From an uncultured delta proteobacterium (GTDB lineage Bacteria > Desulfobacterota > Binatia > UBA9968): 64,000 nucleotides of DNA. A model generated the notes under the pieces. It worked only from the letters and a program-made list of their open reading frames with translations, had not been told where the DNA came from and ran no database searches. Numbering within the stretch: position 1 is the stretch's first letter; the number at the start of each line of letters is the position of its first letter. The position numbers were made by a program, and so were the translations under genes. Location of the stretch: the NCBI GenBank assembly GCA_963755715.1, contig CAVWLW010000033.1, positions 32,001 through 96,000 of the forward strand, read 5' to 3'. Positions 1 through 64,000 of this stretch are shown here, one piece after another.

Positions 1-618
1 CTTGACGCGAAGTTGCGCGTACAGATGCGGTCGGAGATCAAAGCGCTGCAACGCCGAACCAACATCACGACCATTTTCGTTACCCATGATCAAGCCGAAG
101 CCTTGGCCATCTCCGATCAGATCGCGGTCATGTACGGCGGCACGCTGATTGAAGTCGGCGCGCCGCATCAGCTTTATTCCCGTCCGACGCGCCGCTTCAC
201 TGCGACGTTTTTGGGACTGACCAACTTGATCGACGGCAAAATCGTCGAGCTCCACGGCGATGCGCAACCCGGAAAGATTCAAACCAAAAAAGGCCTGCTC
301 TCTTTCATCCCGGCGCCGGGCTTGAAGCAGGACCAAGCCGCAGTGATATCGATTCGCCCCGAAAACATTCCCTTATATAAGGAACGGCCGCAGGGGCTGG
401 AAAATGTTCTGGAAGGCAAAATCACCGAAGCGATCTTCATGGGCGATGCTTATCAGTGCAAAGTCGCGGTCGGCGACGATTTGCTCGCGGTGCACACGCA
501 TCCTTTTAACTCGGTTAGTCCGGGCGACAAAGTCTACTTGCAGTTGGATCCTAAAAGTTGCAATGGGCTTCCAGCGGATGATAAAGAAGGTATTGATGAA
601 TCCATGTTGGGGGACTAG
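1..618 (+). CDS. ABC transporter ATP-binding protein, PotA/FbpC/MalK type (5'-truncated by window edge), C-terminal TOBE domain
   Basis: Begins at LDAKLR; H-loop FVTHDQAEAL; TOBE-like ISIRPENI...G.KVYL. Confidence 0.9.
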   Translation, partial: LDAKLRVQMRSEIKALQRRTNITTIFVTHDQAEALAISDQIAVMYGGTLIEVGAPHQLYSRPTRRFTATFLGLTNLIDGKIVELHGDAQPGKIQTKKGLLSFIPAPGLKQDQAAVISIRPENIPLYKERPQGLENVLEGKITEAIFMGDAYQCKVAVGDDLLAVHTHPFNSVSPGDKVYLQLDPKSCNGLPADDKEGIDESMLGD

Positions 619-653
619 AATCCCGGAAACAGAATTTGAAAGGAGACTGTCCA

Positions 654-2144
654 ATGACAGCACTAGAGGCTAGAAAGTTAGCCGAAGATGACATGAAAGC
701 GGGGAAGACCCCGAAATACACCGATTTGCGTGATTGGTTGGAAATCGTCGACAGCATCGGCGAGCTGAAAAAGGTCGATGGCGTCGACTGGAATCTCGAA
801 ATGGGCACGCTTGCCGAGATCTTTGCCCGTGAGTCCAAGAGCGGCGTGACGCCGGCGGTTTTGTTTGACAACGTCCCGGGTTATCCGAAAGGATTCCGCA
901 CTCTGTTCGCCCAAAACGCTTCGTTCAAACGCATGGCTTTAAATTTGGGCCTGGACATGAACCTTTCCAGTCTCGATTTGGTTCGCGCCTTCCGCCAAAA
1001 GCTAGTGAGCCATGAGCCGATCAAGCATAAAGTCGTCACCAAAGGCCCCATTCTCGAGAACGTGGATTCCGGCGACAAAGTTGATTTGCTCAAATTTCCC
1101 GTGCCGTTCATGCACGAGCTTGACGGCGGTCGCTTCATCGGCACTGCCTGTTTAGTGACCACGCGCGATCCGGACGAAGGCTGGGTTAATTTCGGCGCTT
1201 ATCGCGGCATGGTGCACGACAAGAACAGCATGGGGCTTTATATTTCGCCCGGCAAGCACGGCAGCATCCAGCGCAATAAATACTTCGAACGCGGCAAGCC
1301 TTGCCCGGTCGTCGTTTCCGTTGGTCAAGACCCGGTTTTGTTCATGGTATCCGGTAACGAAATCGATTACGGCGTTTCCGAGTTCGATTACGCGGGCGGT
1401 CTCAAAGGCGCTCCCGTTGAAGTTATTGAAGGGAAGTCCACCGGGCTTCCGTTTGCGGCCAATGCGGAAATCGTCATCGAAGGTTGGATGGATCCGACGG
1501 ACAGAAAGACCGAAGGTCCGTTCGGCGAATGGACCGGTTACTACGCCAGTTCGAGCCGTCCCGAGCCGGTGATTCGCGTCGAAAACGTTTACTACAGAAA
1601 CGAGCCGATTCTCTGCTGTGCTCGTCCCGGCCGCCCGCCGTCGGATTATTCCATCGCTAAATGCATGGTGAAGGCGGCGTTGATCTGGGAGCAGGTCGAG
1701 AAATGCGGCGTGCCGGATGTCAAAGGGGTGTGGTGTCACGAAGCCGGCGGCGGCCGCCTCTTCAATATCATCTCGATCAAACAGCGCTATCCCGGCCATG
1801 CGCGCCAGGCGATGCTTGCTGCGTCGCAAGTTCACGCCGGCGCTTATCTTGGCCGTTACGTCATCGTCGTCGACGAAGACATCGATCCGACCAACACCTT
1901 CGATGTAATCTGGGCGTTAGCCAGCCGCTCCGATCCGGTGGAGTCGATTGAAATCCTCCGCCGTTGCTGGAGCGGCCCGCTCGATCCGCGCATCCAACCG
2001 GGCAAGAAGGGCTTCAACTCGCGCGCGGTGATCGATGCCTGCCGGCCGTTCGAGTGGATGAAAGACTTCCCGCCGGTAGCCGAATCTTCTCCGGAGCTGA
2101 AGGAGAAGATCTACAACAAGTGGAAGAAAGTTATCGAAGCATAG
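654..2144 (+). CDS. UbiD-family (prFMN-dependent) decarboxylase
   Basis: GAYRGMVH and EGPFGEWTGYY catalytic motifs, VIVVDEDIDP; AGGAG RBS at 641-645 supports ATG 654. Confidence 0.92.
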   Translation: MTALEARKLAEDDMKAGKTPKYTDLRDWLEIVDSIGELKKVDGVDWNLEMGTLAEIFARESKSGVTPAVLFDNVPGYPKGFRTLFAQNASFKRMALNLGLDMNLSSLDLVRAFRQKLVSHEPIKHKVVTKGPILENVDSGDKVDLLKFPVPFMHELDGGRFIGTACLVTTRDPDEGWVNFGAYRGMVHDKNSMGLYISPGKHGSIQRNKYFERGKPCPVVVSVGQDPVLFMVSGNEIDYGVSEFDYAGGLKGAPVEVIEGKSTGLPFAANAEIVIEGWMDPTDRKTEGPFGEWTGYYASSSRPEPVIRVENVYYRNEPILCCARPGRPPSDYSIAKCMVKAALIWEQVEKCGVPDVKGVWCHEAGGGRLFNIISIKQRYPGHARQAMLAASQVHAGAYLGRYVIVVDEDIDPTNTFDVIWALASRSDPVESIEILRRCWSGPLDPRIQPGKKGFNSRAVIDACRPFEWMKDFPPVAESSPELKEKIYNKWKKVIEA

Positions 2145-2171
2145 GAAGAACGTCGTTAACGTTTGTTTCAG

Positions 2172-2210
2172 AAAGGGGTGGTTGTTTACACAGCCGCCCC
2201 TTTGTTTTTT
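2172..2210 (+). terminator. Rho-independent terminator
   Basis: AAAGGGGTGGTTGT / ACAGCCGCCCCTTT stem followed by T tract after the ubiD-like stop. Confidence 0.75.
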
Positions 2211-2609
2211 GCTCGGCGAATCCAAACTAGAAAGTTTCGACACGATGCATTGGCTAATTCATTTATCTTCCGGCGCATCCCCCCTCTCTCATGCTCTAGG
2301 AAGGCTTAAAGATCGCCTGACGCGGCGAAAACCCTGAGACCGCACCAAGATCGACGCTTCGAGAATTCTCAAAACGTGAAATTTCCCGAGGGATTTCCTA
2401 GCCCGCGAATCCTGAACTTAATGCGCATAACGATCACGAATCTTGCTCCCTCCATGGCCGCGCTTGCCGTGCATCGCTCCCTGCTCTTTGCCCTTAATCT
2501 CGCGCGCGTGGCTTGCTCGACGAACACGCGAGTCTAATCAACCACCCCCAAGAGCACGAAGACGTTTTCTAGAGACAAAGACGTATGCCAATTGCGGAAT
2601 GTTGGATGC

Positions 2610-3605
2610 CTAGCTTTTCATAGCTATTAAAACGGAGTCCGGATCAAAAGGAACGGGGCTGGAACGGAAAGGTCCTTTGATACGTGCGAATCCGGATTGG
2701 CGCAGCCACCCAAGAATCTCTTCACGTGCATAACAGCGTCCTCGGGGCGTGTGTAAAAGAAGCAAGACGGAAAATAACGCGGCCCACTCGTGAGCGGTTC
2801 TGTCCCGACTCATGAATACGTCGCGCACGATCAAATGACCTTGGGGGTTCAGACAGCGATAAAGCTTCCGCAGCAGAGAGCGGTTTTCTTCGATCCCGTG
2901 GGCGTGAAGGACATTGGAAACAAATACGGTATCGAATCCCCGTGGCAGCGCATGCCGTAAGAAATCCACCCCGATGACCCGCACTCTGTTCGCCATACCC
3001 GCTTGCCTGACCGCAGCGCGCGCCAGAGGAAGAATACGCGGATGCTCGACGAGGGTCGCTCGCAGGTTAGGATAACGACGACAAAAAGCCACGGAAAAAG
3101 CTCCAAGCCCGCCACCGACGTCCAGCAGAGTCTCGGTGCGGGCCAAGGGTAATTTTTCGATCAAATAAGGCGCAATCTCGCGGCCATCGAGATCGAGACT
3201 GTGAAGCAATCGCTTGGCTTTCCTCTGATCGGAGAAGAAAGGCTTCTGGATCATGGGTCTCGTGTCAGCGCTAAGGGCCGAAGCAAGTCCGCCCCAAGTG
3301 TCCCAAGCGTCGTAATCGGGCAGCAGAAAAGTTGCTCCGCCGCGACTGAGATAACGCGAAGCGAAGGGAGAATTGGCATATTTTTCTCCGCGCTTTCGCA
3401 TTAAACCCATGGCGCACAGCGCGTTAAGAAAAATCTGCCACCCGGCTGGACTTCCGCCGAGATGCGCAGCCAGAGCTTTAAGGCTTCTTTCCCGCTGGCC
3501 GATCCAACCGAATAGATCAAAATGGGCCGCAGTGATAAGGATGCAAGAGCGCCAATAACTACTCTCGCTTCGAAGTCGCTGAAGGTTCCATTTCCTAGCG
3601 GGCAT
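2610..3605 (-). CDS. Class I SAM-dependent O-methyltransferase (dimerisation + Methyltransf_2 domains)
   Basis: LLDVGGGLG motif I, GVDF, FDTVFVSNVLH; N-terminal wHTH-like region. Confidence 0.85.
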   Translation of the reverse strand: MPARKWNLQRLRSESSYWRSCILITAAHFDLFGWIGQRERSLKALAAHLGGSPAGWQIFLNALCAMGLMRKRGEKYANSPFASRYLSRGGATFLLPDYDAWDTWGGLASALSADTRPMIQKPFFSDQRKAKRLLHSLDLDGREIAPYLIEKLPLARTETLLDVGGGLGAFSVAFCRRYPNLRATLVEHPRILPLARAAVRQAGMANRVRVIGVDFLRHALPRGFDTVFVSNVLHAHGIEENRSLLRKLYRCLNPQGHLIVRDVFMSRDRTAHEWAALFSVLLLLHTPRGRCYAREEILGWLRQSGFARIKGPFRSSPVPFDPDSVLIAMKS

Positions 3606-4671
3606 GACTGCTCTTTGACTTGAGCACTCGGTTCAGGCGTGTGCTCGCGGCCATTCTATAAAGCCGCTCATAACCATTCACCATTTGTTCCACAGAAAAA
3701 CGCTCTTGGACCCAGTTCCGACAGCGCGCGCGATCCAGCGTCTCGACCCGATGAGTCATCTCGACCATCTCATCTTCGTTTTCGACCAGATAGCCGGTCT
3801 CGCCGTTCTTGATCAACTCCGGCATTGAGCCCCGTTGGTAGGCCAGCACCGGAGTTCCCGCAGCCATGGCTTCTATCACGACCATGCCGAACGGCTCGTC
3901 CCACTGAAGGGGGAAAAGGAAGCCTTTGGCCTTGCCCATCATTGCCACGAGATCGTGATAGGCCAGCCGCTCGATATAGCGGATGCGATCTCCGTCGATG
4001 TGCGGCTTGACCTCTTTGAGAAAGTACTCCTCGCTCCAAGGCAGGTGAGTGGTGACATGGCCGATAATGACGAGCCTCGCTCCAGCCTTCTTGGCAACGC
4101 GGATCGCCTCGGCAATGCCTTTCCCCGGCGTCATTCGACCGACGATGATGAAGAAATCTTCCGGCTGGTCGTTAAACGAGATCTCGTCCAGATCGACGGC
4201 GTTATAAACGACCGGGAGCGATTCGTCTCCCAGCATTTTCCTTTGAGCCTGGCTGACACAGACCGGCAGGCAATGCGGGAAGTGTTTTCGATAATATTCG
4301 TGCAGTTCCTTCTCGATATAAGCGTAAGTGACCAAGGTGGGCGTTTTCACGAAAGCTGAGAAATAAGGGGCCAGGGTCGTCCAGTGAGCATGAATCACAT
4401 CGAAACGTTCGGCCTGACGATAAAGGTTGTAGGTATTTCGTGCCTCGAACTCCTTTTCAAGATAAAACGTGGACTTTGGATCATCCTGGCTGGCGATCGG
4501 TAAAACAGCTTGGAGCTCGCACTCAACTTTTGAGTCTCCCGAAGCGAAAAGCTCTACATGATGCCCGCGAAGAGTAAGCTCCCGGCAGAGATAATAGACG
4601 ATCCGCTCCGTTCCGCCGTGCGTCTTCGGTGGAACAGAGATATAAACGCTGTTGATTTGAGCAATCTTCAT
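3595..4671 (-). CDS. Glycosyltransferase family 4
   Basis: VPPKTHGGTERIV, GRMTPGKG, WDEPFGMVVIEAMAAGTPV; overlaps the methyltransferase start. Confidence 0.92.
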   Translation of the reverse strand: MKIAQINSVYISVPPKTHGGTERIVYYLCRELTLRGHHVELFASGDSKVECELQAVLPIASQDDPKSTFYLEKEFEARNTYNLYRQAERFDVIHAHWTTLAPYFSAFVKTPTLVTYAYIEKELHEYYRKHFPHCLPVCVSQAQRKMLGDESLPVVYNAVDLDEISFNDQPEDFFIIVGRMTPGKGIAEAIRVAKKAGARLVIIGHVTTHLPWSEEYFLKEVKPHIDGDRIRYIERLAYHDLVAMMGKAKGFLFPLQWDEPFGMVVIEAMAAGTPVLAYQRGSMPELIKNGETGYLVENEDEMVEMTHRVETLDRARCRNWVQERFSVEQMVNGYERLYRMAASTRLNRVLKSKSSHAR

Positions 4672-4852
4672 GACAACATTTAGAACCTATTCCGTTTATT
4701 AACTTTGTTGCAAGGCACGGCAAAAGCCAATCAAAATCAGTTCGCAAAGAAATATTTGCCTTACGCGCCGTCGCGCAGGACCACCTGAGCGCGTATGGGA
4801 TCTTCTACGACTAACCAATCTTAACCACGTTCGCGGACCCTGAAACTACGCG

Positions 4853-5368
4853 TCAATTGCCGGTGAGGCCTTTCGCGATACGGTCGATGCCTGCTTGCGC
4901 GCACGCAGCGTCCTCGGTTCCTCCGCCCTTCGAGCCTGGCGTGCCCGATACGCCGATCGCACCGACCAACGAATTGCCCGCGTGTATGGGCAGACCGCCC
5001 GCTGCAGTAGTGATATTCGCTAAATGCAGCGGTCCTGCATTGCCGGGATTCTTTGCGGCGTTTTTGCCGAATTCGGCGGACGACATGTCATAGGTTAACG
5101 CCGTGTGCGCTTTGCGCAGGCTGTGCTCGACGCTGTGCGGGCTCGCGCCGTCGTCGCGTATACTGACCACGACCCGGTCGGCGCGGTCCAGCACTGTGAT
5201 CGTCACGACGCTGCCGTGCTTACGGCACGCTTCCAGCGCCACCGTCGCCATTTCAAGCGCCGCATTAGCCGAGATCGAGCGTTCGCTTACCAGGGTTTGG
5301 GCGTTGCTTGCGCAGGGTAGAAACGCCAGTGCCATTGCCAAGAAAGTTCGTCCGTAGATCTTTTTCAT
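4853..5368 (-). CDS. Exported GlcG/HbpS-family heme-binding protein
   Basis: Signal peptide; KAHTA, AGGLPI, VGAIGVSG...EDAACAQAG. Confidence 0.85.
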   Translation of the reverse strand: MKKIYGRTFLAMALAFLPCASNAQTLVSERSISANAALEMATVALEACRKHGSVVTITVLDRADRVVVSIRDDGASPHSVEHSLRKAHTALTYDMSSAEFGKNAAKNPGNAGPLHLANITTAAGGLPIHAGNSLVGAIGVSGTPGSKGGGTEDAACAQAGIDRIAKGLTGN

Positions 5369-5555
5369 GCTATTTGCCTCCTTCGATTACAGTCCGCCCA
5401 ATTAGCAATCCGGGGCAAAACGTAGCTGATTGCGATTTCGGCTGTCAACTGCAATTCAGGCTTGAGATTGTTTCCAGCAATATTCTCTTTCTAGATTCAT
5501 TGACAGTTCTGCGAAGCAGGGCTTATAAATGAAACATCCTTCCCGGAGGTGAATC

Positions 5556-6323
5556 ATGGGAAAGCTCAGGCATATCGCGTTCATTTCGGCGGAACCTAAG
5601 AAACTCAGCGATTTTTATCAGAAGTATTTCGGCTTCGAGGAGTGCAAGGTCTTTCCTAGCGGCTCGCGTATGGTGATCGATCCGCTTTTCAACTTGGCTT
5701 TCCTGCAAAGAGCGGCGGTGGAAGTGGCGATGGCGGGAACGCACCGAGCCGACGGCAGCGAAAATGAATTGACGATCGGGATCCATCACTATGGCTTCAT
5801 GGTGGATGATCTCGATCGAGCAGTGGCGAAACTGCCGGCTGGATTAACTCGCGGTACTACGCCGCAGGTTTCCGCCGGCGTCGGCGGCCCCGAAGGGGCG
5901 CGGCCTGCCGAGGTCCGGTTCCTCGATCCTTGGGGCAATAACGTCGATCTTTCCTCTCGCGGATTTCTCGGTAGAGAAGAAAAGAAACTTCCCGGCGTGC
6001 GTCTGCTCGCCGTGCAAGTTCCTGATTTGGCTGCGGCCTGTGAATTTTACCAGCGGCAGTTCGATCTCGAGCTCGTCGGCTGGACGGATGATGGAACGGT
6101 CCGCCTGAGCGACGGCACGGTGACGTTGCTATTGACCAAGTCACAAGTGCGGCCGAAGAGCGGCGTGCAATATTTCGGCATTCAAGTGAGCGATCTTGCG
6201 GGCACCAAAAAGCGGTTGCAGGATGGCGGTGTGGCGGTTTCGGAGGCGGGCAGTGGCCAGATTCAATTCACTGACCCGGAAGGAAATCGAGTTGTCGTGT
6301 CGGAAGCGGGTTGGGTGAATTAA
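5556..6323 (+). CDS. Tandem VOC/glyoxalase-family protein
   Basis: LRHIAF, GIHHYGFMVDD, DPWGN and DPEGN motifs; GGAGG RBS. Confidence 0.85.
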   Translation: MGKLRHIAFISAEPKKLSDFYQKYFGFEECKVFPSGSRMVIDPLFNLAFLQRAAVEVAMAGTHRADGSENELTIGIHHYGFMVDDLDRAVAKLPAGLTRGTTPQVSAGVGGPEGARPAEVRFLDPWGNNVDLSSRGFLGREEKKLPGVRLLAVQVPDLAAACEFYQRQFDLELVGWTDDGTVRLSDGTVTLLLTKSQVRPKSGVQYFGIQVSDLAGTKKRLQDGGVAVSEAGSGQIQFTDPEGNRVVVSEAGWVN

Positions 6324-6526
6324 GCGGACCAGTCTTTCATAAGCTTCAACACAGCCACCGCATGTTCTCGGCTGACAGTTGGAAAATCAGCGAGAAAATC
6401 GTCAAGCCGACCTCCCTCCTCGACATAGTCGATAAGCGTTTGCACCGGGACGCGCGTGCCGGAGAAAACGACGGCACCGCTCATGACTTTTTCTGACCGC
6501 GTGACGAGTGGTTGTGGAACCGGCAT
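6320..6526 (-). CDS. DUF433-family protein (putative antitoxin)
   Basis: VMSGAVVFSGTRVPVQTLIDY...FLADFPTV signature; start trimmed to MPVPQP. Confidence 0.8.
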   Translation of the reverse strand: MPVPQPLVTRSEKVMSGAVVFSGTRVPVQTLIDYVEEGGRLDDFLADFPTVSREHAVAVLKLMKDWSA

Positions 6527-6760
6527 AGCGCACCTCTTGTTGAATACTTGCGCGTCAAGTAAATCGAAGCTAAAACCGACGTGTTTAACAGGCATCGTCG
6601 AACAGTCTGCTCGGTTAGATAAATCGTCTAGCCCGAAGTCCGTCATATCCCTGCTTGCTGTATTAGCGTGGATATCCAGGCGGGTGTCTACATATCGCAT
6701 ACTTGCCAAAACATACAAACTTAGATTCATGGCAAAGTCGTCCTAAGCGCCGTACTGCCT

Positions 6761-7279
6761 TCATCCGTGATGTATTTCCATCGGCTGAACAAGCTGCGTC
6801 TCCACGTCGCTGGGCAGTTCAATACGTCGCACAATTTTCGGCCAAAGCTCAAGCGGCGGTGCTTTGATCAAAGATGCATTGAGGGTCACGTCATCAAGAT
6901 CGTCGTGCAAGTAAGGGCGACGACCGCAATGGCGCGCGTCACACGACATACGTTTCCCTGGGTAGCACTCGCGCCAGTGGCAGATGCGGCCAATGTAATT
7001 GCCCGCCGGATCAGCCAGGAAGATGTCAGCACCTTTATTTCTGCTCTGCGCGTGCCCCTTCAGTCTTCGGCCTGCAGTCGCCAACGGCTTGAGATCGGCA
7101 TCATCATCCACAGTGACCAACAAATCCGCATCCTTTGGATTTTGTTTGTCTGTCGCCAATGAACCGACGAGAGCGATACGCCGGACTCCAGGACAACTAC
7201 GGGCGCGCTCCACAAAGAACCGGACTTCGGCGAGCAGAGCGTCTCGAATCGTTAGCTCACTGCTTGTTATTTGGGTCAT
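6761..7279 (-). CDS. Nucleotidyltransferase-domain protein (MNT-like)
   Basis: IALVGSLA...KDADLLV (GS...DxD) Pol-beta motif; Cys/His-rich C-terminal part. Confidence 0.7.
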   Translation of the reverse strand: MTQITSSELTIRDALLAEVRFFVERARSCPGVRRIALVGSLATDKQNPKDADLLVTVDDDADLKPLATAGRRLKGHAQSRNKGADIFLADPAGNYIGRICHWRECYPGKRMSCDARHCGRRPYLHDDLDDVTLNASLIKAPPLELWPKIVRRIELPSDVETQLVQPMEIHHG

Positions 7280-7306
7280 TGCTTCGTGTATCAGTAAAAG
7301 TGGTCT

Positions 7307-7616
7307 CTACCGCTTCTCCGGTGGAATATTTTGGATAGAAGCCGCGAACTTCGCATGAGCTGCGGGATACTGGCCTGTGCTTAATCTTGGTGCTCGCGGG
7401 GTTCGTGCCGAGGAAGTTGTCGCCCGTCCAGTTCCTCGATGGCCTGATGGGTCTCGGAACGAACCTACCGCCGCAGTTCGGGCAGACGTTATCAAGCACT
7501 CTGTCAACGCACGTTGGGCAGAACGTACATTCATAAGTGCAAATGCGTGCTTCGACTGAACTTGGCGGCAATGCCTGTTGCAGTGTTCGCAGGTCGGGCG
7601 GAGTTCTAGCTAGCAT
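7307..7616 (-). pseudogene. DUF1272-family Zn-binding protein, disrupted
   Basis: Reconstructs as MLELRPTCEHC..ALPP..EARICTYECTFC..C...VCPNCGG.FVPRPIRP; three frame breaks including a CTAG duplication after the ATG. Confidence 0.75.
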
Positions 7617-7932
7617 CGCTCTCTTAATGGACGGCTGACCGCGTTCAAGCAACATCAAAAACTCCTGCTCTGTTTTTCAGCACCGTCAAATCGTCGTCCG
7701 TTGAAATTTATCTTTTCGATCAGCAAGGTGTCAATGACTTTACACTCGTCGTCGTTTCAATGTACCTGATCAATATATCTATATATCTCCGACATACCCG
7801 CGTGGCAGAGGTCCATGGGATATGACCGGCTGCATGAATGCCTGCGGTCACTCCATATTTTGCGCGGCTGGACGCTTGACGCTTTCCGTACGGGAGGTGT
7901 ACTTGTGGCGTAATCCTGAAAGGAGATCAAAA

Positions 7933-8307
7933 ATGCGCGTACTCAAAATGAGTGAACTTGAAGAAAAGCCGATGGACACGGCGACGCCCATCGCCGGCTG
8001 GACGGGTGGAGCAGTGAGCCGGACGCGGCAGGCAATTATTGGCGACGGGCAGTCGGAGAATTTCCGCTGTAACGTGGTCAATTTCCGGGTTGGCGCAACG
8101 ACTGGCTGGCATGTGCACGACTGCGATCAGATTCTTGTCGTCACAGCGGGAAAGGGAAAAGTCGCGAGTGAAACTGAAGAGCGTGATATCACGGTTGGCG
8201 ATGTCGTCCATATCAAAGCCGGAGAGCGTCATTGGCATGGCGCGTCGGCGACTTCGCCGCTGTCGCACATCACAGTGACGACGGTGGGCAGCACGTCGAA
8301 GCATTGA
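7933..8307 (+). CDS. Cupin domain protein
   Basis: WHVHDCDQIL and GERHWHGA cupin motifs; AGGAG RBS. Confidence 0.88.
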   Translation: MRVLKMSELEEKPMDTATPIAGWTGGAVSRTRQAIIGDGQSENFRCNVVNFRVGATTGWHVHDCDQILVVTAGKGKVASETEERDITVGDVVHIKAGERHWHGASATSPLSHITVTTVGSTSKH

Positions 8308-8335
8308 GCAGGGTGGTGACGAAAGGGTTCTCGTG

Positions 8336-8411
8336 CTTCGAGAGGCTCGGCACGAACGGATAGTTCTTCGTCCTTTCAATTGTTTTTCCGTTCATCCTGA
8401 GCGTGTCGAAG
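8336..8411. repeat. Imperfect inverted repeat (REP/MITE-like palindrome)
   Basis: CTTCGAGAGGCTCGGCACGAACGGA and TCCGTTCATCCTGAGCGTGTCGAAG arms, 20/25 complementary, 26-nt spacer. Confidence 0.7.
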
Positions 8412-8492
8412 GACTCCGAGAGAATCTTTCCGCGTGGTGATCTAGACGTGAACAGGTACTGATCCGGTTTTGGCTTCGGAGGAGGAATACTC

Positions 8493-9383
8493 ATGCAAAT
8501 TCTGAAAGGCGACTTGAGTAACGTCAAAGGAATCCCTCCGAGCGGGCTCTGCGTCGGCGTTCATCGCGCCGGCGCGGTGCATCAGAAGATGGTCGCGAAG
8601 CACGGCGACGGTCTCGCAGTCTGGTCGCTCAGACCCGATCTGGATTTCATTGCTTTCAAAAAGGAAGGGCTGGGCGAACAGGGGATTCGCTCCACCAGTG
8701 ATATGGAATCGATAGACGCCGGTGAAAAACTGATTTACGGCGTGCGCGGGGCGCCGCCCGAGGTGAGAGAAAAGGCGCGTGAGAAAGGCCTCACCCTGCT
8801 GGCCGACGCGACCTGTCCTTTTGTCACGCAGCAGGAAGAGGCGGAGATCGAGCTGCTGAACGCCGGCTGTCATCTGGTGGTTCTCAGCAGTCGCACGCAT
8901 CACGGCATCCCGAGGTTGCAGGGGATCGCGCGAGCGAAAGGCAAAGAAGTTTTTATCGTCGAGCGCGAGGAAGAAGTCGATTCGATTCGGCTCACTCGTT
9001 TCGAGCCCATCGGCGTGATCGTGCAGACGACCTTCTGGCTGGAAACGTACAAGAAAATTATGGCGCGCATACTCGAGCGCTTCGCCAACGTCCAGGTTCG
9101 CAACACTGCCTGCATCGACTCGCTGCAGCGACTTCCGGAGGTAGAAAAGCTAGCTAAACAAGTCGATGCGATAATTATTTTCGGCTGGACCGAAGGCATG
9201 ACGACCCGAATGATCGAAGTCGCCCGCGCTTTCAATGCGGACGTGCACAAAATCGAAAAGGTCGACGACCTCAGGTTGGACTGGCTGCGGGGAAAAGAGA
9301 AAGTGGGTATCATCGGCGCCAACGAGACCCCCGAGTGGATGATCAATGAAGCGATCGAGCGCATCAAAAGCATGGCGGCCTGA
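8493..9383 (+). CDS. Divergent IspH/LytB-fold [4Fe-4S] protein (probably not a canonical HMBPP reductase)
   Basis: GLCVGVHRA, DATCPFV, QTTF and NTAC align with IspH; VHN, AHG, HPE and SSN motifs are absent. Confidence 0.8.
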   Translation: MQILKGDLSNVKGIPPSGLCVGVHRAGAVHQKMVAKHGDGLAVWSLRPDLDFIAFKKEGLGEQGIRSTSDMESIDAGEKLIYGVRGAPPEVREKAREKGLTLLADATCPFVTQQEEAEIELLNAGCHLVVLSSRTHHGIPRLQGIARAKGKEVFIVEREEEVDSIRLTRFEPIGVIVQTTFWLETYKKIMARILERFANVQVRNTACIDSLQRLPEVEKLAKQVDAIIIFGWTEGMTTRMIEVARAFNADVHKIEKVDDLRLDWLRGKEKVGIIGANETPEWMINEAIERIKSMAA

Positions 9384-9386
9384 GCT

Positions 9387-9668
9387 ATGCCGAAAGTGAC
9401 GTTTATGCCGGTCGGCCAGTCGTTTGAAGTGGCGGCGGGGACGACGATCCTGGTTTCGGCGATCCAGAACGGCTTGCAGCTGCGCCACGACTGCACCGAA
9501 GCGATTTGCGGCACGGACCGGGTGAAGATCCTTTCCGGTAAAGAACAGCTGAGTGAAAAGAATGAGAACGAGGAATTGACCCTCGAAATGATGAACGCGG
9601 GGCCGGACGAAAGACTCGCTTGCGTCGCGCGGGTTGTCGGCGACGTGACTGTCCAAGTGATCGAGTAA
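9387..9668 (+). CDS. 2Fe-2S ferredoxin with atypical C-x4-C-x2-D...C ligand set
   Basis: HDCTEAICGTDRV...ERLAC; starts 3 nt after the IspH-like stop. Confidence 0.85.
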   Translation: MPKVTFMPVGQSFEVAAGTTILVSAIQNGLQLRHDCTEAICGTDRVKILSGKEQLSEKNENEELTLEMMNAGPDERLACVARVVGDVTVQVIE

Positions 9669-9686
9669 ACGACCCAAGGAGGATCG

Positions 9687-10793
9687 ATGGCGGCGCCAGT
9701 GGCGATTCTAGCAAAACCGGACGATCATCGCGGTATTCTCACCATGGCGGAGGCGGTCAATGCTATGATCGAGGCGTTTCGCAATTGGGCGCAGGACCCG
9801 CTGGTGGCGGAGCTTCGGCGGCGCACGCATACGCCGAAGAACGTACGAATTACTTTACACCAGGGCGCCGCGCCGGCTTACGGCACGACGGGCATCATGG
9901 CGCACGCGGAGCTTGTGCGCATTTTCGGCGACAAACAAAAATATCCGCGCCGCGGCCGCCCGGTGCTGGTGCTTTACGACAGCGACACCGCGGCTTTGAA
10001 ACTCATTCTAATCGGCGAAATGCATCCCAAAGAGCTGCCGGATGCAAACAGCGTGGTGGCGATGCCGACGGCCTGCGCTTCGATGGTCGGGACCGATCTG
10101 CTCGCGCGCAAAGATTGCCGGGTCGCGGGGATTTTCGGCGCCGGGGATCAGGCCAGACTGCACCTCCTCGCGCTCACCTGTATTCGGAAATCGATCAATA
10201 AAGTGCGTGTCTTCAGCCCGACCCGCGAAACCCGAGAAAAGTTCGCTGCGGAAATGAGCGCGGTTTTGAGTATCGAAGTCAGCGCCGCTGATTCTGCCGC
10301 AGAGGTGGTCGACGGCGCCGACGTGATCGTGTGCGCGACCAATTCGAACGTTCCTGTCTTTGACGGTAATTGGCTGGTTCCCGGCCAGCATGTCACCTCG
10401 ATCGTTTCGAGCAACATCGGATTGAAAAAGAGAGGCTATGTCGACCAAATGCGCCGTGAGATCGACGAGCGGACTCTGGAGCGCGCCGACATTTTGATGA
10501 CCAATGTTTGGGGACAGGAAGAACTGGACAAGACCGCAGTGTTTTGGGAAGCCTCACTCGATCGTCCGAATATCGCGCGCAAGATCGTCGACGCCGGAGA
10601 GGTGATTCGCGGTGAAAAAAACGGACGGACCGACGCTTCTCAAATCACCTATTTCAAAAACTGCGCGTTTTGGGGCATCGGCGCCGCGGCCATCGGCGGG
10701 CTGATCTACGACAAACTTTTGCAGCAGCGCAAGGGATTGGTGCTCGACTTCAACCCGCATGAATTTTATGACGATGCGTGGACGGAGGATTAG
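9687..10793 (+). CDS. Ornithine cyclodeaminase / mu-crystallin family protein
   Basis: GIFGAGDQARLH Rossmann motif, ADVIVCATNS, GQHVTSI, ITYFKN; AGGAGG RBS. Confidence 0.85.
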   Translation: MAAPVAILAKPDDHRGILTMAEAVNAMIEAFRNWAQDPLVAELRRRTHTPKNVRITLHQGAAPAYGTTGIMAHAELVRIFGDKQKYPRRGRPVLVLYDSDTAALKLILIGEMHPKELPDANSVVAMPTACASMVGTDLLARKDCRVAGIFGAGDQARLHLLALTCIRKSINKVRVFSPTRETREKFAAEMSAVLSIEVSAADSAAEVVDGADVIVCATNSNVPVFDGNWLVPGQHVTSIVSSNIGLKKRGYVDQMRREIDERTLERADILMTNVWGQEELDKTAVFWEASLDRPNIARKIVDAGEVIRGEKNGRTDASQITYFKNCAFWGIGAAAIGGLIYDKLLQQRKGLVLDFNPHEFYDDAWTED

Positions 10794-10980
10794 ATCCGGT
10801 TGATTGAGAGAGAATGTGGATTACCGTGAAGATGATTAAAGTGAGGGATGCTTAGATTGCGCGGAACAACTCCGAGGAAGAGACGACAGATGGCTGACTG
10901 AGATGATTGGCGGAGATGCGTTCATGTCAGCCGCACGCCAAGTACGCCCAGATAGGCTGTCGACCGAAAAAGGATTAGCG

Positions 10981-11535
10981 ATGCCTTACATCAGAACCAT
11001 TCCGCCGCAGAGGCGACCGGCAAGCTCAAAGAAGTTTACGAGTCGCTGGCGGCGGGCCTTCGGCGGCGAGGGGAAAAGTCGCGATGGTGCGCCAAGTGCA
11101 GAGTTTGAATCCCGACGCTCTCATGGCGTGGAGCGACCTAGGCGCTGAGATCATGCACGGGCGGTCGAACTATTACGCGGCGCCAGCGCGAAATGATCGC
11201 GACCGTCGTGTCGGCGACGAATCACTGTAGCTATTGAACGACCGCTCACGGAGAGGCTCTCCGTACAGAGACCGACGACGATCCGTTCGTCGAAGCGATC
11301 AAGCAGGACTACACCAAAGTCGATTTGCCGGCCGAATGAGCGGGCGATGTTGGACTACGCTGTAAAGCTCACCATCGCACCGTCGAGCGTCGGGGAGGAA
11401 GACATCAAAATCTTGCGCTCACACGGCTTCGACGATCGCGATATCCTCGACATCATCTACGTGATTTGTCTGTACAACTTTAACGATCGGATCGCCGATG
11501 CCACAGGAATCAAAGCACACGATTTTCTTCGATAA
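10981..11535 (+). CDS. AhpD/CMD-like peroxidase-related protein with CxxU selenocysteine motif (four apparent frameshifts)
   Basis: Reconstruction MPYIRTIP..EATGKLKEVY..QSLNPDAL..ITRRQREMIATVVSATNHCSY(TGA)TTAHGEALR..ERAMLDYAVKLT..YNFNDRIADATG; TGA at 11235-11237. Confidence 0.75.
11248..11264 (+). promoter_or_regulatory. Putative bacterial SECIS hairpin
   Basis: ACGGAG-AGGCT-CTCCGT; G-containing loop starts 16 nt after the in-frame TGA. Confidence 0.6.
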
Positions 11536-11642
11536 GGGATCAACTAGTTATTTGCAGAAATAGGTTCAATGATCACGACAGGGCCTCGGAACGAAGCTAA
11601 CGGTGTGCGTTCGGCAAGCACCCTAGCTGAAGGAAAGATTGG

Positions 11643-12431
11643 ATGATCGAGCTCTATCACAACGACATGTCGGTGTGCGCGCAAAAAGTTCGATTCACGC
11701 TCGCGGAGAAAAAGCTTGCGTGGGAAGGCCATCATTTGAATCTTCGCGCCGGCGATCAACAGGAACCGGAATATTTGAAGCTCAATCCGAATGCTGTGGT
11801 GCCGACCCTCGTAGACGATGGGAATATCATCATCGAGTCCACGGTCATCTGCGAATATCTCGACGACGCCTATCTTGAGCCGAAGCTTAAACCGGTCAAT
11901 GCGCTGGGGCGCGCACGCATGCGCTTGTGGACCAAGCAGCTTGATGAGGGCGTACACGCGGCGACCAGCGTCGTCAGCTCGGCGATCGCGTTTCGTTATC
12001 AAAAGCTTGCCATCGGCATGGAAGCGCTCGAAGAATTCCACAAAAAGATGCCCGATCCGGTGAAGCGGGAAAAGAGCTGGGAGAACGTTACCAAAGGCGT
12101 CGAGTCGCGCTTCTTTCCCGAGGCGATCCAGCGCTTCGACAAATTGCTCGCGGACATGGAGGCTTCATTAAAGGAATCATCGTGGCTCGCCGGAAATGAG
12201 TTTTCCCTCGCAGATATCGGCTACGCGCCGTACATTACCCGGCTCGATCATCTGCAACTGCAATTTCTCTGGGACAAGCGGCCTCATATTCCCGATTGGT
12301 ACGACCGCTTGCGCGAGCGCCGGGCTTACACGGAAGCACTGGAAAAATGGTTCAACGCCAACTATCTGCCGCTGATGAAAGAAAAGGGTCTCGAAGTTCG
12401 CGACAAAGTCAAAGCGATCGTGGCGGAATAA
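11643..12431 (+). CDS. Glutathione S-transferase family protein
   Basis: SVCAQKVR, LNPNAVVPTL, IIESTVICEYLDD, WLAGNEFSLADI. Confidence 0.92.
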   Translation: MIELYHNDMSVCAQKVRFTLAEKKLAWEGHHLNLRAGDQQEPEYLKLNPNAVVPTLVDDGNIIIESTVICEYLDDAYLEPKLKPVNALGRARMRLWTKQLDEGVHAATSVVSSAIAFRYQKLAIGMEALEEFHKKMPDPVKREKSWENVTKGVESRFFPEAIQRFDKLLADMEASLKESSWLAGNEFSLADIGYAPYITRLDHLQLQFLWDKRPHIPDWYDRLRERRAYTEALEKWFNANYLPLMKEKGLEVRDKVKAIVAE

Positions 12432-12459
12432 CTCTGCCTGAATTCCTGAAAGGTGAAAT

Positions 12460-13011
12460 ATGGAAAGCGCCGGATTGGTGTTGGGTGCTTTGGGTCGCGT
12501 TCGTCAAATGGTGCGCGAGGCGATCAGCGACTTAAGCGCGGACGAAATGCTCGCCCCACCCAAACCGCATATCGCCTGGCTCACTTGGCACATCGCGCGG
12601 GTCCAGGACGCTAATTTTTCTGGGCTTCTCGAGCGACCGCAGTTGTGGATCACCGATCGCTGGCACGAGCGCTTCGGTATGGCTCCCAATCCGCGGGATT
12701 ACGGCTCCGGCCATCGGCAATCCCGCGAGCAAGTCGATGCGTTTACTGTCACGGACAAAACATTGTTGCTCGATTATCTCGACGCCGTCTTCGCGCAAAC
12801 CAAAGACTACTTGTCGACTGTTACCAACGCCGATTTGAACCGAGTCCTCAACGAACCGCAATACTCTCCATTGCCCACCCTCAGCGTCCGTCTCGCCAGC
12901 GTCATCAATTGCAACACGCGCCACGCCGGTCAGATCGAATATCTGCGCGGCCTGGTCAAATACGGCGGTTGGTTTCCTGGTGCGGAAAAGCGAAGCAGTT
13001 CCGGGACATAG
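12460..13011 (+). CDS. DinB-family (thiol S-transferase-like) protein
   Basis: IAWLTWHIARVQD and C-terminal RHAGQIEYLRG. Confidence 0.8.
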   Translation: MESAGLVLGALGRVRQMVREAISDLSADEMLAPPKPHIAWLTWHIARVQDANFSGLLERPQLWITDRWHERFGMAPNPRDYGSGHRQSREQVDAFTVTDKTLLLDYLDAVFAQTKDYLSTVTNADLNRVLNEPQYSPLPTLSVRLASVINCNTRHAGQIEYLRGLVKYGGWFPGAEKRSSSGT

Positions 13012-13183
13012 CGCTGTACCAGTGGCTGGTGTCGACCCTAGAGCCGGCGAGACTGTTTCGCTAAAGGTTCAGGAGCATCTGTCGGTCGCTTGCATGTGCC
13101 ATTGCCCTGGATCTCGCCTGCACGGTTCCTCTTGCTCCCCGTCCCGTTTCCGCAGTAGAGATTAAAGGGGAAGGGGCCGGACT

Positions 13184-14343
13184 ATGAAATTCTCAATCTT
13201 CATGATGCCGCTGCATCATCCGACAGAAAATCCGTCGCTGGCGTTCGATCGCGATATCTCGCTGATCCACTATGCGGAAGAGCTTGGCTATGACGAGTTC
13301 TTTATCGGCGAGCATCACTCCGGCGGTTGGGAAACCATGCCCGCGCCGGAAATGGCTCTGGCCAAAGCATCGGCGCATGCCCACCGCATTCGCCTTGGCA
13401 CGTCGGTCATCAGCGTGCCGTTTCATCATCCGTTTCACGTCGCCGAGCGGATGGCGTTTCTCGATCATCTCACGAAGGGCCGCGCTATTCTCGGCGTCGG
13501 CCCCTGCGCTCTGGTCACGGACAAGAATCTTTTCGGCCTCGCTACTGAAAAGCTCTACCCGATGATGGCTGAGTCGGTGGATATCATCGTACGCTTGCTC
13601 GAATCGCCCGAGCCGATCGACTACGACGGTCAGTACTGGAAGATCCATCAAATGCGCTTGCAGCTCCGTTCCTACCAACAGCCGCGCATGCCGCTCGCGA
13701 TCGCGTCGTCGGGGAATCCGGTGAGCCTCGAACTGGCCGGCAAGTACGGCATGCTGTTTCTGTCGCCGGCGGGGAAAAATAAGAGAAACAATCAAACCAA
13801 GGCGGAACAATGGAATGACGTCGAAGCGTATCGCCAGCGAAGTCACGGCACGCAAACTTCGCGCGACAATTGGCGCATCGCAACCTGCGTGTATCTCGCC
13901 GACAGCCGGGAAGAGCGTGGCGCGATGTCGAGGAGAATGTCGCGCGCGACATGCAGTATTTTTTCGCCATCGGTCTGAAAGCTCCTTACGAGGCGTACCC
14001 TGGACAGCCGGCGCAAGAAATCACGCCGCGTTCCGGCGCCGACCGGCGCGACTGGATTATCGGCACGCCGGACGACGCGATCGCGCAGATCGAACGCATG
14101 CAGACGGAAACCGGCGGCTTCGGCGGGCTTATGTTGACCACACATGAGTGGGCGAGCACGGAAAAGCTGCGGCACTCTTATGAGCTTTTCGCGCGCTACG
14201 TCATGCCGCACTTTCGCGGCCATACTCAAGGATACCGCGACGAGTGGCAGCGCATTCAGCAAGCAGTCACGAACGGCGGCAGTAAACTCACTCACACCGA
14301 TCAGCCGAGCGATCTGTCGAGTAAAGCTGGCGCGAGGTCATAA
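13184..14343 (+). CDS. LLM-class flavin-dependent monooxygenase (limonene monooxygenase-like), frameshift near 13912
   Basis: FFIGEHHSGGWE, IRLGTSV, DHLTKGR; continues in another frame WIIGTPDD...SYELFARYVMPHF. Confidence 0.85.
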
Positions 14344-14381
14344 GCGCCGCCGCGGCTCCATGCCGTTCAATACCAGAAAAT

Positions 14382-14729
14382 CTACTGGCGGGAATTGAGT
14401 TGTTGGATGTCGTCTGCCGCCATCCTCCGTCTGGCGATTGCTCGCGCTATTTCGATTCTTTTCTCAGCGATGTAGGCAAGATGCTCCGTTTCAACAACGT
14501 CGTTCTCTGTTGTCCATACACGCTCGGCTTGATCGAGCGTTAACCGCGCCCTATCCAGTGCTACTCCGGCGCGTCTGACTAGTTCGCGGTCTTGCCGCGC
14601 GCGATCGTAGTCGTCGCGCGCCCGCTGCAACGCTGGATTGCTTACGGCGCCGCAACCCAACGATAAAATCGCCAGCGATAAGAGCACCGCGCCAAGGCAC
14701 CTGGGATCGAGAAAGACATTGGGCTTCAT
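14382..14729 (-). CDS. DUF4398-domain lipoprotein
   Basis: Lipobox LSLGC; helical EHLAYIAEKRIEIA motif. Confidence 0.7.
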   Translation of the reverse strand: MKPNVFLDPRCLGAVLLSLAILSLGCGAVSNPALQRARDDYDRARQDRELVRRAGVALDRARLTLDQAERVWTTENDVVETEHLAYIAEKRIEIARAIARRRMAADDIQQLNSRQ

Positions 14730-14732
14730 AAA

Positions 14733-15182
14733 CTACTCCTTGGTGGAAACGGGTGATGATGGCAGCCCTGTAGCGCGTTCGCTTTCGGACCGAAACGGGT
14801 CGAGCCGGCGCCGCAGATCGTCCGCCGCCCGGCGGGTAATTTCCGCTTCGGCCTTGGCCGCTGCGAGCTCGGCCTCGACTTGAGCGGTTTCGGCGAGCCG
14901 ACGCGCGTCGTCGTATTTTTTGGCGGCCATCGCCTTTTTAGACGCTTCGAGCTTCTCTCTGGCGCTTTGTAAATCCATCGGCGCGAGCTCATCAGCCCGC
15001 GCCTCGCTCGCCGCGCGCACGTCCAATTCCGCTTGGGACAAGATCCCGGTTGGTGGTTTGGCGCTGCTGCAGCCGATATTTTCAAAAACGAATAAGATCA
15101 ACAAAGACGGAAGAATTCCGACGCGAAAGGATTTTTTCTGCCGCCGCGTCAGGTCACGGTTCGGATCGGAGATCGCGCGCAT
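14733..15182 (-). CDS. DUF4398-domain lipoprotein
   Basis: IGC lipobox-like; ADELAPMDLQSAREKL...ARRLAETAQVEAELA. Confidence 0.75.
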   Translation of the reverse strand: MRAISDPNRDLTRRQKKSFRVGILPSLLILFVFENIGCSSAKPPTGILSQAELDVRAASEARADELAPMDLQSAREKLEASKKAMAAKKYDDARRLAETAQVEAELAAAKAEAEITRRAADDLRRRLDPFRSESERATGLPSSPVSTKE

Positions 15183-15430
15183 GATTTTCCTCCCAGTTGG
15201 TCAATCGAACCAAGCCGTAGACGTCAGATGCAGCCGAGATCGGCGTGCTAATCGATTCGCCTAAATTGTATAACTCTCGATGTTAAGTACAAGTAGACAT
15301 AGTGTCCCACGTCTCCGCGTGCTTTTCGACCGGTGGACGCGCTGGGATGATCCTTATTTGTTGAAGCCGAGGTGTCGGAATTTGCGATGCATCTTTTCGC
15401 CCCGGCGAAAAATATATAAAGACTGAAGCC

Positions 15431-16645
15431 GTGAATTTAGCTCCGCTTTTTTACCGCGTGCCGCTCGCCATGCCTTATTGGAATGGCGCGATTTATCGAA
15501 GCGTGCTCCGTTCATTCTGTTCCGGGCGCGTCATCGATGGCGCAGACCTTGACGATCTGAGATCACGGCTAGTCCAAGAGCTTGGAGTCGAGGACGCGCT
15601 TCTGTGCGGTTCGGGAAGCTTGGCCCTCGAGATTGCGCTGCGCGCGTGCAAAGTGGCACGGGGCGACGAAGTGGTGATTCCGACCTTTTGCTGCACTGCC
15701 GTAGTTGCCCCGATTGTAGCGACGGGCGCGACGCCGGTTCTGGCGGACGTCGGTGAAGAGCTCAATCTTACGGTCGAGACGGTGCGACCGGTATTGACCC
15801 AGAAAACCCGCGCGATCATTGTGCCGCACCTTTTTGGCAATCCCGCCGACATCGAAGGGATCGCAGAACTGGCCGCGCGGAAAAACATTCGCGTGATCGA
15901 TGACGCCGCGCAAGCGCTTGGCGCGACGATCGACGGCCGGCCGGTCGGGAGCTTCGGCGCTGCCGGTATTCTCAGCTTTGGTAACGAAAAAGTTTGCTTC
16001 GGTCTCGGCGGCGGTATGGCTATTTTTCGCGATAAAAAACTTTTGCCGAGTGATTTGCGGTTACAACTCGCCCAGCCGAAGTTTTTGCCCACGCTTGGAA
16101 AACTCGCATCGACGCTGTGCGCGTGGCGTTGGCGCCGGTTGACGGCGCCGCTATTGAAATTATCCTCGGGGCTGCGACACCGAAGTCCCGAGTCAGCTCC
16201 GATAGCGTATCGGCGCGAATCGATGGCCAATCTCCAAGCAGCAGTCGCCAAGAATTTAATGCAAACCCTGCGTGAGAATATTCAAGCGCGCCGCGAGCGC
16301 GTGCGTGCCTATCAAAACTTACTGGCAGGAGTAGCGGGTTTACAACTGATTCCGCACCAGAGCGGCTCTGCCTGTTTAAGTCAGGTTGTGCGTTTGTTGC
16401 GTCCGAATGACCGCCGCGACTTGGCTGTGAACGCAATCACGGCGCTGGATCGGAGCGGTTATGAAATTCAGGGCAGCTACGTGCCCATTCATCTCCTGAG
16501 CAATTTCGGCATGTGTGTTTGGGATCATCTTCCTTATGCAGAAAGAATTTGGGCTGATCTCATCGAGCTGCCTTGCGAACCTGACGTGGAGCTCACTCAA
16601 GTCGAGCAAATCAGCGCGATTGTCAAAGCGAGCGTTCATTCGTAG
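15431..16645 (+). CDS. DegT/DnrJ/EryC1/StrS PLP-dependent aminotransferase family protein
   Basis: GDEVVIPTFCC, AIIVPHLFG, IDDAAQALG, SFGNEK (PLP lysine). Confidence 0.85.
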   Translation: MNLAPLFYRVPLAMPYWNGAIYRSVLRSFCSGRVIDGADLDDLRSRLVQELGVEDALLCGSGSLALEIALRACKVARGDEVVIPTFCCTAVVAPIVATGATPVLADVGEELNLTVETVRPVLTQKTRAIIVPHLFGNPADIEGIAELAARKNIRVIDDAAQALGATIDGRPVGSFGAAGILSFGNEKVCFGLGGGMAIFRDKKLLPSDLRLQLAQPKFLPTLGKLASTLCAWRWRRLTAPLLKLSSGLRHRSPESAPIAYRRESMANLQAAVAKNLMQTLRENIQARRERVRAYQNLLAGVAGLQLIPHQSGSACLSQVVRLLRPNDRRDLAVNAITALDRSGYEIQGSYVPIHLLSNFGMCVWDHLPYAERIWADLIELPCEPDVELTQVEQISAIVKASVHS

Positions 16646-16900
16646 CAGGTGTGCCGGCCCATTTTTCGTATTTTTCGCGCTGTAGGCTGCGCGCCAAATT
16701 GCCGTGGTGATTCCTGTCTTCCGCTCGACGCAAACCGGAAGTTTGTGATAACCCTCGGGGAGATGAGCGCCGCCTCGCCGATCAATATTTTTACGCTTTG
16801 GTTCTTCCTTCGTTGTTTCTGCTTCTACGTGCAGATTCTCCCGTCCGTTCGATTGCTAATCTAAATCAATGCTGAGCGCGCGTGAAATTTACGAGGTTCC

Positions 16901-18358
16901 ATGAACGATCTTCACTTTATCGACACCACCGTGCGCGACGGGCAGTTGAGCCTTTGGGCGCTCGGCATGAAAACCGGCGCGATGCTCGCTATCGCCGAGC
17001 AGATGGACCGGTGCGGCTTCGAGTCCATGGAGTTCTTTGGCTTTGCCGGCTACATCAAGATGGTTCGCGAGCACAAAGAAAATCCTTGGGACTGGATGGG
17101 ATTGGGCGCGAAGAAGTTTCGCCGCACGCGGCTGCGCTACCATGGCGGGCTTGCCACCGGCTTCGAGAAAATACCGCGCTCGGTGCGATTGCTGATGATC
17201 GAGCGCGTGGTGGCGCATGGCATTACGCTCACGCGCTCCTCGGATCCGTGGAACGACTACGAAGCCGCGGCGCGAGAGATCGAGGCGCTGAAAAAGCTCG
17301 GCATGGACGTGGTCATCAACATCATCTATTCGGTATCGCCGCGCCACACCGATGCATACTACGCCGAGCGCGCGCGCCAAGCCGCGGCGATCCAGCCTTA
17401 CCGGATTTGCTTCAAGGACGTGGGCGGGTTGCTGACTCCCGACCGCGCCCGCACGCTGATCCCGCTGATCCAACAAAACATCGGCGCCGTGCCGCTCGAG
17501 TTTCACGCCCACTGCAACAACGGCATGGCGCCGTTCAACTATCTCGAGGCGATCAAGCTCGGCGTCGACACCCTGCACACGGCGATACCGCCGCTGGCCA
17601 ACGGTTCGTCGCAGCCGTCGATTTTTAACATCGCCGCCAACGCCCGCGCGCTCGGCTTTAACCCGCTCGTCGATCTCGAAGCGATCAAGCCGGTTGAACA
17701 GCATTTCACTTACATCGCCAAGCGCGAAGGCCACCCGTCTGGCGCGCAGCGCGAATACGATCACGCGCAGTACTTGCATCAGGTGCCCGGCGGCATGATC
17801 TCCAACTTGCGCCATCAGCTGCGCACGATGGGTAGGGAAAATCGCTTGCAGGAAACTTTAGAGGAAGCGGGGCGGGTGCGCGCTGAGTTCGGCTATCCGA
17901 TCATGGTGACGCCGCTAGCGCAGTTCGTCGGCAGCCAGGCGGCGATCAACATCATTACCGGCGAGCGCTACAAGGAGGTGACCGATCAATCGATTCAGTA
18001 CGCGCTTGGGCATTGGGGCAAAGAAGCGCCGGCGGTGATGGATGAAAATATTAAAGACAAGATTCTCAATCGTCCGCGCGCCGACGATTGGCGCAAATGG
18101 TCGCCGCCGGATCTCTCGCTGCACCAAGTGCGGCAAAAATTTGGCGCGCCGGGTGTGTCGGATGAAGAATTGGTTTTGCGCGTGATCGCCGGCGAGGCTG
18201 CCGTCCAAGCGATGCTCGCGGCCGGCGCGCCCAGAGAATATCTCAGTGCGACACAACCCTTGATCAAATTAATCGGCGAGCTTGCAAAGCGCAAAGATTG
18301 TAATCAGGTTTACGTCCGAAAAGGCGAGCTGGTGCTTTGCTTGGAGAAAGAAAGCTAG
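16901..18358 (+). CDS. Carboxyltransferase (pyruvate carboxylase B / OadA-like) without biotinyl domain
   Basis: DTTVRDGQ, FKDVGGLL, FHAHCNNG, HQVPGGMISNL, GYPIMVTPLAQFVG; no EAMK biotin motif. Confidence 0.85.
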   Translation: MNDLHFIDTTVRDGQLSLWALGMKTGAMLAIAEQMDRCGFESMEFFGFAGYIKMVREHKENPWDWMGLGAKKFRRTRLRYHGGLATGFEKIPRSVRLLMIERVVAHGITLTRSSDPWNDYEAAAREIEALKKLGMDVVINIIYSVSPRHTDAYYAERARQAAAIQPYRICFKDVGGLLTPDRARTLIPLIQQNIGAVPLEFHAHCNNGMAPFNYLEAIKLGVDTLHTAIPPLANGSSQPSIFNIAANARALGFNPLVDLEAIKPVEQHFTYIAKREGHPSGAQREYDHAQYLHQVPGGMISNLRHQLRTMGRENRLQETLEEAGRVRAEFGYPIMVTPLAQFVGSQAAINIITGERYKEVTDQSIQYALGHWGKEAPAVMDENIKDKILNRPRADDWRKWSPPDLSLHQVRQKFGAPGVSDEELVLRVIAGEAAVQAMLAAGAPREYLSATQPLIKLIGELAKRKDCNQVYVRKGELVLCLEKES

Positions 18359-18401
18359 CGCTTCGGCTTCGATCCGATTCGGCGGCAGCTTCATTGCACA
18401 G

Positions 18402-18438
18402 AAAAAAAGGCCCGAGCTCTTTTAGGCTCGGGCCTTTT
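18402..18438. terminator. Bidirectional Rho-independent terminator
   Basis: AAAAAAAGGCCCGAGC ... GCTCGGGCCTTTT between convergent genes. Confidence 0.85.
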
Positions 18439-18456
18439 CATTTCGGCTTGCGACTC

Positions 18457-20113
18457 CTAGTCTAAAGTTTCCAATTTCAAAACCGACGCGCCGTGGTTGC
18501 TGCCGACCCAGAACGTTACCGGCGAAGTATTGTTATCCACGAATACTCGGCGGATGTTGGTCTCCCGCGGCAACAGATAGTCGGTGAACTGGCTGGTCTT
18601 GGGGTCGAGGCGCGTGACCCGGTCGGTCCACATGGAGCCGGCCCAAACTTCACCGTTTTTATCCGGCACGACGTGGTAGGGCGCGCTCCAGGGGATCGGC
18701 ACCTTCCATTCCTGGATTTTCCCCGACTTCGGATCGAGCATGCCGATGCCATTGGCGCCGTATTCCGCGAACCAGAGACGATCCTGCGCATCGAATCGGC
18801 CGCGCCGCGGTCGGGAGCCTTGTGTGATCGTCGAGAAAACTTTGAACTCTTTGGTCTTGGCATCGATACGGCCGATGTTGTTGGCGCCAAACTCGAGCAA
18901 GTAGAGATTGTTCTCACTGTCCGACGGAATGCCGTAGGCGTTGATCGAGCGACCGGCGCCGGGAATCTGAAACTCGCCGAGATTTTCGTATTGTCCTGTG
19001 GCGAGATCGAGCCGATAGATGGCATGGGTGTCCTGATTGTTCGTCCAGACTTTGCCGTCCACGTGAGAATTCGCCGGGCTCACCATCGATTGCTGGGTGT
19101 GATCGCCCTGCCATTCCTTTGGCACCGGGTAAACCTGAAACTTTTCCGTCTTGCGGTCGAACTTGGCGATGCCGCCCTGATACATCAATGACACCCAAAC
19201 ATTTTGTTCCTTATCCAGCTGGAGATCGAGCGTCCCGAGGGGAAATCCCTTTTTCAGCACCGGGATCGGAAATTCCGTTACTTCGCCGGTCTTTGGATTC
19301 AGGCGGCCGATAAACTGTTCGCCGAAATCCGAGTACCAGACAAGCCCTTCGGAGTCTAGGACGACGTCGTGCGGCATCGCCAACTTCCGCGGCAGATCAT
19401 ATTCAGTGATGATCGTGTGCGTGGCTTTGCCCTTGGGCCGCGGCAAAGTTTTGAGCGGAAAACTCTGCTTCGAGTTGTAGCTCGCGTTCACGTTGGCAAG
19501 CCAGGCGCCGAGTTCCATCGGATCGACGCCGCGGGTGCGGTCGCGCTGCACGCTCCCGACAGTCACTTGCGGCCGGAGCGGACTGCTGCCCGGCGCATAA
19601 GTCGACATGCGGCGAAATACTTGCACCCACTCTTCCGCGCTTTTGTTGGCCTTTACGATACGTTCAATGGTGTGGCAGCCGTTACAACTTAGGAGAAAAT
19701 TTTTCTGCTGTTCCGTGCCGGGTATGCTCAGCAGCCATTCAGCGTCGGTTAGTTGCGCCGACGGATTTTCGGCCGCTTTGAGTTTGAGATTGGCGGTGGC
19801 GGTTTTGCCGGCGATCACGTCGACGGTCTTGGGACCGTCGAGATCGTAACCGACCGCACGAATTTTCAGAGCGTAATGGCCGGGCTCAAGTTTTTCACCG
19901 GGAAAGGCAAATCGTCCTTTGGCGTCGCTGACGACATTGACCGTCATCGTCGAGCCGTCTTTTTTGGCGCCGACGACGACGCCTTCCATCAAGCTTTTCT
20001 TTTTGCGAGCTGACTTGGCCGGTCAGTGCTATGGCGCCGTTGGCGTGAACATCGGTGGCGAGTAGTAACGAAAAGACTACCAGGGCGACGCTGGCGAGAA
20101 ATTTGTTCCGCAT
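18457..20113 (-). CDS. Exported carboxypeptidase-regulatory-like domain + c-type heme + Vgb-like beta-propeller protein (frameshift near 19990)
   Basis: Signal MRNKFLASVALV; SDAKGRF...GHY.LKIRAVGY beta-sandwich; CNGCH; repeated G.VW...IGRLDPKTG propeller blades. Confidence 0.8.
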
Positions 20114-20345
20114 TTGAATCCTCCTTAGACGGGCCGTTTTTGGAGATCCGAAGGGAAGCATGCACAAAGTAGCACCGGATCGTTCCCGGCGTCAATTGCC
20201 TTTTTTAACCCCCTATTTAGCTCTTGCGCGCGGGTGGTTGTGCGTTGCTCCGAGAAGCGGGTGTGGTGTATATATGCGCGTGTTGGAGACCTGCTCGACT
20301 CGATGCTGCAACAAGTCCGAGTCCGATCGCGGAAAAGGAGGGAAC

Positions 20346-22507
20346 ATGAAAAAAACAAAATGGCTATTTGTAAGTTCGATGATAAGCGTGGTTGCGATAT
20401 TCTTGATGCTCTCTCCATACCGGCTGAGCAGCCAACAAGGTGCAGTGGTGCGCGTCGACGGTGACGACGTCGGAGGCGTGGTCACCAGCGTGAACGGTCC
20501 GGAGGCCGGCGTCTGGGTGATCGCTGAGACAACGGATCTACCGACCAAGTTTGCCAAGATCGTGGTCACCGATGATCAGGGCCGTTACTTGATTCCCGAC
20601 CTGCCGAAAGCAAATTACAATATTTGGGTGCGTGGTTACGGGCTTGTCGACTCACCGAAAGTTCGGACGGCGCCTGGGAAGACGCTCAATCTCAAAGCGG
20701 TGATTGCATCGACCGATGCCGCGGCGGCTGAATATTATCCGGCAATCTACTGGTATTCGATGCTCAAGATTCCCGACAAGAGCGAATTTCCCGGCACCGG
20801 GGAAAAAGGCAACGGCATGCCGGAAAAACTAAAACATCAAGCTCAGTGGCTCGACGTAGTAAAAACCAATGGCTGCAACACTTGCCATCAACTGGGGAAC
20901 AAAGCGACACGAACAATTGCCAAACAGTTGGGTGAATTCAAATCGTCATCCGACGCCTGGCAGCGGCGCATTCTTTCCGGTCAGGCCATGACGTCGATGC
21001 TCAACGCCGTTGACAGAATCGATTCGAACCGCGCTATGGCCCTCTTCGGCGATTGGACGGACCGCATCGCTGCCGGCGAAGTGCCGAAGTCAAAACCACC
21101 GCGGCCCCAGGGTGTAGAGCGCAACGTCGTCATCAACGTGTGGGATTGGAGCAATCCCAAGGCTTATCTTCACGACGAGATTTCCACCGACAAGCGCAAT
21201 CCGACGGTCAATGCCAACGGGCCGATTTACGGCTCGACGGAATTGAGCACGGATCTTGTGCCGGTGCTTGACCCGCAACATCACAAAGCTTGGGAGATGA
21301 AACATCCCGTGCGCGATCCGAACACGCCGTCCGCGAAGACGGACCCGCTCGCGCCGTCGCCTTACTGGGGCGCTGAGCCGATCTGGGATAGCCAATCGAA
21401 CCAACACAATCCGATGATGGATGAAAAGGCGCGCGTGTGGTTTACGGCGAGAGTCCGTCCGCCGGAGAATCCCGATTTTTGCAAGAAGGGATCGAGCCAT
21501 CCGTCGGCTAAGGTTTTCCCCATCAACAGCGCGAACCGGCATCTATCGATGTACGACCCGAAAACAAAAAAGTTCACCTTGATCAGCACCTGCTTTTCTA
21601 CGCACCATCTGGTTTTTGCGGAAGATGCCGATCACACGCTCTGGACCAGCGCCGGTGGTCCCGCCAGCGGCGTCGTCGGTTGGCTGAACCGCAAGATGTT
21701 CGAAGAAACCGGCGACGAGCAGAAGTCGCAAGGCTGGACACCGCTGATTCTCGACACCAACGGCAACGGCAAGCGCGACGAATGGGTCGAGCCAAATCAG
21801 GCCGTCGATCCGACGAAAGACAAGCGCGTCGCGGCGGCTTTTACGGTATCGCCGTGAGCCCGGTGGACGGTACGGTGTGGGGATCTTCCCAGGGATTTCC
21901 CAGCTCCATCGTGCGACTCAACCCAGGGCCAAATCCTTCGGAAACCGCGCTCGCTGAATTATACGAGGTGCCGCTCGACGCCGGCGCCTACGGCATCCGT
22001 GGGATGGACATCGACCGCAACGGTGTGGTTTGGTCTTCGCTGTCGAGCGGCCATCTGGCGAGCTTTGACCGGCGCAAGTGCAAAGTGCTAAACGGCCCAA
22101 CAGCCACTGGCAAGCACTGTCCCGAAGGCTGGACGCTGCACACGCTGCCAGGACCCAACTTCGAGAGTTTGAAAGAGCCGGGCAGCGCGGAGGCAAGCTA
22201 TTACACCTGGGTGGATCAGTTCGATACTTTCGGTCTGGGCAAAGACGTGCCGATCGCCACCGGCAATCTGAACGATTCTTTGTTGGCTCTGGTGGATGGA
22301 AAGTTCGTCAACCTACGCGTGCCGTATCCTTTGGGATTTTACGCCAAGTGGATGGACGGCAGAATCGACGACCCGAAGGGCGGCTGGAAGGGCAGAGGCC
22401 TGTGGGCGACCACCGGCACGCGGACGCCATTCCACATGGAAGGCGGCAAGGGCACGCGGCCAAAGGTCGTGAAGTTCCAGTTGAGGCCCGATCCATTGGC
22501 GAAATAA
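20346..22507 (+). CDS. Exported mono-heme cytochrome c / beta-propeller protein, paralog 1 (frameshift near 21840)
   Basis: Signal peptide; GPEAGVWVIAET..VTDDQGRY; CNTCH; YLHD, QHN, THH; DTNGNGKRD; ends RPDPLAK. Confidence 0.82.
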
Positions 22508-22595
22508 GTTGGAACTGAACGAACGTCGCTGGACGCGGCTGTGAGTAAATGGTCTGGCGCATGTAAAGTCCTGACGGACGACTAAGGAGATTGCG

Positions 22596-24754
22596 ATGAA
22601 AAACACCAAGACGTTGGGTTTGATGTTGCTGGCTTCCGGTATTGTCGCGCTTATCGCGGCATGCGCGTCTCAGATGGGCGGCGAGCCAAGCACAGGCGCG
22701 GCCGTGCGTATAGATAACGACGACATTGGTGGCGTGGTCACCAGCGCCAATGGACCCGAGGCCGGTGTCTGGGTGATTGCCGAGACCCGCGATCTACCGA
22801 CTCGGTTCGCCAGGATGGTCGTGACCGACGACCAGGGCCGCTACGTCGATACCTGATCTGCCGAATGGGACTTACGACCTGTGGGTTCGTGGGTACGGGC
22901 TGGTCGATTCGCCAAAAGTGAAAGCAACTCCTGGCAAAATCGAAAACCTCAAGGCGGTCATCGCGCCGAACGAAGCCGCTGCGGCTCAATATTATCCGTC
23001 GATCTATTGGTACTCGATGATGAAGATTCCCGACAAGAGCGAGTTCGGGGGCAAGGGGAAAGTTCCCGCTGATATGACGCAGAATGAATACCTGAACTTG
23101 GTGAAGTCAAACGGCTGCGCTAACTGCCATGCGATCGGCAATCGCGCCATGCGCACCTTTCCCGACAACGTGCCGTTCCCCCTGGGCAAGTTCGCAACCT
23201 CCGAGGAAGCCTGGTTTCGCCGCATTCAGTCGGGACAGGGCGGCCATCCCATGTTCGAGACTACGGTCAAGCAACTCGGCACCGCGAATTTGCGTTATCT
23301 TGCCGACTGGACGGACCGCATCGCTAAAGGCGAGCTGCCTCACACGAAGCCAACGCGCCCGCAGGGTGTCGAGCGCAATATCGTCGTCACGACCTGGGAT
23401 TGGCTCGACGACAAACATTACCTGCATGACTTAATCGCGTCTGATCGGCGCTTTCCGAGCGTTAACGCCTACGGCCCTGTGTACGGTTCGACAGAGCTGA
23501 GCATCGATGTCATTCCGATCCTCGATCCCAAAACGAACAGCACCAAAAACTTTCCGGCACCCGTGCGCGACGCCGATACACCTATGGCGATGCAAGAGGG
23601 ACCGATGCAGCCGTCGCCCTATTGGGACAACGAGCGGATTTGGACTAGCAAGGCGAGCAATCACAACGGCATGTTCGACCGCAAAGGCCGCGTCTGGTTC
23701 GCCGCGGCGGTCCGCGGTCCGAACAATCCTGCTTTCTGCCAAAAAGGCTCGGACCATCCTTCGGCGAAAGCGTTTCCGGTTGAGCGCTCGAACCGTCAGT
23801 TTTCGATGCTAGATCCGAAGACCATGAAGTACACCTTCGTCGAGACCTGCTTTAATACACATCATTTGCAATTCGACGCCAATGACGTGCTGTGGGCCAG
23901 CACCGGCGGTGCGAATTCCCCCGTCATCGGCTGGCTCGACATGAAGATTTTCGACGAGACCGGTGACGCGGCCAAAGCGCAGGGCTGGACGCCCTTGATC
24001 CTCGACACCAACGGCAACGGCAAGCGCGACGAATACGTGGAGCCCAATCAGCCGGTGGACCCGACGAAAGACAAACGTATCGTGGCCGGATTCTATGCCA
24101 TCATGCCGAACCCGGCCGACGGCTCCGTCTGGGGTGCCGTACGGACTTTCCCTGGCTCGATCGTGCGCATCGCTCCGGGGTCGAAGCCCTCGGAGACGGC
24201 GCTCTCGGAGATCTACAATATCCCGCTGCCCGGCTTTGGTATCCGCGGGGCCGACATCGACAAGCAAGGCGTCGTCTGGGCGTCGCTCGCAAGCGGCCAT
24301 TTGGCGAGTTTCGATCGAAGAAAATGCAAAGGACCGTTGAATGGTCCCAAGGCGACGGGCGATCACTGCCCCGAGGGCTGGTCGTTCCACCAATATCCCG
24401 GTCCTGGCTTTCAGGGCATAGGCGAGAACAGCGCCGAATCGAGCTATTACTCATGGGTGGACCAGCACAACACGTTCGGACTCGGCGAAGACGTGCCGAT
24501 GTCCACCGGCAACTTACACAACGGCCTGATCGCGTTGAAAGACGGCAAGATGATCCTGCTGCGGGTGCCCTATCCCCTTGGCTTCTACGCCAAAGGCTTC
24601 GACGGACGCATCGACGATCCGAAAGCCGGTTGGAAGGGACGCGGATTGTGGAGCTCGAGTGGCGACCGCGCGCCTTGGCTGATGGAGAACGGCAAGAGGA
24701 TCCAAGCCGCTAGCCGTGAATTTCCAGATGCGCCCCGATCCGTTGGCGAAATGA
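22596..24754 (+). CDS. Mono-heme cytochrome c / beta-propeller lipoprotein, paralog 2 (frameshifts near 22850 and 24695)
   Basis: Lipobox LIAAC; CANCH; YLHD, NHN, THH; colinear with paralogs 1 and 3. Confidence 0.8.
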
Positions 24755-24838
24755 CTCGAGCGCGAACGAAGGAGATGTTGCTCCCGATAGTCCGGCGTAG
24801 GCAGAAACTCTGATGAATCATCGGTTAAGGAGGCGGCC

Positions 24839-27001
24839 ATGAAAAACACGAAAGTGTTGGGTTTGATATTGATCCTTTGTTGCGTCGCCGCGTGGCTGAC
24901 GGTGTATCCGGTGCAGCTCGGCAGTCAACAAGACGCAGGTATACCCATCGATAATGACGACATCGGCGGCGTGGTCACGAGTGCGAAGGGGCCGGAAGCT
25001 GGCGTCTGGGTGATCGCCGAGACCAACGATCTTCCCACCAGATTTGCCAGGATGGTCGTCACGGACGATCAAGGACGCTACGTGATTCCGGAGTTGCCCA
25101 AAGCCAATTACGACATCTGGGTGCGCGGTTACGGATTGGTGGATTCACCGAAAGTGAAAAGCGCTCCCGGCAAGCTTCTCAACCTCAAAGCGGTGGTGGC
25201 GCCAAACGAAGCCGCGGCGGCGCAATATTATCCGGCAATTTATTGGTATTCGATGCTCAAGATTCCTGAAGCCAACGAGTTCGGCGGCAAGGGTGAGATC
25301 CCGGCGAAGCTGACTCAGACCGAATGGCTCAACACCATGAAGAACAACGGCTGCATCGGCTGCCATCAGCTCGGTCAGCTCTCCACGCGCACGTTTCCGA
25401 AGAGCGTCCCGCATCCGATCCACATGGGGACGTCCCAAGAATCGTGGTTCCGCCGCATCCAGTCCGGTCAATCCGGCGAGCAAATGTTTGACGTTATGGT
25501 CAAGCAAATGGGCGGCGCGCCGATTCGCTATTTCGCCGACTGGACGGACCGGATCGCCAAGGGCGAGCTACCGCAGACAAAACCTGAGCGGCCCCAAGGG
25601 ATCGAGCGCAATATTGTCGTCACGACCTGGGATTGGCTCAACGAAAAAAAATATCTGCATGACTTGATAGCCTCGGATCGACGTTACCCGACGGTCAACG
25701 CCTATGGACCGCTCTACGGCTCCACCGAATACAGCACCGACGTGATTCCAGTGCTGGATCCGGTCAAAAACACTGTGTCCAGCATCGTCGCGCCGGTGCG
25801 CGATGACAATATTCCGGAGGCGCTCGGGCCTGGGCATGCGGCGAGCGACAAACTCATGCAGCCGTCGCCTTACTGGGGCGGCGAGAAGCTCTGGGATACC
25901 AAGGCGAACAACCATAACGGCATGATCGATCGCAAAGGCCGCGTTTGGTTTGCGGCAAGATTTCGCGACGCGAATAATCCCGATTTTTGCAAGAAAGGCT
26001 CCGGCCATCCGTCGGCCAGAGTCTTTCCGTTGGAGCGGACCAATCGCCAGCTCACAGTCCTCGATCCCAAGACCGGACAATACTCGTACGTCGATACTTG
26101 TTTCGGCAGCCATCATTTGCAATTCGGCTACGACGCCAGTGAAACGTTATGGACCAGCGGCGGCGGGCAGGTGGTAGGATGGGTCAACACCAAAATGTTC
26201 GATGAGACCGGTGATATCGCAAAGTCGCAAGGCTGGACGCCGATGATTCTCGACACCAACGGCAATGGCAAGCGCGACGACTACGTAGAGCCGAATCAGC
26301 CGGTGGACCCAACTAAGGACAAGCGCATTGTCGCCGGCTTTTATGCGGTGATGCCCAATCCGGTGGACGGCTCGGTCTGGGGCACGTTCCGCAGTAATCC
26401 GGGCGCAGTCGTGCGCGTCGCTCCGGGAAGCAACCCTTCCGAAACTGCTCTCACCGAGATCTATAACGTACCAATGCCCGGTTTTGGGCCGCGCGGTGGT
26501 GATATCGATCGCCAGGGCGTCGTCTGGGTGTCCTTGGCGAGCGGCCACCTCGGTAGCTTCGATCGCAGGAAATGCAAAGGCCCGCTCAACGGACCAAAAG
26601 CGACCGGCGATCATTGCCCCGAGGGTTGGTCTTTTTATAAATATCCCGGACCGGGCTTCAAAGGTCTCGGCGATAATAGCGCCGAGTCGAGCTACTACAC
26701 CTGGGTCGATCAGCACAACACGTTCGGCCTCGGCGAAGACGTGCCCATGTCCACCGGCAACTTGAACGACGGCCTGATCGCCATGAAAGACGGCAAGATG
26801 ATCGTGCTGCGCGTGCCCTACCCGATGGGCTTTTACGCGAAGGGCTTCGACGGGCGCATCGACGATCCTAAGGCTGGATGGAAAGGGCGCGGCCTGTGGA
26901 CCACGAGCGGCGACCGCGCGCCATGGTTGAAAGAAGGCGGTAAAGGCGCCAAGCCGATCGTTGTGCACTTCCAGATTCGCCCCGATCCGCTGGCGAAGTA
27001 A
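24839..27001 (+). CDS. Exported mono-heme cytochrome c / beta-propeller protein, paralog 3 (intact, 720 aa)
   Basis: Signal peptide; CIGCH; YLHD, NHN, SHH; DTNGNGKRD; AGGAGG RBS. Confidence 0.88.
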   Translation: MKNTKVLGLILILCCVAAWLTVYPVQLGSQQDAGIPIDNDDIGGVVTSAKGPEAGVWVIAETNDLPTRFARMVVTDDQGRYVIPELPKANYDIWVRGYGLVDSPKVKSAPGKLLNLKAVVAPNEAAAAQYYPAIYWYSMLKIPEANEFGGKGEIPAKLTQTEWLNTMKNNGCIGCHQLGQLSTRTFPKSVPHPIHMGTSQESWFRRIQSGQSGEQMFDVMVKQMGGAPIRYFADWTDRIAKGELPQTKPERPQGIERNIVVTTWDWLNEKKYLHDLIASDRRYPTVNAYGPLYGSTEYSTDVIPVLDPVKNTVSSIVAPVRDDNIPEALGPGHAASDKLMQPSPYWGGEKLWDTKANNHNGMIDRKGRVWFAARFRDANNPDFCKKGSGHPSARVFPLERTNRQLTVLDPKTGQYSYVDTCFGSHHLQFGYDASETLWTSGGGQVVGWVNTKMFDETGDIAKSQGWTPMILDTNGNGKRDDYVEPNQPVDPTKDKRIVAGFYAVMPNPVDGSVWGTFRSNPGAVVRVAPGSNPSETALTEIYNVPMPGFGPRGGDIDRQGVVWVSLASGHLGSFDRRKCKGPLNGPKATGDHCPEGWSFYKYPGPGFKGLGDNSAESSYYTWVDQHNTFGLGEDVPMSTGNLNDGLIAMKDGKMIVLRVPYPMGFYAKGFDGRIDDPKAGWKGRGLWTTSGDRAPWLKEGGKGAKPIVVHFQIRPDPLAK

Positions 27002-27011
27002 TTCATTACGA

Positions 27012-27053
27012 TCCGGCGGAACCGTTGGTCGCGGTTCCGCCGGAATGTTTTTT
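27012..27053 (+). terminator. Rho-independent terminator
   Basis: TCCGGCGGAACCG / CGGTTCCGCCGGA 13-bp stem followed by T tract. Confidence 0.85.
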
Positions 27054-28060
27054 TACCTCACTCCCGCCGCGTTCAAGTAATTCAGATCGACAAAGCGTTC
27101 AGGCTCCGGCAGAGGCTTTTTGATCGTGTCGGCTTCGCCCATGAAGGTGATGACTTGGGCCAAACCTTTGAGGTTGATCTCGGCTTGTTTTGGCAGGACG
27201 TTACGCTCGGGCTCAAAAAATAGCTTGAGCGTCTGCTCGGCGATCTCGCTTGACGAGTCGGTTGCTTCGACAATTATTTTCACGATGGTTTTGCGATTGG
27301 CCGGATCGCGAATGAATTTCAGCGCGGCGCCGAGGCCGCGCACATAGCGGACGAGCGCTTCTTTATTCGCGCTTGCCCATGAACGGCGCGCCGCCGTGAC
27401 GGTATAGACGAACTCGGGTACGGCTTCGGTGGACAGTCCGAGCAGCCGATTGCCGTCTTTCACCGCTAGCAGATCCTGCGGTTGGCCGAGCGGCACGGCG
27501 TCGCATTCGCCGCGCCGCAAGCATGTGTAGCGCGCCGGCGTTCCCTCGATGATCCTGACGCGGAAATCCTCATTGCGCAGACCGTGGAGGGCGAGCAGCT
27601 TGCGTGTCGAGAGGGTGATTGAGCCGGCTTCATCGGCGAGCCCGATGAGTTTGCCCTTGAGGTCGGCGAAGCTTTTTATTTCGGGCCTCGCCACTAGACT
27701 GTAAATAGGATTGTTGAACTCGGCGGCAATCGCCCTCGCGTCGGAGCCCGCGAGTACAGCCCGGATCAAAAACGCCGTCGCGATATGCGTCACGTCGGCG
27801 CTGCCGTCGTTGAGCGCGTCGAGCATTTTGTCCGAGCCGCCGGGGAGCGGCACGACCACGTGGAAATCCAGCTTCTCGCGGCGAAAGAAACCCTCCCGCT
27901 CGGCAACGGTTACCGGCAATGAAAAAATACTGCGTATCGCGGAGTAGCTTTGCGCGTAGCGCAACGATAGCGTTTGCGCGGCGGCGAATTGGCTGCCCGC
28001 GCAAAGAAGCGTGCTTACGGTGATAAAAAGTGAAAGCGGCAAGCGAGCTCGCGAGCGCAT
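27053..28060 (-). CDS. ABC-type substrate-binding protein, NMT1/THI5/SsuA-like
   Basis: Signal peptide; AEREGFFRRE.L, IKSFADLKGK, ERFVDLNYL. Confidence 0.85.
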   Translation of the reverse strand: MRSRARLPLSLFITVSTLLCAGSQFAAAQTLSLRYAQSYSAIRSIFSLPVTVAEREGFFRREKLDFHVVVPLPGGSDKMLDALNDGSADVTHIATAFLIRAVLAGSDARAIAAEFNNPIYSLVARPEIKSFADLKGKLIGLADEAGSITLSTRKLLALHGLRNEDFRVRIIEGTPARYTCLRRGECDAVPLGQPQDLLAVKDGNRLLGLSTEAVPEFVYTVTAARRSWASANKEALVRYVRGLGAALKFIRDPANRKTIVKIIVEATDSSSEIAEQTLKLFFEPERNVLPKQAEINLKGLAQVITFMGEADTIKKPLPEPERFVDLNYLNAAGVR

Positions 28061-28114
28061 GATGAAATCGGTTTAGCGCGCCGCAGGAATTTCAAATCGA
28101 TTCATCGAAACGAT

Positions 28115-28513
28115 CTACTTCGCGCCGACTTGTTGCATGGTGCACTCGACTTCGACGGTGGCAGCTTTTTTATCGCGCGGTGGGCGCGTGAGCGTGCGAA
28201 TTTGCTTGTAGCCGTCCTTGCTGCACGAAATGGAGACACGGTTCGCGGTGATGTTCTTGCCGAAGCCCGGCAGTTTATAGACTCCGGTGGCGTCGGTGCG
28301 GGCAACGACGGATCCCAGGCCTTTGATCTCAGCCGTGACTTTGGCGTCGCGAATCGTTTTACCGGTGTTGTCCTTTACGAAGCCGAAGAAAGCCAAGCCG
28401 TCGGCTTCATCGTGAATATCGGGCGCATCGCCGCCCGCCCAGACGGGAGAAACAAACAACAGACTCACTGCCATGCCGAGCGCGAGATGAGTTTTAAGGT
28501 GCTGCATCGTCAT
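28115..28513 (-). CDS. Small exported carboxypeptidase-regulatory-like (transthyretin-like beta-sandwich) protein
   Basis: Signal ending VWA; GFVKDNTGK.IRDAKV, TDATGVY; two Cys; start trimmed to MTMQH. Confidence 0.75.
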   Translation of the reverse strand: MTMQHLKTHLALGMAVSLLFVSPVWAGGDAPDIHDEADGLAFFGFVKDNTGKTIRDAKVTAEIKGLGSVVARTDATGVYKLPGFGKNITANRVSISCSKDGYKQIRTLTRPPRDKKAATVEVECTMQQVGAK

Positions 28514-28539
28514 TCGCCCTTCGTTCAGAACCGCCTTAT

Positions 28540-28878
28540 CTAGCGCATAAAAAAGCCGCTCAACATATAGCTGAAAACAACCATCGACGCTATCGGTACG
28601 GCCCAGGACCAACCGGACCAGAGCCGTTGCGCGAGCCGTTCGGGCATGAATCGAGCCAGAGTCGCCGCCGCGAAGGCGACAATGGCGGCTGTCGCTATCC
28701 AGCCGTACCAATACATGGCGGGACCGTCGCGCGGCGGCTGTACCAGCGGGCCGAATTCTTCGAGCGCCGGGTGATAAGTGAACAGCGCATAATTATTTTG
28801 CACCGCGATTAGATAACTGACTGAGTAAACTACGGTGAACACGACGGCACTGGAATGGAACGAGCGCGACGCGATCAT
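28540..28878 (-). CDS. Hypothetical membrane protein (3 TM)
   Basis: Hydrophobic helices; loop LFTYHP..GPAMYWYGW; ATGA overlap with the upstream gene. Confidence 0.75.
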   Translation of the reverse strand: MIASRSFHSSAVVFTVVYSVSYLIAVQNNYALFTYHPALEEFGPLVQPPRDGPAMYWYGWIATAAIVAFAAATLARFMPERLAQRLWSGWSWAVPIASMVVFSYMLSGFFMR

Positions 28879-29339
28879 GATCCGAATCCTCTGATGTTGT
28901 TAAGAATATGTCCGACCAAAAAGCTCCACCACACGATAAACGCAAAGGTTGCGGTGATGACGGCGCGGGCGCGGGTCTCGCTTTCGGCCAGCGGTTGGCG
29001 CCAGAAGGACCAGTAAGCGGGGAGCATGCCCAGCCCCAGCGCGACGAAATGCTCTTTCAATTCGAATGCACCGTTGGCCTTCCACAAATCCAACTGCTCG
29101 AGCACGACGCGAACAGCCATGCGATATTCGCCGTAGATGATGCCTCCAAGGATCGCCGTGGCGACGTACAGAAAAATGATCGCCGAAACGTAGGACGGCG
29201 CGGACACGGCGCGCACGCGACCGACGAATGAGTCGGCGGTTTTGCGCGCCGGCACCAGGACACTGATGGCCTGGTGTGTGATCGAGCCGAGCAGCGCCAC
29301 CGCCAACAGACCGTGCACGATGAGCAAAAAGGTCGTCAT
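28875..29339 (-). CDS. Hypothetical 4-TM membrane protein with four His (possible b-type cytochrome)
   Basis: H9 and H22 in TM1, KEHF, VGHILNN; AGGAG RBS. Confidence 0.75.
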   Translation of the reverse strand: MTTFLLIVHGLLAVALLGSITHQAISVLVPARKTADSFVGRVRAVSAPSYVSAIIFLYVATAILGGIIYGEYRMAVRVVLEQLDLWKANGAFELKEHFVALGLGMLPAYWSFWRQPLAESETRARAVITATFAFIVWWSFLVGHILNNIRGFGS

Positions 29340-29520
29340 GAAGATTTCTCCTCGGCGTTCCCGCTGAGCGTTCCATACTCCGGTCCCGGTTCGATGTCTA
29401 GCCCATCGTCTATCATTACGGCGGAGGCGCCACGAAAAACAAGTTGCGCACAGATAAAAGAGCGGGTTCTTGTCGCTTGCGGCGCCATGATGTACTAGAG
29501 GAAGAAAGCGAGCTGGTTAT

Positions 29521-29976
29521 ATGGTGTTGATTAATCGTCGCACGTTGCGCATTGAATGGGGTCAGTGCGATCCCGCCGGGATCGTTTTTTATCCGCAATA
29601 CCTGATCATCTTCGACACCAGCACCGGCTGCTTGTTCGAGCGCACCGGCTTGACGCCTTCGGCGATGCGTAAAAAGTATCGCATCGTCGGCATGCCGATC
29701 GTCGAAGTGGGAGCGCGCTTTGTCATGCCCTGCCGATTCGACGACGACATCGTCGTCGAGAGCGAGGTTGGTGAGTGGGGCCGCAGCAGTTTTACGGTGC
29801 GGCATCGGATTGTCAAAGCCGGCGAGCTGGCGCTGGACGGTTTTGAGAAACGGGTTTGGGCGGCCGCAGATCCTGAACGCCTGGGCGCGATCAAGGCGCA
29901 AGCAGTGCCGGCGGAAATCATCGCGAGTCTATCCGATCCGAGCGGCGCGACAACTATAAAATTGGATCAAGCATAA
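29521..29976 (+). CDS. 4-hydroxybenzoyl-CoA-type hot-dog thioesterase
   Basis: IEWGQCDPAGIVFYPQY motif. Confidence 0.88.
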   Translation: MVLINRRTLRIEWGQCDPAGIVFYPQYLIIFDTSTGCLFERTGLTPSAMRKKYRIVGMPIVEVGARFVMPCRFDDDIVVESEVGEWGRSSFTVRHRIVKAGELALDGFEKRVWAAADPERLGAIKAQAVPAEIIASLSDPSGATTIKLDQA

Positions 29977-29989
29977 TGGAGGCGGAACG

Positions 29990-30971
29990 ATGGAAACGTT
30001 AGCGTCTAACGTAACGGATCAAGTTGCTTCGACAAAACAACCGCGTTTCTCCGGCATGAGTCATGTGAGTTTGCCGTGCCGGAATCTTGAACGAGTCGAA
30101 GCTTTTCTATTCGCAAGTGATGGGTGGCGAGCTGTTCCACGAGATCGCCGGCTTCGTCGAGTACCGGATAGCAGACATCGTCATTGGGCTGTCCGAGCAG
30201 GAGGAGGGCTGGACCGGTCCGGACGACGAATATCCGCACTACGCTTTTTATCTCGACGGACAAAATTTCGAGCTAATGAAGAAATGGCTCGATCGCTACG
30301 CTGTGCCGAATTATCCTTACCGGCGTGACCAGACCGCGCTGATTTATTTTCGCGATCCATCGGGAAATCTTTTCGAGCTTTACTGTGACCGCGGCTATGA
30401 AGGCATCGAGTCTTTGCCATTGGCGCCGCGAAGGGGAGGGCCGGCGATCGATTTTCGCCGGCTCAATTATGTGTGGAATCATGGATACGCCGGGTCCGGC
30501 GTCGATCCCGAGATTCAGAAGCCGCAGCTCAGCGCTTTTGCGCACGCCAGCCTTTTCTGCGCCGATCTCGAACAGGCGAAGCGCTTCTTCACCCAAGTGC
30601 TCGGCGGCGAGCTGATTCACGATGTCGACGGCTTCGCCGAAGTGCGCGTCGCCGGGATCATCATCGGTCTCACGGTTCGGCCCGGGCGCACTACGGCGCG
30701 CAATGCCGAATTTCCCCATTATGCGTTTTTCGCGGAAGCAGAAGATTTTCTGCCGATGGTGGCATGGCTTCGTCAAAACGGGGTCGTCACGACCGAGCCG
30801 TGGACACGCGATGGCGTCAAAGGCCTTCTTTATTTTCGCGATCCGGCGGGAAATCTCTTCGAGATGTATTGCCGTCAAATCAAAGACGCAGCGAGCTTCG
30901 CGCGCGGCGCGAAGCAAGGCGGTAACTACACGATCGACCTTGCGGCGTTGGAGTATCGCTGGCCTAGTTAG
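29990..30971 (+). CDS. Tandem VOC-family protein (frameshift near 30088)
   Basis: Two internal repeats H.SL...FF.QV.GGEL.H...PHYAF...YFRDP.GNLFE. Confidence 0.82.
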
Positions 30972-31108
30972 ATTAGGAAGACAAAGCAGGAAATTAGAAA
31001 AACTACCGAGCTCTGCGCGAACCGCGCAAATACCCGCCAATATTCGATCTCGCACCGGGCTCCCGCCGCGCCATTCAATTCGGATTAAGGCCGCTTGTTT
31101 TCGAAATT

Positions 31109-33059
31109 TTACGCTGACGCGCGGGTCAGTTGGTTCGATTCGCTTATTTTCGGCGCCGGCAAAGAGCTATCGTCGGCAGTGAGCTGAACCAATTGCGATA
31201 ATTGGTCGCGCGCTTCGCTCAATGTAGCGACCACCCGGTCGGCACCGACCGAAGTCAAAGAAGCCTGCGCATATTCCAAACTTCCGGAAAAATTCCAGCG
31301 GCCGACGAGGATTTTGACGTCGGCGCAACGGGCGCGGATTCTCTTGCAAAGATAACGGGCTTGCACCAGACCGCCGGGCGCGATCGCGCCGATACAAACC
31401 AGCCGCGGCTGCTTCTCTTCGACCAGCGCAACCACTTCGGCGGCGAGCATATTTGGCGAGGCGACGTCGATCGGATAACGGCGTGAATCGAGAAGCTTTT
31501 CGAGCGCAAGCAAGGCGATTTCGTCGGCCTCTCCGTCGGCGGGGAAAGCGAATATTTGAAAAACCTGGTCTGGCGGAGGAGCGGCCGGTTCGACCGATTC
31601 GGTCTTCTTTTCCGGCGATTTTTTAGCCGCGGCTTGTCGGTCGTCGAGATCTTCCAAGATTGCCCGGGTGCCATCGTGAACCGATTTCTGGTCTTTCTCG
31701 CTCAACTGATCACGGCGCCGGTCGCTCTTGCCCCGGCTCAAAGCCGGTATGAAAACGTCGTCGCAAAGCTCTGCGATCGAGTGGGTTTGCAAATATTCCT
31801 CGACGATTTCTTCGCCTTCGTCCTGATCGCTTGCCAACATGCGCTGATAGAAGTTGACGTAGGTTTCCAATGCCGGCGCATCGCTCAGCAGCACCGTCAC
31901 GAAGGCCATCTCTGGAACATATTTGGCGAACACCACCAAGCACACCGTGAGCGGCGTCGCCAAGACGAGCCCGACCGGTCCCCATAGCCAGGTCCAGAAT
32001 GCCGCCATGACCAGCACGGCTATCTCGGATACGCCGGCGCTTTCGCCGTATAAGCGCGGCTCCAAGAAAAAATTGATAATCAGCTCGATGGCGAGGAAGG
32101 AGCCGACGATAATCAGAGATGTCATCCAGCCGGGAAAATAGGCGAGGCTCAGAGCCGTCGGCAGCAAGGCGGCCGACCCATGGCCCGACATAGGGAATAA
32201 AGCGCAGCATCGTTGCCAAAAAACCCCAGAGCAGCGCATAAGGAACGTCGAGGAAAAAAAGTATGACGCCGATGGCAAGGCCGAAACCGCTGTTGATCAG
32301 CAGCTGTGCGAGCAGATAATGGCTGATTTTCTGCCCTGCTTCTTCCATCGCCTTGGTTGTAATCGTCAGACGACCGTAGCCCGAAACCCGGATCAGGCGG
32401 TTGCGTAGCTCTTCCCGTTGAATGAGCATGAAGATAACGAGCACGATGGCCAGCACCGCGCCAGCAAGGCGTTCGACGATCGGACCGGTAGCCAGCGGTA
32501 TCGGCCAAAATACCGAGTGCTGGTCGGAGGCAACCACCACCGGCCGCGGCGCTGGTTCTCGCGCCGCCGTTTCCGGTTTGTTCAGTTCTTTCTTGACTTC
32601 ATCGACGGTCTGTTCGACTTTTTCCAGTGCGCCGCCTCTTTTGAAGTCGCGCAAATCGGCAACCTTTTGCTGAATGTTTTTTCGATATTGCGGCAGGTCG
32701 TTGGCCAAAGCGGCAATCTGCCACGCCACGATCCAGCCCACGCTGAGTAGGATCGAGAAGGAGAAAACCGTCGCGATGACGACCGAAACAACCCGCCCCA
32801 AACGCAAGCGCTCGAGCGCGCTTACGACCGGGTTCAGCACGAAAGTGAGCAGCAGGGCGACGGCGATGGGCACCAATACTTGCTGCGCCCAATACAGAAT
32901 GGCGACGATCGTCACTACAATAGGCAGAAAAATCCAACCCGGCATTTTGGCGCTGGAGCGAGGGAGCAGCGTCTGCTTTGTCGGGACCGAGGGTGGCGGC
33001 GTTGCTTCTTCCGGCGGAGTGTCCGCGCTTGAGCTCTTGGTGAAAAGTGTCGACAACAT
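31109..33059 (-). CDS. AI-2E family transporter with C-terminal soluble (B12-binding-like) domain, frameshift near 32185
   Basis: LVPIAVALLLTFVLNP, LRFIPYVG, EPRLYGES.GVS, WTWLWGPVGL.LATPLTVCL. Confidence 0.85.
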
Positions 33060-33077
33060 TTAAGTTAAGCGGGTCGG

Positions 33078-34643
33078 CTATTCGATGCGTTTAGATAGCA
33101 AGTTGCTCAGCCAATTGATGCCCTTGGGAAACAGCGTGTCGCGGCCGGCAGGTATCGGCTCGTAAGTGTCTTCGCCGAAGACCGGTCCTTCGGGGTCGAG
33201 CGGCAGTCCGTCGGGAAAGAAAGTTTCGATCCAGGTCTCGGCTTCTGCTGAATTGTCCAGCAGCGGATGAATGCGCAGGCGCGACGACGGATCTTGAGCG
33301 AACTCATCGAGGCGGCCGACCAAGCCGCCGATCGGTGCGAGGGCATCGGCGGCGGCGCCGTCGAGCCCGGTGTGCTCGGTGAGAAGATTCACGCGCGCGT
33401 CGCGTATCGAGCGCAGCGCGTCGTCGTCGCCGTGGCGCGCCTGCCACGAAACGTTGAGCTCGGTATCCAGTCCCATGCTGCGATTGTTCATGTTGGCCGA
33501 GCCGACGCTCAGGAAACAATCGTCGACCAAGAGAAGCTTAGAATGAATGTAGGTGGGCACGTCTTCACCGTCCTCGGCCCGTGAGGCGGGATAATAGATG
33601 CCCAACTTGTGCCCGGTGTTGGCCGCGAGGTTTTTTAGCTCGCGGATGATTTTCGTCTGGGCGACGCCGATCGATGCCTGCTCGACGAAGGCGTTGGCTT
33701 CCTTGGCCAGCAACAAAACGATTTCCAAGCGCGGGCGGCTGCGGTCGTGCATGCGCCGGACAAGCGCGTCGTAGATCGCCTGCGAGCTGAAATATTGGTT
33801 TTCGAGATATATGAGGGATTCGGCGGCGTGGACCGCGTCGCGAAACAGACGGCGGATTTCGCGCACCGACTCATTGCCAGATTCCAGCGGCTTGACTTGA
33901 GTCCGGCTGAGCGCCACCCGCGGCGAATCGATCGGCAGCGCGTTTTGCGGGCGCAGCGCCGGCTTTTTCGACGGCGCCGGAAGCTCGAGCTCGGACCCAG
34001 ACCCACAGACGATCGACCACTGCTCCTTGAAAAATTGCGCGAGCCGCGCGGCCAGGGCGCCGACGTGGTAGGTTTGCACGTCATGAAACGGCGCGTAGGG
34101 GATCTCATCGGTATTGACGCGGCGCGGGTTGACGGCGCGATGATCGCGCTCGTCCCAGCGCCCCGAGCAGATGTCGAGTCCACCCAAGAAGGCGATCTGG
34201 CCGTCGATCACGACGAATTTTTGGTGATGGCTGGCGCCGAACGCATGACACGAGTCAAAGCAGAATTGGATGCGCTCATTGGCGTTCCATTTGAAATGCC
34301 AGCGCTGCAGCCATTCCCGATCGATGCAGTAAATCATGCTGAAGTTCCAGGCGAGAATGTACACGCGCAAGTCGGGGTTGTTTTCACAAAGACGATTGAG
34401 AAACGAAAGGAGCGTGCTGTCGGCCGCGGTGGGGCCATCGTCGCGCAGGAGTTGCACGTCGCTGTCGAATTGCCAGCCGGACAAGAGGATGTAGCTCTCG
34501 GCCTTTGCCGCCGCAGTCCAAAAAGCGCGATAGTAGTCGCAGCCATCGACCAGCAAACCGCTCTCGCTGACGTTGTCGATGCCGTAACAGTTGATGCCCG
34601 CCGCTAAAATATCTTTCATGGGTTTTATGATCGCGTTCGCCAC
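33078..34643 (-). CDS. Phospholipase D-family protein (start may be 34619)
   Basis: Two HxKxxxxD motifs: HQKFVVID and HSKLLLVD; GSANMNNRS. Confidence 0.9.
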   Translation of the reverse strand: MANAIIKPMKDILAAGINCYGIDNVSESGLLVDGCDYYRAFWTAAAKAESYILLSGWQFDSDVQLLRDDGPTAADSTLLSFLNRLCENNPDLRVYILAWNFSMIYCIDREWLQRWHFKWNANERIQFCFDSCHAFGASHHQKFVVIDGQIAFLGGLDICSGRWDERDHRAVNPRRVNTDEIPYAPFHDVQTYHVGALAARLAQFFKEQWSIVCGSGSELELPAPSKKPALRPQNALPIDSPRVALSRTQVKPLESGNESVREIRRLFRDAVHAAESLIYLENQYFSSQAIYDALVRRMHDRSRPRLEIVLLLAKEANAFVEQASIGVAQTKIIRELKNLAANTGHKLGIYYPASRAEDGEDVPTYIHSKLLLVDDCFLSVGSANMNNRSMGLDTELNVSWQARHGDDDALRSIRDARVNLLTEHTGLDGAAADALAPIGGLVGRLDEFAQDPSSRLRIHPLLDNSAEAETWIETFFPDGLPLDPEGPVFGEDTYEPIPAGRDTLFPKGINWLSNLLSKRIE

Positions 34644-34707
34644 GGCTGAATTCTAAGGGTCTGGCTTCAGGTACCGAGCTATTGACAGACCGTGGACACC
34701 CTAAAAG

Positions 34708-34723
34708 CGCAACTAGAGTGCCA
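34708..34723 (-). promoter_or_regulatory. Sigma54-type -24/-12 promoter
   Basis: Minus strand reads TGGCAC-TCTAG-TTGCG, matching TGGCAC-N5-TTGC, 65-90 nt upstream of PLD. Confidence 0.7.
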
Positions 34724-35006
34724 GGGAAAAATCCTTATTTTTTCGAGGGCGCCGATACCTTTTGTCGGTTTTATCCCTACTCCGGTCCCGTCGGTGTGAC
34801 AGGAGTTAACCTGCAAATGCCGATTGCCGGTGCGCTATGAAAACATCTTGCGCCGTGAAAATTAAGAGAATAAGAGTAACTAAAGATTAGCCTAAATCGG
34901 CGGGTGGGGTTTGCGTTCTGGTTGACGGGGGCATCAAACAAATATTTGATCAGTCAGGCACAGATCGTGAATCGCAGGTGTTGTAACGGTACCAAAGCAG
35001 CGATTT

Positions 35007-38000
35007 ATGAGTGACGCGCAAGAGCCTTCTGTTTCGGACTCGGATCTTGACGCCAAAACATCCGACAGCCACTGCACCGTTGTCGGCATCGGCGCCTCCG
35101 CCGGTGGCATCACCGCGCTCAAGAATCTTTTTCAGCATATGCCGTCCGACAGCGGCATGGCCTTTGTCGTCATCGTTCACCTCGCCCACGACCACCACAG
35201 TACTCTTGCGGCAATCCTTCAGTCGAGCACTTCCATGCCGGTGTTGGAGGTGACCGAGACCCTGCGCGTCGAGCCGGATCACGTTTACGTCATCCCGCCG
35301 GGAAAATATCTGGAGATGTTGGACGGGGAAATCCGTCTCGCCGAGCGCACCGAAGTGCGCGGCGTGCGTGTGCCCATCGATATGTTTTTGCGCACGCTTG
35401 CGGACGCTTATGGTCGCAATGCGATCTGCGTGATTCTTTCGGGCAGCGGCTCGGATGGCACCCTCGGCTTAAAACGGGTCAAGGAAGCCGGCGGTATTGC
35501 CATCGCGCAGGCCCCGGAAGATGCCGAGTACGACTCGATGCCGCGCAGCGCCATCGCCACCGACCTCGTCGATTTGATTTTTCCCGCAAGCCAAATCCCG
35601 GAAAAACTCATCGCCCTTAAGCGGACCGCCGATAGATTGCAACGCGACGGCGAAAAAGTCAGCGACGAAAAGATTCCCTCCCAGGACGCCGTGCGCGAAA
35701 TTACCTCGCTGCTGCGCGCGCGCACCGGCCACGACTTTTCGAGCTACAAGCAGCCGACGGTGTTGCGCCGCATCGCGCGGCGCGTGCAGGTGCATGAGCT
35801 GGAGGCCATCGACGAATACGTCGATTTCTTGCGCGGTCATCCGGAGGAAGTCGAAGCGCTGCTCGCCGATCTGCTGATCACCGTCACCGATTTTTTCCGC
35901 GACAAGGAAGTCTTCGAAGCCTTGCAGCAAAACGTCGTGCCGAAGTTATTTAAGGGAAAGACTTCGGCGGATCAGGTGCGGGTCTGGGTCGTCGGCTGCG
36001 CCACCGGCGAGGAGGCCTACTCGATCGCGATGCTGCTGCGCGAGCATGCGGACCAATTGGCTGATCCGCCGGCGCTGCAAGTCTTCGCGACCGACATCAA
36101 CGAACAGGCGATCGCCACGGCGCGCGCGGGCCGCTACAACGAGGCGATGACCGCCGATGTTTCGCCCGAGCGGCTGCGCCAGTTTTTTGTGAAAGAGGGC
36201 AGATTCTATCACGTGAAAAAAGAGATACGCGAGATGGTCTTGTTCGCGCCGCACAATGTGACCCGTGATCCGCCCTTTTCGCGCATCGACCTGCTCAGTT
36301 GCCGGAATTTGCTGATTTACCTCAATCGCGACATGCAGGAACGGATCTTGGAGATCTTTCACTTTGCCCTGCACCGAGAAGGGTTCTTATGCTTGGGAAC
36401 CTCGGAATCGGCTGAAAGCGCCGCGTCGCTATTTTCTGTTTTCGATAAAAAGTGGCGTATCTACAAAAATCGCCAGGCGAGCCTGCCGCACCCGAAGTTT
36501 CTTATCCTCCGGCGCAGGGGAAGTGGCAGGTGCGTTTCCCCGAACCGCCGCCCCTTCAGCGCGTACAGGATTCTTCCTTCGGCGAGCTTCACTTCAAGCT
36601 GATCGAATTGCACGGACCGCCGAGCGTGCTGGTCAATGAAGAAGGGGATATCGTTCACTTGAGCGAGCACGCGGGCCGCTACCTGCGCATGGCGGGCGGC
36701 GAGCCGACCAATAATTTGCTCAAAGTCATTCATCCCGATCTCCATATCGATTGCCGCACGGCGTTGCTTGCCGCGCGCCAGAGCCATCAGCCGAGCGAAG
36801 CACGCAATCTCCGGGTCACGCTCGACGGCGAGCCGCGTAGCGTTAACCTGATCGTGCGCCCGGCAATAGACGGAGGCGAAGCGGGACAGGCCTACTTCCT
36901 CGTGCTATTCGAAGAGCAGGAGGGGCCATCACGTTTCCCAGAGCTGCCACCGACCTCTCCGGCTGCCTTAGCCGGCGATAAGGTGATGGAGACCGCAGTC
37001 CTTCATCTCGAAGAGGAGCTGCAGCAGACGAAGAATCGGCTGCGGATAATCGTCGAGCAGTACGAAACTTCGATCGAAGAGCTGAAAGCTTCCAACGAAG
37101 AGCTGCAGGCGATCAACGAAGAGATGCGCTCCGCGGGCGAAGAGCTGGAAACCGGCAAAGAAGAGCTCCAGTCGGTCAACGAAGAGCTGATCACGCTCAA
37201 TCACGAATTGAAAAACAAAGTCGATGAGCTCAGCCGCGCCAATTCGGACCTGCAAAACCTGATATCGTCGACCGACATCGCTTTGATTTTTCTCGATCCC
37301 GGCCTACGAATTCGCCGGTACACGCCGCAGGCCCAGCACCTTTTCAACATTATTCCGACGGATATCGGTCGCCCCCTCGAACATCTGACGCATAAGCTCG
37401 AATACGAAAACCTGGTGGCGGATTCGACCGAAGTGCTGCGCACGCTGCGGCCGAGCGAGCGTGAAATCCGCAGCACGGATGACCGCTGGTATATTTCCCG
37501 GATCGCGCCCTACCGCACGGTGGAAGACAAGATCGATGGTATCGTATTCACGTTCGTCGATATCACCGAGCGGCGCAACACGGAGCACAATTTACGCCAG
37601 GCGCATGAACGCTTTGAGCTGGCCGTCGAAGGTTCGAGAGACGTCATATGGGATTGGAACATAAGCACCGGGGAGATTTATTTTTCTGATCGGATTTACG
37701 AGCTATTGAGTGAAAACGGACAGCGGTTCACGCACGGGTTTACTTGGCGAGATTGGCAGGCGCTGATTCATCCGCAGGACAGAGCCAGGGTGGTAAAAGA
37801 AACCGAGCGCTATCTGGAAACGCGGGACAAAGTTTACAACGTCGACTATCGGGTGGGCAGCAAAGAAGGAGCTTACCGCTGGGTCAATTCTCGTGGGCAA
37901 GCTCTCTGGGACCCGTCCGGCAAGTCGACACGGATGGCCGGCTCGTTGACCGATATTAGCGACCGCAAAACATTGGACGAGGAACTGATCGCGTCGGACC

Positions 38001-39091
38001 GGCGCAAGGACGAGTTCTTGGCGATGCTGTCGCACGAACTGCGCAATCCGCTCGCGCCAATGACCGGCGCCTTGGAGCTCATGAAGAGCGCCAGTGACCG
38101 GGACACCGAGCAGCGCGCGCTTCACGTGCTCGAGCGCCAGGTCGGCCAGATCGTTCGCATGGTGGATGATCTGCTCGACATCTCGCGCATGGCGGTAGGA
38201 AAATTGAGCTTGCGTATGACCCGCGCCGACTTGGCCACGGTAGTCGAGTTTGCGCTGGAAACCTGCCGGCCGATGATCAATGCCGCGGCACATCGGTTGA
38301 CGGTTTCGTTGCCGCCCGAGCCGCTTTATCTGAATGCCGACGTGGCGAGGCTGGCGCAGGTGCTCGCCAACCTTTTGAACAACGCTATCAAGTACACCCC
38401 ATCGGGAGGCGAAATCCGTCTGAGCGCGTCGCGCGAAGACGATGACGCCGTCATTCGAGTGCAAGACAACGGTATGGGCATCGCCCCCGCTGATTTGTCG
38501 CGCATCTTCGATATTTTTACCCAAGGCGACCCCCGGAGCCGGCCCTTGGGCGGTCTAGGCATCGGTTTGAGCCTGGTGAAGCAATTGGTCGAAATGCACG
38601 GCGGTACGGTCTCAGCGCTGAGCGGCGGTTTGGGAAAGGGGAGTGAATTCATCGTGCGCGTGCCGCTGTCGGCCAATCAGGACGAGCAAGTCACCGCGCA
38701 CGAAGAAGCTAAAATCGCCAAGGCGGTCCCGCGGCGCATTCTCGTCGTTGACGACAACCAACACGCGGCGGAAATATTGGCCAAGTGGCTAAACCTGGAG
38801 GGGCATTCGGTGACGACGGCTTTAGACGGCGCCAGCGCGATCGAAAAAGCGCTCGTGTTCAAGCCGGAGGTTGTTTGCCTCGATATCAGTTTGCCCGATA
38901 TCAGCGGTTACGACGTTGCCGCGCGCCTGCGCCGCGATCTGCCGGACCTACTCATCATAGCGATCTCCGGCTGGCTGCAGGAAAGCGAGAGCCAGAACGC
39001 TAAAGAAATCATCAATCACTATCTGTTGAAGCCGGTCGATTTTAAAGATCTCCGCGCCAAGATCGCCGGCACAAGAGCGCCCGACGAGTGA
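35007..39091 (+). CDS. CheB-CheR-PAS-histidine kinase-receiver fusion (frameshift near 36480)
   Basis: GASAGG/VH/GSDG (CheB); GCATGEEAYS (CheR); EELKASNEELQ coiled coil; SHELRNPL; GGLGIGL; VVDDN..LDISLP (REC). Confidence 0.9.
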
Positions 39092-39127
39092 CGTCGCGAT
39101 GGCGGATTGGTTCGGTCTTGTCGTCAG

Positions 39128-39435
39128 TCAAATTCTATCCGCGTCATGACCCGGCCGGGCGAATCTATCGGTTATCACCAGCTCGCCGACACGCAACCGC
39201 TTGACGTTGAGATCATCGATCTCGAGCGAGCGGATGTGCGAAACATCGACAATAAAACGTTTGAGCACCAAACGTCCGATCGCCAAGGCGCCGATCGCGA
39301 GAGCGCCGACGGCGAGGACGCCGATCGCTTGTGATCCGACAGCCAACGAGCCGATCGCAGTTTTTTTCGCGGCAAAAAGCGCAAGGCGCCGCGCGCCGCT
39401 TGGCTGCTCCGCAGTTTGGTTACACCGGCATTCAT
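39128..39435 (-). CDS. Small hypothetical protein with A-[IV]-G-x-[LQ] repeats (frameshift in A-run near 39365)
   Basis: AGGAG RBS; AIGSL-AVGSQ-AIGVL-AVGAL-AIGAL-AIGRL then LEIDDLNVKRLRVGEL. Confidence 0.6.
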
Positions 39436-39490
39436 CTTCGTGATCTCCTCTCTCTAAGCTGGACCTTGGCTCTTCAACATCTCTTTTTTT

Positions 39491-39982
39491 CTAAACTGAT
39501 CCATGGTGCACCGACGGCAATGAGCACATGCGGATCAAGGAAATTAGCAGGGCGCTGAAGCCGATCCAATGAAGTACAAAGCGCGCGGCGTGCGAGTATT
39601 CCCACTGGCTACGCCATCGACTCCAGTCCGGCGGAATCGAAGATGCTGTCCATTTGGCCGTCTCGGCATTGACCGGATTGGTAAATCCCAGCCAGACGAC
39701 GAAAAATGCGAGGGCCAGACAAATCGTGCCGGCGAGCGCCAGATAAAAAGCCGGCCGATGAGCGCGCACGAGATAAGATAAAACTGCCGTGGCGATGATC
39801 GCGCCGATCTCGACGGGTGCGCCGACGTAGGCGAAGTAGGGATAAAGCGTGTGCTGAAAAGTTCGCCAAAGCTGACCGTCGACATTCATTTTAGCCGGCA
39901 TCTCCAGCGTATGAGCGAAGCTCGTGCCCATCAGCAACGATGTCAACGTAAGCGTCAGGAAATACCAAACCTGAATAAACAT
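39491..39982 (-). CDS. DUF1772 / anthrone oxygenase-like membrane protein
   Basis: FAHTLEMPAK, NPVN...W...PPDWSRWRSQWEYSHAAR. Confidence 0.75.
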   Translation of the reverse strand: MFIQVWYFLTLTLTSLLMGTSFAHTLEMPAKMNVDGQLWRTFQHTLYPYFAYVGAPVEIGAIIATAVLSYLVRAHRPAFYLALAGTICLALAFFVVWLGFTNPVNAETAKWTASSIPPDWSRWRSQWEYSHAARFVLHWIGFSALLISLIRMCSLPSVHHGSV

Positions 39983-40155
39983 AGGCGTGCCGATTGTTCA
40001 ACGAAGACAAGAAATAGGAGCAAGCGCTGGGCCAAGATCGCAATTGCCGCATATGACGCGCGATCTGCGACTGGATTGCGCATTGCAGGCGATGGAATGC
40101 TGCAAGGCTGGAAATTTTTTGTCCCGCTTGTCGGACAGAAGGAGAAGACCCGGCG

Positions 40156-40524
40156 CTATTGCGCGGCGGCTCTCCGATAGCGGGCGGCGCCCATGTGGCC
40201 CAAGCCGATCGTGAGCACTCCGAGCAACAGATGGATCACCTGGATGATCCAGTGATAGTCGCCGACCAGCAATGACGCCTGGATCATGCCGAGCCAGCCG
40301 GTCAACGCGCCGACGATAACGGCGCAGGCGGCGATGATCCAACTGCCGCCTCTAACAAGAGCTTGGCCGATACCGATCACCCAAAGCGCGGCGACGGCCA
40401 GGAGACCGAGCAGCATATGCAGCGAAATAATATTCAATGCCATACCGGTCCAGAGGACCAAGCCGAAAATCAACGCGAGTATACCCGCTAAGCTCAAAAC
40501 GATGGATGCAATACGGATTATCAT
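40156..40524 (-). CDS. Hypothetical 4-TM membrane protein
   Basis: Hydrophobic; LHMLLG and IHLLLG His motifs; start trimmed to MIIRI after a GAGGA RBS. Confidence 0.7.
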   Translation of the reverse strand: MIIRIASIVLSLAGILALIFGLVLWTGMALNIISLHMLLGLLAVAALWVIGIGQALVRGGSWIIAACAVIVGALTGWLGMIQASLLVGDYHWIIQVIHLLLGVLTIGLGHMGAARYRRAAAQ

Positions 40525-40817
40525 AAGGGCGAATGTCCTCTCGCGTCCGGCCGCGGCGTGCGTTGTGTAAGCGCGCGCAACAAGCATTGATAAAGCTCAA
40601 TGCTATAGAGGTATTAGCAGATTTCCGTGCGGATCACTAAGAGCGGCGCAATATTTGTGAGGGCATATCGGGAGTGAAAGCGGTTATGCCGCTGCGGCGA
40701 TCGACGCAATTTGTGCGGGGAGAATTTGTTTGCTGGAGGTCCTCGAGCCCGCGCCGTTTCCGGATGAATTCGCTCGCCGCGAAGCGGAGGAAAATTTCGT
40801 CTTGATAAGACGTCGCT

Positions 40818-41213
40818 CTAAAATTTCCGATTCGGGGTTGCTGTACGAACAAAGACGGTCATGTGCTCGGCGCTCACGATCTCCACCTCGGTACCGGCGA
40901 CGATCATCTGATCGGCGGGAAGCGCTCTGGCGCTCCAGAGCTCACCTTGGACTCGGACGAAACCCTTCGGTGACAAATCATCGTGCGCGAAACCCCGCGC
41001 GCCGACAAGCGCTTGCAGACCCGTTTTAACGTTCGTCTGGTAGGCTCGGTGTAAAAGCGGATAAAGCATCACGTCTTTCAACACCCAAGCAAAAAAACCA
41101 ACGACGCCGAGCCATGGCGGCAAAAATTCCCAGTGCAAGAGGGCGAGCAAAACCGCTGCTGCTATAAGCCAGCCGGGGATTTGAAATATTAAATAACGTT
41201 GCCAGGTCGACAT
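40818..41213 (-). CDS. NfeD-family protein
   Basis: Two TM helices then LVGARG...GFVRVQGELWSAR OB-fold. Confidence 0.8.
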   Translation of the reverse strand: MSTWQRYLIFQIPGWLIAAAVLLALLHWEFLPPWLGVVGFFAWVLKDVMLYPLLHRAYQTNVKTGLQALVGARGFAHDDLSPKGFVRVQGELWSARALPADQMIVAGTEVEIVSAEHMTVFVRTATPNRKF

Positions 41214-41420
41214 CGATGGAGATTTTACGGATCGCGCGTCTACGAATCAACGGGTTTTCAGTTGATTAGAATCGCATGGATTGACATGATGACCGAGCGC
41301 CTTTTTCAAAGGGGGGCGAACAAAATCTCATTTCGGCCGCGTTTCTCCGGCATTTTTCTTGACGCTCGCGTGCGGTCTCGCTACTGTCACTGGACCCTTT
41401 GTCGAAAGGCTAATTCAGTC

Positions 41421-42152
41421 ATGGATGAGTTACTTAAGGATCTCGCGCCCACAGGAAGAGTACGAGTCGGCATCAATTATGGAAATCCCGTGCTCGCCAA
41501 GAAAGATCCCGCAAGCGGCGAGCTCCGCGGCGTGGCAGTCGATCTCGCGCGCGAGCTTGGCACGCGAATCCATGTTCCGGTCGAGCTCGTCGGCTACGAC
41601 TCGGCGGGAAAAATGTTCGAAGCGGTGAAAGCTGGAGCCTGGGATGTTGCGTTTCTTGCGATCGATCCCGGGCGCGCCGATGAGATCGATTTCACTGCTC
41701 CTTACGTAGAAATCGAAGGCACCTATCTCGTCCCGGCCGGTACGCCTTATCGGGTCGTCGGAGACGTCGATGAGCCCGACGTGCGCATCGGCGTATCCGC
41801 CAAGAGTGCTTATGATCTATTCTTGAGCCGCAGCATCCAACACGCGGAATTAATCCACGCATCGGGCCCCGATGCTGCATTCGCGTTACTCCTCGCCGGC
41901 AAGGTCGATGTGCTGGCCGGAGTCAGGCAACACCTCGTCGCCAATGCAGCGAAGATTCCGGGATCGCGCGTGTTGGACGATCGGTTCATGGCGATCCAGC
42001 AAGCGCTCGGCATTGTCAAAGGCCGCGTCGAAGGCGCCAAGTATTTGCGCGAATTTATTGAGGATGTGAAGGCATCAGGCTTGGTGAAGCGGGCCCTCGA
42101 AAAATCCGGCGTGAGCGGCGTGTCCATTGCGCCGGCGGCGCCGACCGAATAA
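41421..42152 (+). CDS. Amino-acid-type (PBP2) substrate-binding protein
   Basis: LAPTGRVRVGIN.GNP, WDVAFLAIDP.R, FTAPYVEIEG. Confidence 0.85.
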   Translation: MDELLKDLAPTGRVRVGINYGNPVLAKKDPASGELRGVAVDLARELGTRIHVPVELVGYDSAGKMFEAVKAGAWDVAFLAIDPGRADEIDFTAPYVEIEGTYLVPAGTPYRVVGDVDEPDVRIGVSAKSAYDLFLSRSIQHAELIHASGPDAAFALLLAGKVDVLAGVRQHLVANAAKIPGSRVLDDRFMAIQQALGIVKGRVEGAKYLREFIEDVKASGLVKRALEKSGVSGVSIAPAAPTE

Positions 42153-42226
42153 TCGGAGTTTCAACTTTATTGCTAACCGCCCGTGGTCGATGTTAGGCTT
42201 CCCTATGAATCAGGAAGGAAATCGTT

Positions 42227-43039
42227 ATGCCTGAAACGATCACGGTTGAAATCCCCTATACCATAGACAGCGGCGAGAAACTCGTTAACGAGACCTTCGG
42301 CCCCAACAATATTCGGCGTAGCCGCACCGGAAGTGACGACAGGAAACCGATGACTATTCAGAACGGCAGACTGTTCGGCGATCGGCTGTCGCTGGATGAG
42401 CAAGGTTTTGTCTTTGTCACACACCTGACCCAAGTAGCTGACTTTTTCGATGCCGACCAATTGAAGTCCGTATATTACCCGGAAGTCGAGCAATTGATCC
42501 GGCGCGAGTCGGGCGCAGCGCGCGTGGTGATATTCGATCACACGTTGCGCTCGGGCGACGAGACGGAAAGGGAAACGAAACTCATCCGCGAGCCCGTACT
42601 GTCGGCGCACAACGACTACACGGAGTGGTCCGGACCCAATCGGGTGCGGGAAATTTTTCCCGATGAAGCGGACGAACTACTGAAGCGCCGCTTTGCGATC
42701 ATTCAGGTCTGGCGCGCGATCAATCAACCGATCCGGGCCAATCCTCTAGCGCTCGCCGACGCGAAGAGCGTGGCGATGGACGATCTACTCGTCGCCGAGC
42801 GTCGCTATCCGCACCGTGTCGGGCAAACCTACCGTTTGAAATACAATCCCAATCATCGCTGGTTTTATTTTCCCGAGATGCGCCGCGACGAAGCTTTAGT
42901 GTTCAAAGTCTACGACTCGGAGACGGACGGACGGGCGCGCTTCACGCCGCATACCTCCTTCGCCGATCCCGCATCTCCGCCCAATGCCCCGCCGCGTCAA
43001 AGCATCGAAGTGCGCGCCCTCGCGTTTTTCGCTTCGTGA
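42227..43039 (+). CDS. CmcJ/NvfI/AsaB-family oxidoreductase
   Basis: FDHTLR, HNDYT (HxD), IIQVWRAI, PLALAD, PHTSF, PRQSIEVR. Confidence 0.85.
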   Translation: MPETITVEIPYTIDSGEKLVNETFGPNNIRRSRTGSDDRKPMTIQNGRLFGDRLSLDEQGFVFVTHLTQVADFFDADQLKSVYYPEVEQLIRRESGAARVVIFDHTLRSGDETERETKLIREPVLSAHNDYTEWSGPNRVREIFPDEADELLKRRFAIIQVWRAINQPIRANPLALADAKSVAMDDLLVAERRYPHRVGQTYRLKYNPNHRWFYFPEMRRDEALVFKVYDSETDGRARFTPHTSFADPASPPNAPPRQSIEVRALAFFAS

Positions 43040-43079
43040 ATGCTGCTCGACCCTTGTCGCTTGCCGTATAGGCTGATCA

Positions 43080-43376
43080 CTATGCGGCGGCGGCTCGCTT
43101 CGGGATGAGCGCGACGACTACGTCTGCATCCAACACTGCGGCTATGCGATGCAGCAATGGCAGCGAATGGCGCCGGTAGCCGGCCTGCTCGACGGCCGAG
43201 ATGGCCTGCTGGCTACAGCCGACTTTTTTTGCGACGTGCTGCTGCGACCAGCCTTTCGATTCGCGCAGACGGCGAATTTGCAGGGCGACCTCGGCTTCAG
43301 GCCGTTTTTTATTGAATGTCGAAGCAAAGATCCGATTGTGTTTCAATCGGCTCAGTTGTCTTTGAAAATTATCCAT
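43080..43376 (-). CDS. XRE-family HTH regulator (antitoxin-like)
   Basis: IRRLRESKGWSQQHVAKKVGCSQQAISAVE; GGAGG RBS. Confidence 0.8.
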   Translation of the reverse strand: MDNFQRQLSRLKHNRIFASTFNKKRPEAEVALQIRRLRESKGWSQQHVAKKVGCSQQAISAVEQAGYRRHSLPLLHRIAAVLDADVVVALIPKRAAAA

Positions 43377-44165
43377 TGATGCTCCCTCCGCGTAATAATT
43401 TATCGTTCGAGACCCGTGATTTTCAATTCAGATTAGACCGCCATGGTCATTCAATCCGCTAAGCGTCGTCGTGTCACATCGCCCCGGAAATAGCTTAGAC
43501 GACGTGGTTTTAGTCAAAGCAAATAAATTACCACTCAACGCCCCACGGCTTGAGCGGATTGAAAAATTTACTGGACCCTTCTTGAATTCGCACGGGAGGG
43601 TAAATAGTGCGCTTACCCTCCCGTACTTTTGGATTACTGCAACAACGCGAGAACGATAGTTTTCAGGTACGATTCTTACGGCAACTTGCTGTCAGATTTA
43701 GGCGACGTGCCGGTACTGCCACGCTCCGGCAAAGATCGCCCCGGACTACTCTTGTCACGCCGAGCCTAGCGGCGGTTTTTTCATCGAGGGTCCCGGTGCG
43801 AAAAAACTTTGCGCCGTTGGTCAGGCGGCTACAAACGCAATCGATATGCCAGCGGAAAATAAATCCGTGCTTTACCAGTAAAATGGGTAAAACCCTGGAA
43901 TTAGGCGGATACCGAGCAGTGCGATTTGAGATGTCCGTTAGAAACGCGCTCGCTGTCTGAATTTTCTAACTACAGGTGTAAGTAATCCCGGTGAGAGAAT
44001 TCGACGGCTCTGCCGCGCCGACGAAGCCGTGCGGATCGCCGAGTGATATTGGGTTAACAAGTGAAAACTGTGGACTGACGGTGAAGCTGCAAAGAATCGG
44101 CGATTACTCGGTGAAGCGAGGCCAAATTCTCCGGCCTGTGCTCGGCGGTTAAGGCACACACGGCG

Positions 44166-44543
44166 TCACCCCGGTCCGACAGGTCCTTTGGAAGTAGCTT
44201 CTTCGGCTCGAACCGGCCGGACGCCGAAGGGCTCGGATCGATTACCAAATAAGACTAGCGCGCCAGGGCCGACGCTGGTTAGCTGGTAATATTCTTTGGC
44301 GGGCAGAAAGACGATATCGTTTTTCTCCATCACTCGTTCGTCTCCCTGGATGCCTTTGACTGAGCATTTGCCATCGATGACGAGAAAAGTTTCCGGTGAT
44401 TGGTGGTAGTGCATTGGCGTGCCGTCGCCCGGCTCGAAGTAAAGCATCCAGGAGCGAAAGTTGTCGGTGCCGAAAAGTTGAACATTTCTGAGTTTGTCCT
44501 TACCTGCTTCATCGATCTTTTGCTTTAAGCTGATGAACTCCAT
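44166..44543 (-). CDS. Cupin domain protein
   Basis: TPMHYHQSPETFLVIDG; GGAGG RBS. Confidence 0.82.
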   Translation of the reverse strand: MEFISLKQKIDEAGKDKLRNVQLFGTDNFRSWMLYFEPGDGTPMHYHQSPETFLVIDGKCSVKGIQGDERVMEKNDIVFLPAKEYYQLTSVGPGALVLFGNRSEPFGVRPVRAEEATSKGPVGPG

Positions 44544-44741
44544 GGGTTGCCCTCCGCGCGTAGTATTCAGGTTAAACTATTGCAGATGGGCTTCGCTTGT
44601 CAATTCACACTTTCACCGTACCGCGGAAAACGATCTCTGGTATGATCCGAATCGTATGCCGCTTTCGCGGGCGATCGGTACACTTGACGGTTGGCTGTAA
44701 GGCGCGGACTGCGGAGCGAATCAGCGAATCGATTGAAATCC

Positions 44742-44957
44742 CTATCGGGATGTCTCTTCGTTCGTGATCTCAATCTCCTCGGGAAACACGTATAACGAAG
44801 AATCACCGTCCCAGCGCACGAGAATCATTCGTCTTCCCAAGTTGTCGATTTCGTGAATCACGGTTCCCACGCTATCAGCATCAATCATCATTTGGTGGGC
44901 GCGAAAGGTTTTTTTTGCCCGGCAGCGGAGTCCTGCTTTACTCGTGTCGATCTTCAT
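44742..44957 (-). CDS. Small hypothetical protein (SH3-like beta pattern)
   Basis: Strong AGGAGG RBS; GTVIHEIDNLGRRMILVRWD..LYVFPEEIE. Confidence 0.7.
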   Translation of the reverse strand: MKIDTSKAGLRCRAKKTFRAHQMMIDADSVGTVIHEIDNLGRRMILVRWDGDSSLYVFPEEIEITNEETSR

Positions 44958-45001
44958 CTCGCCTCCTCGCGTTGCGTTACTTGGGAAGCGGCGCCACTCA
45001 A

Positions 45002-45028
45002 TTATTACCGTTATTACCGTTATTACCG
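45002..45028. repeat. Tandem repeat (TTATTACCG)x3
   Basis: Three perfect adjacent 9-bp copies. Confidence 0.9.
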
Positions 45029-45367
45029 TCTTGCGAAAGCTAATTCCTGTACCAATTCAAAGGGCGCAGGATCTCCACAGGATAATATAACATTTAATAC
45101 CGAGGATTGTGAGTTCAATCCCGACCTATCGGCCGAGTGACCGACTCGCAGGATTTTTCAAAGCGATCCACTTGTATCGCCGGTGTAGAGTGGCAAAAGA
45201 GAGGCCCTAGTCGAGCGCCAATTCTTTGCCACGCGCGCGGCAGTGCGGCTTTGGTAAAAATATTCGGTCGAAGCGGCGGAGATGGAGTACAACCGGCCTG
45301 AGCTTTCCTGCGCCGCCAAATGGCGCCGATCGTTCTGCTAAACGGGAAACTCACATGAAGGCTCGGA

Positions 45368-45574
45368 TCATCCCACCCGGGTGTCGGTTGCGTCGATACG
45401 GGCACGGAGAGACTTAAGGCGCTCAATTGCTCTCGTTCGGCACTGGCAGCACGCGGCAATGGAAAACGACACTTCACGACACCGGCCACACTTACGGTGC
45501 GCGCAGAACGCACAATCGGTTTGCGGAAACGGCCAGAAAGATAATTCGTGTATAAGATCTATGCGTTCTTTCAT
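45368..45574 (-). CDS. Possible small Cys-rich protein
   Basis: 68 aa, 7 Cys (CAFCAH, CGRC, CCQC); no clear RBS. Confidence 0.4.
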   Translation of the reverse strand: MKERIDLIHELSFWPFPQTDCAFCAHRKCGRCREVSFSIAACCQCRTRAIERLKSLRARIDATDTRVG

Positions 45575-46069
45575 GGAGAAATTTTTGGCTGTTAGACGGT
45601 TAGACGTTGGCGGTGATGTTTTGTATACGCGTTGTCGTCCACGAGTTGGAAAATGCTGCTAGTTGCAATATCGGCATTCGTTTCTAAATGATTTGCTTCG
45701 ATGAAGCAAGCATTCGCGCGCGTTTGACGACGATTCAACCAAAAAACTTTGCGTAGATTCGGATGAATGTCTTTGGCTTCGTTAAGCGCGGTAAAAATGC
45801 CGCTCCGGTTTGAAATTTAGCGCCGATGGCGGTGGTATCATGAAGTCCGAAATTGCGGCGGCGATTGCCAACCGATTGTCATGCGCGTGCAAACAGGGCC
45901 GCAGGTTCCCCGGCGGATGATCCTGCGCATGTTCGGCGTAGACTTGGCTTTCGACCTGGACAATTGATAGTTGCTCGTGTAGCTAAGGATTAAGGAGCCT
46001 GTTCAGCGAGAGAAATTTACGCTGCCACATGCCCGACAAACGCGCTAGATCACGGATGGGAGGTGTCGC

Positions 46070-46381
46070 ATGGTCATACTTCACGTTACGGTTCAGATAA
46101 AACCCGAACACATGGCCGAGTATTTAGAAGCGGTGCGCCACGACGCGGAGCACTCAGAAAAAGACGAGCCCGGCTGCCTGCGCTTCGACGTATCCCAGGC
46201 CAAGGATGATCCGAATCGGTTCTATTATTACGAGGTCTATAGAGACGAGGCGGCGTTGGAAGCACACCGTCAAGCGCCCCATTTCAAACTCTATGCGGAA
46301 AAAGTCCAGCCGTGGCTAGCCGCCCCGCCTGAGCGCCGCTTTGGAAAAAATCTGATTCCCGCCGATGCCGCATGGCGCTGA
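46070..46381 (+). CDS. ABM / LsrG-like dimeric alpha-beta barrel protein
   Basis: DEPGCLRFDV, YEVYRDEAALEAHRQAPHF; GGAGG RBS. Confidence 0.88.
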   Translation: MVILHVTVQIKPEHMAEYLEAVRHDAEHSEKDEPGCLRFDVSQAKDDPNRFYYYEVYRDEAALEAHRQAPHFKLYAEKVQPWLAAPPERRFGKNLIPADAAWR

Positions 46382-46504
46382 ATGAAATCAGCGCGCTTGT
46401 AAGCTGTCAATCGAATTCGTAATCGACTTCGCGGGGCAGGCTCTGCCTGCCCGCCGGAATGGCAGGAACAAGAGTCGACTTCCAGTCGACAAATTTCAGC
46501 GGCG

Positions 46505-47542
46505 TTAATTCTTCTTGGAAACGCTTTGGATGAATCCCGAGGTTTCGAGCTTATTCATAAAGGAATTATCGATGGCATTTTCGACCCGAACATCGGCGAT
46601 TTTAGGATTGATCTGGGTCATCAGTTTGTGCAGGCGCTTCATTCCTTCAACGTTGGTATGCGGCGCCCGCTCATAGGCATTAATTACCGCATGATAGGAT
46701 TCCTCCGCATCTGCCGAATTGGTTAAGCGCAGGTTCGATGCCAACAGCCGCATGACTATTTCCTTGTTGGCTGGATCGAGCGTAACCGCGATCGCTTCGA
46801 TCATCGCTTTTAAATAACCTTCGATGACCTGAGGTTTAGCTGCCGCGATGCGCCGCGTCGTCACCAGCATGGTTTGCGGTAACGTCACGCCGGTATTTCT
46901 GGAGTTGTAAAGCACGTGATAACCCTTGTTGCCATAGAGATCGCCGACGGCGCCCGTCAACGTCGTTGCATCGACTCCGCCGGTTTCAAGCGCCAAGCGC
47001 CGGTTCATTTCTGTTCCGGGAATTGTTAGAAAGGTGATCTTTGCCTGGGTCGGATCGACGTTGAAATCCTGAAGAGCCAACAATGCTTGCAGATGTGACG
47101 TGGAGCCGGGGCCGCTGATGGCGATGCGCTTGCCGCGCAAGTCTTCCTTCCTTTTAATTTCCGGTCTGCCGTTCAGCCGATAATCGAGCTTCTGCTTCAA
47201 GTTGGCGATGCCGATGAGATCCGCCCCGCTGCTTGCTGCGTTGATGACGTGGCCCGGGCCGACAATGGCGGCGTCGATTTCGCCTGCTAGCAAAGCCGCA
47301 ACGGCCAACGGGTTGCGCGGCATGAGGATGAACTGCATGTCGAGCCCATATTTCTTGAATAGGCCTCGGTCCCGCGCTACCCACAGCGCGGTCATGCTTT
47401 CGCTGGTAACGCTGCCGGCTAAGTTGGTCCGCGTCTGCGCGGCTAGCCGGCCTGGCAGCGCCTGACCGAACAGGGCAGCGAGAAGAATTAAAACTCCGAG
47501 CCGGATTACCGGGACGGAGTTTTTGACCGCGCAAATTTTCAT
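46505..47542 (-). CDS. NMT1/THI5-like substrate-binding protein
   Basis: LWVARDRGLFKKYGLD, EDLRGKRIAISGPGS, IDNSFMNKLETSGFI. Confidence 0.85.
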   Translation of the reverse strand: MKICAVKNSVPVIRLGVLILLAALFGQALPGRLAAQTRTNLAGSVTSESMTALWVARDRGLFKKYGLDMQFILMPRNPLAVAALLAGEIDAAIVGPGHVINAASSGADLIGIANLKQKLDYRLNGRPEIKRKEDLRGKRIAISGPGSTSHLQALLALQDFNVDPTQAKITFLTIPGTEMNRRLALETGGVDATTLTGAVGDLYGNKGYHVLYNSRNTGVTLPQTMLVTTRRIAAAKPQVIEGYLKAMIEAIAVTLDPANKEIVMRLLASNLRLTNSADAEESYHAVINAYERAPHTNVEGMKRLHKLMTQINPKIADVRVENAIDNSFMNKLETSGFIQSVSKKN

Positions 47543-47551
47543 CGCTGTTGT

Positions 47552-47944
47552 TTAGCTCGGTTTTTTCTCGCCCACCGGTTGCACATCGAGAAAACCATGC
47601 TCCGAGATGTCGAAATAATTGCCATCCGGATCCGACCCGCGGGTCTCCGCATAGGGCCTGCCGTTGGGGCGCGGCTTTGGCAATTTGTTGGGATTGATCT
47701 TTTTCATCTTCTCGACGATGGCCTCGCCGCTTTCGACCTCGAAGCCGAAGTGGTACAGCCCATTGGTCGCGTTTTGATCTTTATTGGGGATGATGGCTAG
47801 ATTGAAATAGCCGTCCGAGAGGAAAATGGTTCCTCCTTCCTCTTTACTCTTGTGGATCACCTTCATATCGAAGACGTCCACATAAAACGACGCTAATTTT
47901 CCCGTGTCTTCCGTGCGAATGCCTAGATGCCGAAGTTTCGCCAT
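47552..47944 (-). CDS. VOC-family protein
   Basis: KLRHLGI, GLYHFGFEV, DPDGNYFDISE. Confidence 0.85.
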   Translation of the reverse strand: MAKLRHLGIRTEDTGKLASFYVDVFDMKVIHKSKEEGGTIFLSDGYFNLAIIPNKDQNATNGLYHFGFEVESGEAIVEKMKKINPNKLPKPRPNGRPYAETRGSDPDGNYFDISEHGFLDVQPVGEKKPS

Positions 47945-48028
47945 AATGCCCTCCTTGTGATTTAGTAAACGTTGATCTCGGTCGCCTCTGAAATTCGCTT
48001 GAACGCTACAAGATCGCTCGTTGCGTTG

Positions 48029-48437
48029 TCAAGGTAGCGACCACGTTACTGTTACCTGCGCGCCCTCGTCAATTAAGAGTTGCTTTAACAAAGATCTATG
48101 GCATCGGCTTTCGTCTTCACAGTAACAGCCCACTGAAAAATTTGTCCGCGACGACAACGCCGCCAGCAAAGCAATGAGCCGCCGGGATGCCGGTTTAAGC
48201 ATTTCGCGCCGGTATCGCCGTGCGTAGACGGCCCAGCGCTTCGCCGTGAGTGGCTCAGAAAGCGCGTATGACACCAGCGGCGCGCTCGGCGCCAGCTCCG
48301 GCAGCCACACGTCGAAGTAGTTGCGTCTGCGTATATTCAGTTTTGCGCACGCCGCGCGGCGGCCGGCGCACGGTGCCGATGCGCAAGCCTTCTTGCGGCT
48401 TGCGTGCTGACCCGAGTCGCACGACGCGGATTGCCAT
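48029..48437 (-). CDS. DUF488-family protein (frameshift near 48330)
   Basis: MAIRVVRLGS..EGLRIGTVRRPPRGV..WLPELAPS..FSVGCYCEDESRCHRSLL. Confidence 0.8.
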
Positions 48438-48636
48438 GGCTTCGATTATTTCTTCCCATCCCTCGCGCGCAAGACTCCAAATATCCGCCTGGGCAGTGGA
48501 GGGAATAATTGCCGCGGATTTCGTTTTAAGATGACGTAAAAAGAATTTAACAATTTGGTAAGTCAGGCGCCAACGGCTCATCGCTCCTGCCGTTTGTTAG
48601 ACGCCAGCCGCGCGGCCCCGAAGGTAAGCCGCCCAT

Positions 48637-49548
48637 TTACGGCACCGACATGCACTGGAGATCAGCACCAATGGTCAGGGGACCTGTATAGAACTTCTTC
48701 AACTCAGCGATCGCAGGTTCAAGATCAAACTGTCCGATGTGACTGAGAATCAGTCGCTTAACGCCCGCGTCTCGGGCGACGCGACCGACGACCGCGGGCG
48801 AAGCGTGAAAAGGATTATCACTTGCGGCCGTGGCGAAATGCATGACCAGGACATTCGCGCCCTGCGCGAACTCGATGAACCTTGGGTTGGTTCCGGTCTG
48901 ATCCGTGCTGAATACGATCGACACATTGCGCGTTTGTACACGGTACGCCAGAGCCGGAATATTGCCGTGCGGTATGCCCAACGCTGTCACGGTGATTCCT
49001 TCCCGGTCGAGCACGGTCGACGGTTCTACTTTCGTAACATCAACAACGCCGACCTCGAGACTAACGCCTCCACCCGTGCCGCCCAGCGTGCCACCGAGCA
49101 CTTGAAAGGCGCCATTTTTCTGATCGAAGAGGCGACTGAGGAACGACGGAAAGCTTGGCGCCACGTTGTTGCCGGAAGGCCCGGTAATGGGCAACGGTTC
49201 CTTGCGCGCCTGATTGCTTAACCATAGCAGGGCGGGCAGGTCAGAGACGTGGTCGGGATGGAGATGGCTTATAGCGATCAACGATAGGTCGCTAAGCCGT
49301 GCTTGGGCCTGGCCAAAGCGAAGGAAGGCGCCGCCGCCGATGTCCACAAGTATTCTCGCCTGAGCGTCGATCCAGAGGAGGTAACTGGACGACGCGCGAT
49401 CGCGGTTGACCCCGGGTCCACCAGAGCCCAGGATCTGGACTGCTACCGGATTCGCGGTGCAGCTTTGAGCCGACGCGGTGGACGGGATGGAGAGAAGGGC
49501 GAGCAAGCTAACAATCGCGAATTGAATCATCATCCGCATCCCGATCAA
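48637..49548 (-). CDS. Exported MBL-fold metallo-hydrolase (RNase Z/arylsulfatase-like)
   Basis: ILGSGGP, SHLHPDH, PHG, FSTD, LILSH. Confidence 0.88.
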   Translation of the reverse strand: MIGMRMMIQFAIVSLLALLSIPSTASAQSCTANPVAVQILGSGGPGVNRDRASSSYLLWIDAQARILVDIGGGAFLRFGQAQARLSDLSLIAISHLHPDHVSDLPALLWLSNQARKEPLPITGPSGNNVAPSFPSFLSRLFDQKNGAFQVLGGTLGGTGGGVSLEVGVVDVTKVEPSTVLDREGITVTALGIPHGNIPALAYRVQTRNVSIVFSTDQTGTNPRFIEFAQGANVLVMHFATAASDNPFHASPAVVGRVARDAGVKRLILSHIGQFDLEPAIAELKKFYTGPLTIGADLQCMSVP

Positions 49549-50408
49549 GTTTGCAGATTGTTCTTGAAGTGGTCGAGGGTTTTGGCCCAGGCCTCTTTCG
49601 CTGCTTCGGGATGATAGCGATCGGTACCTTCGTTATAAAAACCGTGTTGCGCGCCGGGGTAGATCTTATAGTTGTACGGGCGATTGAACTTTTTCATCGC
49701 TTCCACCGTGGCGGGAATGTCTTGGTTGACGCCGGCGTCCTTCTCGCCGTAATGGGCAAGGACCGGCGCCTCGATATTTTTCACCAGCTCGATTGGGCTG
49801 GGACTGCGGCCATAGAAAAGCGCCACCGCTTTGAGCCCGCGTACTTGAGTTGCCGTCGAGAAAGTCATTTCGCCGCCCCAGCAAAACCCAATTAACCCGA
49901 GCCGGTCGCCGCGCACGTCCGCGAGCGTACGCAGATAGCTGTAGCCCGCATCGGCGTCTTGCGCGACATTCTGCCAGGGCGCGAGTTCGCGAATATTGCT
50001 CAATCCTTCCATCTTCGGATTTACCTTTGCTGTGCCGCCGTGACGCGAGAGAAAGTCTGGGGCGAGCGTCACGTAGCCTTGCTTGGCCAGCCGGCGCGCC
50101 ACGTCGCGAATGTGGTCATTCAAACCCTGGTTCGCGTGAACCAAAACCAAAGCGGGAAATTTGCCGGACGCCGCGGGTCGAGCGAGATAACCAAAAAGCG
50201 GTCCCGCCTTTCCGGCGAATTCGACTTCATGCCAAAGAACCGCCGGATCGCTGGCGGTGACTTGGGCGACGGCGGTGGAGCGATAGAAGTGCGTAAGCAG
50301 TGCGTTGGCCGCGGCCAAGCTGCCGGTAAGCATTATCGCCCGGCGCACAAATTCTCGCCGCGTGATTTTTCCGGCCTGATAATCACGGATCAATTCGTTG
50401 ATTTTCAT
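49545..50408 (-). CDS. Dienelactone hydrolase family protein with Tat-like N-terminus (YghX-like)
   Basis: TRREFV; GFCWGG nucleophile; GEKD; YPGAQHGF. Confidence 0.9.
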   Translation of the reverse strand: MKINELIRDYQAGKITRREFVRRAIMLTGSLAAANALLTHFYRSTAVAQVTASDPAVLWHEVEFAGKAGPLFGYLARPAASGKFPALVLVHANQGLNDHIRDVARRLAKQGYVTLAPDFLSRHGGTAKVNPKMEGLSNIRELAPWQNVAQDADAGYSYLRTLADVRGDRLGLIGFCWGGEMTFSTATQVRGLKAVALFYGRSPSPIELVKNIEAPVLAHYGEKDAGVNQDIPATVEAMKKFNRPYNYKIYPGAQHGFYNEGTDRYHPEAAKEAWAKTLDHFKNNLQT

Positions 50409-50627
50409 CGCGCTCGCCTCCTAAATGCAATTTGAATCTTGGCATTCTGGGGAACAGGCGGAAGTTAGTGGATGCCGATCATTGGAGTCAAGGGCAATCA
50501 GCGGCGTCACATCATCGCGTCCCATGTCGAACTTGCGCTGCACACTATGTCAGATGGAGCTGAGAACGGTTGGAAACGTCAAGATTAAAGATGCTGACCC
50601 CGTACCTGGCCTCTTGTTATGTTGCCC

Positions 50628-51143
50628 TTAATCAAAAAGGCTTTTTTGTGTGCAGCTGGATTCTTGTTGCAGATTATTTTCGTTTGATTTTTGATTCTCT
50701 ATATACTCACGAACGAGTTCTGTCGTGACGCCGCTTCCCACACTACCGATATAGTAGCCGACCGCCCAGAGAACATGCTCTTTCCAAATATAGCGTTTGA
50801 TGATGTCAGGAAACTCCTGCAGCATCCTTCTCGCTGATATACTCTTTAAAATCTGCACAATTCTTGCCGGGGCATACTTCGGTGGTGCTTCAATCAGCAT
50901 GTGAATGTGGTCAGGCATCACCTCCATAGCAATGATATGAAAGTGGTAATCACGGGAAATCTCTTTGAGGATTTGCAATAATTTTTCCGCTATTGTTCCG
51001 ACCAAGAAACTTCGACGGTATTTTGGAATCCAGACCAGATGGTACTGCAGACTATAACGGCAGTGGGAGCCAGACCTGGTATTCTCTCGGAAAAAATAAT
51101 GTAAGACTGCCTTCAGAGTTTCCTGTCGATTCAGCTGATTCAT
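50628..51143 (-). mobile_element. tnpA: IS200/IS605-family Y1 transposase, no tnpB
   Basis: YHLVWIPKYRR, MPDHIHML (HUH), VREYIENQ (catalytic Tyr); visibly AT-richer than flanks. Confidence 0.9.
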
Positions 51144-51330
51144 TGCATCTTTTGCCTATCGGGTTTGCAGCCACAAAATCTTCTGTGTCTAACTTGCCTA
51201 ACCAGCCTAATTTGAACTCGCGAAGTTACGATGTCGGGAATTACTTTGTGACAATGCGTGCTTACAAGACACGTCCCCGCGTCTTCACCGCTGACCAGCT
51301 CGCATCGCGTTCTCGAAGGCGATCGAACGA

Positions 51331-51636
51331 TCAGGCGTATTTCTTGACCGACTGCTCGATGGCGCCGCCGGCTCTGGCTTCCGGTATCATGACCGGATGA
51401 ATCTCAACGCTGGCATTGAACGCGAGGAACCACGGCTCGGCGATAGCTGGGATTTGAGATGCATCTGGCATGTCGAGAAAAATGAATCCCGAGCGCTGGC
51501 CGTTGTTGTCGGTAAAATAGAGGGCCTCCGGCTTCAAATCTGCCAGAATGGAATTGATGGTCGCGCCGAGCTTGCCGGTCTTCGCAGCGGCGTTGCCGGA
51601 ATCAACGGGAATGTTGACCTTCAGTAAAAAACGCAT
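51331..51636 (-). CDS. Conserved hypothetical protein (GYD/DUF3303-like)
   Basis: LKPEALYF...G.R...D.SQIPAIAEPWF..FNA.VE..PVM; GGAGG RBS. Confidence 0.7.
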   Translation of the reverse strand: MRFLLKVNIPVDSGNAAAKTGKLGATINSILADLKPEALYFTDNNGQRSGFIFLDMPDASQIPAIAEPWFLAFNASVEIHPVMIPEARAGGAIEQSVKKYA

Positions 51637-51711
51637 GCTTCACCTCCAGCGGTTGGGGTAGGTTGATCGGGTCGGACGACGGTCTTGCTAGTTGGCTCAG
51701 CGCGATTGGAT

Positions 51712-51960
51712 TCAATCTAGATTGAGCTGCTTTTTAACATCAGACGCTTTGAGGGTTTTGGTTTGTTTGCCACGGACGTCGAGGAATTTCATTAAAGCCT
51801 TGTTCTGGCGCTTCAGTTCAATCTCGCGATTGAAGTCGTCAATCTCGGCTAAAATGAATTCTTGCCCTTCTGGTGAACGGAGAATAAGTCCTCCTCTTTG
51901 GGCTTTCTTAAGTAACGAGGTGACGGTTTTCGCCTGTGTGGGGATGTTTACTGTCTTCAT
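51712..51960 (-). CDS. Hypothetical protein, Phd-like antitoxin candidate
   Basis: LLKKAQRGGLILRSPEGQEFILAEIDDFNREIEL; GGAG RBS; start MKTVNI. Confidence 0.55.
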   Translation of the reverse strand: MKTVNIPTQAKTVTSLLKKAQRGGLILRSPEGQEFILAEIDDFNREIELKRQNKALMKFLDVRGKQTKTLKASDVKKQLNLD

Positions 51961-51962
51961 AA

Positions 51963-53297
51963 CTACTCCAACTTTTTCTGAATATCTTTCGCGATGCGTT
52001 GGACTTCGTCCATGACCCGCAGGAGGTTGCCGCCCCAGAGTTTTTCGATCTGCTGTTCCGTGTAGCCGCGGCGGACGAGCTCTAAAGTCACGTTGAAGGT
52101 TTCGCTGGCGTCGTTCCAACCGACGACTCCGCCGCCGCCATCGAAGTCGGACGAGATGCCGACGTGGTCGATGCCGATTAACTTTACCGCATAGTCGATA
52201 TGGTCGACGAAGTCTTTCAGCGTGACGGGCGGGTCGCCGGGATATTCTTTGTCGATTTCGGCGAGTTTCCTATCGTATTCGGCGCGGCGATCGGCTGGCA
52301 GTTGGGTGAGCGCTGCTTGGAATCGCGCGCGTTGACCCGGGCCCGCGGCTTCCGGCAGATTGTATTCTTTTCTCACTGTTGCGAGCGCTGCAGTACGTTC
52401 AGGTGAATCGGGTTTTGTCGTCTTGACGAAGCCGCTATAAGCAACGACTTGGATCACACCGCCGCTCTTCTTGAGCGCTAAAAGTTGCTCGTCGTCCATG
52501 TTGCGGCTGACATCGCAGAGCGCTCGGGCGGCGGAGTGGGATGCGATGATCGGCGCCTTCGACAGTGCGGCGGCTTGCATCATCGATTCTTTTGACGCGT
52601 GCGCGACGTCGATCATGATGCCGAGGCGATTCAACTCGGCGACGACTTGTTTGCCGAGCGGCGACAAACCATTCCACTTCCAGCCGTCGCGCTCGCCGGT
52701 GTGCGAGTCGGCGAGCTGATTGTGGCCGTTATGCGTGAGCGACAAATAGCGCGCGCCGCGATCGTAAAATTCCTTGACGCGGGTGATTTCCTCGCCGAGC
52801 GGATAGCCGTTCTCGACGCCGATGAGAGCGACTTTTTTACCCTTCGCGTGGATTCGGCGAACGTCGGCGGCGGTGAGCGCGAGCTCGATCTTGTCCGGAG
52901 CGATCTCGCGGGTAAAGCGCTGGACCGCGTCGAATTTCTCAACCGCGAGTTTGTAAGCTCGCTCGTACCCGGCTGATGTGAACGCATCCGGATTCTGCGC
53001 TTCTCGCGTCTGGCCGACGTAGATGCTGAAGAACAACGCGTCGAGGCCGCCGTCGATCATATTTGGCAGATTGAACTGGGTTTCGAGACGCTGCGTGTAA
53101 TTGCGCTCGCCGGTCAGATTGGCCGGTTCGAAATCAATGTGAGTGTCGAGGTTGATCACTTTCTCGTGAATAGCGCGGGCTCGTTTGATCAGTGCGTCTT
53201 CGGCGGGCGAAGTTTGCGCGAACGGAGTTGAGTTAGGCACGACGATGGGCATGATGATCATCCAGGTAAGTAAAGCAAGTAGCGCATGACGAGACAT
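51963..53297 (-). CDS. Exported membrane-dipeptidase (M19) family protein
   Basis: LDTHID, IGVENGY, LTHNGHN, IDVAH, IASHS, HVGISSDFDGGG. Confidence 0.92.
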   Translation of the reverse strand: MSRHALLALLTWMIIMPIVVPNSTPFAQTSPAEDALIKRARAIHEKVINLDTHIDFEPANLTGERNYTQRLETQFNLPNMIDGGLDALFFSIYVGQTREAQNPDAFTSAGYERAYKLAVEKFDAVQRFTREIAPDKIELALTAADVRRIHAKGKKVALIGVENGYPLGEEITRVKEFYDRGARYLSLTHNGHNQLADSHTGERDGWKWNGLSPLGKQVVAELNRLGIMIDVAHASKESMMQAAALSKAPIIASHSAARALCDVSRNMDDEQLLALKKSGGVIQVVAYSGFVKTTKPDSPERTAALATVRKEYNLPEAAGPGQRARFQAALTQLPADRRAEYDRKLAEIDKEYPGDPPVTLKDFVDHIDYAVKLIGIDHVGISSDFDGGGGVVGWNDASETFNVTLELVRRGYTEQQIEKLWGGNLLRVMDEVQRIAKDIQKKLE

Positions 53298-53354
53298 TTC
53301 GAATCCTTTAGCGACTCAAGAAGCGATTTACAAACTCCCCGCATTCTCTTCCCA

Positions 53355-53627
53355 TCACGCAACGTCGAGCAATACACGTGGATTCTTGTCAGCGACGATA
53401 AGCAATGTTCTCGCGGCGCCAGACGGTGCTCGACGGCCTTGCTCCCAGTCCTGCAGCGTACGAACCGATACACCGAGCAACTGGGCGAATCGCGCTTGAG
53501 AAAGTCCCGTTTTTTCGCGAATGCCTGCAACATTGGGAATGGTTATAACACGGCCGTACTCGCCACGCTTGATTTCTCGGAGTCCTTCGAGGATTTCAAG
53601 ACCGATGTTTCGTTTGGATTTAGCCAT
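53355..53627 (-). CDS. HigA-like HTH antitoxin
   Basis: IREKTGLSQARFAQLLGVSVRTLQDWEQGRRAPSG; start overlaps the toxin stop. Confidence 0.88.
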   Translation of the reverse strand: MAKSKRNIGLEILEGLREIKRGEYGRVITIPNVAGIREKTGLSQARFAQLLGVSVRTLQDWEQGRRAPSGAARTLLIVADKNPRVLLDVA

Positions 53628-53934
53628 CTTCAATCTCCTTTCGAATCTGCCGAAGAACATGGGCCGGGATATTTTCAGTTACATTTTTGGGATACATCGT
53701 CAGCATCCAAATCATTCCTTGAGTGATTTTGGCGTAGTAGATTACGCGATAACCGCCTCGCTTTCCGCGTCCCGGTGCACGCCAGCGAACCTTGCGGATG
53801 CCACCCGAACCCGGAATGATGTCACCTGCCTCGGGATTTTCTAGCAGCGCGATCTGCAGGCGGCGATATTCGTCGTCACCCAAGTAGTCTTGAACGAGGC
53901 GAGTGAAGAGCCGCGTCTCGATAAAACTATACAC
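53620..53934 (-). CDS. HigB2/RelE-family toxin
   Basis: FIETRLF, NPEAGDIIPGSGGIRKVRW..GRGKRGGYRVIYY; probable GTG start at 53934. Confidence 0.9.
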   Translation of the reverse strand: MYSFIETRLFTRLVQDYLGDDEYRRLQIALLENPEAGDIIPGSGGIRKVRWRAPGRGKRGGYRVIYYAKITQGMIWMLTMYPKNVTENIPAHVLRQIRKEIEDG

Positions 53935-53940
53935 TGAATC

Positions 53941-53968
53941 AGTATACGGCAATGCCGTATCTAGTCAA
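53941..53968 (-). promoter_or_regulatory. Sigma70 promoter with overlapping palindromic operator for the TA operon
   Basis: TTGACT-N16-TATACT on minus strand; ATACGGCA-A-TGCCGTAT palindrome at 53944-53960. Confidence 0.75.
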
Positions 53969-54109
53969 GGGAGACGTTGAGAAGGTGACGATGAGCGGGT
54001 AGTGATGGGTATTTGGCGACTTCGATCGGTCCGTTTCCGGTATGCATCGCTCATGCGTTAGTTGGTCAGAGCTAAAGAATGATCTTGGACGGAACAAGCT
54101 CGCGTGCGA

Positions 54110-55815
54110 TTAATGACGTCGCTCGGTCGCTGTTGTGTAGCGCTCCAAGACGTGTTGGATCATGCTGCGGGCGAGCTCGTGCTCGCCGAAAAAAACCCTG
54201 CCAGCGTTTTCCTTTTCCAGCAACGCGGCCTCTTCTTCGCTGTGCGTGCGCACGATGATCTCGACTCGGGGGTTCACCGTGCGCGCGGTTTCGATCATGC
54301 GCCGAACATTGAGCATGTCTGGTATGGCGATTACGAGCAGACGCGCGCGATGGATATGCGCTTGGATCAGAACGGCGGGATCGGAGGCGTCGCCGGAAAC
54401 AGCCGGAATGTCGCTTGCGCGCAGCTTCTCGACGATCTCGCGATTCTCCTCGGCAACGACGAAAGGGATGCCTTGCGCAATTAAAGCTTCGCCGATCCGC
54501 CTGCCGACGCGGCCATAGCCGACCAAAACAACTTGTCCGGCGAGGCGATTGAGGTCTACGGTCATCGGCAGCGCTGCGAGGGGATCATCGGGACGTTCCA
54601 GGGCTTGAGCGAGTTTCGAGCGCGCGCGAATCCACGTCTGCGCCGGCTCGATGGCTTGAAACACCAACGGATTGAGCGCGATCGAGATAATCGCGCCGGC
54701 GAGAATAAGATTCTGACCTGCCGTGGGCAAAACGCCGAGGGACACACCCAGCCCGGCCAGGATGAAGGAGAATTCGCCGATCTGGGCCAGGCTCGCCGAC
54801 ACGGTGAGCGCAGTATTGAGAGGATAACGAAATAGCAGGACGAGAAAAAAGCGGCCAAGGATTTGCCGACGACGATGATCGCGATGACCACAAGCACGTG
54901 GAGCGGCTCGCGAATCAACACCTGTGGTTCGAAGATCATGCCCACCGAAACGAAAAACAGCACTGAAAAAGCGTCTCGTAGAGGCAATGATTCCTCGGCA
55001 GCCCGATAGCTCAACGGCGACTCGCGCATGACCATGCCGGCAAAAAAAGCGCCGAGGGCGAAGGACACGCCGAACAACGCGGCCGAGCCGTAGGCGATTC
55101 CGACAGCGGCAGCGACGACGCAGAGGGTAAACAGCTCGCGCGAACCCGTGCCGGCAACCTGCCAGAGCAGCCACGGGAAAACGCGCCGGCCGACAACCAG
55201 CATGAGCGCGATAAAGACCGCGACCTGGCTGAGCGTGAGCGCGAGGGTTGTCAGCAGACTCCGATCGCCGACAACCCGCGCGCTATCCCCGAGCCATGCC
55301 GCAAGCGGCGGCAGGAGCACGAGCACCAGGACCATGACCAAGTCCTCGACCACAAGCCAGCCGACGGCGATGTGGCCGTTGACAGTTTCTAACATCCCGC
55401 GGCTTTCCAGTGCCCTGAGAAGCACAACTGTGCTCGCGACTGAAAGACCCAGGCCGAAGACGATGCTGCCGGCGAGGCTCCAGCCCCACATCGCGGCGAC
55501 GGCCGTACCGAGTAAGGTTGCAACGGCGATTTGCACAATGGCGCCAGGCAGAGCGATGCGGCGTACGGCGAGGAGTTCGTCGAGGGAAAAGTGCAGACCG
55601 ACGCCGAACATCAAGAGCATCACGCCGATCTCAGCGAGCTGGTGCGAGAGATCGACATCGGCGACGAAGCCCGGCGTGGCGGGACCAATGATGATGCCCG
55701 CTATCAAATAGCCCACCAAAGGGGGCAATTTGAGACGAGCGGCGACGAAGCCCAGGATCAAGGCGAGCCCTAAAGCCGCGGCAATCGTGGTGATCAGGGT
55801 TACACTATGCGGCAC
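54110..55815 (-). CDS. ybaL: YbaL/RosB-like CPA2 cation:proton antiporter with TrkA-N domain (frameshift near 54845)
   Basis: LPPLVGYL, LAEIGVMLLMFGVGLHFS, LAQIGEFSFIL, VVLVGYGRVG. Confidence 0.88.
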
Positions 55816-56087
55816 GCGTCATTTTGCCATTTTGAAACCTTAAATAAAGGACTGCGCTTTCAAATTCCGGCATTGCCTGTGAGCCCCCAGTGGACGCGAA
55901 TCTTCCCTGATACGCGATCGGCGCGAATTTGGCGCGAAAATCTCGCGTCGAAAAGGCGGGCACGAAGCAAGGATGACGTATTTGTCCGGCGCGCTATCTT
56001 GCCAGTCACCTTTGAGTTAATCTGCCCGCATTTGCGCAGCGGATGAAAATGGTTTTTCGCCGATAAGCTTCTGGGAGATTCGCTTCT

Positions 56088-57314
56088 GTGGAACGAAAAT
56101 GGTGGCTCGTCATTGCCGGCTGTATTACCCACGCCGTGAACACCGGTTTCAGCTACTTCGGCATGAGCGCGTTTTTTCCGTCCTTCGAGCGCGAATTCGG
56201 CTGGAGCCGAACGGCGATCTCAGGGGCGTTTTCCCTGGCGCGTGTCGAGTCGGGATTGTTGGGGCCCATCGAAGGTTATCTGACCGACCGGGTCGGTGCG
56301 CATCGCATGCTCTTCATCGGTCTGATCCTTTGCAGCCTCGGATTCATCACGCTCAGTTTAGTGGATTCACTGCCGATGCTCTATGGCGTGATCATTCTCG
56401 GTATCGTGCTCGGCTCCAGCTTGGGCTATAACATGCCCATCAGCGTTTTGATCGCAAAGCTGTTTCGCGAACGACGAAGCTTGGCCTTCGGCGTTTTTCG
56501 CATGGGGCCGGGCATCTCGGGGCCGCTAGTGCCGTTGGTCGGTTGGATGATCGGCCTTTGGGGATGGCGCGCCGCGGCGGTGATTTCGGGCATCATCATT
56601 TTCTCGATCGGACTGCCGATTGCCTGTTTCATTTACAAAATCTATTTGCAGGAAGAAGCGGCAATCTCGAGCTTCGAAGCCGGGAACACGCAAGCTCCGA
56701 CAACGCGTCGTTTGTCGAACGATCCACAGTTCACGTTGCGCGAGGCGATGCGACTGAAAGCGTTCTGGTTTTTGTCCACGGCGATGGCGCTGCGCCACAT
56801 GGTCACGGAAGGCGTGTCAGTTCACTTTGTGATCCTGCTCGTCGATCGCGGCTGGACGACGGCGGCGGCGAGCAGCTTGCTCGGACTCTCGGCGCTGATC
56901 GGCGCGCCGGCGCGCCTCGGCATGGGCTGGCTGGGAGATCTGCTCGACAAGAGGAAAATGATGATGGGTTTGCTCTTGACTCTGAGTTTTTCCGTCTTGC
57001 TGATGGGCTATACCGCAGAGGCGCTGATTTTCACGCCGTGCATGATTGTCTACTCGCTTTCCTACGGCGGTCTTGCGTCATTGCAGGAACCGATCCGCGC
57101 GGATTATTTCGGCACCAAGGCTTTCGCGACGATCCAAGGCATGAGCCGATCTATTACGACCGCCGGCACTTTTATGGGGCCGATCATCGCCGGCTTTCTC
57201 TATGACCTCACCCACAGCTACACGATTGCTTTCGGGATATTTGCGGCGGTTAGCCTCGGCGCGGTCGCGCTGTTGTTTTTGGCTAAACAACCGCAAGCGC
57301 CAACTTTATCGTAG
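56088..57314 (+). CDS. MFS transporter (OFA/MCT-like)
   Basis: About 12 TM; EFGWSRTAISGAFS, GYLTDRVGAH, ADYFGTKAF. Confidence 0.9.
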   Translation: MERKWWLVIAGCITHAVNTGFSYFGMSAFFPSFEREFGWSRTAISGAFSLARVESGLLGPIEGYLTDRVGAHRMLFIGLILCSLGFITLSLVDSLPMLYGVIILGIVLGSSLGYNMPISVLIAKLFRERRSLAFGVFRMGPGISGPLVPLVGWMIGLWGWRAAAVISGIIIFSIGLPIACFIYKIYLQEEAAISSFEAGNTQAPTTRRLSNDPQFTLREAMRLKAFWFLSTAMALRHMVTEGVSVHFVILLVDRGWTTAAASSLLGLSALIGAPARLGMGWLGDLLDKRKMMMGLLLTLSFSVLLMGYTAEALIFTPCMIVYSLSYGGLASLQEPIRADYFGTKAFATIQGMSRSITTAGTFMGPIIAGFLYDLTHSYTIAFGIFAAVSLGAVALLFLAKQPQAPTLS

Positions 57315-57432
57315 TGGGTTCCGATATCGGCCCGGCGACGCCAGCGCTGCCCTCACGCAAGATTTTTAGATTCTCCCTATGGCGGACAGGTTGGATCCAG
57401 TGTTCAAACCCAAGGACACGTGGCGTGCTCCG

Positions 57433-57810
57433 ATGGCGCATATTGTGGTAGATACGGCTCAACTTCAAGGAATGAGATCGTGGAGACTGAGCTCAGCAGA
57501 GACGCTTGCTATGGCGCGGCGATCAGTCGCGAAGAGATCTCACGATCTGCTGGACAAATCGCGCGTGGAACCCGACGAGGAGGCGTTGGAGTCGCTGCTG
57601 GCGAATCTCGTGATCTGTCTGCAGAGTTTATTGGAAATCAATTCTTCAATTGTGACCGCCAACGGCCAATCCGCCAGTCTCGCCGGCGGTCTTAAATCAG
57701 TCAGTGGATTGGCCAACGAAATCTGTGGCGACTGCGTGCCGCACAGTTATGCGCCTGCTCTTAAAGAATCGATGGATCAGATCCAAGAGTTGGCGCGCAA
57801 GATCGCATAA
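57433..57810 (+). CDS. Hypothetical helical protein
   Basis: Protein-like amphipathic ORF, no recognised motif; start uncertain. Confidence 0.5.
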   Translation: MAHIVVDTAQLQGMRSWRLSSAETLAMARRSVAKRSHDLLDKSRVEPDEEALESLLANLVICLQSLLEINSSIVTANGQSASLAGGLKSVSGLANEICGDCVPHSYAPALKESMDQIQELARKIA

Positions 57811-57864
57811 GCGCTCAACTCGGCGTGAAGTGGCACTTTGCGCCAGCTATAAGTCCGCTCGGAT

Positions 57865-58077
57865 ATCAAGGCAAAATCGACAACACGACGATCAGACGAC
57901 CATCAAGAAAGCTGGCGGCGGAAAAGGGTTCTACGCTAGGTTCAGGTCGACACCAATCGCGGCGTGGTTCAATTATCCGGTGTCGTAGACTCGGCTGCGG
58001 AACGGAGTCTCGCTGAGCGAGTCACGCGTGGTGTCAGCGGCGTCAAGGGCGTAACCAACAATCTGCAGGTGAAGTGA
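57865..58077 (+). pseudogene. BON-domain (OsmY-like) gene relic
   Basis: IDNTTI..KLAAEKG..VQVDTNRGVVQLSGVVDSAAERSLAERVTRGVSGVKGVTNNLQVK*; N-terminus broken. Confidence 0.7.
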
Positions 58078-58087
58078 TCGCCAGCAG

Positions 58088-59096
58088 CTAGAAGTTGCAG
58101 CGCATTTCTTTCTCGAGCTCCGGCACCAGAGTGGGTTCGGCGACATCTTGAGGTTTGATCCCGCGCGCAGACGGAGTCGACGCTGCCGTCATTTGAACGG
58201 CGAGGTCGATGCCTTCGCTCTTTAAATGGGGCCGGGTCGGAATCACATCGGTCATATAAAGCCGATAGAGATATTCGACGGCCGCACCGTCTAGGTCCCG
58301 TCCGCTCTTGGCGACAAACTGCAGAGCTTTTGCCGTATCTTTTCTCGCGACCGCGATGCCTTCGCAGATCGCGCTCATGAATCGCTTCGCATCCTCGCGG
58401 CGTTCCTTCAAAAATGTCGCCGAGATCGCATAGTCGGCGCCGCCGCCGGCATAAATTTTTAGCTGCTTGTGGTCGGTCAGTCTGGTCAGACGGTTTAGTT
58501 TCCCGGTCTTCTCCAACTCATACATCGCTTCCGCGGTTACCATCATGCCGGCAACGTTGCCATCGAGGAGACTCTTGACTCGATCCGTGTTACGGCCTTC
58601 GTCGAAATGAACTAACGTTACATCCTTCTCCGGGTCGATGCCGAGTTTCCTGAGCGCCAGGCGGGTCAATTGATCCGGCGTGCTGCCCGGTTCACCGCTG
58701 CCGACTTTTTTCCCTTTCAGATCTGCCGCGCTCTTGATCGATCGCGTCAGCCAAAAACGCGGAGTAGTTGTAGCCGGTGTTGCCGACCAAAAGCATCGGC
58801 GCTCCGCCGGACGCGTTGTTGTAAACAATGTGGTTGGCGCTGACAACGGCGATATCGGCATCGCCCTTTTTCAAACCGGCGAGTAGTTTGTCATTGGAGC
58901 CGGGATTGGTCCAGGTGATTTTCAAGCCATTGCGTTCGAAGATCCCGGTATCGCGCGCCAAGTACATCGGCAGCTTGCTGATGTTCCAGGGCGGGTAGTA
59001 GAGGACACGGACGGGCTCACTTTGAGCCGTAGCAATCGAAGGAAAGAATGAGGCTAATATAACGGCGACGCGGGTCAGCATGGCTCGAGTGTTCAT
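58088..59096 (-). CDS. NMT1/THI5-like substrate-binding protein (frameshift near 58750)
   Basis: Signal; LPMYLARDTGIFERNGL, IKSAADLKGKKVG, LGIDPEKDV. Confidence 0.82.
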
Positions 59097-59107
59097 GGCA
59101 TCCCGTC

Positions 59108-60812
59108 CTATTTTTTAAACGATACAATGAAATAGGCCGGCGCCGACTTCGAGGCGGAATCGCCTTGGCCGACCACGATGAGGGGGTAGGTTCCCGCTTG
59201 TTTGGTCAGCGCGGGCGGAACTGTGGCTTCAATCTCGCCGGGGCTGATGAATCGGGTTTCCAATTCCTTGCCGGCCAAGGTTGCTTTGTGGAAACGGTCG
59301 AAGCCGCGGCGCGTGGTGATCTTCACTGTCGCAGCGCCCGAACCCTGAACGACTGAACGCGGCGAGAGCTCTATCTCTTGCGGCGTCGCGCGCCACGGCG
59401 CGGATCGCAGGGATCGGATTCTTATGATTGGCGTGGAATTCGTGATCGACGATCTTACCGCCGAGCACGACTAGTTTGACGTTTTGTGTCGTCCAGACGT
59501 CTTTCAACGGATCGCCGTCCACGGCGATCAAGTCGGCAACTTTGCCGGGCTCGACGGTGCCGAAGTCTGTGTCTTTGCGAAATGCCTTGGCGACGTTGAC
59601 GGTCGCCGCCTGAATTGCCTGCATCGGCGTCAGCCCGGCTTCGACGAACATCACCATCTCTTGATGGACGCCGAGTCCTGGCAGGCCATTATTGGGATCC
59701 GATCCGGCGCGGATGAGACCGCCCGCCTGAACATAACGGCGGATAAGATCCTCTAGTTTTTTGTAGCCTTCGCGCGCGTTGTTGAGGCGTTCGGGCGGAA
59801 ACTTGGCGTACCGTTCATATTGTCCGAGCGCTTGTTCGCGCAACACGCCCGGCAAGTAGCTCGCCTCTTTGCGATCGAGGATTGAGAGTTCCCGTTCTTT
59901 GAAGCGCGCGACGCTCGGCGAAAGTGGCCGGTACCAGGTCGCGATGGTCGGGCTCCAAGAAACGTGTTTCTCGGTCACGGCTTTGACGATCCCGTCGAAA
60001 TTTTCCGGCTCATAATAATAGGATAAATCGGCGGTATTAATTTTTCCGGTCATGCGCCGTTCGTGAATCTCCCAGCGCTTTTTCACGTCGCCGATGGACG
60101 TCATGCCCAATCCCCAGTGATGCTCGACGCCGGCAAATCCCGCTTCCGCCGCCAGAAACGCGTCGAGACAATGGCAGGTGACCGGTAATCCGAGTCGGTT
60201 CGCTTCGGCGGCGCCGGCTTTGATCGCTTCTGGCGCCACGTACTCGTTGAACTTGATGATCTCGATGCCTTCCGCTTTCTTTTTCCGCACGGCGGCGACC
60301 GCCTCTTCCGGCGTTTTGATCAAATAGCCGCGCTCGCCGCGCAGGGCCCAAGCCGGCGGCGGGCCGACCAAGCGCGCGCCGGTCGACCAAATGCGCGGGC
60401 CCCGGATTTTACCGAGACTGGTTCCATCTCGCTGGGCCAGAGTCCATTCGTCGTCGTTCTGGGTTATATCGGGGCAGGTCGTGATACCGAGGTGGAGGTA
60501 AATCTCGCCCATGAAATCGAGCAGGTGGCAGTGACCGTCGATCAGACCCGGGAGAATCGTTTTGCCTTTCACGTCGATGACACGGGCATTTGGGGGCGCG
60601 GCTACTTCACCGCGTTTGCCGACGGCTTTGATGCGCTCGCCTTCGATGACGATGACCGCGTCTTCCATCGGCGCCCGGCCGGTGGCGTCGATGAGGGTGC
60701 CGCCCTGGATGACTAGCGGCGTCGCTTTCTGCGCGTGACTGGCAATTGGCAAGGCGAACGCCATGAAGCAGAGGACACAAGCTATAAGAAACTTCCTGTT
60801 GTTAATTTTCAT
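59108..60812 (-). CDS. Exported amidohydrolase with C-terminal IPT/TIG-like domain (frameshift near 59400)
   Basis: LPGLIDGHCH, IIK, TCH, VEH, AGSD, GTVEPGKVADL; C-terminal LETRFISPGEIEATVP. Confidence 0.85.
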
Positions 60813-60841
60813 TCTTGTTTTCCATTATTGATGATGGGGAG

Positions 60842-61834
60842 TCACTTGTTGATCGAGTCGATAAAGCCGCTTTTCTCCAATTGTTCGACCAACGACGTGT
60901 CGACGAACTGCTCCGGTTTGGGCAGCGGCTTTTTGCCGGGGAACTGATTCTCGATCATGAATTGAATCGCTTTCAAAGAGGGGCGCGGACTTCTTTGCAA
61001 CGTCGGCGCGTAATCCTGCCAGGTTCCCTCCAAAATCTCCTCGTCATTGAGCTTGCCGTATTTGCCGAGAACTTTCTTGCTGAACTCTTTGTCGGTGCGA
61101 TAACGGTGAATGCCGCGGGTGAACGCGCGTAGGAAGCGTAACGCGGTGTCGCGCTGTTGAGCGATGAAGGTTCGCGTCGTGATCACCGTGCCGTTGATGT
61201 CTTCGATGCCGAGATCACCAAAATTCACCAGCTCCCGCATGCCCAACTTTACCGCTTTCGGGTAAAGCGGGTAGCTCAAGGCGGCCACTTGCACGATACC
61301 GCTCTGCAAAGCGGCGAACGCTTCGGGCTGGGCACCGAAGGTCAGAATGGCGACGTCTTTGGTCGGCTCCAAGTTGAATTTTTTTAACGCGATGCGGAGC
61401 ACTTGATCGGAAGTCGACCCGAAGGTAGTGATCCCCGCCTTTTTCCCTTTCAAGTCGGCCGGCTGCACGATCTCGGGCCGTGCCATCAAACGAAACGGTG
61501 AAACCGTACCGGTGGCGCCGATAATCACAACATCGGCGCCAGCGGCAGTGGCGGTCAATGCCGCCACTGCGCCCGCCTGAATAATCGGCGCGCTGCCGCC
61601 AAGCATGGCGGCGACCATCCGGGTGCTTCCACCGACGCGGATCAATTCCACATCCAATCCTTCGTCGAGAAAGTAGCCGGCTTCCTTGGCAATCCATGCC
61701 GTGGCCCAGGAGCCGGCGAAACTGGGATAGAGAAGCCGCATAGAAGTCTTCGCCGAGGCGGCGAAAGCGGCTGCCGGAAATAGGAGAAAGAGAGCTAAAA
61801 ATAGCAGCGCCGTTCGTAAGCTGTTTCGCGCCAT
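60842..61834 (-). CDS. NMT1/THI5-like substrate-binding protein
   Basis: WIAKEAGYFLDEGLDVEL, DLKGKKAGITTFGSTSD, FVDTSLVEQLEKSGFI; GGAGG RBS. Confidence 0.88.
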   Translation of the reverse strand: MARNSLRTALLFLALFLLFPAAAFAASAKTSMRLLYPSFAGSWATAWIAKEAGYFLDEGLDVELIRVGGSTRMVAAMLGGSAPIIQAGAVAALTATAAGADVVIIGATGTVSPFRLMARPEIVQPADLKGKKAGITTFGSTSDQVLRIALKKFNLEPTKDVAILTFGAQPEAFAALQSGIVQVAALSYPLYPKAVKLGMRELVNFGDLGIEDINGTVITTRTFIAQQRDTALRFLRAFTRGIHRYRTDKEFSKKVLGKYGKLNDEEILEGTWQDYAPTLQRSPRPSLKAIQFMIENQFPGKKPLPKPEQFVDTSLVEQLEKSGFIDSINK

Positions 61835-61864
61835 GCGCACCTCCAAGTCGTTCGAGAAAAATTG

Positions 61865-61970
61865 TCATCCAGCGCTTGCCACGACTTCGCGGAACACGCG
61901 CATGAAGTTGCCGCCGACGATTTTCACAACGTCGGTTTCCGGATATCCGCGGCTCAGCAATCGGTCGCTT
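61865..61970 (-). pseudogene. C-terminal relic of a membrane-dipeptidase gene
   Basis: DRLLSRGYPETDVVKIVGGNFMRVFREV matches the M19 C-terminus (cf. ELVRRGY..IEKLWGGNLLRV in 51963-53297). Confidence 0.6.
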
Positions 61971-62183
61971 CTATGATCCCCGCGCAACGAGGCGCCAGTA
62001 TCTTCGATCGTGATCATGTGCACGTTAATTTGCAGTTGGTTTCCGTGCTCGAGCGTTGTAAAGATTTGAAACTTAACCTTCGCGCGCAGAGAATACATCA
62101 AACCTGGTCCGTAAGAAAAGCGAATAGAAAGCAGTTAAGCATGGCTCGGACAGACCGATGAGGCAGCATCTTTTAGGTCACAA

Positions 62184-63338
62184 TTGGGTCCGGTTTTTTT
62201 CCTCGCCGTTATCTTTCTGATCAACTTTACATCGCGAATCATCCTCTCGCCGCTATTGCCGACGATCGAAAGAGAATTGGCGATCAGCCATAGCCAAGCA
62301 GGATTCTTTTTCTTTTTGACCTCCGGCGGTTATTTGGTCGGGCTGTTATTGTCGGGCTTGTTCGCGTCGCGCTCAACGCACCGGTTGGCAATTATTGTGT
62401 CGATCGCGGGCGTGGGGGTTGCGATGTTGACCGTTGCCTTCGCAACGAGCTTGTGGCTGATGCGCTGCGGTCTGTTCGGCGTCGGTTTCGCCGCGGGCTT
62501 ATATCTGCCCTCGGCAATCGCGACGATTACGTCGCTGGTTGACAAACGGCACTGGGGAAAAGCCATCTCGGTTCATGAGCTGGCGCCCAACGTGGCGTTT
62601 TTCGTCAGCCCGTTTATCGCCGAGTTATTTCTTCGCTGGGCGAGCTGGCGCGCCGCGCTGGGCTTCCTCGGCGCACTGTCGATCGCTGCCAGTGTAACGT
62701 TCAGCAAGTTTGGCCGCGGCGGCGGCTTTCTCGGCGAGTCGCCATTCTCCGCTACGTTCTGCGCGTTGGTGCGCGCGCCGGCGTTTTGGCTAATGGTCGT
62801 GCTGTTCGGTTTGGGTGTGAGCTCCACGATTGGCGTCTACGCGATGCTGCCGCTGTATCTGGTGACCGAACGCCACGTCGAGCCGAGTTGGGCCAACACG
62901 ATCGTGGCGCTCTCCCGTTCGTATGGTCCGATTCTTGCGCTGCTCGGCGGCTGGGCTTCGGATAAACTCGGAGCGAAGCAGACGATCGTCATCAGTTTGG
63001 TGTTCACCGGTGCCGCGACGTTGCTGCTCGGGCCGCTATCGGATCATTGGCTGAGCGTCGCAGTGTTGGTTCAACCATTGCTGGCAGTATGGTTTTTTCC
63101 GGCAGCCTTCGCGGCGATCGCCATGATCACGCCTCCTAATGCGCGCAATCTAGCGGTGGCATTTACAGTTCCCTTCGGGTTTCTCATCGGCGGCGGCGCG
63201 ATTCCCACTCTTATCGGAGCCATGGGCGACGCCGGTTCATTCGCCACAGGATTCATGTTGACCGGCGCTTTGATCGCCAGCGGGGGAATTTTAGGGCTGT
63301 TTCTCAAACTGCCTGCGGCGAGCGACGGAGAGAGGTGA
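62184..63338 (+). CDS. MFS transporter (true start possibly ATG 62141 with a frameshift)
   Basis: About 12 TM; SPLLPTIE, HWGKAISVHE, GGWASDKLGAK. Confidence 0.85.
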   Translation: MGPVFFLAVIFLINFTSRIILSPLLPTIERELAISHSQAGFFFFLTSGGYLVGLLLSGLFASRSTHRLAIIVSIAGVGVAMLTVAFATSLWLMRCGLFGVGFAAGLYLPSAIATITSLVDKRHWGKAISVHELAPNVAFFVSPFIAELFLRWASWRAALGFLGALSIAASVTFSKFGRGGGFLGESPFSATFCALVRAPAFWLMVVLFGLGVSSTIGVYAMLPLYLVTERHVEPSWANTIVALSRSYGPILALLGGWASDKLGAKQTIVISLVFTGAATLLLGPLSDHWLSVAVLVQPLLAVWFFPAAFAAIAMITPPNARNLAVAFTVPFGFLIGGGAIPTLIGAMGDAGSFATGFMLTGALIASGGILGLFLKLPAASDGER

Positions 63339-63381
63339 CGGTTATTGTTTTCGCCGCGCGGAGTAGTCTATAAATTGAGCC

Positions 63382-64000
63382 ATGATGACGTTGAGCGATT
63401 TTGCCGAAAAAATTCGCGAGAGCGAGGACATCGTCGTTTTTACCGGCGCCGGGATCAGTACGGAATCAGGCATTCCCGATTTTCGCAGTCCCGGTGGCAT
63501 CTGGACGCGTTACCGTCCGGTCACGTTTCAAGAATATATGAGCAGCGAAGCATCGCGCATCGAAGCCTGGAAACGACGCCTCGACGGCTGGGAACAGTAC
63601 AAAAACGCCAAACCGAATATCGGCCATTACTTTGTTCATTCATTGGACGCCAAGGGAAAACTCGTCGGCCTGATCACGCAGAATGTCGACGGCTTGCATA
63701 GCAGGGCGGGACTGCCGGATGAAAAAATTGTCGAGCTGCATGGCAGCAACCGCAAAGTCATTTGTCTACAGTGCGACCGGGAGTATGATCCGGACGAAGT
63801 GATCAAAAAACTCGTCGGGGATTTCGCGTCGCCGAAGTGCGATCAGTGCGGCGGCATTCTTAAGTCAGCCACGGTTTCTTTCGGCCAGGCGATGCCGGAA
63901 AATGCGATGCGTCTGGCTCAGGAATGGACAGAACAAGCCGAAGTTTTCATCGTCATGGGCTCGTCGCTGCAGGTGCAACCGGCGGCGTCATTTCCCGTGG
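63382..64000 (+). CDS. cobB: Sir2/CobB NAD-dependent protein deacylase (runs off window end; absent from ORF track)
   Basis: FTGAGISTESGIPDFR, LITQNVDGLH, ELHGS, CLQC..CDQC, MGSSLQVQPAA. Confidence 0.92.
   Translation, partial: MMTLSDFAEKIRESEDIVVFTGAGISTESGIPDFRSPGGIWTRYRPVTFQEYMSSEASRIEAWKRRLDGWEQYKNAKPNIGHYFVHSLDAKGKLVGLITQNVDGLHSRAGLPDEKIVELHGSNRKVICLQCDREYDPDEVIKKLVGDFASPKCDQCGGILKSATVSFGQAMPENAMRLAQEWTEQAEVFIVMGSSLQVQPAASFPV

Follow-up and report, generated by a model that had tools for sequence, protein, structure and literature searches.

IspH (HMBPP reductase, EC 1.17.7.4) belongs to the small group of enzymes that use organometallic [4Fe-4S] chemistry, and HMBPP reduction is, to our knowledge, its single natural reaction, the literature search made here having found no second one either. 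NadA (quinolinate synthase) and Dph2 are architectural relatives of IspH, being three-domain enzymes with a site-differentiated [4Fe-4S] cluster, and they show that such an architecture can act on carboxylates or SAM. According to PMC8837944, the diphosphate pocket of IspH is composed of H41, H74, H124, Q166, T168, S225, N227, and S269, T167 holds the iron-bound hydroxyl, and the E126Q, E126D, and E126A mutants are almost inactive (0.3% for E126Q). PMC4864966 reports that the mutation equivalent to E126Q in Bacillus IspH, E133Q, results in loss of HMBPP reductase activity, but that the mutant still makes isoprene from HMBPP by eliminating the hydroxyl and the diphosphate, with ferredoxin, FNR, and NADPH.

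The locus analyzed here lies in a 64,000-nucleotide stretch of DNA from an uncultured soil member of the Binatia (the window, to which positions refer unless a contig is named) and includes the following features.
7933..8307 (+), cupin (Pfam Cupin_2), a variable upstream neighbor, also upstream in loci L003 and L018 and absent from most loci
8478..8485 (+), ribosome binding site-like GGAGGAGG, as read from the sequence, 7 nt before the ATG of the IspH-like gene
8493..9383 (+), IspH-like (LytB-fold) [4Fe-4S] protein, 296 residues, a clean open reading frame
8550-8552, 8814-8816, and 9111-9113, codons for its cluster cysteines C20, C108, and C207
about residues 8-16, its 8-residue N-terminal insert, not in canonical IspH
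D51, R85 (8745-8747), Q114, H136-H137-G138 (8898-8906), R141 (8913-8915), Q178-T179-T180, D209-S210, R213, and N277, residues of its putatively rebuilt pocket
9387..9668 (+), apparently dedicated [2Fe-2S] ferredoxin (Pfam Fer2, PF00111), 93 residues, starting 3 bp past the stop of the IspH-like gene
9687..10793 (+), ornithine cyclodeaminase/mu-crystallin family protein (OCD; Pfam PF02423), 18 bp past the ferredoxin gene

The 296-residue protein is a member of the LytB/IspH fold family: it scores 153.9 bits against Pfam LYTB (PF02401, cut-off 24.5) over residues 16-292, and its AlphaFold2 model (mean pLDDT 92.1, from a 20-row alignment) has three domains with one cluster cysteine in each and matches IspH over the whole chain (TM 0.85 with 3szu; Z 28.2 and rmsd 2.5 with 3zgl for 283 aligned residues, the next unrelated chain having a Z of 8.9). 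A [4Fe-4S] cluster would be expected to bind to these cysteines. NadA and Dph2 give only weak fold matches (5f35, E 0.017, TM 0.31; 6q2e, E 0.007, TM 0.23), and the protein descends from IspH, not from NadA or Dph2. With canonical IspH, whose closest representatives are about 30-35% identical and lie in an aroA-cmk-ispH-type locus, it shares the three-domain fold, the three cluster cysteines, the QTT motif, H124, and the use of a small electron carrier, but it differs in the residues at E126, H41, H74, S225, N227, and S269, in the new invariant residues R85, H137-G138, R141, and D209-S210, in the 8-residue N-terminal insert and, in the Binatia, in the dedicated Cys3Asp ferredoxin. Its score against the TIGR00216 equivalog model is 138 bits, under the cut-off of 187.85, and it is under the cut-offs of all seven NCBIfam IspH models. 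The protein belongs to a distinct subfamily within the LytB fold family, which has its own carrier and lies outside HMBPP reductase by score and active-site residues. Automatic database names for these proteins are HMBPP reductase, a mis-annotation that affects uncultured Binatia from soil and elsewhere.

No description of the subfamily was found among the literature matches listed for IspH-like or LytB-like homologs or paralogs, a search that covered mainly open literature; nothing was found on an IspH paralog with UbiD, on Binatia with UbiD, or on IspH with A199 and the pocket, and the words "ispH" and "decarboxylase" do not occur in the main text of PMC8262859, which deals with the Binatota. 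In four soil RNA libraries, short contigs of low depth (2-8) cover parts of the genes, and one spans the junction between the IspH-like and ferredoxin genes, which falls short of showing transcription; a scan for promoters and terminators around the genes gave nothing that exceeds chance.

Comparison with a profile of 68 canonical relatives indicates how the active site has changed. As reported in a first-pass annotation of this DNA, the three cluster cysteines (in GLC, DATCP, and TAC) and the QTT motif are kept, C20, C108, C207, and Q178-T179-T180 aligning with their counterparts in IspH. The same annotation considered the diphosphate ligands to be lost, which applies to five of the eight: H41 is replaced by D51 and H74 by R85, the SSN loop is one residue shorter and reads EGMT, so that S225 and N227 are both changed, and GAS becomes ANE, placing E278 at the position of S269. 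The other three, H124 (H136), Q166 (Q178), and T168 (T180), are kept, as is T167 (T179). It should be noted that the replacement for H74, being Arg, is another anion binder, and that the residues entering the pocket in the Binatia include the acidic D51, E234, and E278. The loss of the catalytic E126 was also correctly recognized, since there is no Glu in either possible register, but its earlier description as a change from HPE to HHG is probably wrong. Profile-profile alignment and MAFFT insert 3 residues and pair P-E-V-x-G of IspH with P140-R141-L142-x-G144, making R141 the counterpart of E126, whereas an ungapped phmmer alignment places G138 there; the R141 register is favored because it keeps the P-x-x-x-G spacing and because a helix in the model starts at residue 139. 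E126 has therefore probably been replaced by an Arg, R141, and, judged by sequence alignment, new residues of the pocket may face the iron.

These substitutions are not peculiar to one genome. A protein search gave 371 relatives, the best 120 of the 371 being listed and nearly all of these 77-94% identical, and a genome scan gave 52 loci with titles that are mostly Binatia or "Deltaproteobacteria"; a search of all representatives added members at 35-57% identity, and a profile search added two more groups, clades B and C, in which one member is named Terriglobia and one Thermodesulfobacteriota, respectively. Residues were counted in 173 proteins, consisting of the query, 119 of the 120 listed relatives, 44 members of clade B, and 9 of clade C, after leaving out P0046, which has an internal duplication, two partial rows, and six canonical-like rows. 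Throughout the three clades and down to about 30% identity, R85, G86, H137, G138, R141, Q178, T179, T180, C207, D209, S210, and R213 are present in 173 of 173 and Q114 in 172, and C20 and C108 are found in 166 and 172, the remainder being gaps. None of the 173 has Glu at the position of R141 or G138, and H136, the counterpart of H124, is Tyr throughout clade B. The 68 canonical relatives keep H41, H74, H124, E126, S225, N227, and S269 in 66-68 of the 68 rows, and 10 of them also have Asp at the D209 position. In a 45-row tree from a quick search, a branch with an SH-aLRT of 100 separates the 20 variant rows from all others, and codon changes relative to five orthologous loci are mostly synonymous (synonymous to non-synonymous, 70:10 to 93:41). 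The conservation of the substitutions among homologs, a point on which the first-pass interpretation depended, is therefore seen across the family. Because the substitutions are fixed in the family, the canonical relatives keep the IspH residues, and the codon changes are mostly synonymous, the pocket, as judged from the alignments, appears to have been rebuilt and maintained, a product of neither chance nor decay; the fixed residues and the synonymous changes also rule out a pseudogene or an assembly artifact. No further variant member was found in phylum samples of 301 and 401 genomes, where the two best other matches are canonical ispH, judging by the one locus that was read; the 85 records from a plasmid collection are all less than 60% identical (26-28% for those listed), and the ESM Atlas gave LytB-named clusters only.

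The genome also encodes a second LytB protein (316 bits) with the VHN, AHG, H-x-E, QTT, SEN, and GAS motifs, so that the IspH-like protein is not its sole LytB homolog, and IspG and Dxr are present as well. In the 48 genomes that underlie the 52 loci, four of which are further contigs of two genomes, a LytB protein called canonical by its score rather than residue by residue is present whole (at least 311 bits) in 45, in two pieces in 2, and as a fragment at a contig end in 1. The IspH-like protein is 22-24% identical to the ispH product of its own genome, and this distance and its separate branch rule out a recent duplicate. We are confident that it is not the housekeeping IspH, and the separate ispH and the conserved substitutions support its original interpretation as a neofunctionalized IspH-fold Fe-S protein. 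Two bins containing the gene deserve comment: one titled Gaiellaceae has the variant and a Binatia-scoring ispH on one contig (L013, G310:C15), which may be mis-binned, and no UbiD match, and another, G311, has four copies or parts of the IspH-like gene (L014, L017, L048, and L051) that are 90-95% identical to the query and probably come from mixed strains.

The product of the downstream gene scores 43.1 bits against the Fer2 profile (cut-off 21) and shares the Fer2 fold and the C-x4-C-x2-(C)...C spacing with the ISC-type and putidaredoxin-type [2Fe-2S] ferredoxins (1i7h and 9i2a), but its ligand motif is C36-x4-C41-x2-D44...C79, in which Asp takes the place of the third Cys, so that it does not have four Cys ligands. 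D44 aligns with a Cys in the closest solved structure, the ISC ferredoxin 1i7h, and is invariant in the 26 aligned orthologs. Ligation of a [2Fe-2S] center by Asp is known from E. coli SdhB, and the Asp ligand may raise the potential of the ferredoxin, a change as compatible with accepting electrons as with donating them.

In the first lineage, the ferredoxin gene is directly downstream of the IspH-like gene in 26 of the 27 loci with downstream DNA, two of which have wholly different neighbors. In the second lineage (27 loci: L026-L047, L049, L050, L054, L059, and L060), the gene that follows the IspH-like gene encodes UbiD and not ferredoxin, and the ferredoxin, with 64-70% identity, is encoded elsewhere in the genome; the gene preceding it in several of these genomes, which from its motifs we take to be metallo-β-lactamase-like, also precedes the adjacent pair in L057 and L058. 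Among 201 genomes sampled from the class, 17 have the IspH-like gene and 16 have the ferredoxin; all 16 are among the 17, with the two genes unlinked in 11, and the ferredoxin is found in none of the 184 genomes that lack the IspH-like gene. It should be recognized that the comparison of 16/17 with 0/184 overstates independence, because the genomes are relatives and were counted without a tree.

A complex prediction for the two proteins that included both clusters gave a score of 0.72, as compared with 0.00 for the best control; among solved complexes, 116 of 157 attain the mark used for such scores, as do 2 of 215 mismatched pairs, figures that apply only roughly here. At least 91% of the contacts agree between runs, and the pLDDT of the partner is at least 91. 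The predicted interface is formed on the IspH-like side by residues flanking the three cysteines, namely 12-17 of the insert, 21, 24-25, 109-110, 113, 208, and 211, and on the ferredoxin side by the cluster loop 33-45 (with contacts including 35-43) and residues 64-70. In the Binatia rows, the interface is more conserved than the average for each protein (0.97 versus 0.85 for the IspH-like protein and 0.91 versus 0.80 for ferredoxin). The model therefore has the ferredoxin docking on the cluster face of the IspH-like protein, but its score may arise from a general likeness to ferredoxin complexes; none of the IspH structure entries among the matches listed is titled as a complex with ferredoxin. 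The clade B genes stand alone amid housekeeping-type genes, with no ferredoxin beside them, in seven of seven short contigs, and clades B and C have other residues at the docking positions; a dedicated ferredoxin partner may for these reasons be specific to the Binatia. In three of the seven contigs (L079, L080, and L081), the clade B gene follows a gene for what its motifs lead us to assume is a NuoI-like protein with two [4Fe-4S] clusters, a possible electron donor or a mere neighbor. For the Binatia, the suggestion made at first reading that the IspH-like protein works with the adjacent ferredoxin is supported by linkage, co-occurrence, and the docking model, and we regard the ferredoxin as its partner with considerable, if not complete, confidence.

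Other neighbors are less constant. At this locus the OCD gene is probably in the same operon as the pair, which it adjoins in 10 of 27 first-lineage loci, but it was rejected as a fixed partner because an ortholog is present in 7 of 40 genomes, two of which do not carry the IspH-like gene, and in none of 12 second-lineage genomes. The isocitrate lyase-like gene beside the unlinked ferredoxin was set aside because it is present in 9 of 12 non-carriers, and the AhpD-like and 4Fe-4S dicluster neighbors of other loci because they have no close ortholog in this genome. The dicluster protein (about 280-300 residues) follows the ferredoxin or OCD in eight loci (L004, L007, L010, L014, L015, L016, L018, and L048). 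Further along the window, positions 10981-11535 (+) hold, across three frames, a gene labeled AhpD/carboxymuconolactone decarboxylase-like from its likeness to neighbors at other loci; H-C-S-Y is followed in it by an in-frame TGA, which may represent a CxxU selenocysteine motif, and its frame changes may be assembly errors. A luciferase-like monooxygenase at 13184-14343 (+) is apparently split over two overlapping frames but is whole in L019, and this, together with several split UbiD genes in the genome, suggests assembly errors in the form of indels. Two large, divergently oriented, secreted-looking proteins, at 18457-19992 (−) and 20160-22507 (+), have similar N-terminal and repeat-rich C-terminal parts, and the latter is split over two frames near 21680-21857.

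The genome-wide expansion of UbiD is extreme, with 57 matches and one UbiX in this genome; one paralog is found at the start of the window (636-2144, +). In 47 of the 48 genomes that carry the IspH-like gene there are 16-50 or more UbiD matches. Within the class sample, 29 of 201 genomes are UbiD-rich (26-72 candidates), the others having 0-3 matches, and all 17 carriers are among these 29. The gene was not found in the remaining 12, and G278 (same coordinates as G350), of the same family and 100% complete with 63-68 UbiD candidates, is without it. In second-lineage loci, the order IspH-like protein, UbiD, SLOG-cluster-4 protein is present in 27 of 27, mostly followed by an AI-2E transporter, but the adjacent UbiD was rejected as a fixed partner because its ortholog is present in 6 of 12 non-carriers and was not found in 6 of 17 carriers. 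The IspH-like gene lies outside the riboflavin kinase-UbiX operon of this genome. That operon (L055, G000:C54:73480-76918, −), which is likely to serve the supply of prenylated FMN, encodes an XdhC-like protein, a CTP-dependent riboflavin kinase, UbiX, and an FMN-dependent protein; the last of these is presumably related to type 2 IPP isomerase, which it resembles in its motifs, Pfam giving FMN_dh only. No link between the IspH-like gene and MEP genes was seen in any locus examined. Because the UbiD, OCD, and lyase-like genes do not co-occur with the IspH-like gene, the neighborhood gives no substrate.

Since a conserved version of the protein with a rebuilt pocket and an apparent electron carrier of its own is present beside the normal copy, the IspH-like fold very probably runs a second reaction besides HMBPP reduction, and the best inference is a reductase acting on a non-diphosphate substrate. 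A more specific proposal, to which we give slightly less than an even chance, is that the IspH-like enzyme and the Cys3Asp ferredoxin form a two-protein redox module that uses electrons from the ferredoxin to cleave a C-X bond reductively in a small anionic substrate without a diphosphate. The module would consist of an IspH-fold enzyme with a site-differentiated [4Fe-4S] cluster and its own [2Fe-2S] ferredoxin, which in the docking model approaches the outer cluster face through the subfamily-specific N-terminal insert and would there hand over single electrons. As in IspH, an unsaturated substrate would bind to the free iron and be held by the retained T179, and the fold suggests that a two-electron C-X cleavage would follow. 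The proposed reaction differs from that of IspH in that E126, which protonates the leaving hydroxyl, would be replaced by Arg, as is H74, and the diphosphate pocket would be dismantled and partly acidic in its domain-3 half. The Arg residues at the positions of E126 and H74, the removal of the domain-3 half-pocket, and the added acidic residues together suggest that the substrate is most likely a small anion, allylic or conjugated, that bears a single carboxylate or a single phosphate, and the two Arg residues and the other changes in the pocket suggest a leaving group that needs charge stabilization rather than a proton. Such a group could depart as an anion stabilized by R141 and R85; alternatively, the arginines could anchor an acid, with H137 and D209 supplying the proton. 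In this scheme we infer the direction of electron flow, the reaction type, and the class of substrate. The E133Q and H131N forms of IspH from Bacillus sp. N16-5 (PMC4864966) offer a parallel, in which ferredoxin-dependent reductive elimination is still possible when the catalytic Glu is lost, but these are single laboratory mutants with an intact diphosphate pocket, whereas the variant is a natural family in which the pocket appears rebuilt.

Among the alternatives, a non-reductive role as an Fe-S hydro-lyase or oxidase of a di- or tricarboxylic acid has the most to recommend it, although we think it unlikely. The free iron would serve as a Lewis acid, the role it has in aconitase or quinolinate synthase, carboxylates would be held by the arginines, and the ferredoxin would merely reactivate the cluster or take electrons away. 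The invariant Arg, His, Asp, and Ser residues in the pocket, the loss of the acid used in reductive dehydroxylation, and a host rich in acid-processing enzymes, to judge from its 57 UbiD matches, are consistent with this, as is an acetylene hydratase side activity that IspH reportedly has. However, plain dehydratases have no need for a ferredoxin that is dedicated to them, retained along with them, and docked at a conserved surface, and the OCD and lyase-like neighbors that might complete such a pathway do not co-occur with the gene. The loss of the canonical catalytic acid, the relationship of the ferredoxin to an ISC ferredoxin, and the lack of pathway genes that travel with the IspH-like gene would also suit a non-catalytic role, be it as an Fe-S sensor, a carrier of clusters, or an electron relay. 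A role as sensor had been offered earlier as one option and finds little support, as the 296-residue protein has no DNA-binding or output domain and its full set of invariant polar residues at pocket-lining positions of IspH argues for a bound small molecule; we consider the non-catalytic roles improbable.

The remaining alternatives stay closer to isoprenoid chemistry. The UbiD-rich character of 47 of 48 carriers and of all 17 in the class sample, the position of the gene just before UbiD throughout the second lineage, and the retention of half of the phosphate pocket raise the possibility that the enzyme supports the many UbiD decarboxylases through the supply of prenylated FMN, either by reducing the monophosphate counterpart of HMBPP to dimethylallyl monophosphate or by maturing the cofactor. 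This is quite improbable, considering that a search of the 29 UbiD-rich genomes failed to find the gene in 12, including the complete genome G278 from the same family, that it is not in the riboflavin kinase-UbiX operon, that 6 of the 12 non-carriers have the ortholog of the adjacent UbiD whereas 6 of the 17 carriers do not, and that, according to PMC8837944, E126 is required for such chemistry. A dedicated reductive eliminase that converts HMBPP or a related phosphate ester to isoprene or another diene would have fixed the side reaction seen without E126; according to PMC4864966, isoprene output is maintained and increased in the E133Q and H131N mutants of Bacillus IspH, which have lost the normal reaction, a 2018 review (PMC5864225) calls the bacterial isoprene-forming enzyme undiscovered, and the two new arginines could stabilize a phosphate leaving group. 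The change of five of the eight diphosphate ligands, the acidic D51, E234, and E278 in the pocket, and the lack of an MEP gene link in any locus make this activity highly improbable. Least probable of all, and barely credible, is a divergent HMBPP reductase that has stayed active as a backup to the canonical ispH: the fold, the three cysteines, H124, Q166, T167, and T168 are kept and the automatic names agree with it, but the protein is under all seven NCBIfam IspH cut-offs, the canonical copy is retained, and the E126 mutants described in PMC8837944 are almost inactive, E126Q having 0.3%.

The ferredoxin-coupled reductase acting on a non-diphosphate substrate is thus the interpretation we prefer. 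On this basis, the protein may be the founding member of a second class of IspH-fold enzymes. It would be an organometallic reductive lyase coupled to ferredoxin, in which Arg occupies the position of the catalytic Glu and a Cys3Asp ferredoxin of its own docks by way of the insert peculiar to the family, and its substrates would be allylic acids or monophosphates in which it cleaves C-X bonds; this is a tentative proposal that is rather more likely to need revision than to stand as written. In the boldest version of this proposal, the protein would be a bacterial synthase dedicated to dienes of the isoprene type or a source of dimethylallyl monophosphate. A natural subfamily with a charge-reversed catalytic position, if R141 is the counterpart of E126, and a carrier of its own would provide a two-gene test system for a new reaction of the IspH fold, and the pair of proteins may be a model for the docking of ferredoxin on an IspH-type cluster.

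Follow-up and report, generated by a model that had tools for sequence, protein, structure and literature searches.

The periplasmic cd1 nitrite reductases and NirN consist of a c-domain followed by a propeller, the eight-bladed d1 domain, and in Vgb, the virginiamycin B (streptogramin B) lyase, Glu268 and Glu284 are Mg ligands. A Vgb H270A variant is inactive according to the title of PDB entry 2z2p. PMC9456337 describes the thiocyanate dehydrogenase TcDH as a periplasmic seven-bladed propeller with a tunnel metal centre that passes electrons to the monohaem CytC552; with PQQ-MDH/CytcL, it is a precedent for a propeller enzyme with a monohaem acceptor. Propellers with a haem c electron relay, namely PQQ quinohaemoprotein dehydrogenases and the six-bladed PQQ(-Ln) enzymes that work with cytochromes, are described from soil bacteria in the sections used of bioRxiv 10.64898/2026.07.10.737718, and these sections make no mention of seven-bladed or carboxypeptidase-domain proteins.

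We analyzed an 11-kb locus within a 64,000-nucleotide stretch of DNA (the window) from an uncultured member of the Binatia. The original prediction had read the locus as one system, i.e., an undescribed periplasmic redox module of membrane electron conduit, docking adaptor, substrate-binding protein (SBP) and haem-containing catalytic subunits.

Two types of exported propeller proteins with a haem c motif

ORF and sequence checks found all eight genes where they had been placed, and gene coordinates and four CxxCH motifs in coding frames (19686 on the minus strand, 20874, 23116 and 25352) confirmed them. One correction concerns gene A (18457..20113), which lies on the minus strand, divergent from genes B (20346..22507), C (22596..24754) and D (24839..27001) on the plus strand. 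These four genes encode exported proteins with a β-sandwich, a CxxCH motif and a β-propeller, in two homologous types. Type A, encoded by gene A, has a signal peptide, a PF13620 β-sandwich, a CxxCH cytochrome domain and a Vgb-like seven-bladed propeller. Type D comprises three 720-aa paralogues, of which gene D is intact and B and C match it at about 59–66% and 72%, respectively. Genes A and B share only about 22–24% identity over ~300 aa in a paralogous comparison; types A and D are homologous end to end (hhalign 99.1%).

Genes A, B and C look broken by four single-base indels, at 19993 in A, 21837/21841 in B, and 22849 and 24696 in C. Short-read contigs of four independent studies (three for 24696) lack these indels, we hence regard them as assembly errors and reject a pseudogene reading.

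CxxCH and a Met were invariant in all aligned rows of type A (34/34) and type D (36/36), the distal Met being Met129 and Met216, respectively. Both types thus combine, as in class I monohaem cytochromes c, CxxCH in an exported protein with a conserved distal Met. PDB matches of the haem domains were weak (E 0.003–0.4), for type A to PscC, cytochrome c553 and the QHNDH alpha haem domain (E 0.03–0.43), and Pfam searches with haem-domain alignments gave scattered weak matches only.

The type A propeller is a clear homologue of Vgb (PDB 2z2n/2z2p/2qc5, PF24684; E 3e-27 with the single sequence, 2e-36 with the profile), and gene A scored 107.9 bits against PF24684 (cut-off 50). The NCBIfam Vgb model gave only 74.7 bits (cut-off 600). 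In the profile alignment, Vgb H270 falls on the invariant Tyr439 of type A; with the blade-7 register read from sequence, its place is taken by Arg481 and the places of the two Glu by Asn479/Asn499 (34/34 type A rows). On the low family score and the loss of His270, we reject type A as a Vgb resistance enzyme. The propeller centre of type A shows Arg, Tyr and a His-Asp pair.

Gene D has a PF13620 domain, its CxxCH at residues 172–176, two Cys pairs and a DxNxNG-type loop. Its propeller is rich in His, Asp and Glu (H274, D275, E297, H359 and H426 invariant; H425 and H570 near-invariant). The alignment behind the AlphaFold model of D was too uniform, and the resulting low-confidence model (pLDDT 56.5) was too poor to place this cluster; it showed a helical domain for the cytochrome part, and its Foldseek matches were propellers, Vgb among them (E 2e-6), a more specific fold match being possible. 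A sequence search of the PDB with type D gave no match, and the copper propeller oxidoreductases TcDH, MTO and NosZ were not among the sequence or Foldseek matches listed for type D. Matches to PDE4 in PDB profile searches with the D, TM4H and small-protein profiles were due to chance, and these searches gave nothing useful otherwise.

Both the propeller proteins and the membrane protein TM4H described below are common in Binatia, soil Proteobacteria and Acidobacteria, with at least 8,000 type D clusters at 90% identity among the matches listed, a lower bound that is exceeded, and over 2,000 TM4H clusters. Genomes carry up to seven or more scored propeller paralogues and tens of candidates, and cultured Microvirga ossetica has an intact copy (WP_099514940.1). 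Current annotations call these proteins carboxypeptidase-regulatory-domain, Vgb or hypothetical proteins.

The convergent operon and its membrane pair

The minus-strand operon has the order TM4H, TM3, small β-sandwich, SBP. Between its stop codon and the convergent one of gene D lies a hairpin of 14 pairs (27012..27044) with a T-tail on the plus strand, a likely terminator. A terminator scan found 26 such sites versus 19.3 ± 4.4 in shuffled sequences, hence the hairpin is supported by its position and not by the count.

TM4H (28875..29339, minus strand, 154 aa) is a four-helix-bundle membrane protein with His 9, 22, 97 and 144. Its start has an ATGA overlap with TM3 (28540..28878, minus strand, 112 aa), a three-helix membrane protein with the motif YHP..PAMYWYGW. 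Neither belongs to a Pfam family, and alignment searches gave scattered weak matches only. Conserved residues of TM4H are H9, H22, Q23, G65, Y69, K95, E96, H97 and H144; TM3 has an invariant Tyr22 and an aromatic, Met/Tyr/Trp-rich loop. The two genes adjoin in 80/80 loci and in 20/20 further regions from partly overlapping genomes. Multimer prediction pairs TM4H with TM3 in a heterodimer (ipSAE 0.77 vs 0.00 for the best control). Prediction runs agreed in 92% of contacts with a partner pLDDT of at least 83; the complex-score mark was reached by 116/157 solved and 2/215 mismatched pairs, counts that hold only roughly here.

In the TM4H model, H9, H97 and H144 lie at one membrane face and H22 alone at the other, and in the complex model H97 faces TM3. 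Two bis-His pairs, one per face, as in a dihaem cytochrome b conduit, are not found in the TM4H model. With three of four His on one side, a two-haem transmembrane wire is doubtful; a putative electron conduit formed by TM4H–TM3 is plausible, with a His pattern unlike the classic two-haem wire. A fusion search among proteins of 539–2000 aa returned one record, P0391, where TM4H is joined to a Vgb-like propeller, possibly by a read-through error. Profile comparison by hhalign with HemJ, DUF2269 and DUF6644 gave probabilities of 0.3–5%, the weak likeness to DUF2269 (at H9) and DUF6644 (at K95 and W137) amounting to 2.5–5%; HemJ and DUF2269 match each other at 95%, and DUF6644 matches these two at only 15–30%. 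A HemJ-like His/Lys haem in TM4H is thus suggestive only. In the Atlas, a neighbour cluster carries the automatic name DUF2269.

The small exported protein (28115..28513, minus strand, 132 aa) has a signal peptide and a PF13620-fold β-sandwich (E 1.5e-6). Of 62 homologues, 61 have the first and 58 the second of its two Cys. The DIHDE string at its N-terminus, picked out earlier, varies between homologues, and what they share downstream of the signal peptide is no more than an acidic/His-rich stretch. It had also been taken for the domain type that begins the propeller enzymes: the PF13620 fold is indeed common to them, but the likeness is distant (hhalign 44.7% and 32.1%). A role as docking adaptor is unsupported beyond this very common fold, and the gene is missing from 10/80 loci.

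The SBP claim held. The NMT1/THI5-like protein (27053..28060, minus strand; NMT1, E 9.9e-13) has a signal peptide and scored 48.9 bits for PF09084 (cut-off 20.5); it matches PDB 3qsl with E 1.5e-13. Orthologues occur in 35/80 loci at 56–79% identity; this genome has 254 further long SBP matches, and the top ones among them reached 53% and 37%. This ortholog group travels with the operon, which rules out a chance neighbour from a 250-member family.

No permease gene stands beside the SBP at the locus. A permease-less orthologous SBP that follows the operon would suit propellers that are non-redox enzymes or ligand/gas sensors, i.e., Vgb-like lyases or hydrolases with a regulatory or structural haem, and a membrane pair that is the transporter or signalling partner of the SBP. 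The nearest solved relatives of type A being Vgb lyases and a conserved polar cytoplasmic cluster of TM4H (H22, Q23, Y109, T129) point the same way. However, Tyr or Arg replaces the Vgb catalytic His in either register, neither type ever lacks CxxCH or the Met, the membrane pair repeatedly has other c-type cytochromes as neighbours, and the SBP is missing in over half of the loci; we consider these non-redox functions improbable.

The operon might also be a maturation module in which TM4H–TM3 and the small protein supply the propellers with a haem-type cofactor or with a metal, such as copper in the manner of CopD/CopC. This would fit the three His with Lys/Glu grouped at one membrane face, the TM3 loop, the acidic/His-rich N-terminus of the small protein and one or two operon copies per genome beside the many enzyme paralogues; the weak DUF2269/DUF6644 likeness and the Atlas name also count for it, as does the His-bound copper in the propeller tunnel of TcDH (PMC9456337). 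Such a factor would, however, be expected wherever the enzymes are, and some of the enzyme-bearing genomes that have no TM4H match (see below) are 98–100% complete. Moreover, neither the small protein nor TM3 has an invariant His (H36 in 45/60), and CopD/CopC Pfam matches were not found. We regard cofactor loading as somewhat unlikely.

Linkage of membrane and propeller genes

The neighbourhood search showed that CxxCH-propeller genes recur near the membrane genes in distant groups, i.e., within 10 kb in 54/80 loci that span Binatia, Alpha-, Beta- and Gammaproteobacteria and Acidobacteriota, and in 36 of the 48 loci whose flanks both exceed 4 kb. They lie within 1.5 kb in 48/80 membrane loci, co-directional in 47/80, and these arrangements differ in gene order and come from several classes. 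In the reverse direction, only 4/80 propeller loci had membrane genes nearby. Among genomes of one alphaproteobacterial family, TM4H was found in 40/57 that bear a propeller vs 2/144 others, so that 40/42 genomes with TM4H carry a propeller; in the genus of the window the counts were 14/27 vs 0/4. Propeller-bearing genomes lacking a TM4H match numbered 17/57 and 13/27, respectively. Recurrent c-type cytochrome neighbours were a c'-like helical monohaem protein (9/80 loci) and a small class I cytochrome (6/80).

As these genomes are rich in propeller genes, their linkage to the membrane genes could be incidental. The close co-directional neighbours and the near absence of TM4H from genomes without a propeller largely refute this, and we find it hardly credible. 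As to an independent, unlinked distribution elsewhere, which the original prediction had named as speaking against itself, the linkage is real, but one-way. As for the one system, its parts also keep company in genomes far removed from this one, but a fixed eight-gene system is not supported. Since most propeller genes have no membrane genes nearby, we see here a large enzyme family that has expanded, with an optional, usually single-copy membrane module, and not a fixed eight-gene complex.

Short contigs from four metatranscriptomes cover parts of the locus, some of them near-identical to it. We give them no weight as evidence, since neither expression nor strand nor co-transcription can be read from contigs and paralogues of other organisms account for much of the depth.

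Proposed electron path and comparison with known systems

We tentatively favor, at somewhat short of even confidence, a reading of A–D as periplasmic oxidoreductases with a His/Met haem c relay that share TM4H–TM3 as an optional membrane electron acceptor. The proteins have an export signal, CxxCH, a propeller and conserved central residues. The propeller centre would oxidize a small substrate, in type D at a putative His/Asp/Glu metal site with copper or iron, in type A in a pocket lined by Arg and Tyr that would take an anionic substrate or cofactor and includes the His-Asp pair common to both types. The electron would pass to a putative low-spin haem c with His/Met ligation, the Met being M129 in type A and M216 in type D. 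In the weakest step, one haem b or metal at the periplasmic face of TM4H–TM3 might relay electrons to quinone, with H9 and either H144 or K95 as candidate ligands and E96/H97 set against Y22 of TM3. Other cytochromes c may take over as acceptors in genomes that have no TM4H–TM3, and the small β-sandwich and the SBP would be accessory, likely a metal or cofactor chaperone and a ligand-binding protein.

Electrons might instead flow in reverse, TM4H–TM3 being a quinol oxidase that feeds periplasmic reductases resembling cd1 nitrite reductase. The same parts list would serve, the c-domain and propeller order of cd1/NirN counts for it, and centres rich in Arg, His and Tyr could bind a tetrapyrrole non-covalently. 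We found, however, no cd1/NirN match in Pfam, NCBIfam, PDB sequences or by fold, and no haem d1 or N-oxide genes among the recurrent neighbours; expansion into many paralogues would also be easier to square with varied donors than with a single acceptor. Reverse flow is decidedly improbable.

No characterized family fits these proteins. A literature search at abstract level, which covered no subscription papers, found no paper on them, and the Binatota survey PMC8262859 does not use the words propeller, virginiamycin or carboxypeptidase in its main text. Within this scope, calling the locus undescribed is supported. It is possible, if rather doubtful, that it encodes a new periplasmic redox platform of soil bacteria, built on a very large family of paralogous oxidoreductases that fuse haem c and propeller, with a centre that is neither PQQ nor haem d1 nor a known copper site, a new seven-helix heterodimeric cytochrome (TM4H–TM3) to the quinone pool, and its own chaperone and binding protein. 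Should the propeller proteins prove to be periplasmic dehydrogenases, uncultured bacteria that abound in soil would oxidize small molecules by a route not yet on record. The idea lends itself to direct testing, as the parts are small, intact copies exist (gene D, WP_099514940.1) and assays for haem, metal and electron transfer are standard.

Among known systems, HemJ, DUF2269, DUF6644 and CopD-like proteins are also four-helix bundles with a His early in helix 1 and an invariant Lys in helix 3. TM4H differs by its obligate TM3 partner and by a profile probability of at most 5% against HemJ, DUF2269 and DUF6644. PQQ enzymes have the propeller and the proposed haem c relay in common with this locus, and type A has an Arg-rich centre; PF01011/PF07995-type matches were not found, the best PQQ-family score being 13 bits for TIGR03606 (cut-off 435). 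The gene pqqC scored below cut-off in this genome and one relative and above it in three Alphaproteobacteria, and PQQ could still be taken up. Compared with NirS/NirN, the proteins have an extra N-terminal β-sandwich. Vgb is a single-domain cytoplasmic protein, whereas type A is exported and carries PF13620 and CxxCH domains. TcDH, finally, uses a separate cytochrome acceptor, and the metal is only putative here; in the present proteins the haem is fused to the propeller and a membrane pair is linked to it.

Locus architecture and sequence quality

The locus comprises eight genes. Gene A (18457-20113, minus strand) is divergent from B (20346-22507), C (22596-24754) and D (24839-27001) on the plus strand, and D converges on a minus-strand operon. 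The operon encodes the four-helix membrane protein TM4H (154 aa, 28875-29339), the three-helix membrane protein TM3 (112 aa, 28540-28878, with an ATGA overlap), a small exported protein (132 aa, 28115-28513) and an NMT1-type solute-binding protein (SBP; 335 aa, 27053-28060). A hairpin of 14 pairs (27012-27044) lies between D and the operon; all genes and the hairpin were found as the original prediction had placed them. Each of A-D carries a signal peptide, a PF13620-type β-sandwich and a single CxxCH. Four single-base indels break A, B and C in the assembly. Short-read contigs from four studies carried compensating bases at 19993, 21837/21841 and 22849 (four of four runs) and at 24696 (all three runs that cover the position); we therefore take the indels to be assembly errors. 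The close homologues with a taxon name were Candidatus Binatia or Deltaproteobacteria MAG proteins, and the locus DNA was present in soil and rhizosphere metagenomes.

On one flank, a stand-alone OadA/PycB-like carboxyltransferase domain (16901-18358) converges on gene A, and a hairpin with A and T runs on its flanks (18405-18437) marks where the two genes meet. On the other, 29521-30971 holds a divergent thioesterase (4HBT), also found near the operon in one compared region (L024), and a two-domain VOC/glyoxalase protein whose Fos-family scores were weak and far under cut-offs. At 31109-33059, an AI-2E transporter fused to a B12-binding-like domain is spread over two frames, probably by another assembly indel.

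Two related types of haem-c propeller protein

The type A propeller is Vgb-like (PF24684, 108 bits; PDB 2qc5, E 3e-27). The Vgb His270 position aligns to Tyr439 or, blade for blade, to Arg481, and type A is therefore not a streptogramin lyase. Searches of Pfam, NCBIfam and PDB gave type D (B-D) no sequence match apart from PF13620. The type D model, of low confidence (pLDDT 56.5), predicts a β-sandwich, a haem domain made of helices and a propeller whose matches are generic propellers, Vgb among them. The two types are homologous over 448 columns (hhalign 99.1%) and have three features in common: the haem motif, an RP-x-G linker and, where the propeller begins, a His-Asp pair. Invariant residues of type A (34 rows; numbered from 19992) include C103, C106, H107, M129, H208, D209, Y353, R396, R397, Y439, M454, N479, R481 and N499; those of type D (36 rows; numbered from 24839) include C172, C175, H176, M216, H274, D275, E297, H359 and H426, with H425 and H570 kept in 34 rows. 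A putative metal centre may lie in the type D propeller. Weak matches of the type A haem domain to PscC, c553 and the QHNDH alpha haem domain (E 0.03-0.43) are consistent with, without proving, a His/Met electron-transfer haem. Electron flow in the reverse direction, from TM4H-TM3 to the propeller proteins, is considered improbable. Loops and pocket residues vary among B, C and D, as would be expected for different substrates.

The source genome holds two unlinked type A paralogues (51-53%; contig C41 16453-18126 and C72 2332-4017) amid SBP, amidohydrolase, tripartite-transporter and decarboxylase genes, with a small CxxCH protein 2 kb from the C72 copy. A third, divergent propeller subtype, 24-28% identical to type A with unchanged domain order, is often the gene just upstream of TM4H, or else follows a small class I cytochrome (regions L026, L030, L035, L036, L050-L053, L055, L058, L064, L066, L072, L073; source genome G000:C76 10748-12085).

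The membrane pair and its genomic linkage

TM4H has no Pfam family. It was confidently modelled as a four-helix bundle (pLDDT 92), fold searches gave generic matches only, and HemJ, DUF2269 and DUF6644 profiles reached a probability of at most 5%. In 143 rows, K95 and E96 are invariant, H9 is kept in every aligned row (135, the other 8 being gaps), and H97, H144 and H22 are kept in 132, 131 and 131. Helix limits put H9, H97 and H144 on one membrane face, presumably the periplasmic one by the positive-inside rule, and H22 alone on the other; this three-to-one division does not fit a two-haem wire. ESMFold2 predicted a TM4H-TM3 heterodimer (ipSAE 0.77, with 0.00 for the highest-scoring of three controls). 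Contacts agreed to at least 92%, and the partner pLDDT was 83 or more. Of 157 solved pairs 116 pass the score mark, and of 215 mismatched pairs 2 do, rates that carry over roughly to this case. In the model, TM4H helix 3 packs into TM3 and H97 contacts invariant TM3 Y22; K95 and H9 are absent from the listed interface. A DUF6644 gene adjoins some copies of the membrane pair with interrupted-looking TM3 (L180, L183; G151:C3 1025175, G230:C11 324583).

Linkage was counted in drafts and kin, i.e., descriptively, at the best 80 TM4H loci of 364 relatives confirmed in GTDB genomes. By record title, some evidently unreliable, these span Binatia, Beta-, Alpha- and Gammaproteobacteria and Acidobacteriota. 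TM3 was next after TM4H in 80/80, the small protein was present at 70 and the SBP orthologue at 35. A propeller gene lay within the 10-kb flank at 54 (48 within 1.5 kb, 47 co-directional), and at 36 of the 48 loci with more than 4 kb each side; CxxCH-propeller genes do recur beside the membrane genes well outside the source genome. Gene order varied, and either side may hold type A or type D. Chance linkage would be highly improbable on these counts. Reverse linkage was weak: from at least 591 type D loci in metagenomes the 80 best were taken, and TM4H stood at 4 of these and at 2 of the 31 among them that reach at least 10 kb. The counts do not support the proposed single system of eight genes: the membrane pair mostly has a propeller gene nearby, and most propeller genes lack TM4H beside them.

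Among 31 genomes of the source genus, D occurred in 27 and A in 12; the 14 genomes with TM4H all have D as well. In one alphaproteobacterial family (201 sampled genomes), TM4H was present in 42, a type A or type D gene in 57 and both in 40, leaving TM4H in 2 of 144 genomes without A or D; at least 28 of 50 TM4H hits had a scored propeller no more than 10 kb away, with 5-7 candidates scored per genome. Twenty extra regions, chosen for no scored propeller nearby, held TM3 (20/20), the small protein (8), a propeller fragment (2) and a c'-like cytochrome (5). Of five further genomes with a TM4H locus mostly lacking a propeller, four have one elsewhere; none was found in the Microvirga zambiensis genome. 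The divergent A/tandem D order recurs in six genus relatives (G012:C82, G041:C96, G017:C130, G011:C525, G021:C280, G045:C20), and TM4H was not matched in the first three (91-94% complete drafts).

Alphaproteobacterial copies of the membrane pair repeatedly have as a neighbour an exported helical protein of 155-170 aa, cytochrome c'-like with a C-terminal CxxCH and a conserved QPRH motif, for which Pfam gave no match (L059, L065, L074, L076, L081, L086, L090, L093, L096, L181, L182, L184, L192, L194). In three of these cases there is no propeller. The source genome has one homologue, which is unlinked (G000:C6 near 78600).

A candidate electron acceptor and known systems

We tentatively propose that TM4H-TM3 would be a shared membrane electron acceptor for many periplasmic propeller enzyme paralogues. 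Such an acceptor accounts for the pattern of many enzyme paralogues, one optional membrane pair and repeated c-type cytochrome neighbours better than would a fixed complex or a maturation factor on which the enzymes depend; an operon that loads metal or cofactor into the enzymes is a less likely alternative. The small protein and the first domain of the enzymes share a widespread fold (hhalign 44.7% and 32.1%) and no closer likeness, and both this protein and the SBP would be accessory. The operon SBP is a specific orthologue; the source genome also gave 254 tblastn matches of at least 200 aa to the NMT1-type SBP, a very large expansion. Genes neighbouring the TM4H loci gave no indication of a substrate, and a non-redox enzyme with a transporter or sensor seems rather unlikely.

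A literature search at the level of listings and abstracts gave no description of the proteins, and the main text of a Binatota survey (PMC8262859) does not mention them. On the tests run, the system is a member of no family compared: it differs from PQQ enzymes in lacking a PQQ profile match, with no pqqC above cut-off in the source genome (several TenA/PqqC-like genes fall below it), and from cd1/NirN, in which a cytochrome c domain likewise precedes the propeller, in lacking a cd1 match. As regards a copper cluster, type D keeps putative His/Asp/Glu ligands, in a model of too low confidence to position them. The families are new to study throughout and the logic is familiar; a new kind of redox platform is possible, though we lean against it. 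By analogy, its closest working parallel may be found in periplasmic dehydrogenases with a propeller fold that deliver electrons to a monohaem cytochrome, such as TcDH with c552 and PQQ-MDH with cL (PMC9456337) or six-bladed PQQ enzymes with c4 (bioRxiv 10.64898/2026.07.10.737718).

What the first reader, a model, noticed from the sequence alone, without database searches (positions are those of the whole stretch)
20346..27001. Tandem triplet of exported mono-heme / His-rich beta-propeller proteins
Seen in all three roughly 720-aa paralogs: CxxCH (CNTCH, CANCH, CIGCH); SGQxxxxM (candidate distal Met); His motifs YLHD, [QN]HN, [TS]HHL, HPSA and SGHL; Cys candidates for disulfides (FC.KGS with TCF; RRKCK with HCPEGW); and a Ca-binding-like DTNGNGKRD loop. 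One is a lipoprotein and two have Sec-type signals. Known: cytochrome c plus propeller is the layout of cd1 nitrite reductase and quinohemoproteins, and His-lined propellers bind Cu in NosZ; I do not see the signatures of any of these. Inference: an uncharacterised periplasmic metallo-oxidoreductase family with an internal electron-transfer heme, expanded for different substrates.
Basis: partly seen in the sequence, partly recalled or inferred. Interest (0 to 1): 0.85.

Follow-up and report, generated by a model that had tools for sequence, protein, structure and literature searches.

The report
Unstudied haem-propeller periplasmic enzyme triplet
Three neighbouring genes of an uncultured soil bacterium each encode a predicted exported protein joining a single-haem cytochrome c domain to a seven-bladed propeller with a conserved pocket that matched no studied enzyme in my searches; they belong to a very large family that likely oxidises an unknown small acidic molecule at a histidine-bound metal and likely passes the electrons to respiration.

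Summary
The triplet is real. Genes 1 and 2 are frameshifted as assembled, but each break is a one-base indel that short-read contigs from four studies lack, so these are assembly errors. Each protein has a Sec or lipoprotein signal, a transthyretin-like sandwich, a His/Met-type haem c domain and a seven-bladed propeller (AlphaFold pLDDT 95). The nearest solved structure is Vgb lyase (Z 23.8, 12–13% identity), but Vgb's catalytic residues are not kept. In 56 full-length relatives (40–68% identical), CxxCH, M216, H274-D275, H426, Y502, Y619, K/R668 and E699 never vary; H359, H425 and R552 rarely do. All but E699 lie at the starts of the inner blade strands: histidines on three adjacent blades, a Tyr/Arg/Lys anion pocket opposite. 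The protein is not His-rich (1.8%), and the HPSA histidine is not conserved. The family has at least 8000 clusters, no obligatory partner gene, and pqqB in only 6 of 39 carriers. Best reading: a periplasmic metal-dependent dehydrogenase with a built-in cytochrome, laid out like thiocyanate dehydrogenase plus its acceptor; metal and substrate are untested. Nine paper searches found no description; this scan noted the wider family before on other DNA.

The parts
20346..22507 (+). Paralog 1 (about 720 aa, Sec-type leader); one-base assembly indel near 21837-21841; own subfamily (81-90% to orthologs in L027, L028, L029)
22596..24754 (+). Paralog 2 (predicted lipoprotein, lipobox IAAC, Cys24); one-base assembly indels at 22849 and 24696; own subfamily (80-86% orthologs)
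24839..27001 (+). Paralog 3, intact 720 aa: signal 1-30, transthyretin/CarboxypepD-like sandwich about 40-120, helical haem c domain about 125-242, seven-bladed propeller about 253-715
20874..20888 (+). Haem c motif CNTCH of paralog 1
23116..23130 (+). Haem c motif CANCH of paralog 2 (domain matches PF13442 at E 6e-4)
25352..25486 (+). Haem c motif CIGCH (C172, C175, H176) and invariant M216, the inferred distal ligand, of paralog 3
25658..26116 (+). Histidine side of the predicted pocket in paralog 3: H274-D275 (blade 1, 25658-25663), H359-N360 (blade 2, 25913-25918), H425-H426 (blade 3, 26111-26116); includes C384 and C421, a predicted disulfide
26342..26935 (+). Anion-binding side of the predicted pocket in paralog 3: Y502 (blade 4), R552 (blade 5), Y619 (blade 6), K668 (blade 7, K or R), E699; includes C579 and C593, a predicted disulfide
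26252..26278 (+). DTNGNGKRD loop; consensus D-x-N-G-[DN]-G fits a Dx[DN]xDG Ca-binding loop (motif name recalled)
   Evidence: D472 53/53, N474 52/56, D/N476 53/56, G477 55/56
27012..27054 (+). 14-bp hairpin with T-run right after paralog 3: likely terminator
   Evidence: pattern match only
18457..20113 (-). Divergent distant homolog (short class, 553 aa; sandwich + CNGCH haem domain + Vgb-like propeller); one-base assembly indel at 19993-19996
27053..29339 (-). Convergent four-gene unit and optional partner: four-His membrane protein (28875-29339, candidate di-haem cytochrome b), small membrane protein (28540-28878), small secreted sandwich protein (28115-28711), NMT1-type binding protein (27053-28060)

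Best explanation
Each gene encodes a predicted periplasmic enzyme that likely oxidises a small anionic substrate at a histidine-bound metal in the mouth of a seven-bladed propeller and likely drains the electrons through its own His/Met haem c. Shown: export signals, haem motif, invariance of the residues, intact genes, family size. Predicted: the fold and the residues' places at the inner-strand starts. Inferred steps: (1) Sec export, then haem attachment by the genome's cytochrome c maturation genes and formation of two disulfides. (2) H274, H359, H425, H426 and D275 bind one or two metal ions, copper favoured over iron because one-electron steps are needed and no organic cofactor is evident. 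(3) Y502, R552, Y619 and K/R668 on the opposite blades hold the substrate's carboxylate or other oxyanion. (4) Electrons pass one at a time to the haem, then to a small cytochrome c or the four-His membrane protein, and on to respiration. (5) The three paralogs are old subfamilies that likely differ in substrate preference or anchoring. The substrate is not identified. Confidence is about 0.8 for 'periplasmic haem-c redox enzyme with its active site in the propeller mouth', 0.45 for the metal-dependent dehydrogenase mechanism, and about 0.3 for copper specifically.
For: Model pLDDT 95.3, pTM 0.94; propeller at residues 253-715, best match Vgb Z 23.8, rmsd 2.6, 287-292 aligned, 12-13% identity. 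H274, H359, H425/H426, Y502, R552, Y619 and K668 fall at or just before the first strand of seven successive blades (DSSP). In 56 full-length relatives, CxxCH, M216, H274, D275, H426, Y502, Y619, K/R668 and E699 are 56/56; H359 53/56; R552 50/56; H425 49/56. The 150 best 50%-level representatives agree: H274 84/91, D275 87/92, H426 89/97, Y619 64/67, K/R668 61/63, M216 76/76. Propeller metalloenzymes bind their metal with His from inner strands on the top face (PMC8916777 passage); NosZ uses an adjacent His pair, His79/His80 (PMC13685413 passage). TcDH is a seven-bladed Cu propeller dehydrogenase that passes electrons to a monohaem cytochrome c (PMC9456337 passages). The genome has cytochrome c assembly genes. 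In L135 a relative is followed on the same strand by a cytochrome c, the four-His membrane protein and a cytochrome c-PQQ dehydrogenase fusion. An organic cofactor is unlikely: pqqB in 6 of 39 carriers and 0 of 17 of this family; no PQQ alcohol dehydrogenase in 5 of 5; no covalent-flavin motif by regex.
Against: Distances between the His residues, or to the haem, could not be measured because the model's coordinates are not returned; convergence is inferred from strand positions. The homologous short class (hhalign 99.4%) keeps H-D, Y, R, Y, R but not the blade-2 and blade-3 His, so the chemistry common to both classes may not need a His-bound metal. H359 and H425 vary in distant members (66/84 and 73/97). 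No copper chaperone or transporter was among 60 hand-picked neighbours or the recurring neighbour clusters of 79 and 80 loci, whereas TcDH genes sit beside copper-transport genes and use Tat (PMC6504805 passages). No neighbour points to a substrate. The membrane partner was found in only 12 of 48 genomes with one query. M216 lies in a predicted helix and its role as a ligand is not shown. Expression was not tested.
Confidence: 0.45

Rival explanations
1. The propeller mouth binds a second, non-covalent haem. Y502, R552, Y619 and K/R668 would hold its propionates, H274 would be the axial ligand and the other His would shape a distal pocket, giving cd1-like chemistry on nitrite, NO, hydroxylamine or peroxide with haem c as the electron relay.
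For: The H, Y, R, Y, R/K set is shared at 5 of 7 blades with the short class, which has Arg-Arg doublets and a single His (blades 4-7 matched by motif order, not by the hhalign alignment). His plus Arg plus Tyr at inner-strand starts is how cd1 holds haem d1 (recalled). The cytochrome-plus-propeller layout is that of cd1.
Against: Seven blades rather than cd1's eight. No PF02239 hit for the protein. The genome has only two partial PF02239 matches, not examined. I recall no seven-bladed propeller with a haem in its mouth. Invariant D275, H426 and E699 look more like metal ligands.
Confidence: 0.2
2. The propeller is a non-redox enzyme (lyase or hydrolase using Zn, Mg or Ca plus His, Tyr and Arg, like Vgb, PAL or CylK) or a binding protein, and the haem domain is a redox switch or structural cap.
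For: The closest fold is the lyase Vgb, 3 Z units or more above the next match. Language-model look-alikes are NHL and SGL propellers, all under 0.9 and so leads only. CylK uses Arg and Tyr at a propeller-cap interface without redox chemistry (PMC8916777 passages). Three His plus Tyr and Arg is the PAL site (recalled). A repurposed non-redox cytochrome c exists (PMC8833165, search listing and start of abstract).
Against: CxxCH and a candidate distal Met are invariant in both classes, which fits a six-coordinate electron-transfer haem. One relative shares a strand with cytochromes c and a four-His membrane protein. Vgb's catalytic His position is Lys or Arg here (inferred register).
Confidence: 0.17
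3. It is a quinohaemoprotein: PQQ or another polyanionic quinone bound by the Tyr/Arg/Lys ring, with Ca on D275 and a His as base.
For: An Arg/Lys/Tyr ring suits a tricarboxylate. The blade-2 sequence NHNG resembles the His motif of six-bladed PQQ sugar dehydrogenases (recalled). PQQ-dehydrogenase genes lie in 4 of 80 distant loci.
Against: pqqB in 6 of 39 carrier genomes and 0 of 17 of this family. No PqqC over the cut-off in this genome. No PQQ alcohol dehydrogenase in 5 of 5 family genomes. PQQ propellers described have six or eight blades (10.64898/2026.07.10.737718, abstract). No PQQ Pfam or NCBIfam hit for the triplet.
Confidence: 0.08
4. The site is metal-dependent but runs as a reductase, taking electrons from the respiratory chain through haem c to reduce a small oxyanion or N-oxide.
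For: The anatomy does not fix the direction of electron flow; NosZ and cd1 use the same layout as reductases.
Against: Within the wider phylum and class the gene is confined almost wholly to one family (2 of 151 and 9 of 121 genomes), whose named relatives are Candidatus Binatia, described as aerobic (PMC8262859 abstract and passages). Multi-copy subfamilies with pocket changes fit organic-substrate diversity better. No nos or nir accessory gene turned up among the neighbours examined.
Confidence: 0.1

Closest known systems
Virginiamycin B (streptogramin B) lyase Vgb, PDB 2z2n/2z2o/2z2p/2qc5, Pfam PF24684
   Same: Seven-bladed propeller, top structural match (Z 23.8, rmsd 2.6, 287-292 aligned). 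The divergent short-class neighbour scores above the PF24684 cut-off.
   Different: 12-13% identity; about 460 rather than about 295 propeller residues; extra signal, sandwich and haem domains. Vgb's site is on blades 6-7 (PMC8916777); here those positions are Tyr and Lys/Arg and the His sit on blades 1-3. No PF24684 hit for the triplet.
Thiocyanate dehydrogenase TcDH with cytochrome c552 (works-like model)
   Same: Periplasmic seven-bladed propeller with a His-bound metal site in the central tunnel, passing electrons to a monohaem cytochrome c (PMC9456337 passages).
   Different: TcDH has three Cu, a separate cytochrome, a Tat signal and flanking copper-transport genes. Here the cytochrome is fused, export is Sec, only four His are conserved, half the ring is Tyr/Arg/Lys, and there is no sequence match.
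Nitrous-oxide reductase NosZ
   Same: Seven-bladed propeller; adjacent His-His pair among top-face ligands (PMC13685413).
   Different: CuZ needs seven His; four are conserved here. No CuA domain and no nos accessory genes seen.
Cytochrome cd1 nitrite reductase NirS and type II quinohaemoprotein alcohol dehydrogenases
   Same: A cytochrome c domain fused to a catalytic propeller, exported to the periplasm.
   Different: Both have eight blades and an organic cofactor (haem d1 or PQQ); no family hit here, and most carriers lack pqqB.
PAL lyase domain, carotenoid cleavage dioxygenase, CylK
   Same: His-bound metal (PAL recalled; CCD in PMC8916777) and/or Tyr/Arg anion pocket (CylK) on a capped top face.
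   Different: None has a haem c domain; PAL has six blades (recalled); none appears among the 50 best structural matches.

Membership tests
Vgb lyase | Seven-bladed propeller | tested here: met
   Z 23.8, rmsd 2.6
Vgb lyase | Catalytic His270 and Mg site on blades 6-7 | tested here: not met
   Blade-7 motif E-P-H-G corresponds to Y-A-K-G; K/R in 56/56. Register inferred from the collinear structural range; no residue-level alignment was returned.
Vgb lyase | PF24684 / NF000022 score | tested here: not met
   No hit at E<=0.05 for the triplet proteins
TcDH | Seven-bladed periplasmic propeller with His at inner strands | tested here: met
TcDH | Tat signal and neighbouring copper-transport genes | tested here: not met
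   Sec or lipoprotein leaders, no RRxFL; no Cu genes among neighbours examined; feature from PMC6504805
TcDH | Sequence or structural kinship, three-copper ligand set | tested here: inconclusive
   No PDB sequence hit; not among the 50 listed structural matches; the paper with the ligand list was not held
TcDH | Bound copper and thiocyanate oxidation | not testable with these tools
   needs purified protein
NosZ | Seven His ligands of CuZ | tested here: not met
   Four conserved blade-start His; the others are Tyr, Arg, Tyr, Lys/Arg; feature from PMC13685413
NosZ | CuA domain | tested here: not met
   The chain ends with the propeller; no family hit
Cytochrome cd1 (NirS) | N-terminal haem c domain on a propeller | tested here: met
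   CxxCH 56/56; PF13442 E 6e-4 for paralog 2
Cytochrome cd1 (NirS) | Eight-bladed haem d1 domain (PF02239) | tested here: not met
   Seven blades; no PF02239 hit
PQQ quinohaemoproteins | Eight- or six-bladed PQQ propeller | tested here: not met
   Seven blades; no PQQ family hit
PQQ quinohaemoproteins | PQQ supply in the host | tested here: inconclusive
   pqqB in 6 of 39 carriers; scavenging is not excluded, though 0 of 5 family genomes have a PQQ alcohol dehydrogenase
PAL (amidating lyase) | Six-bladed NHL propeller with His3-Zn, Tyr, Arg (recalled) | tested here: not met
   Seven blades, no PF01436 hit; similar residue types are present; the structure paper was not held
Class I His/Met cytochrome c domain | CxxCH after an N-terminal helix, distal Met, C-terminal helix | tested here: inconclusive
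   Motif, helices and invariant Met present; Foldseek hits on the N-terminal model were all to the sandwich; Met ligation not shown

The most novel reading that the evidence does not exclude
This is a new class of copper-propeller dehydrogenase with a built-in cytochrome and no organic cofactor, among the commonest unstudied periplasmic enzymes of Binatia, Acidobacteriota, Rokubacteria and Alphaproteobacteria in soil. It oxidises an abundant organic acid or oxyanion at a His4/Asp copper site and feeds the quinone pool through an unrecognised four-histidine di-haem membrane cytochrome b encoded next to it.
Probability: 0.25. Interest if true: 0.85.

Novelty: new variant of a known kind. Interest (0 to 1): 0.62.

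Why it matters
The family is very large (at least 8000 clusters at 90% identity; 1574 representatives at 50% with E<=1e-30, many of them fragments). It is carried by major uncultured soil lineages, often in two or three adjacent copies (14 of 79 loci hold two or more). Databases call it 'hypothetical' or 'carboxypeptidase regulatory-like', and call its short sister class 'virginiamycin B lyase', which can inflate resistance-gene counts. Its pocket is invariant and matches no enzyme tested here, so it likely marks an undescribed periplasmic redox reaction in soil carbon, nitrogen or sulfur cycling. It can be tested directly: gene 3 is intact, and a cultured isolate, Microvirga ossetica V5/3m, has a 74% identical copy (WP_099514940.1).

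Tried and rejected
Pseudogenes or programmed frameshifts: rejected; short-read contigs of four studies lack the indels. Recent duplication: rejected; identities are 61-73% and each copy has closer orthologs elsewhere. Sequence search of the PDB: nothing for gene 3; the family profile hit only SdrD B-repeats through the sandwich (4 sequences). TcDH, NosZ, NirS, CCD and PAL were absent from the 50 listed rows of three structural searches; this does not exclude kinship. A VIA-align search of the N-terminal model never ran because the machine was busy, so the haem domain's nearest solved relative is open; Foldseek on that model listed only sandwich matches. A dedicated operon partner: not found. 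In 79 genome loci the window's neighbours recur in at most 11; in 80 metagenome loci no neighbour cluster exceeds 6; 60 neighbours picked by hand from 259 candidates gave scattered families. The upstream oadA-like gene (9 of 79) looks like synteny among close relatives. Promoter scan: 2 found against 2.4 expected. Atlas search: only unnamed clusters of the family at 0.98-0.99 and NHL/SGL leads under 0.9. Paper searches that found no description of the family. The primary Vgb, TcDH and PAL structure papers were not held; no supplements were read. No complex prediction was run because no binding claim is made.


Full report
OBSERVATION. The window is G000:C33:32001-96000 of a 7.4-Mb assembly. 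The best-scoring named relatives of these genes are mostly Candidatus Binatia or uncultured deltaproteobacteria, and runs that hold the region are soil and rhizosphere metagenomes. Three same-strand paralogs lie at 20346-22507, 22596-24754 and 24839-27001; they are the only close copies in the genome. Only gene 3 is an open 720-aa frame. Gene 1 shifts frame near 21837-21841, gene 2 near 22849 and 24696, and a divergent neighbour near 19993-19996. Contigs of four runs from four studies carry the compensating one-base difference at each place, so these are assembly errors. Gene 2 has a lipobox; genes 1 and 3, like most relatives, have Sec-type leaders by eye. A strong terminator-like hairpin follows gene 3. 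Read with X at the breaks, the copies are 60.9, 62.7 and 73.0% identical, and each falls in its own clade with 80-90% orthologs in other genomes (five loci left out as the window itself or duplicates). The triplet is therefore old. Positions 298 (Tyr or Leu), 692 (Asp or Thr) and 696 (Trp or Phe) differ between subfamilies.

FAMILY. Among 50%-level representatives, 6343 score E<=0.001 and 1574 E<=1e-30, many of them fragments. The gene is in 15 of 18 other genomes of the genus and 6 of 7 of the family, but 9 of 121 in the class and 2 of 151 in the phylum. One plasmid record has it: Microvirga ossetica, 74%. Annotation is empty: a sub-cut-off PF13620 hit, no NCBIfam family, no PDB sequence match. 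The divergent gene (553 aa intact, P0335) belongs to a shorter sister class that databases call 'virginiamycin B lyase'. The family profile finds it and two more in this genome (E 6e-14 to 1e-9), and the two profiles align at 99.4% probability with the blade-1 His-Asp in register.

ANATOMY. AlphaFold2 on a 126-sequence alignment gives pLDDT 95.3 and pTM 0.94 (model numbers are gene 3 numbers minus 30). Residues about 40-120 are a transthyretin-like sandwich as in carboxypeptidase D. About 125-242 is helical and carries CxxCH; the same stretch of paralog 2 matches cytochrome c family PF13442 at E 6e-4. Residues 253-715 form a seven-bladed propeller whose best match among 48,161 representatives is Vgb, Z 23.8 against 20.3 for the next, at 12% identity.

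CONSERVATION. To avoid circularity among close paralogs I used 56 full-length members (those over 620 aa among 74 family ORFs in 80 metagenome loci; 40-68% identical to gene 3). C172, C175, H176, M216, H274, D275, H426, Y502, Y619, K/R668 and E699 are 56/56; H359 53/56; R552 50/56; H425 49/56; H570 47/56; H390 22/52. C384 with C421, and C579 with C593, vanish together in the same three sequences, as disulfide pairs would. The 150 best representatives, counting only confidently aligned columns, agree. In the model's secondary structure, H274, H359, H425/H426, Y502, R552, Y619 and K668 sit at or just before the first strand of seven successive blades, while H390 is in an insertion and H570 starts a third strand. 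Those are the positions from which propeller metalloenzymes supply top-face His ligands (PMC8916777, passages). So the predicted mouth has His on three adjacent blades and Tyr-Arg-Tyr-Lys/Arg on the other four. I could not measure distances, since coordinates are not returned. The short class has His-Asp, Tyr, Arg-Arg, Tyr and Arg-Arg at the matching blades 1 and 4-7 but no His on blades 2-3 (blades 4-7 matched by motif order). The protein as a whole is not His-rich (13 of 720).

CONTEXT. No gene is an obligatory partner. No copper-handling or PQQ-synthesis gene was seen among the neighbours examined. pqqB is in 6 of 39 carrier genomes and none of 17 in this family; PQQ alcohol dehydrogenases are in 0 of 5; this genome has no PqqC above cut-off but has three cytochrome c assembly genes. 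A convergent four-gene unit follows the triplet. Its first gene (28875-29339) is a membrane protein with four His present in every aligned row that covers them (10, 11, 12 and 12 of 12 rows), two of them 13 apart on one hydrophobic stretch, which suggests a di-haem cytochrome b (inference; no Pfam hit). It was found in 12 of 48 genomes, 44 of which carry the long gene. In 11 loci holding it, a long-class gene was within the fetched stretch in 4, a short-class gene in 2 (one locus has both) and neither in 6, some cut by contig ends. In L135 the order on one strand is family gene, cytochrome c, this membrane protein, cytochrome c-PQQ dehydrogenase fusion. That is one locus, but it fits electron transfer.

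MECHANISM. Most likely (0.45) the protein is a self-contained periplasmic dehydrogenase: a metal held by H274, H359, H425, H426 and D275 activates a small anionic substrate clamped by Y502, R552, Y619 and K/R668, and electrons go one at a time to the His/Met haem and on to respiration. It would work like thiocyanate dehydrogenase fused to its cytochrome acceptor (PMC9456337, abstract and passages). Copper is my first guess (about 0.3 overall) because one-electron steps are needed and an adjacent His pair occurs among NosZ ligands (PMC13685413, passages). Against this, the short class lacks half of the His, H359 and H425 vary in distant members, and TcDH uses Tat and has copper-transport neighbours (PMC6504805, passages), which this family lacks. 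Rivals: a second haem in the mouth, cd1-like (0.2); a non-redox lyase, hydrolase or binding protein with a regulatory haem (0.17; CylK precedent, PMC8916777 passages); a metal-dependent reductase (0.1); a quinoprotein (0.08; 10.64898/2026.07.10.737718, abstract and outline only). That it is some periplasmic haem-c redox enzyme I put at about 0.8. Residue details for cd1, PAL and six-bladed PQQ enzymes are recalled, not from a call.

COMPARISON AND NOVELTY. It is not a member of Vgb, NosZ, NirS, TcDH or the PQQ quinohaemoproteins: each fails a tested defining feature (see membership table). The layout, cytochrome c plus catalytic propeller, is a known kind; the fold variant, the fused arrangement and the pocket are not described in anything my nine paper searches reached (subscription journals are mostly not covered). 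The Binatota genomics paper (PMC8262859, passages) reports XoxF-type PQQ enzymes and PQQ synthesis in orders Bin18 and Binatales; the passages I saw do not mention this family. Earlier notes of this scan describe the wider haem-propeller family on other genomes and reach the same broad reading; they are not independent support. They gave me the lead to the small membrane genes, which I then tested. Verdict: real, uncharacterised, widespread; new variant of a known kind; interest 0.62.

Noticed in passing
window 18457-20113 (-); G000:C72:2335-4032, C41:16456-18315, C76:10586-12653: Four members of the short sister class in this genome, auto-labelled virginiamycin B lyase; they carry CxxCH, and the three aligned keep a Met and the H-D/Y/RR/Y/RR set. 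The C76 copy has a monohaem cytochrome c gene directly upstream.
   Followed up: partly
window 28875-29339 (-): 154-aa membrane protein with no Pfam hit and four invariant His (HxxxxxxxxxxxxH, KEH, GH), a candidate unrecognised di-haem cytochrome b; single copy in the genome.
   Followed up: partly
L135:295-4933: Same-strand run: family gene, monohaem cytochrome c, four-His membrane protein, cytochrome c-PQQ dehydrogenase fusion.
   Followed up: partly
L160, L161, L164: A distant sub-branch lacks all four disulfide Cys and has His in place of R552 while keeping the other pocket residues; it may bridge the long and short classes.
   Followed up: no
window 16901-18358 (+): Stand-alone OadA/pyruvate-carboxylase-B-like carboxyltransferase, below equivalog cut-offs, found in 9 of 79 loci, upstream of the family gene in close relatives.
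   Followed up: no
window 13184-14343, 31109-33059, 35007-39091: Further genes appear split by frameshifts (luciferase-like monooxygenase and two others), consistent with indel errors across this assembly; not checked with reads.
   Followed up: no
G000 genome-wide: About 300 tblastn hits to the NMT1/SsuA-type binding protein and seven PqqC-like matches below the cut-off.
   Followed up: no
window 14382-15182 (-): Two adjacent DUF4398 proteins.
   Followed up: no
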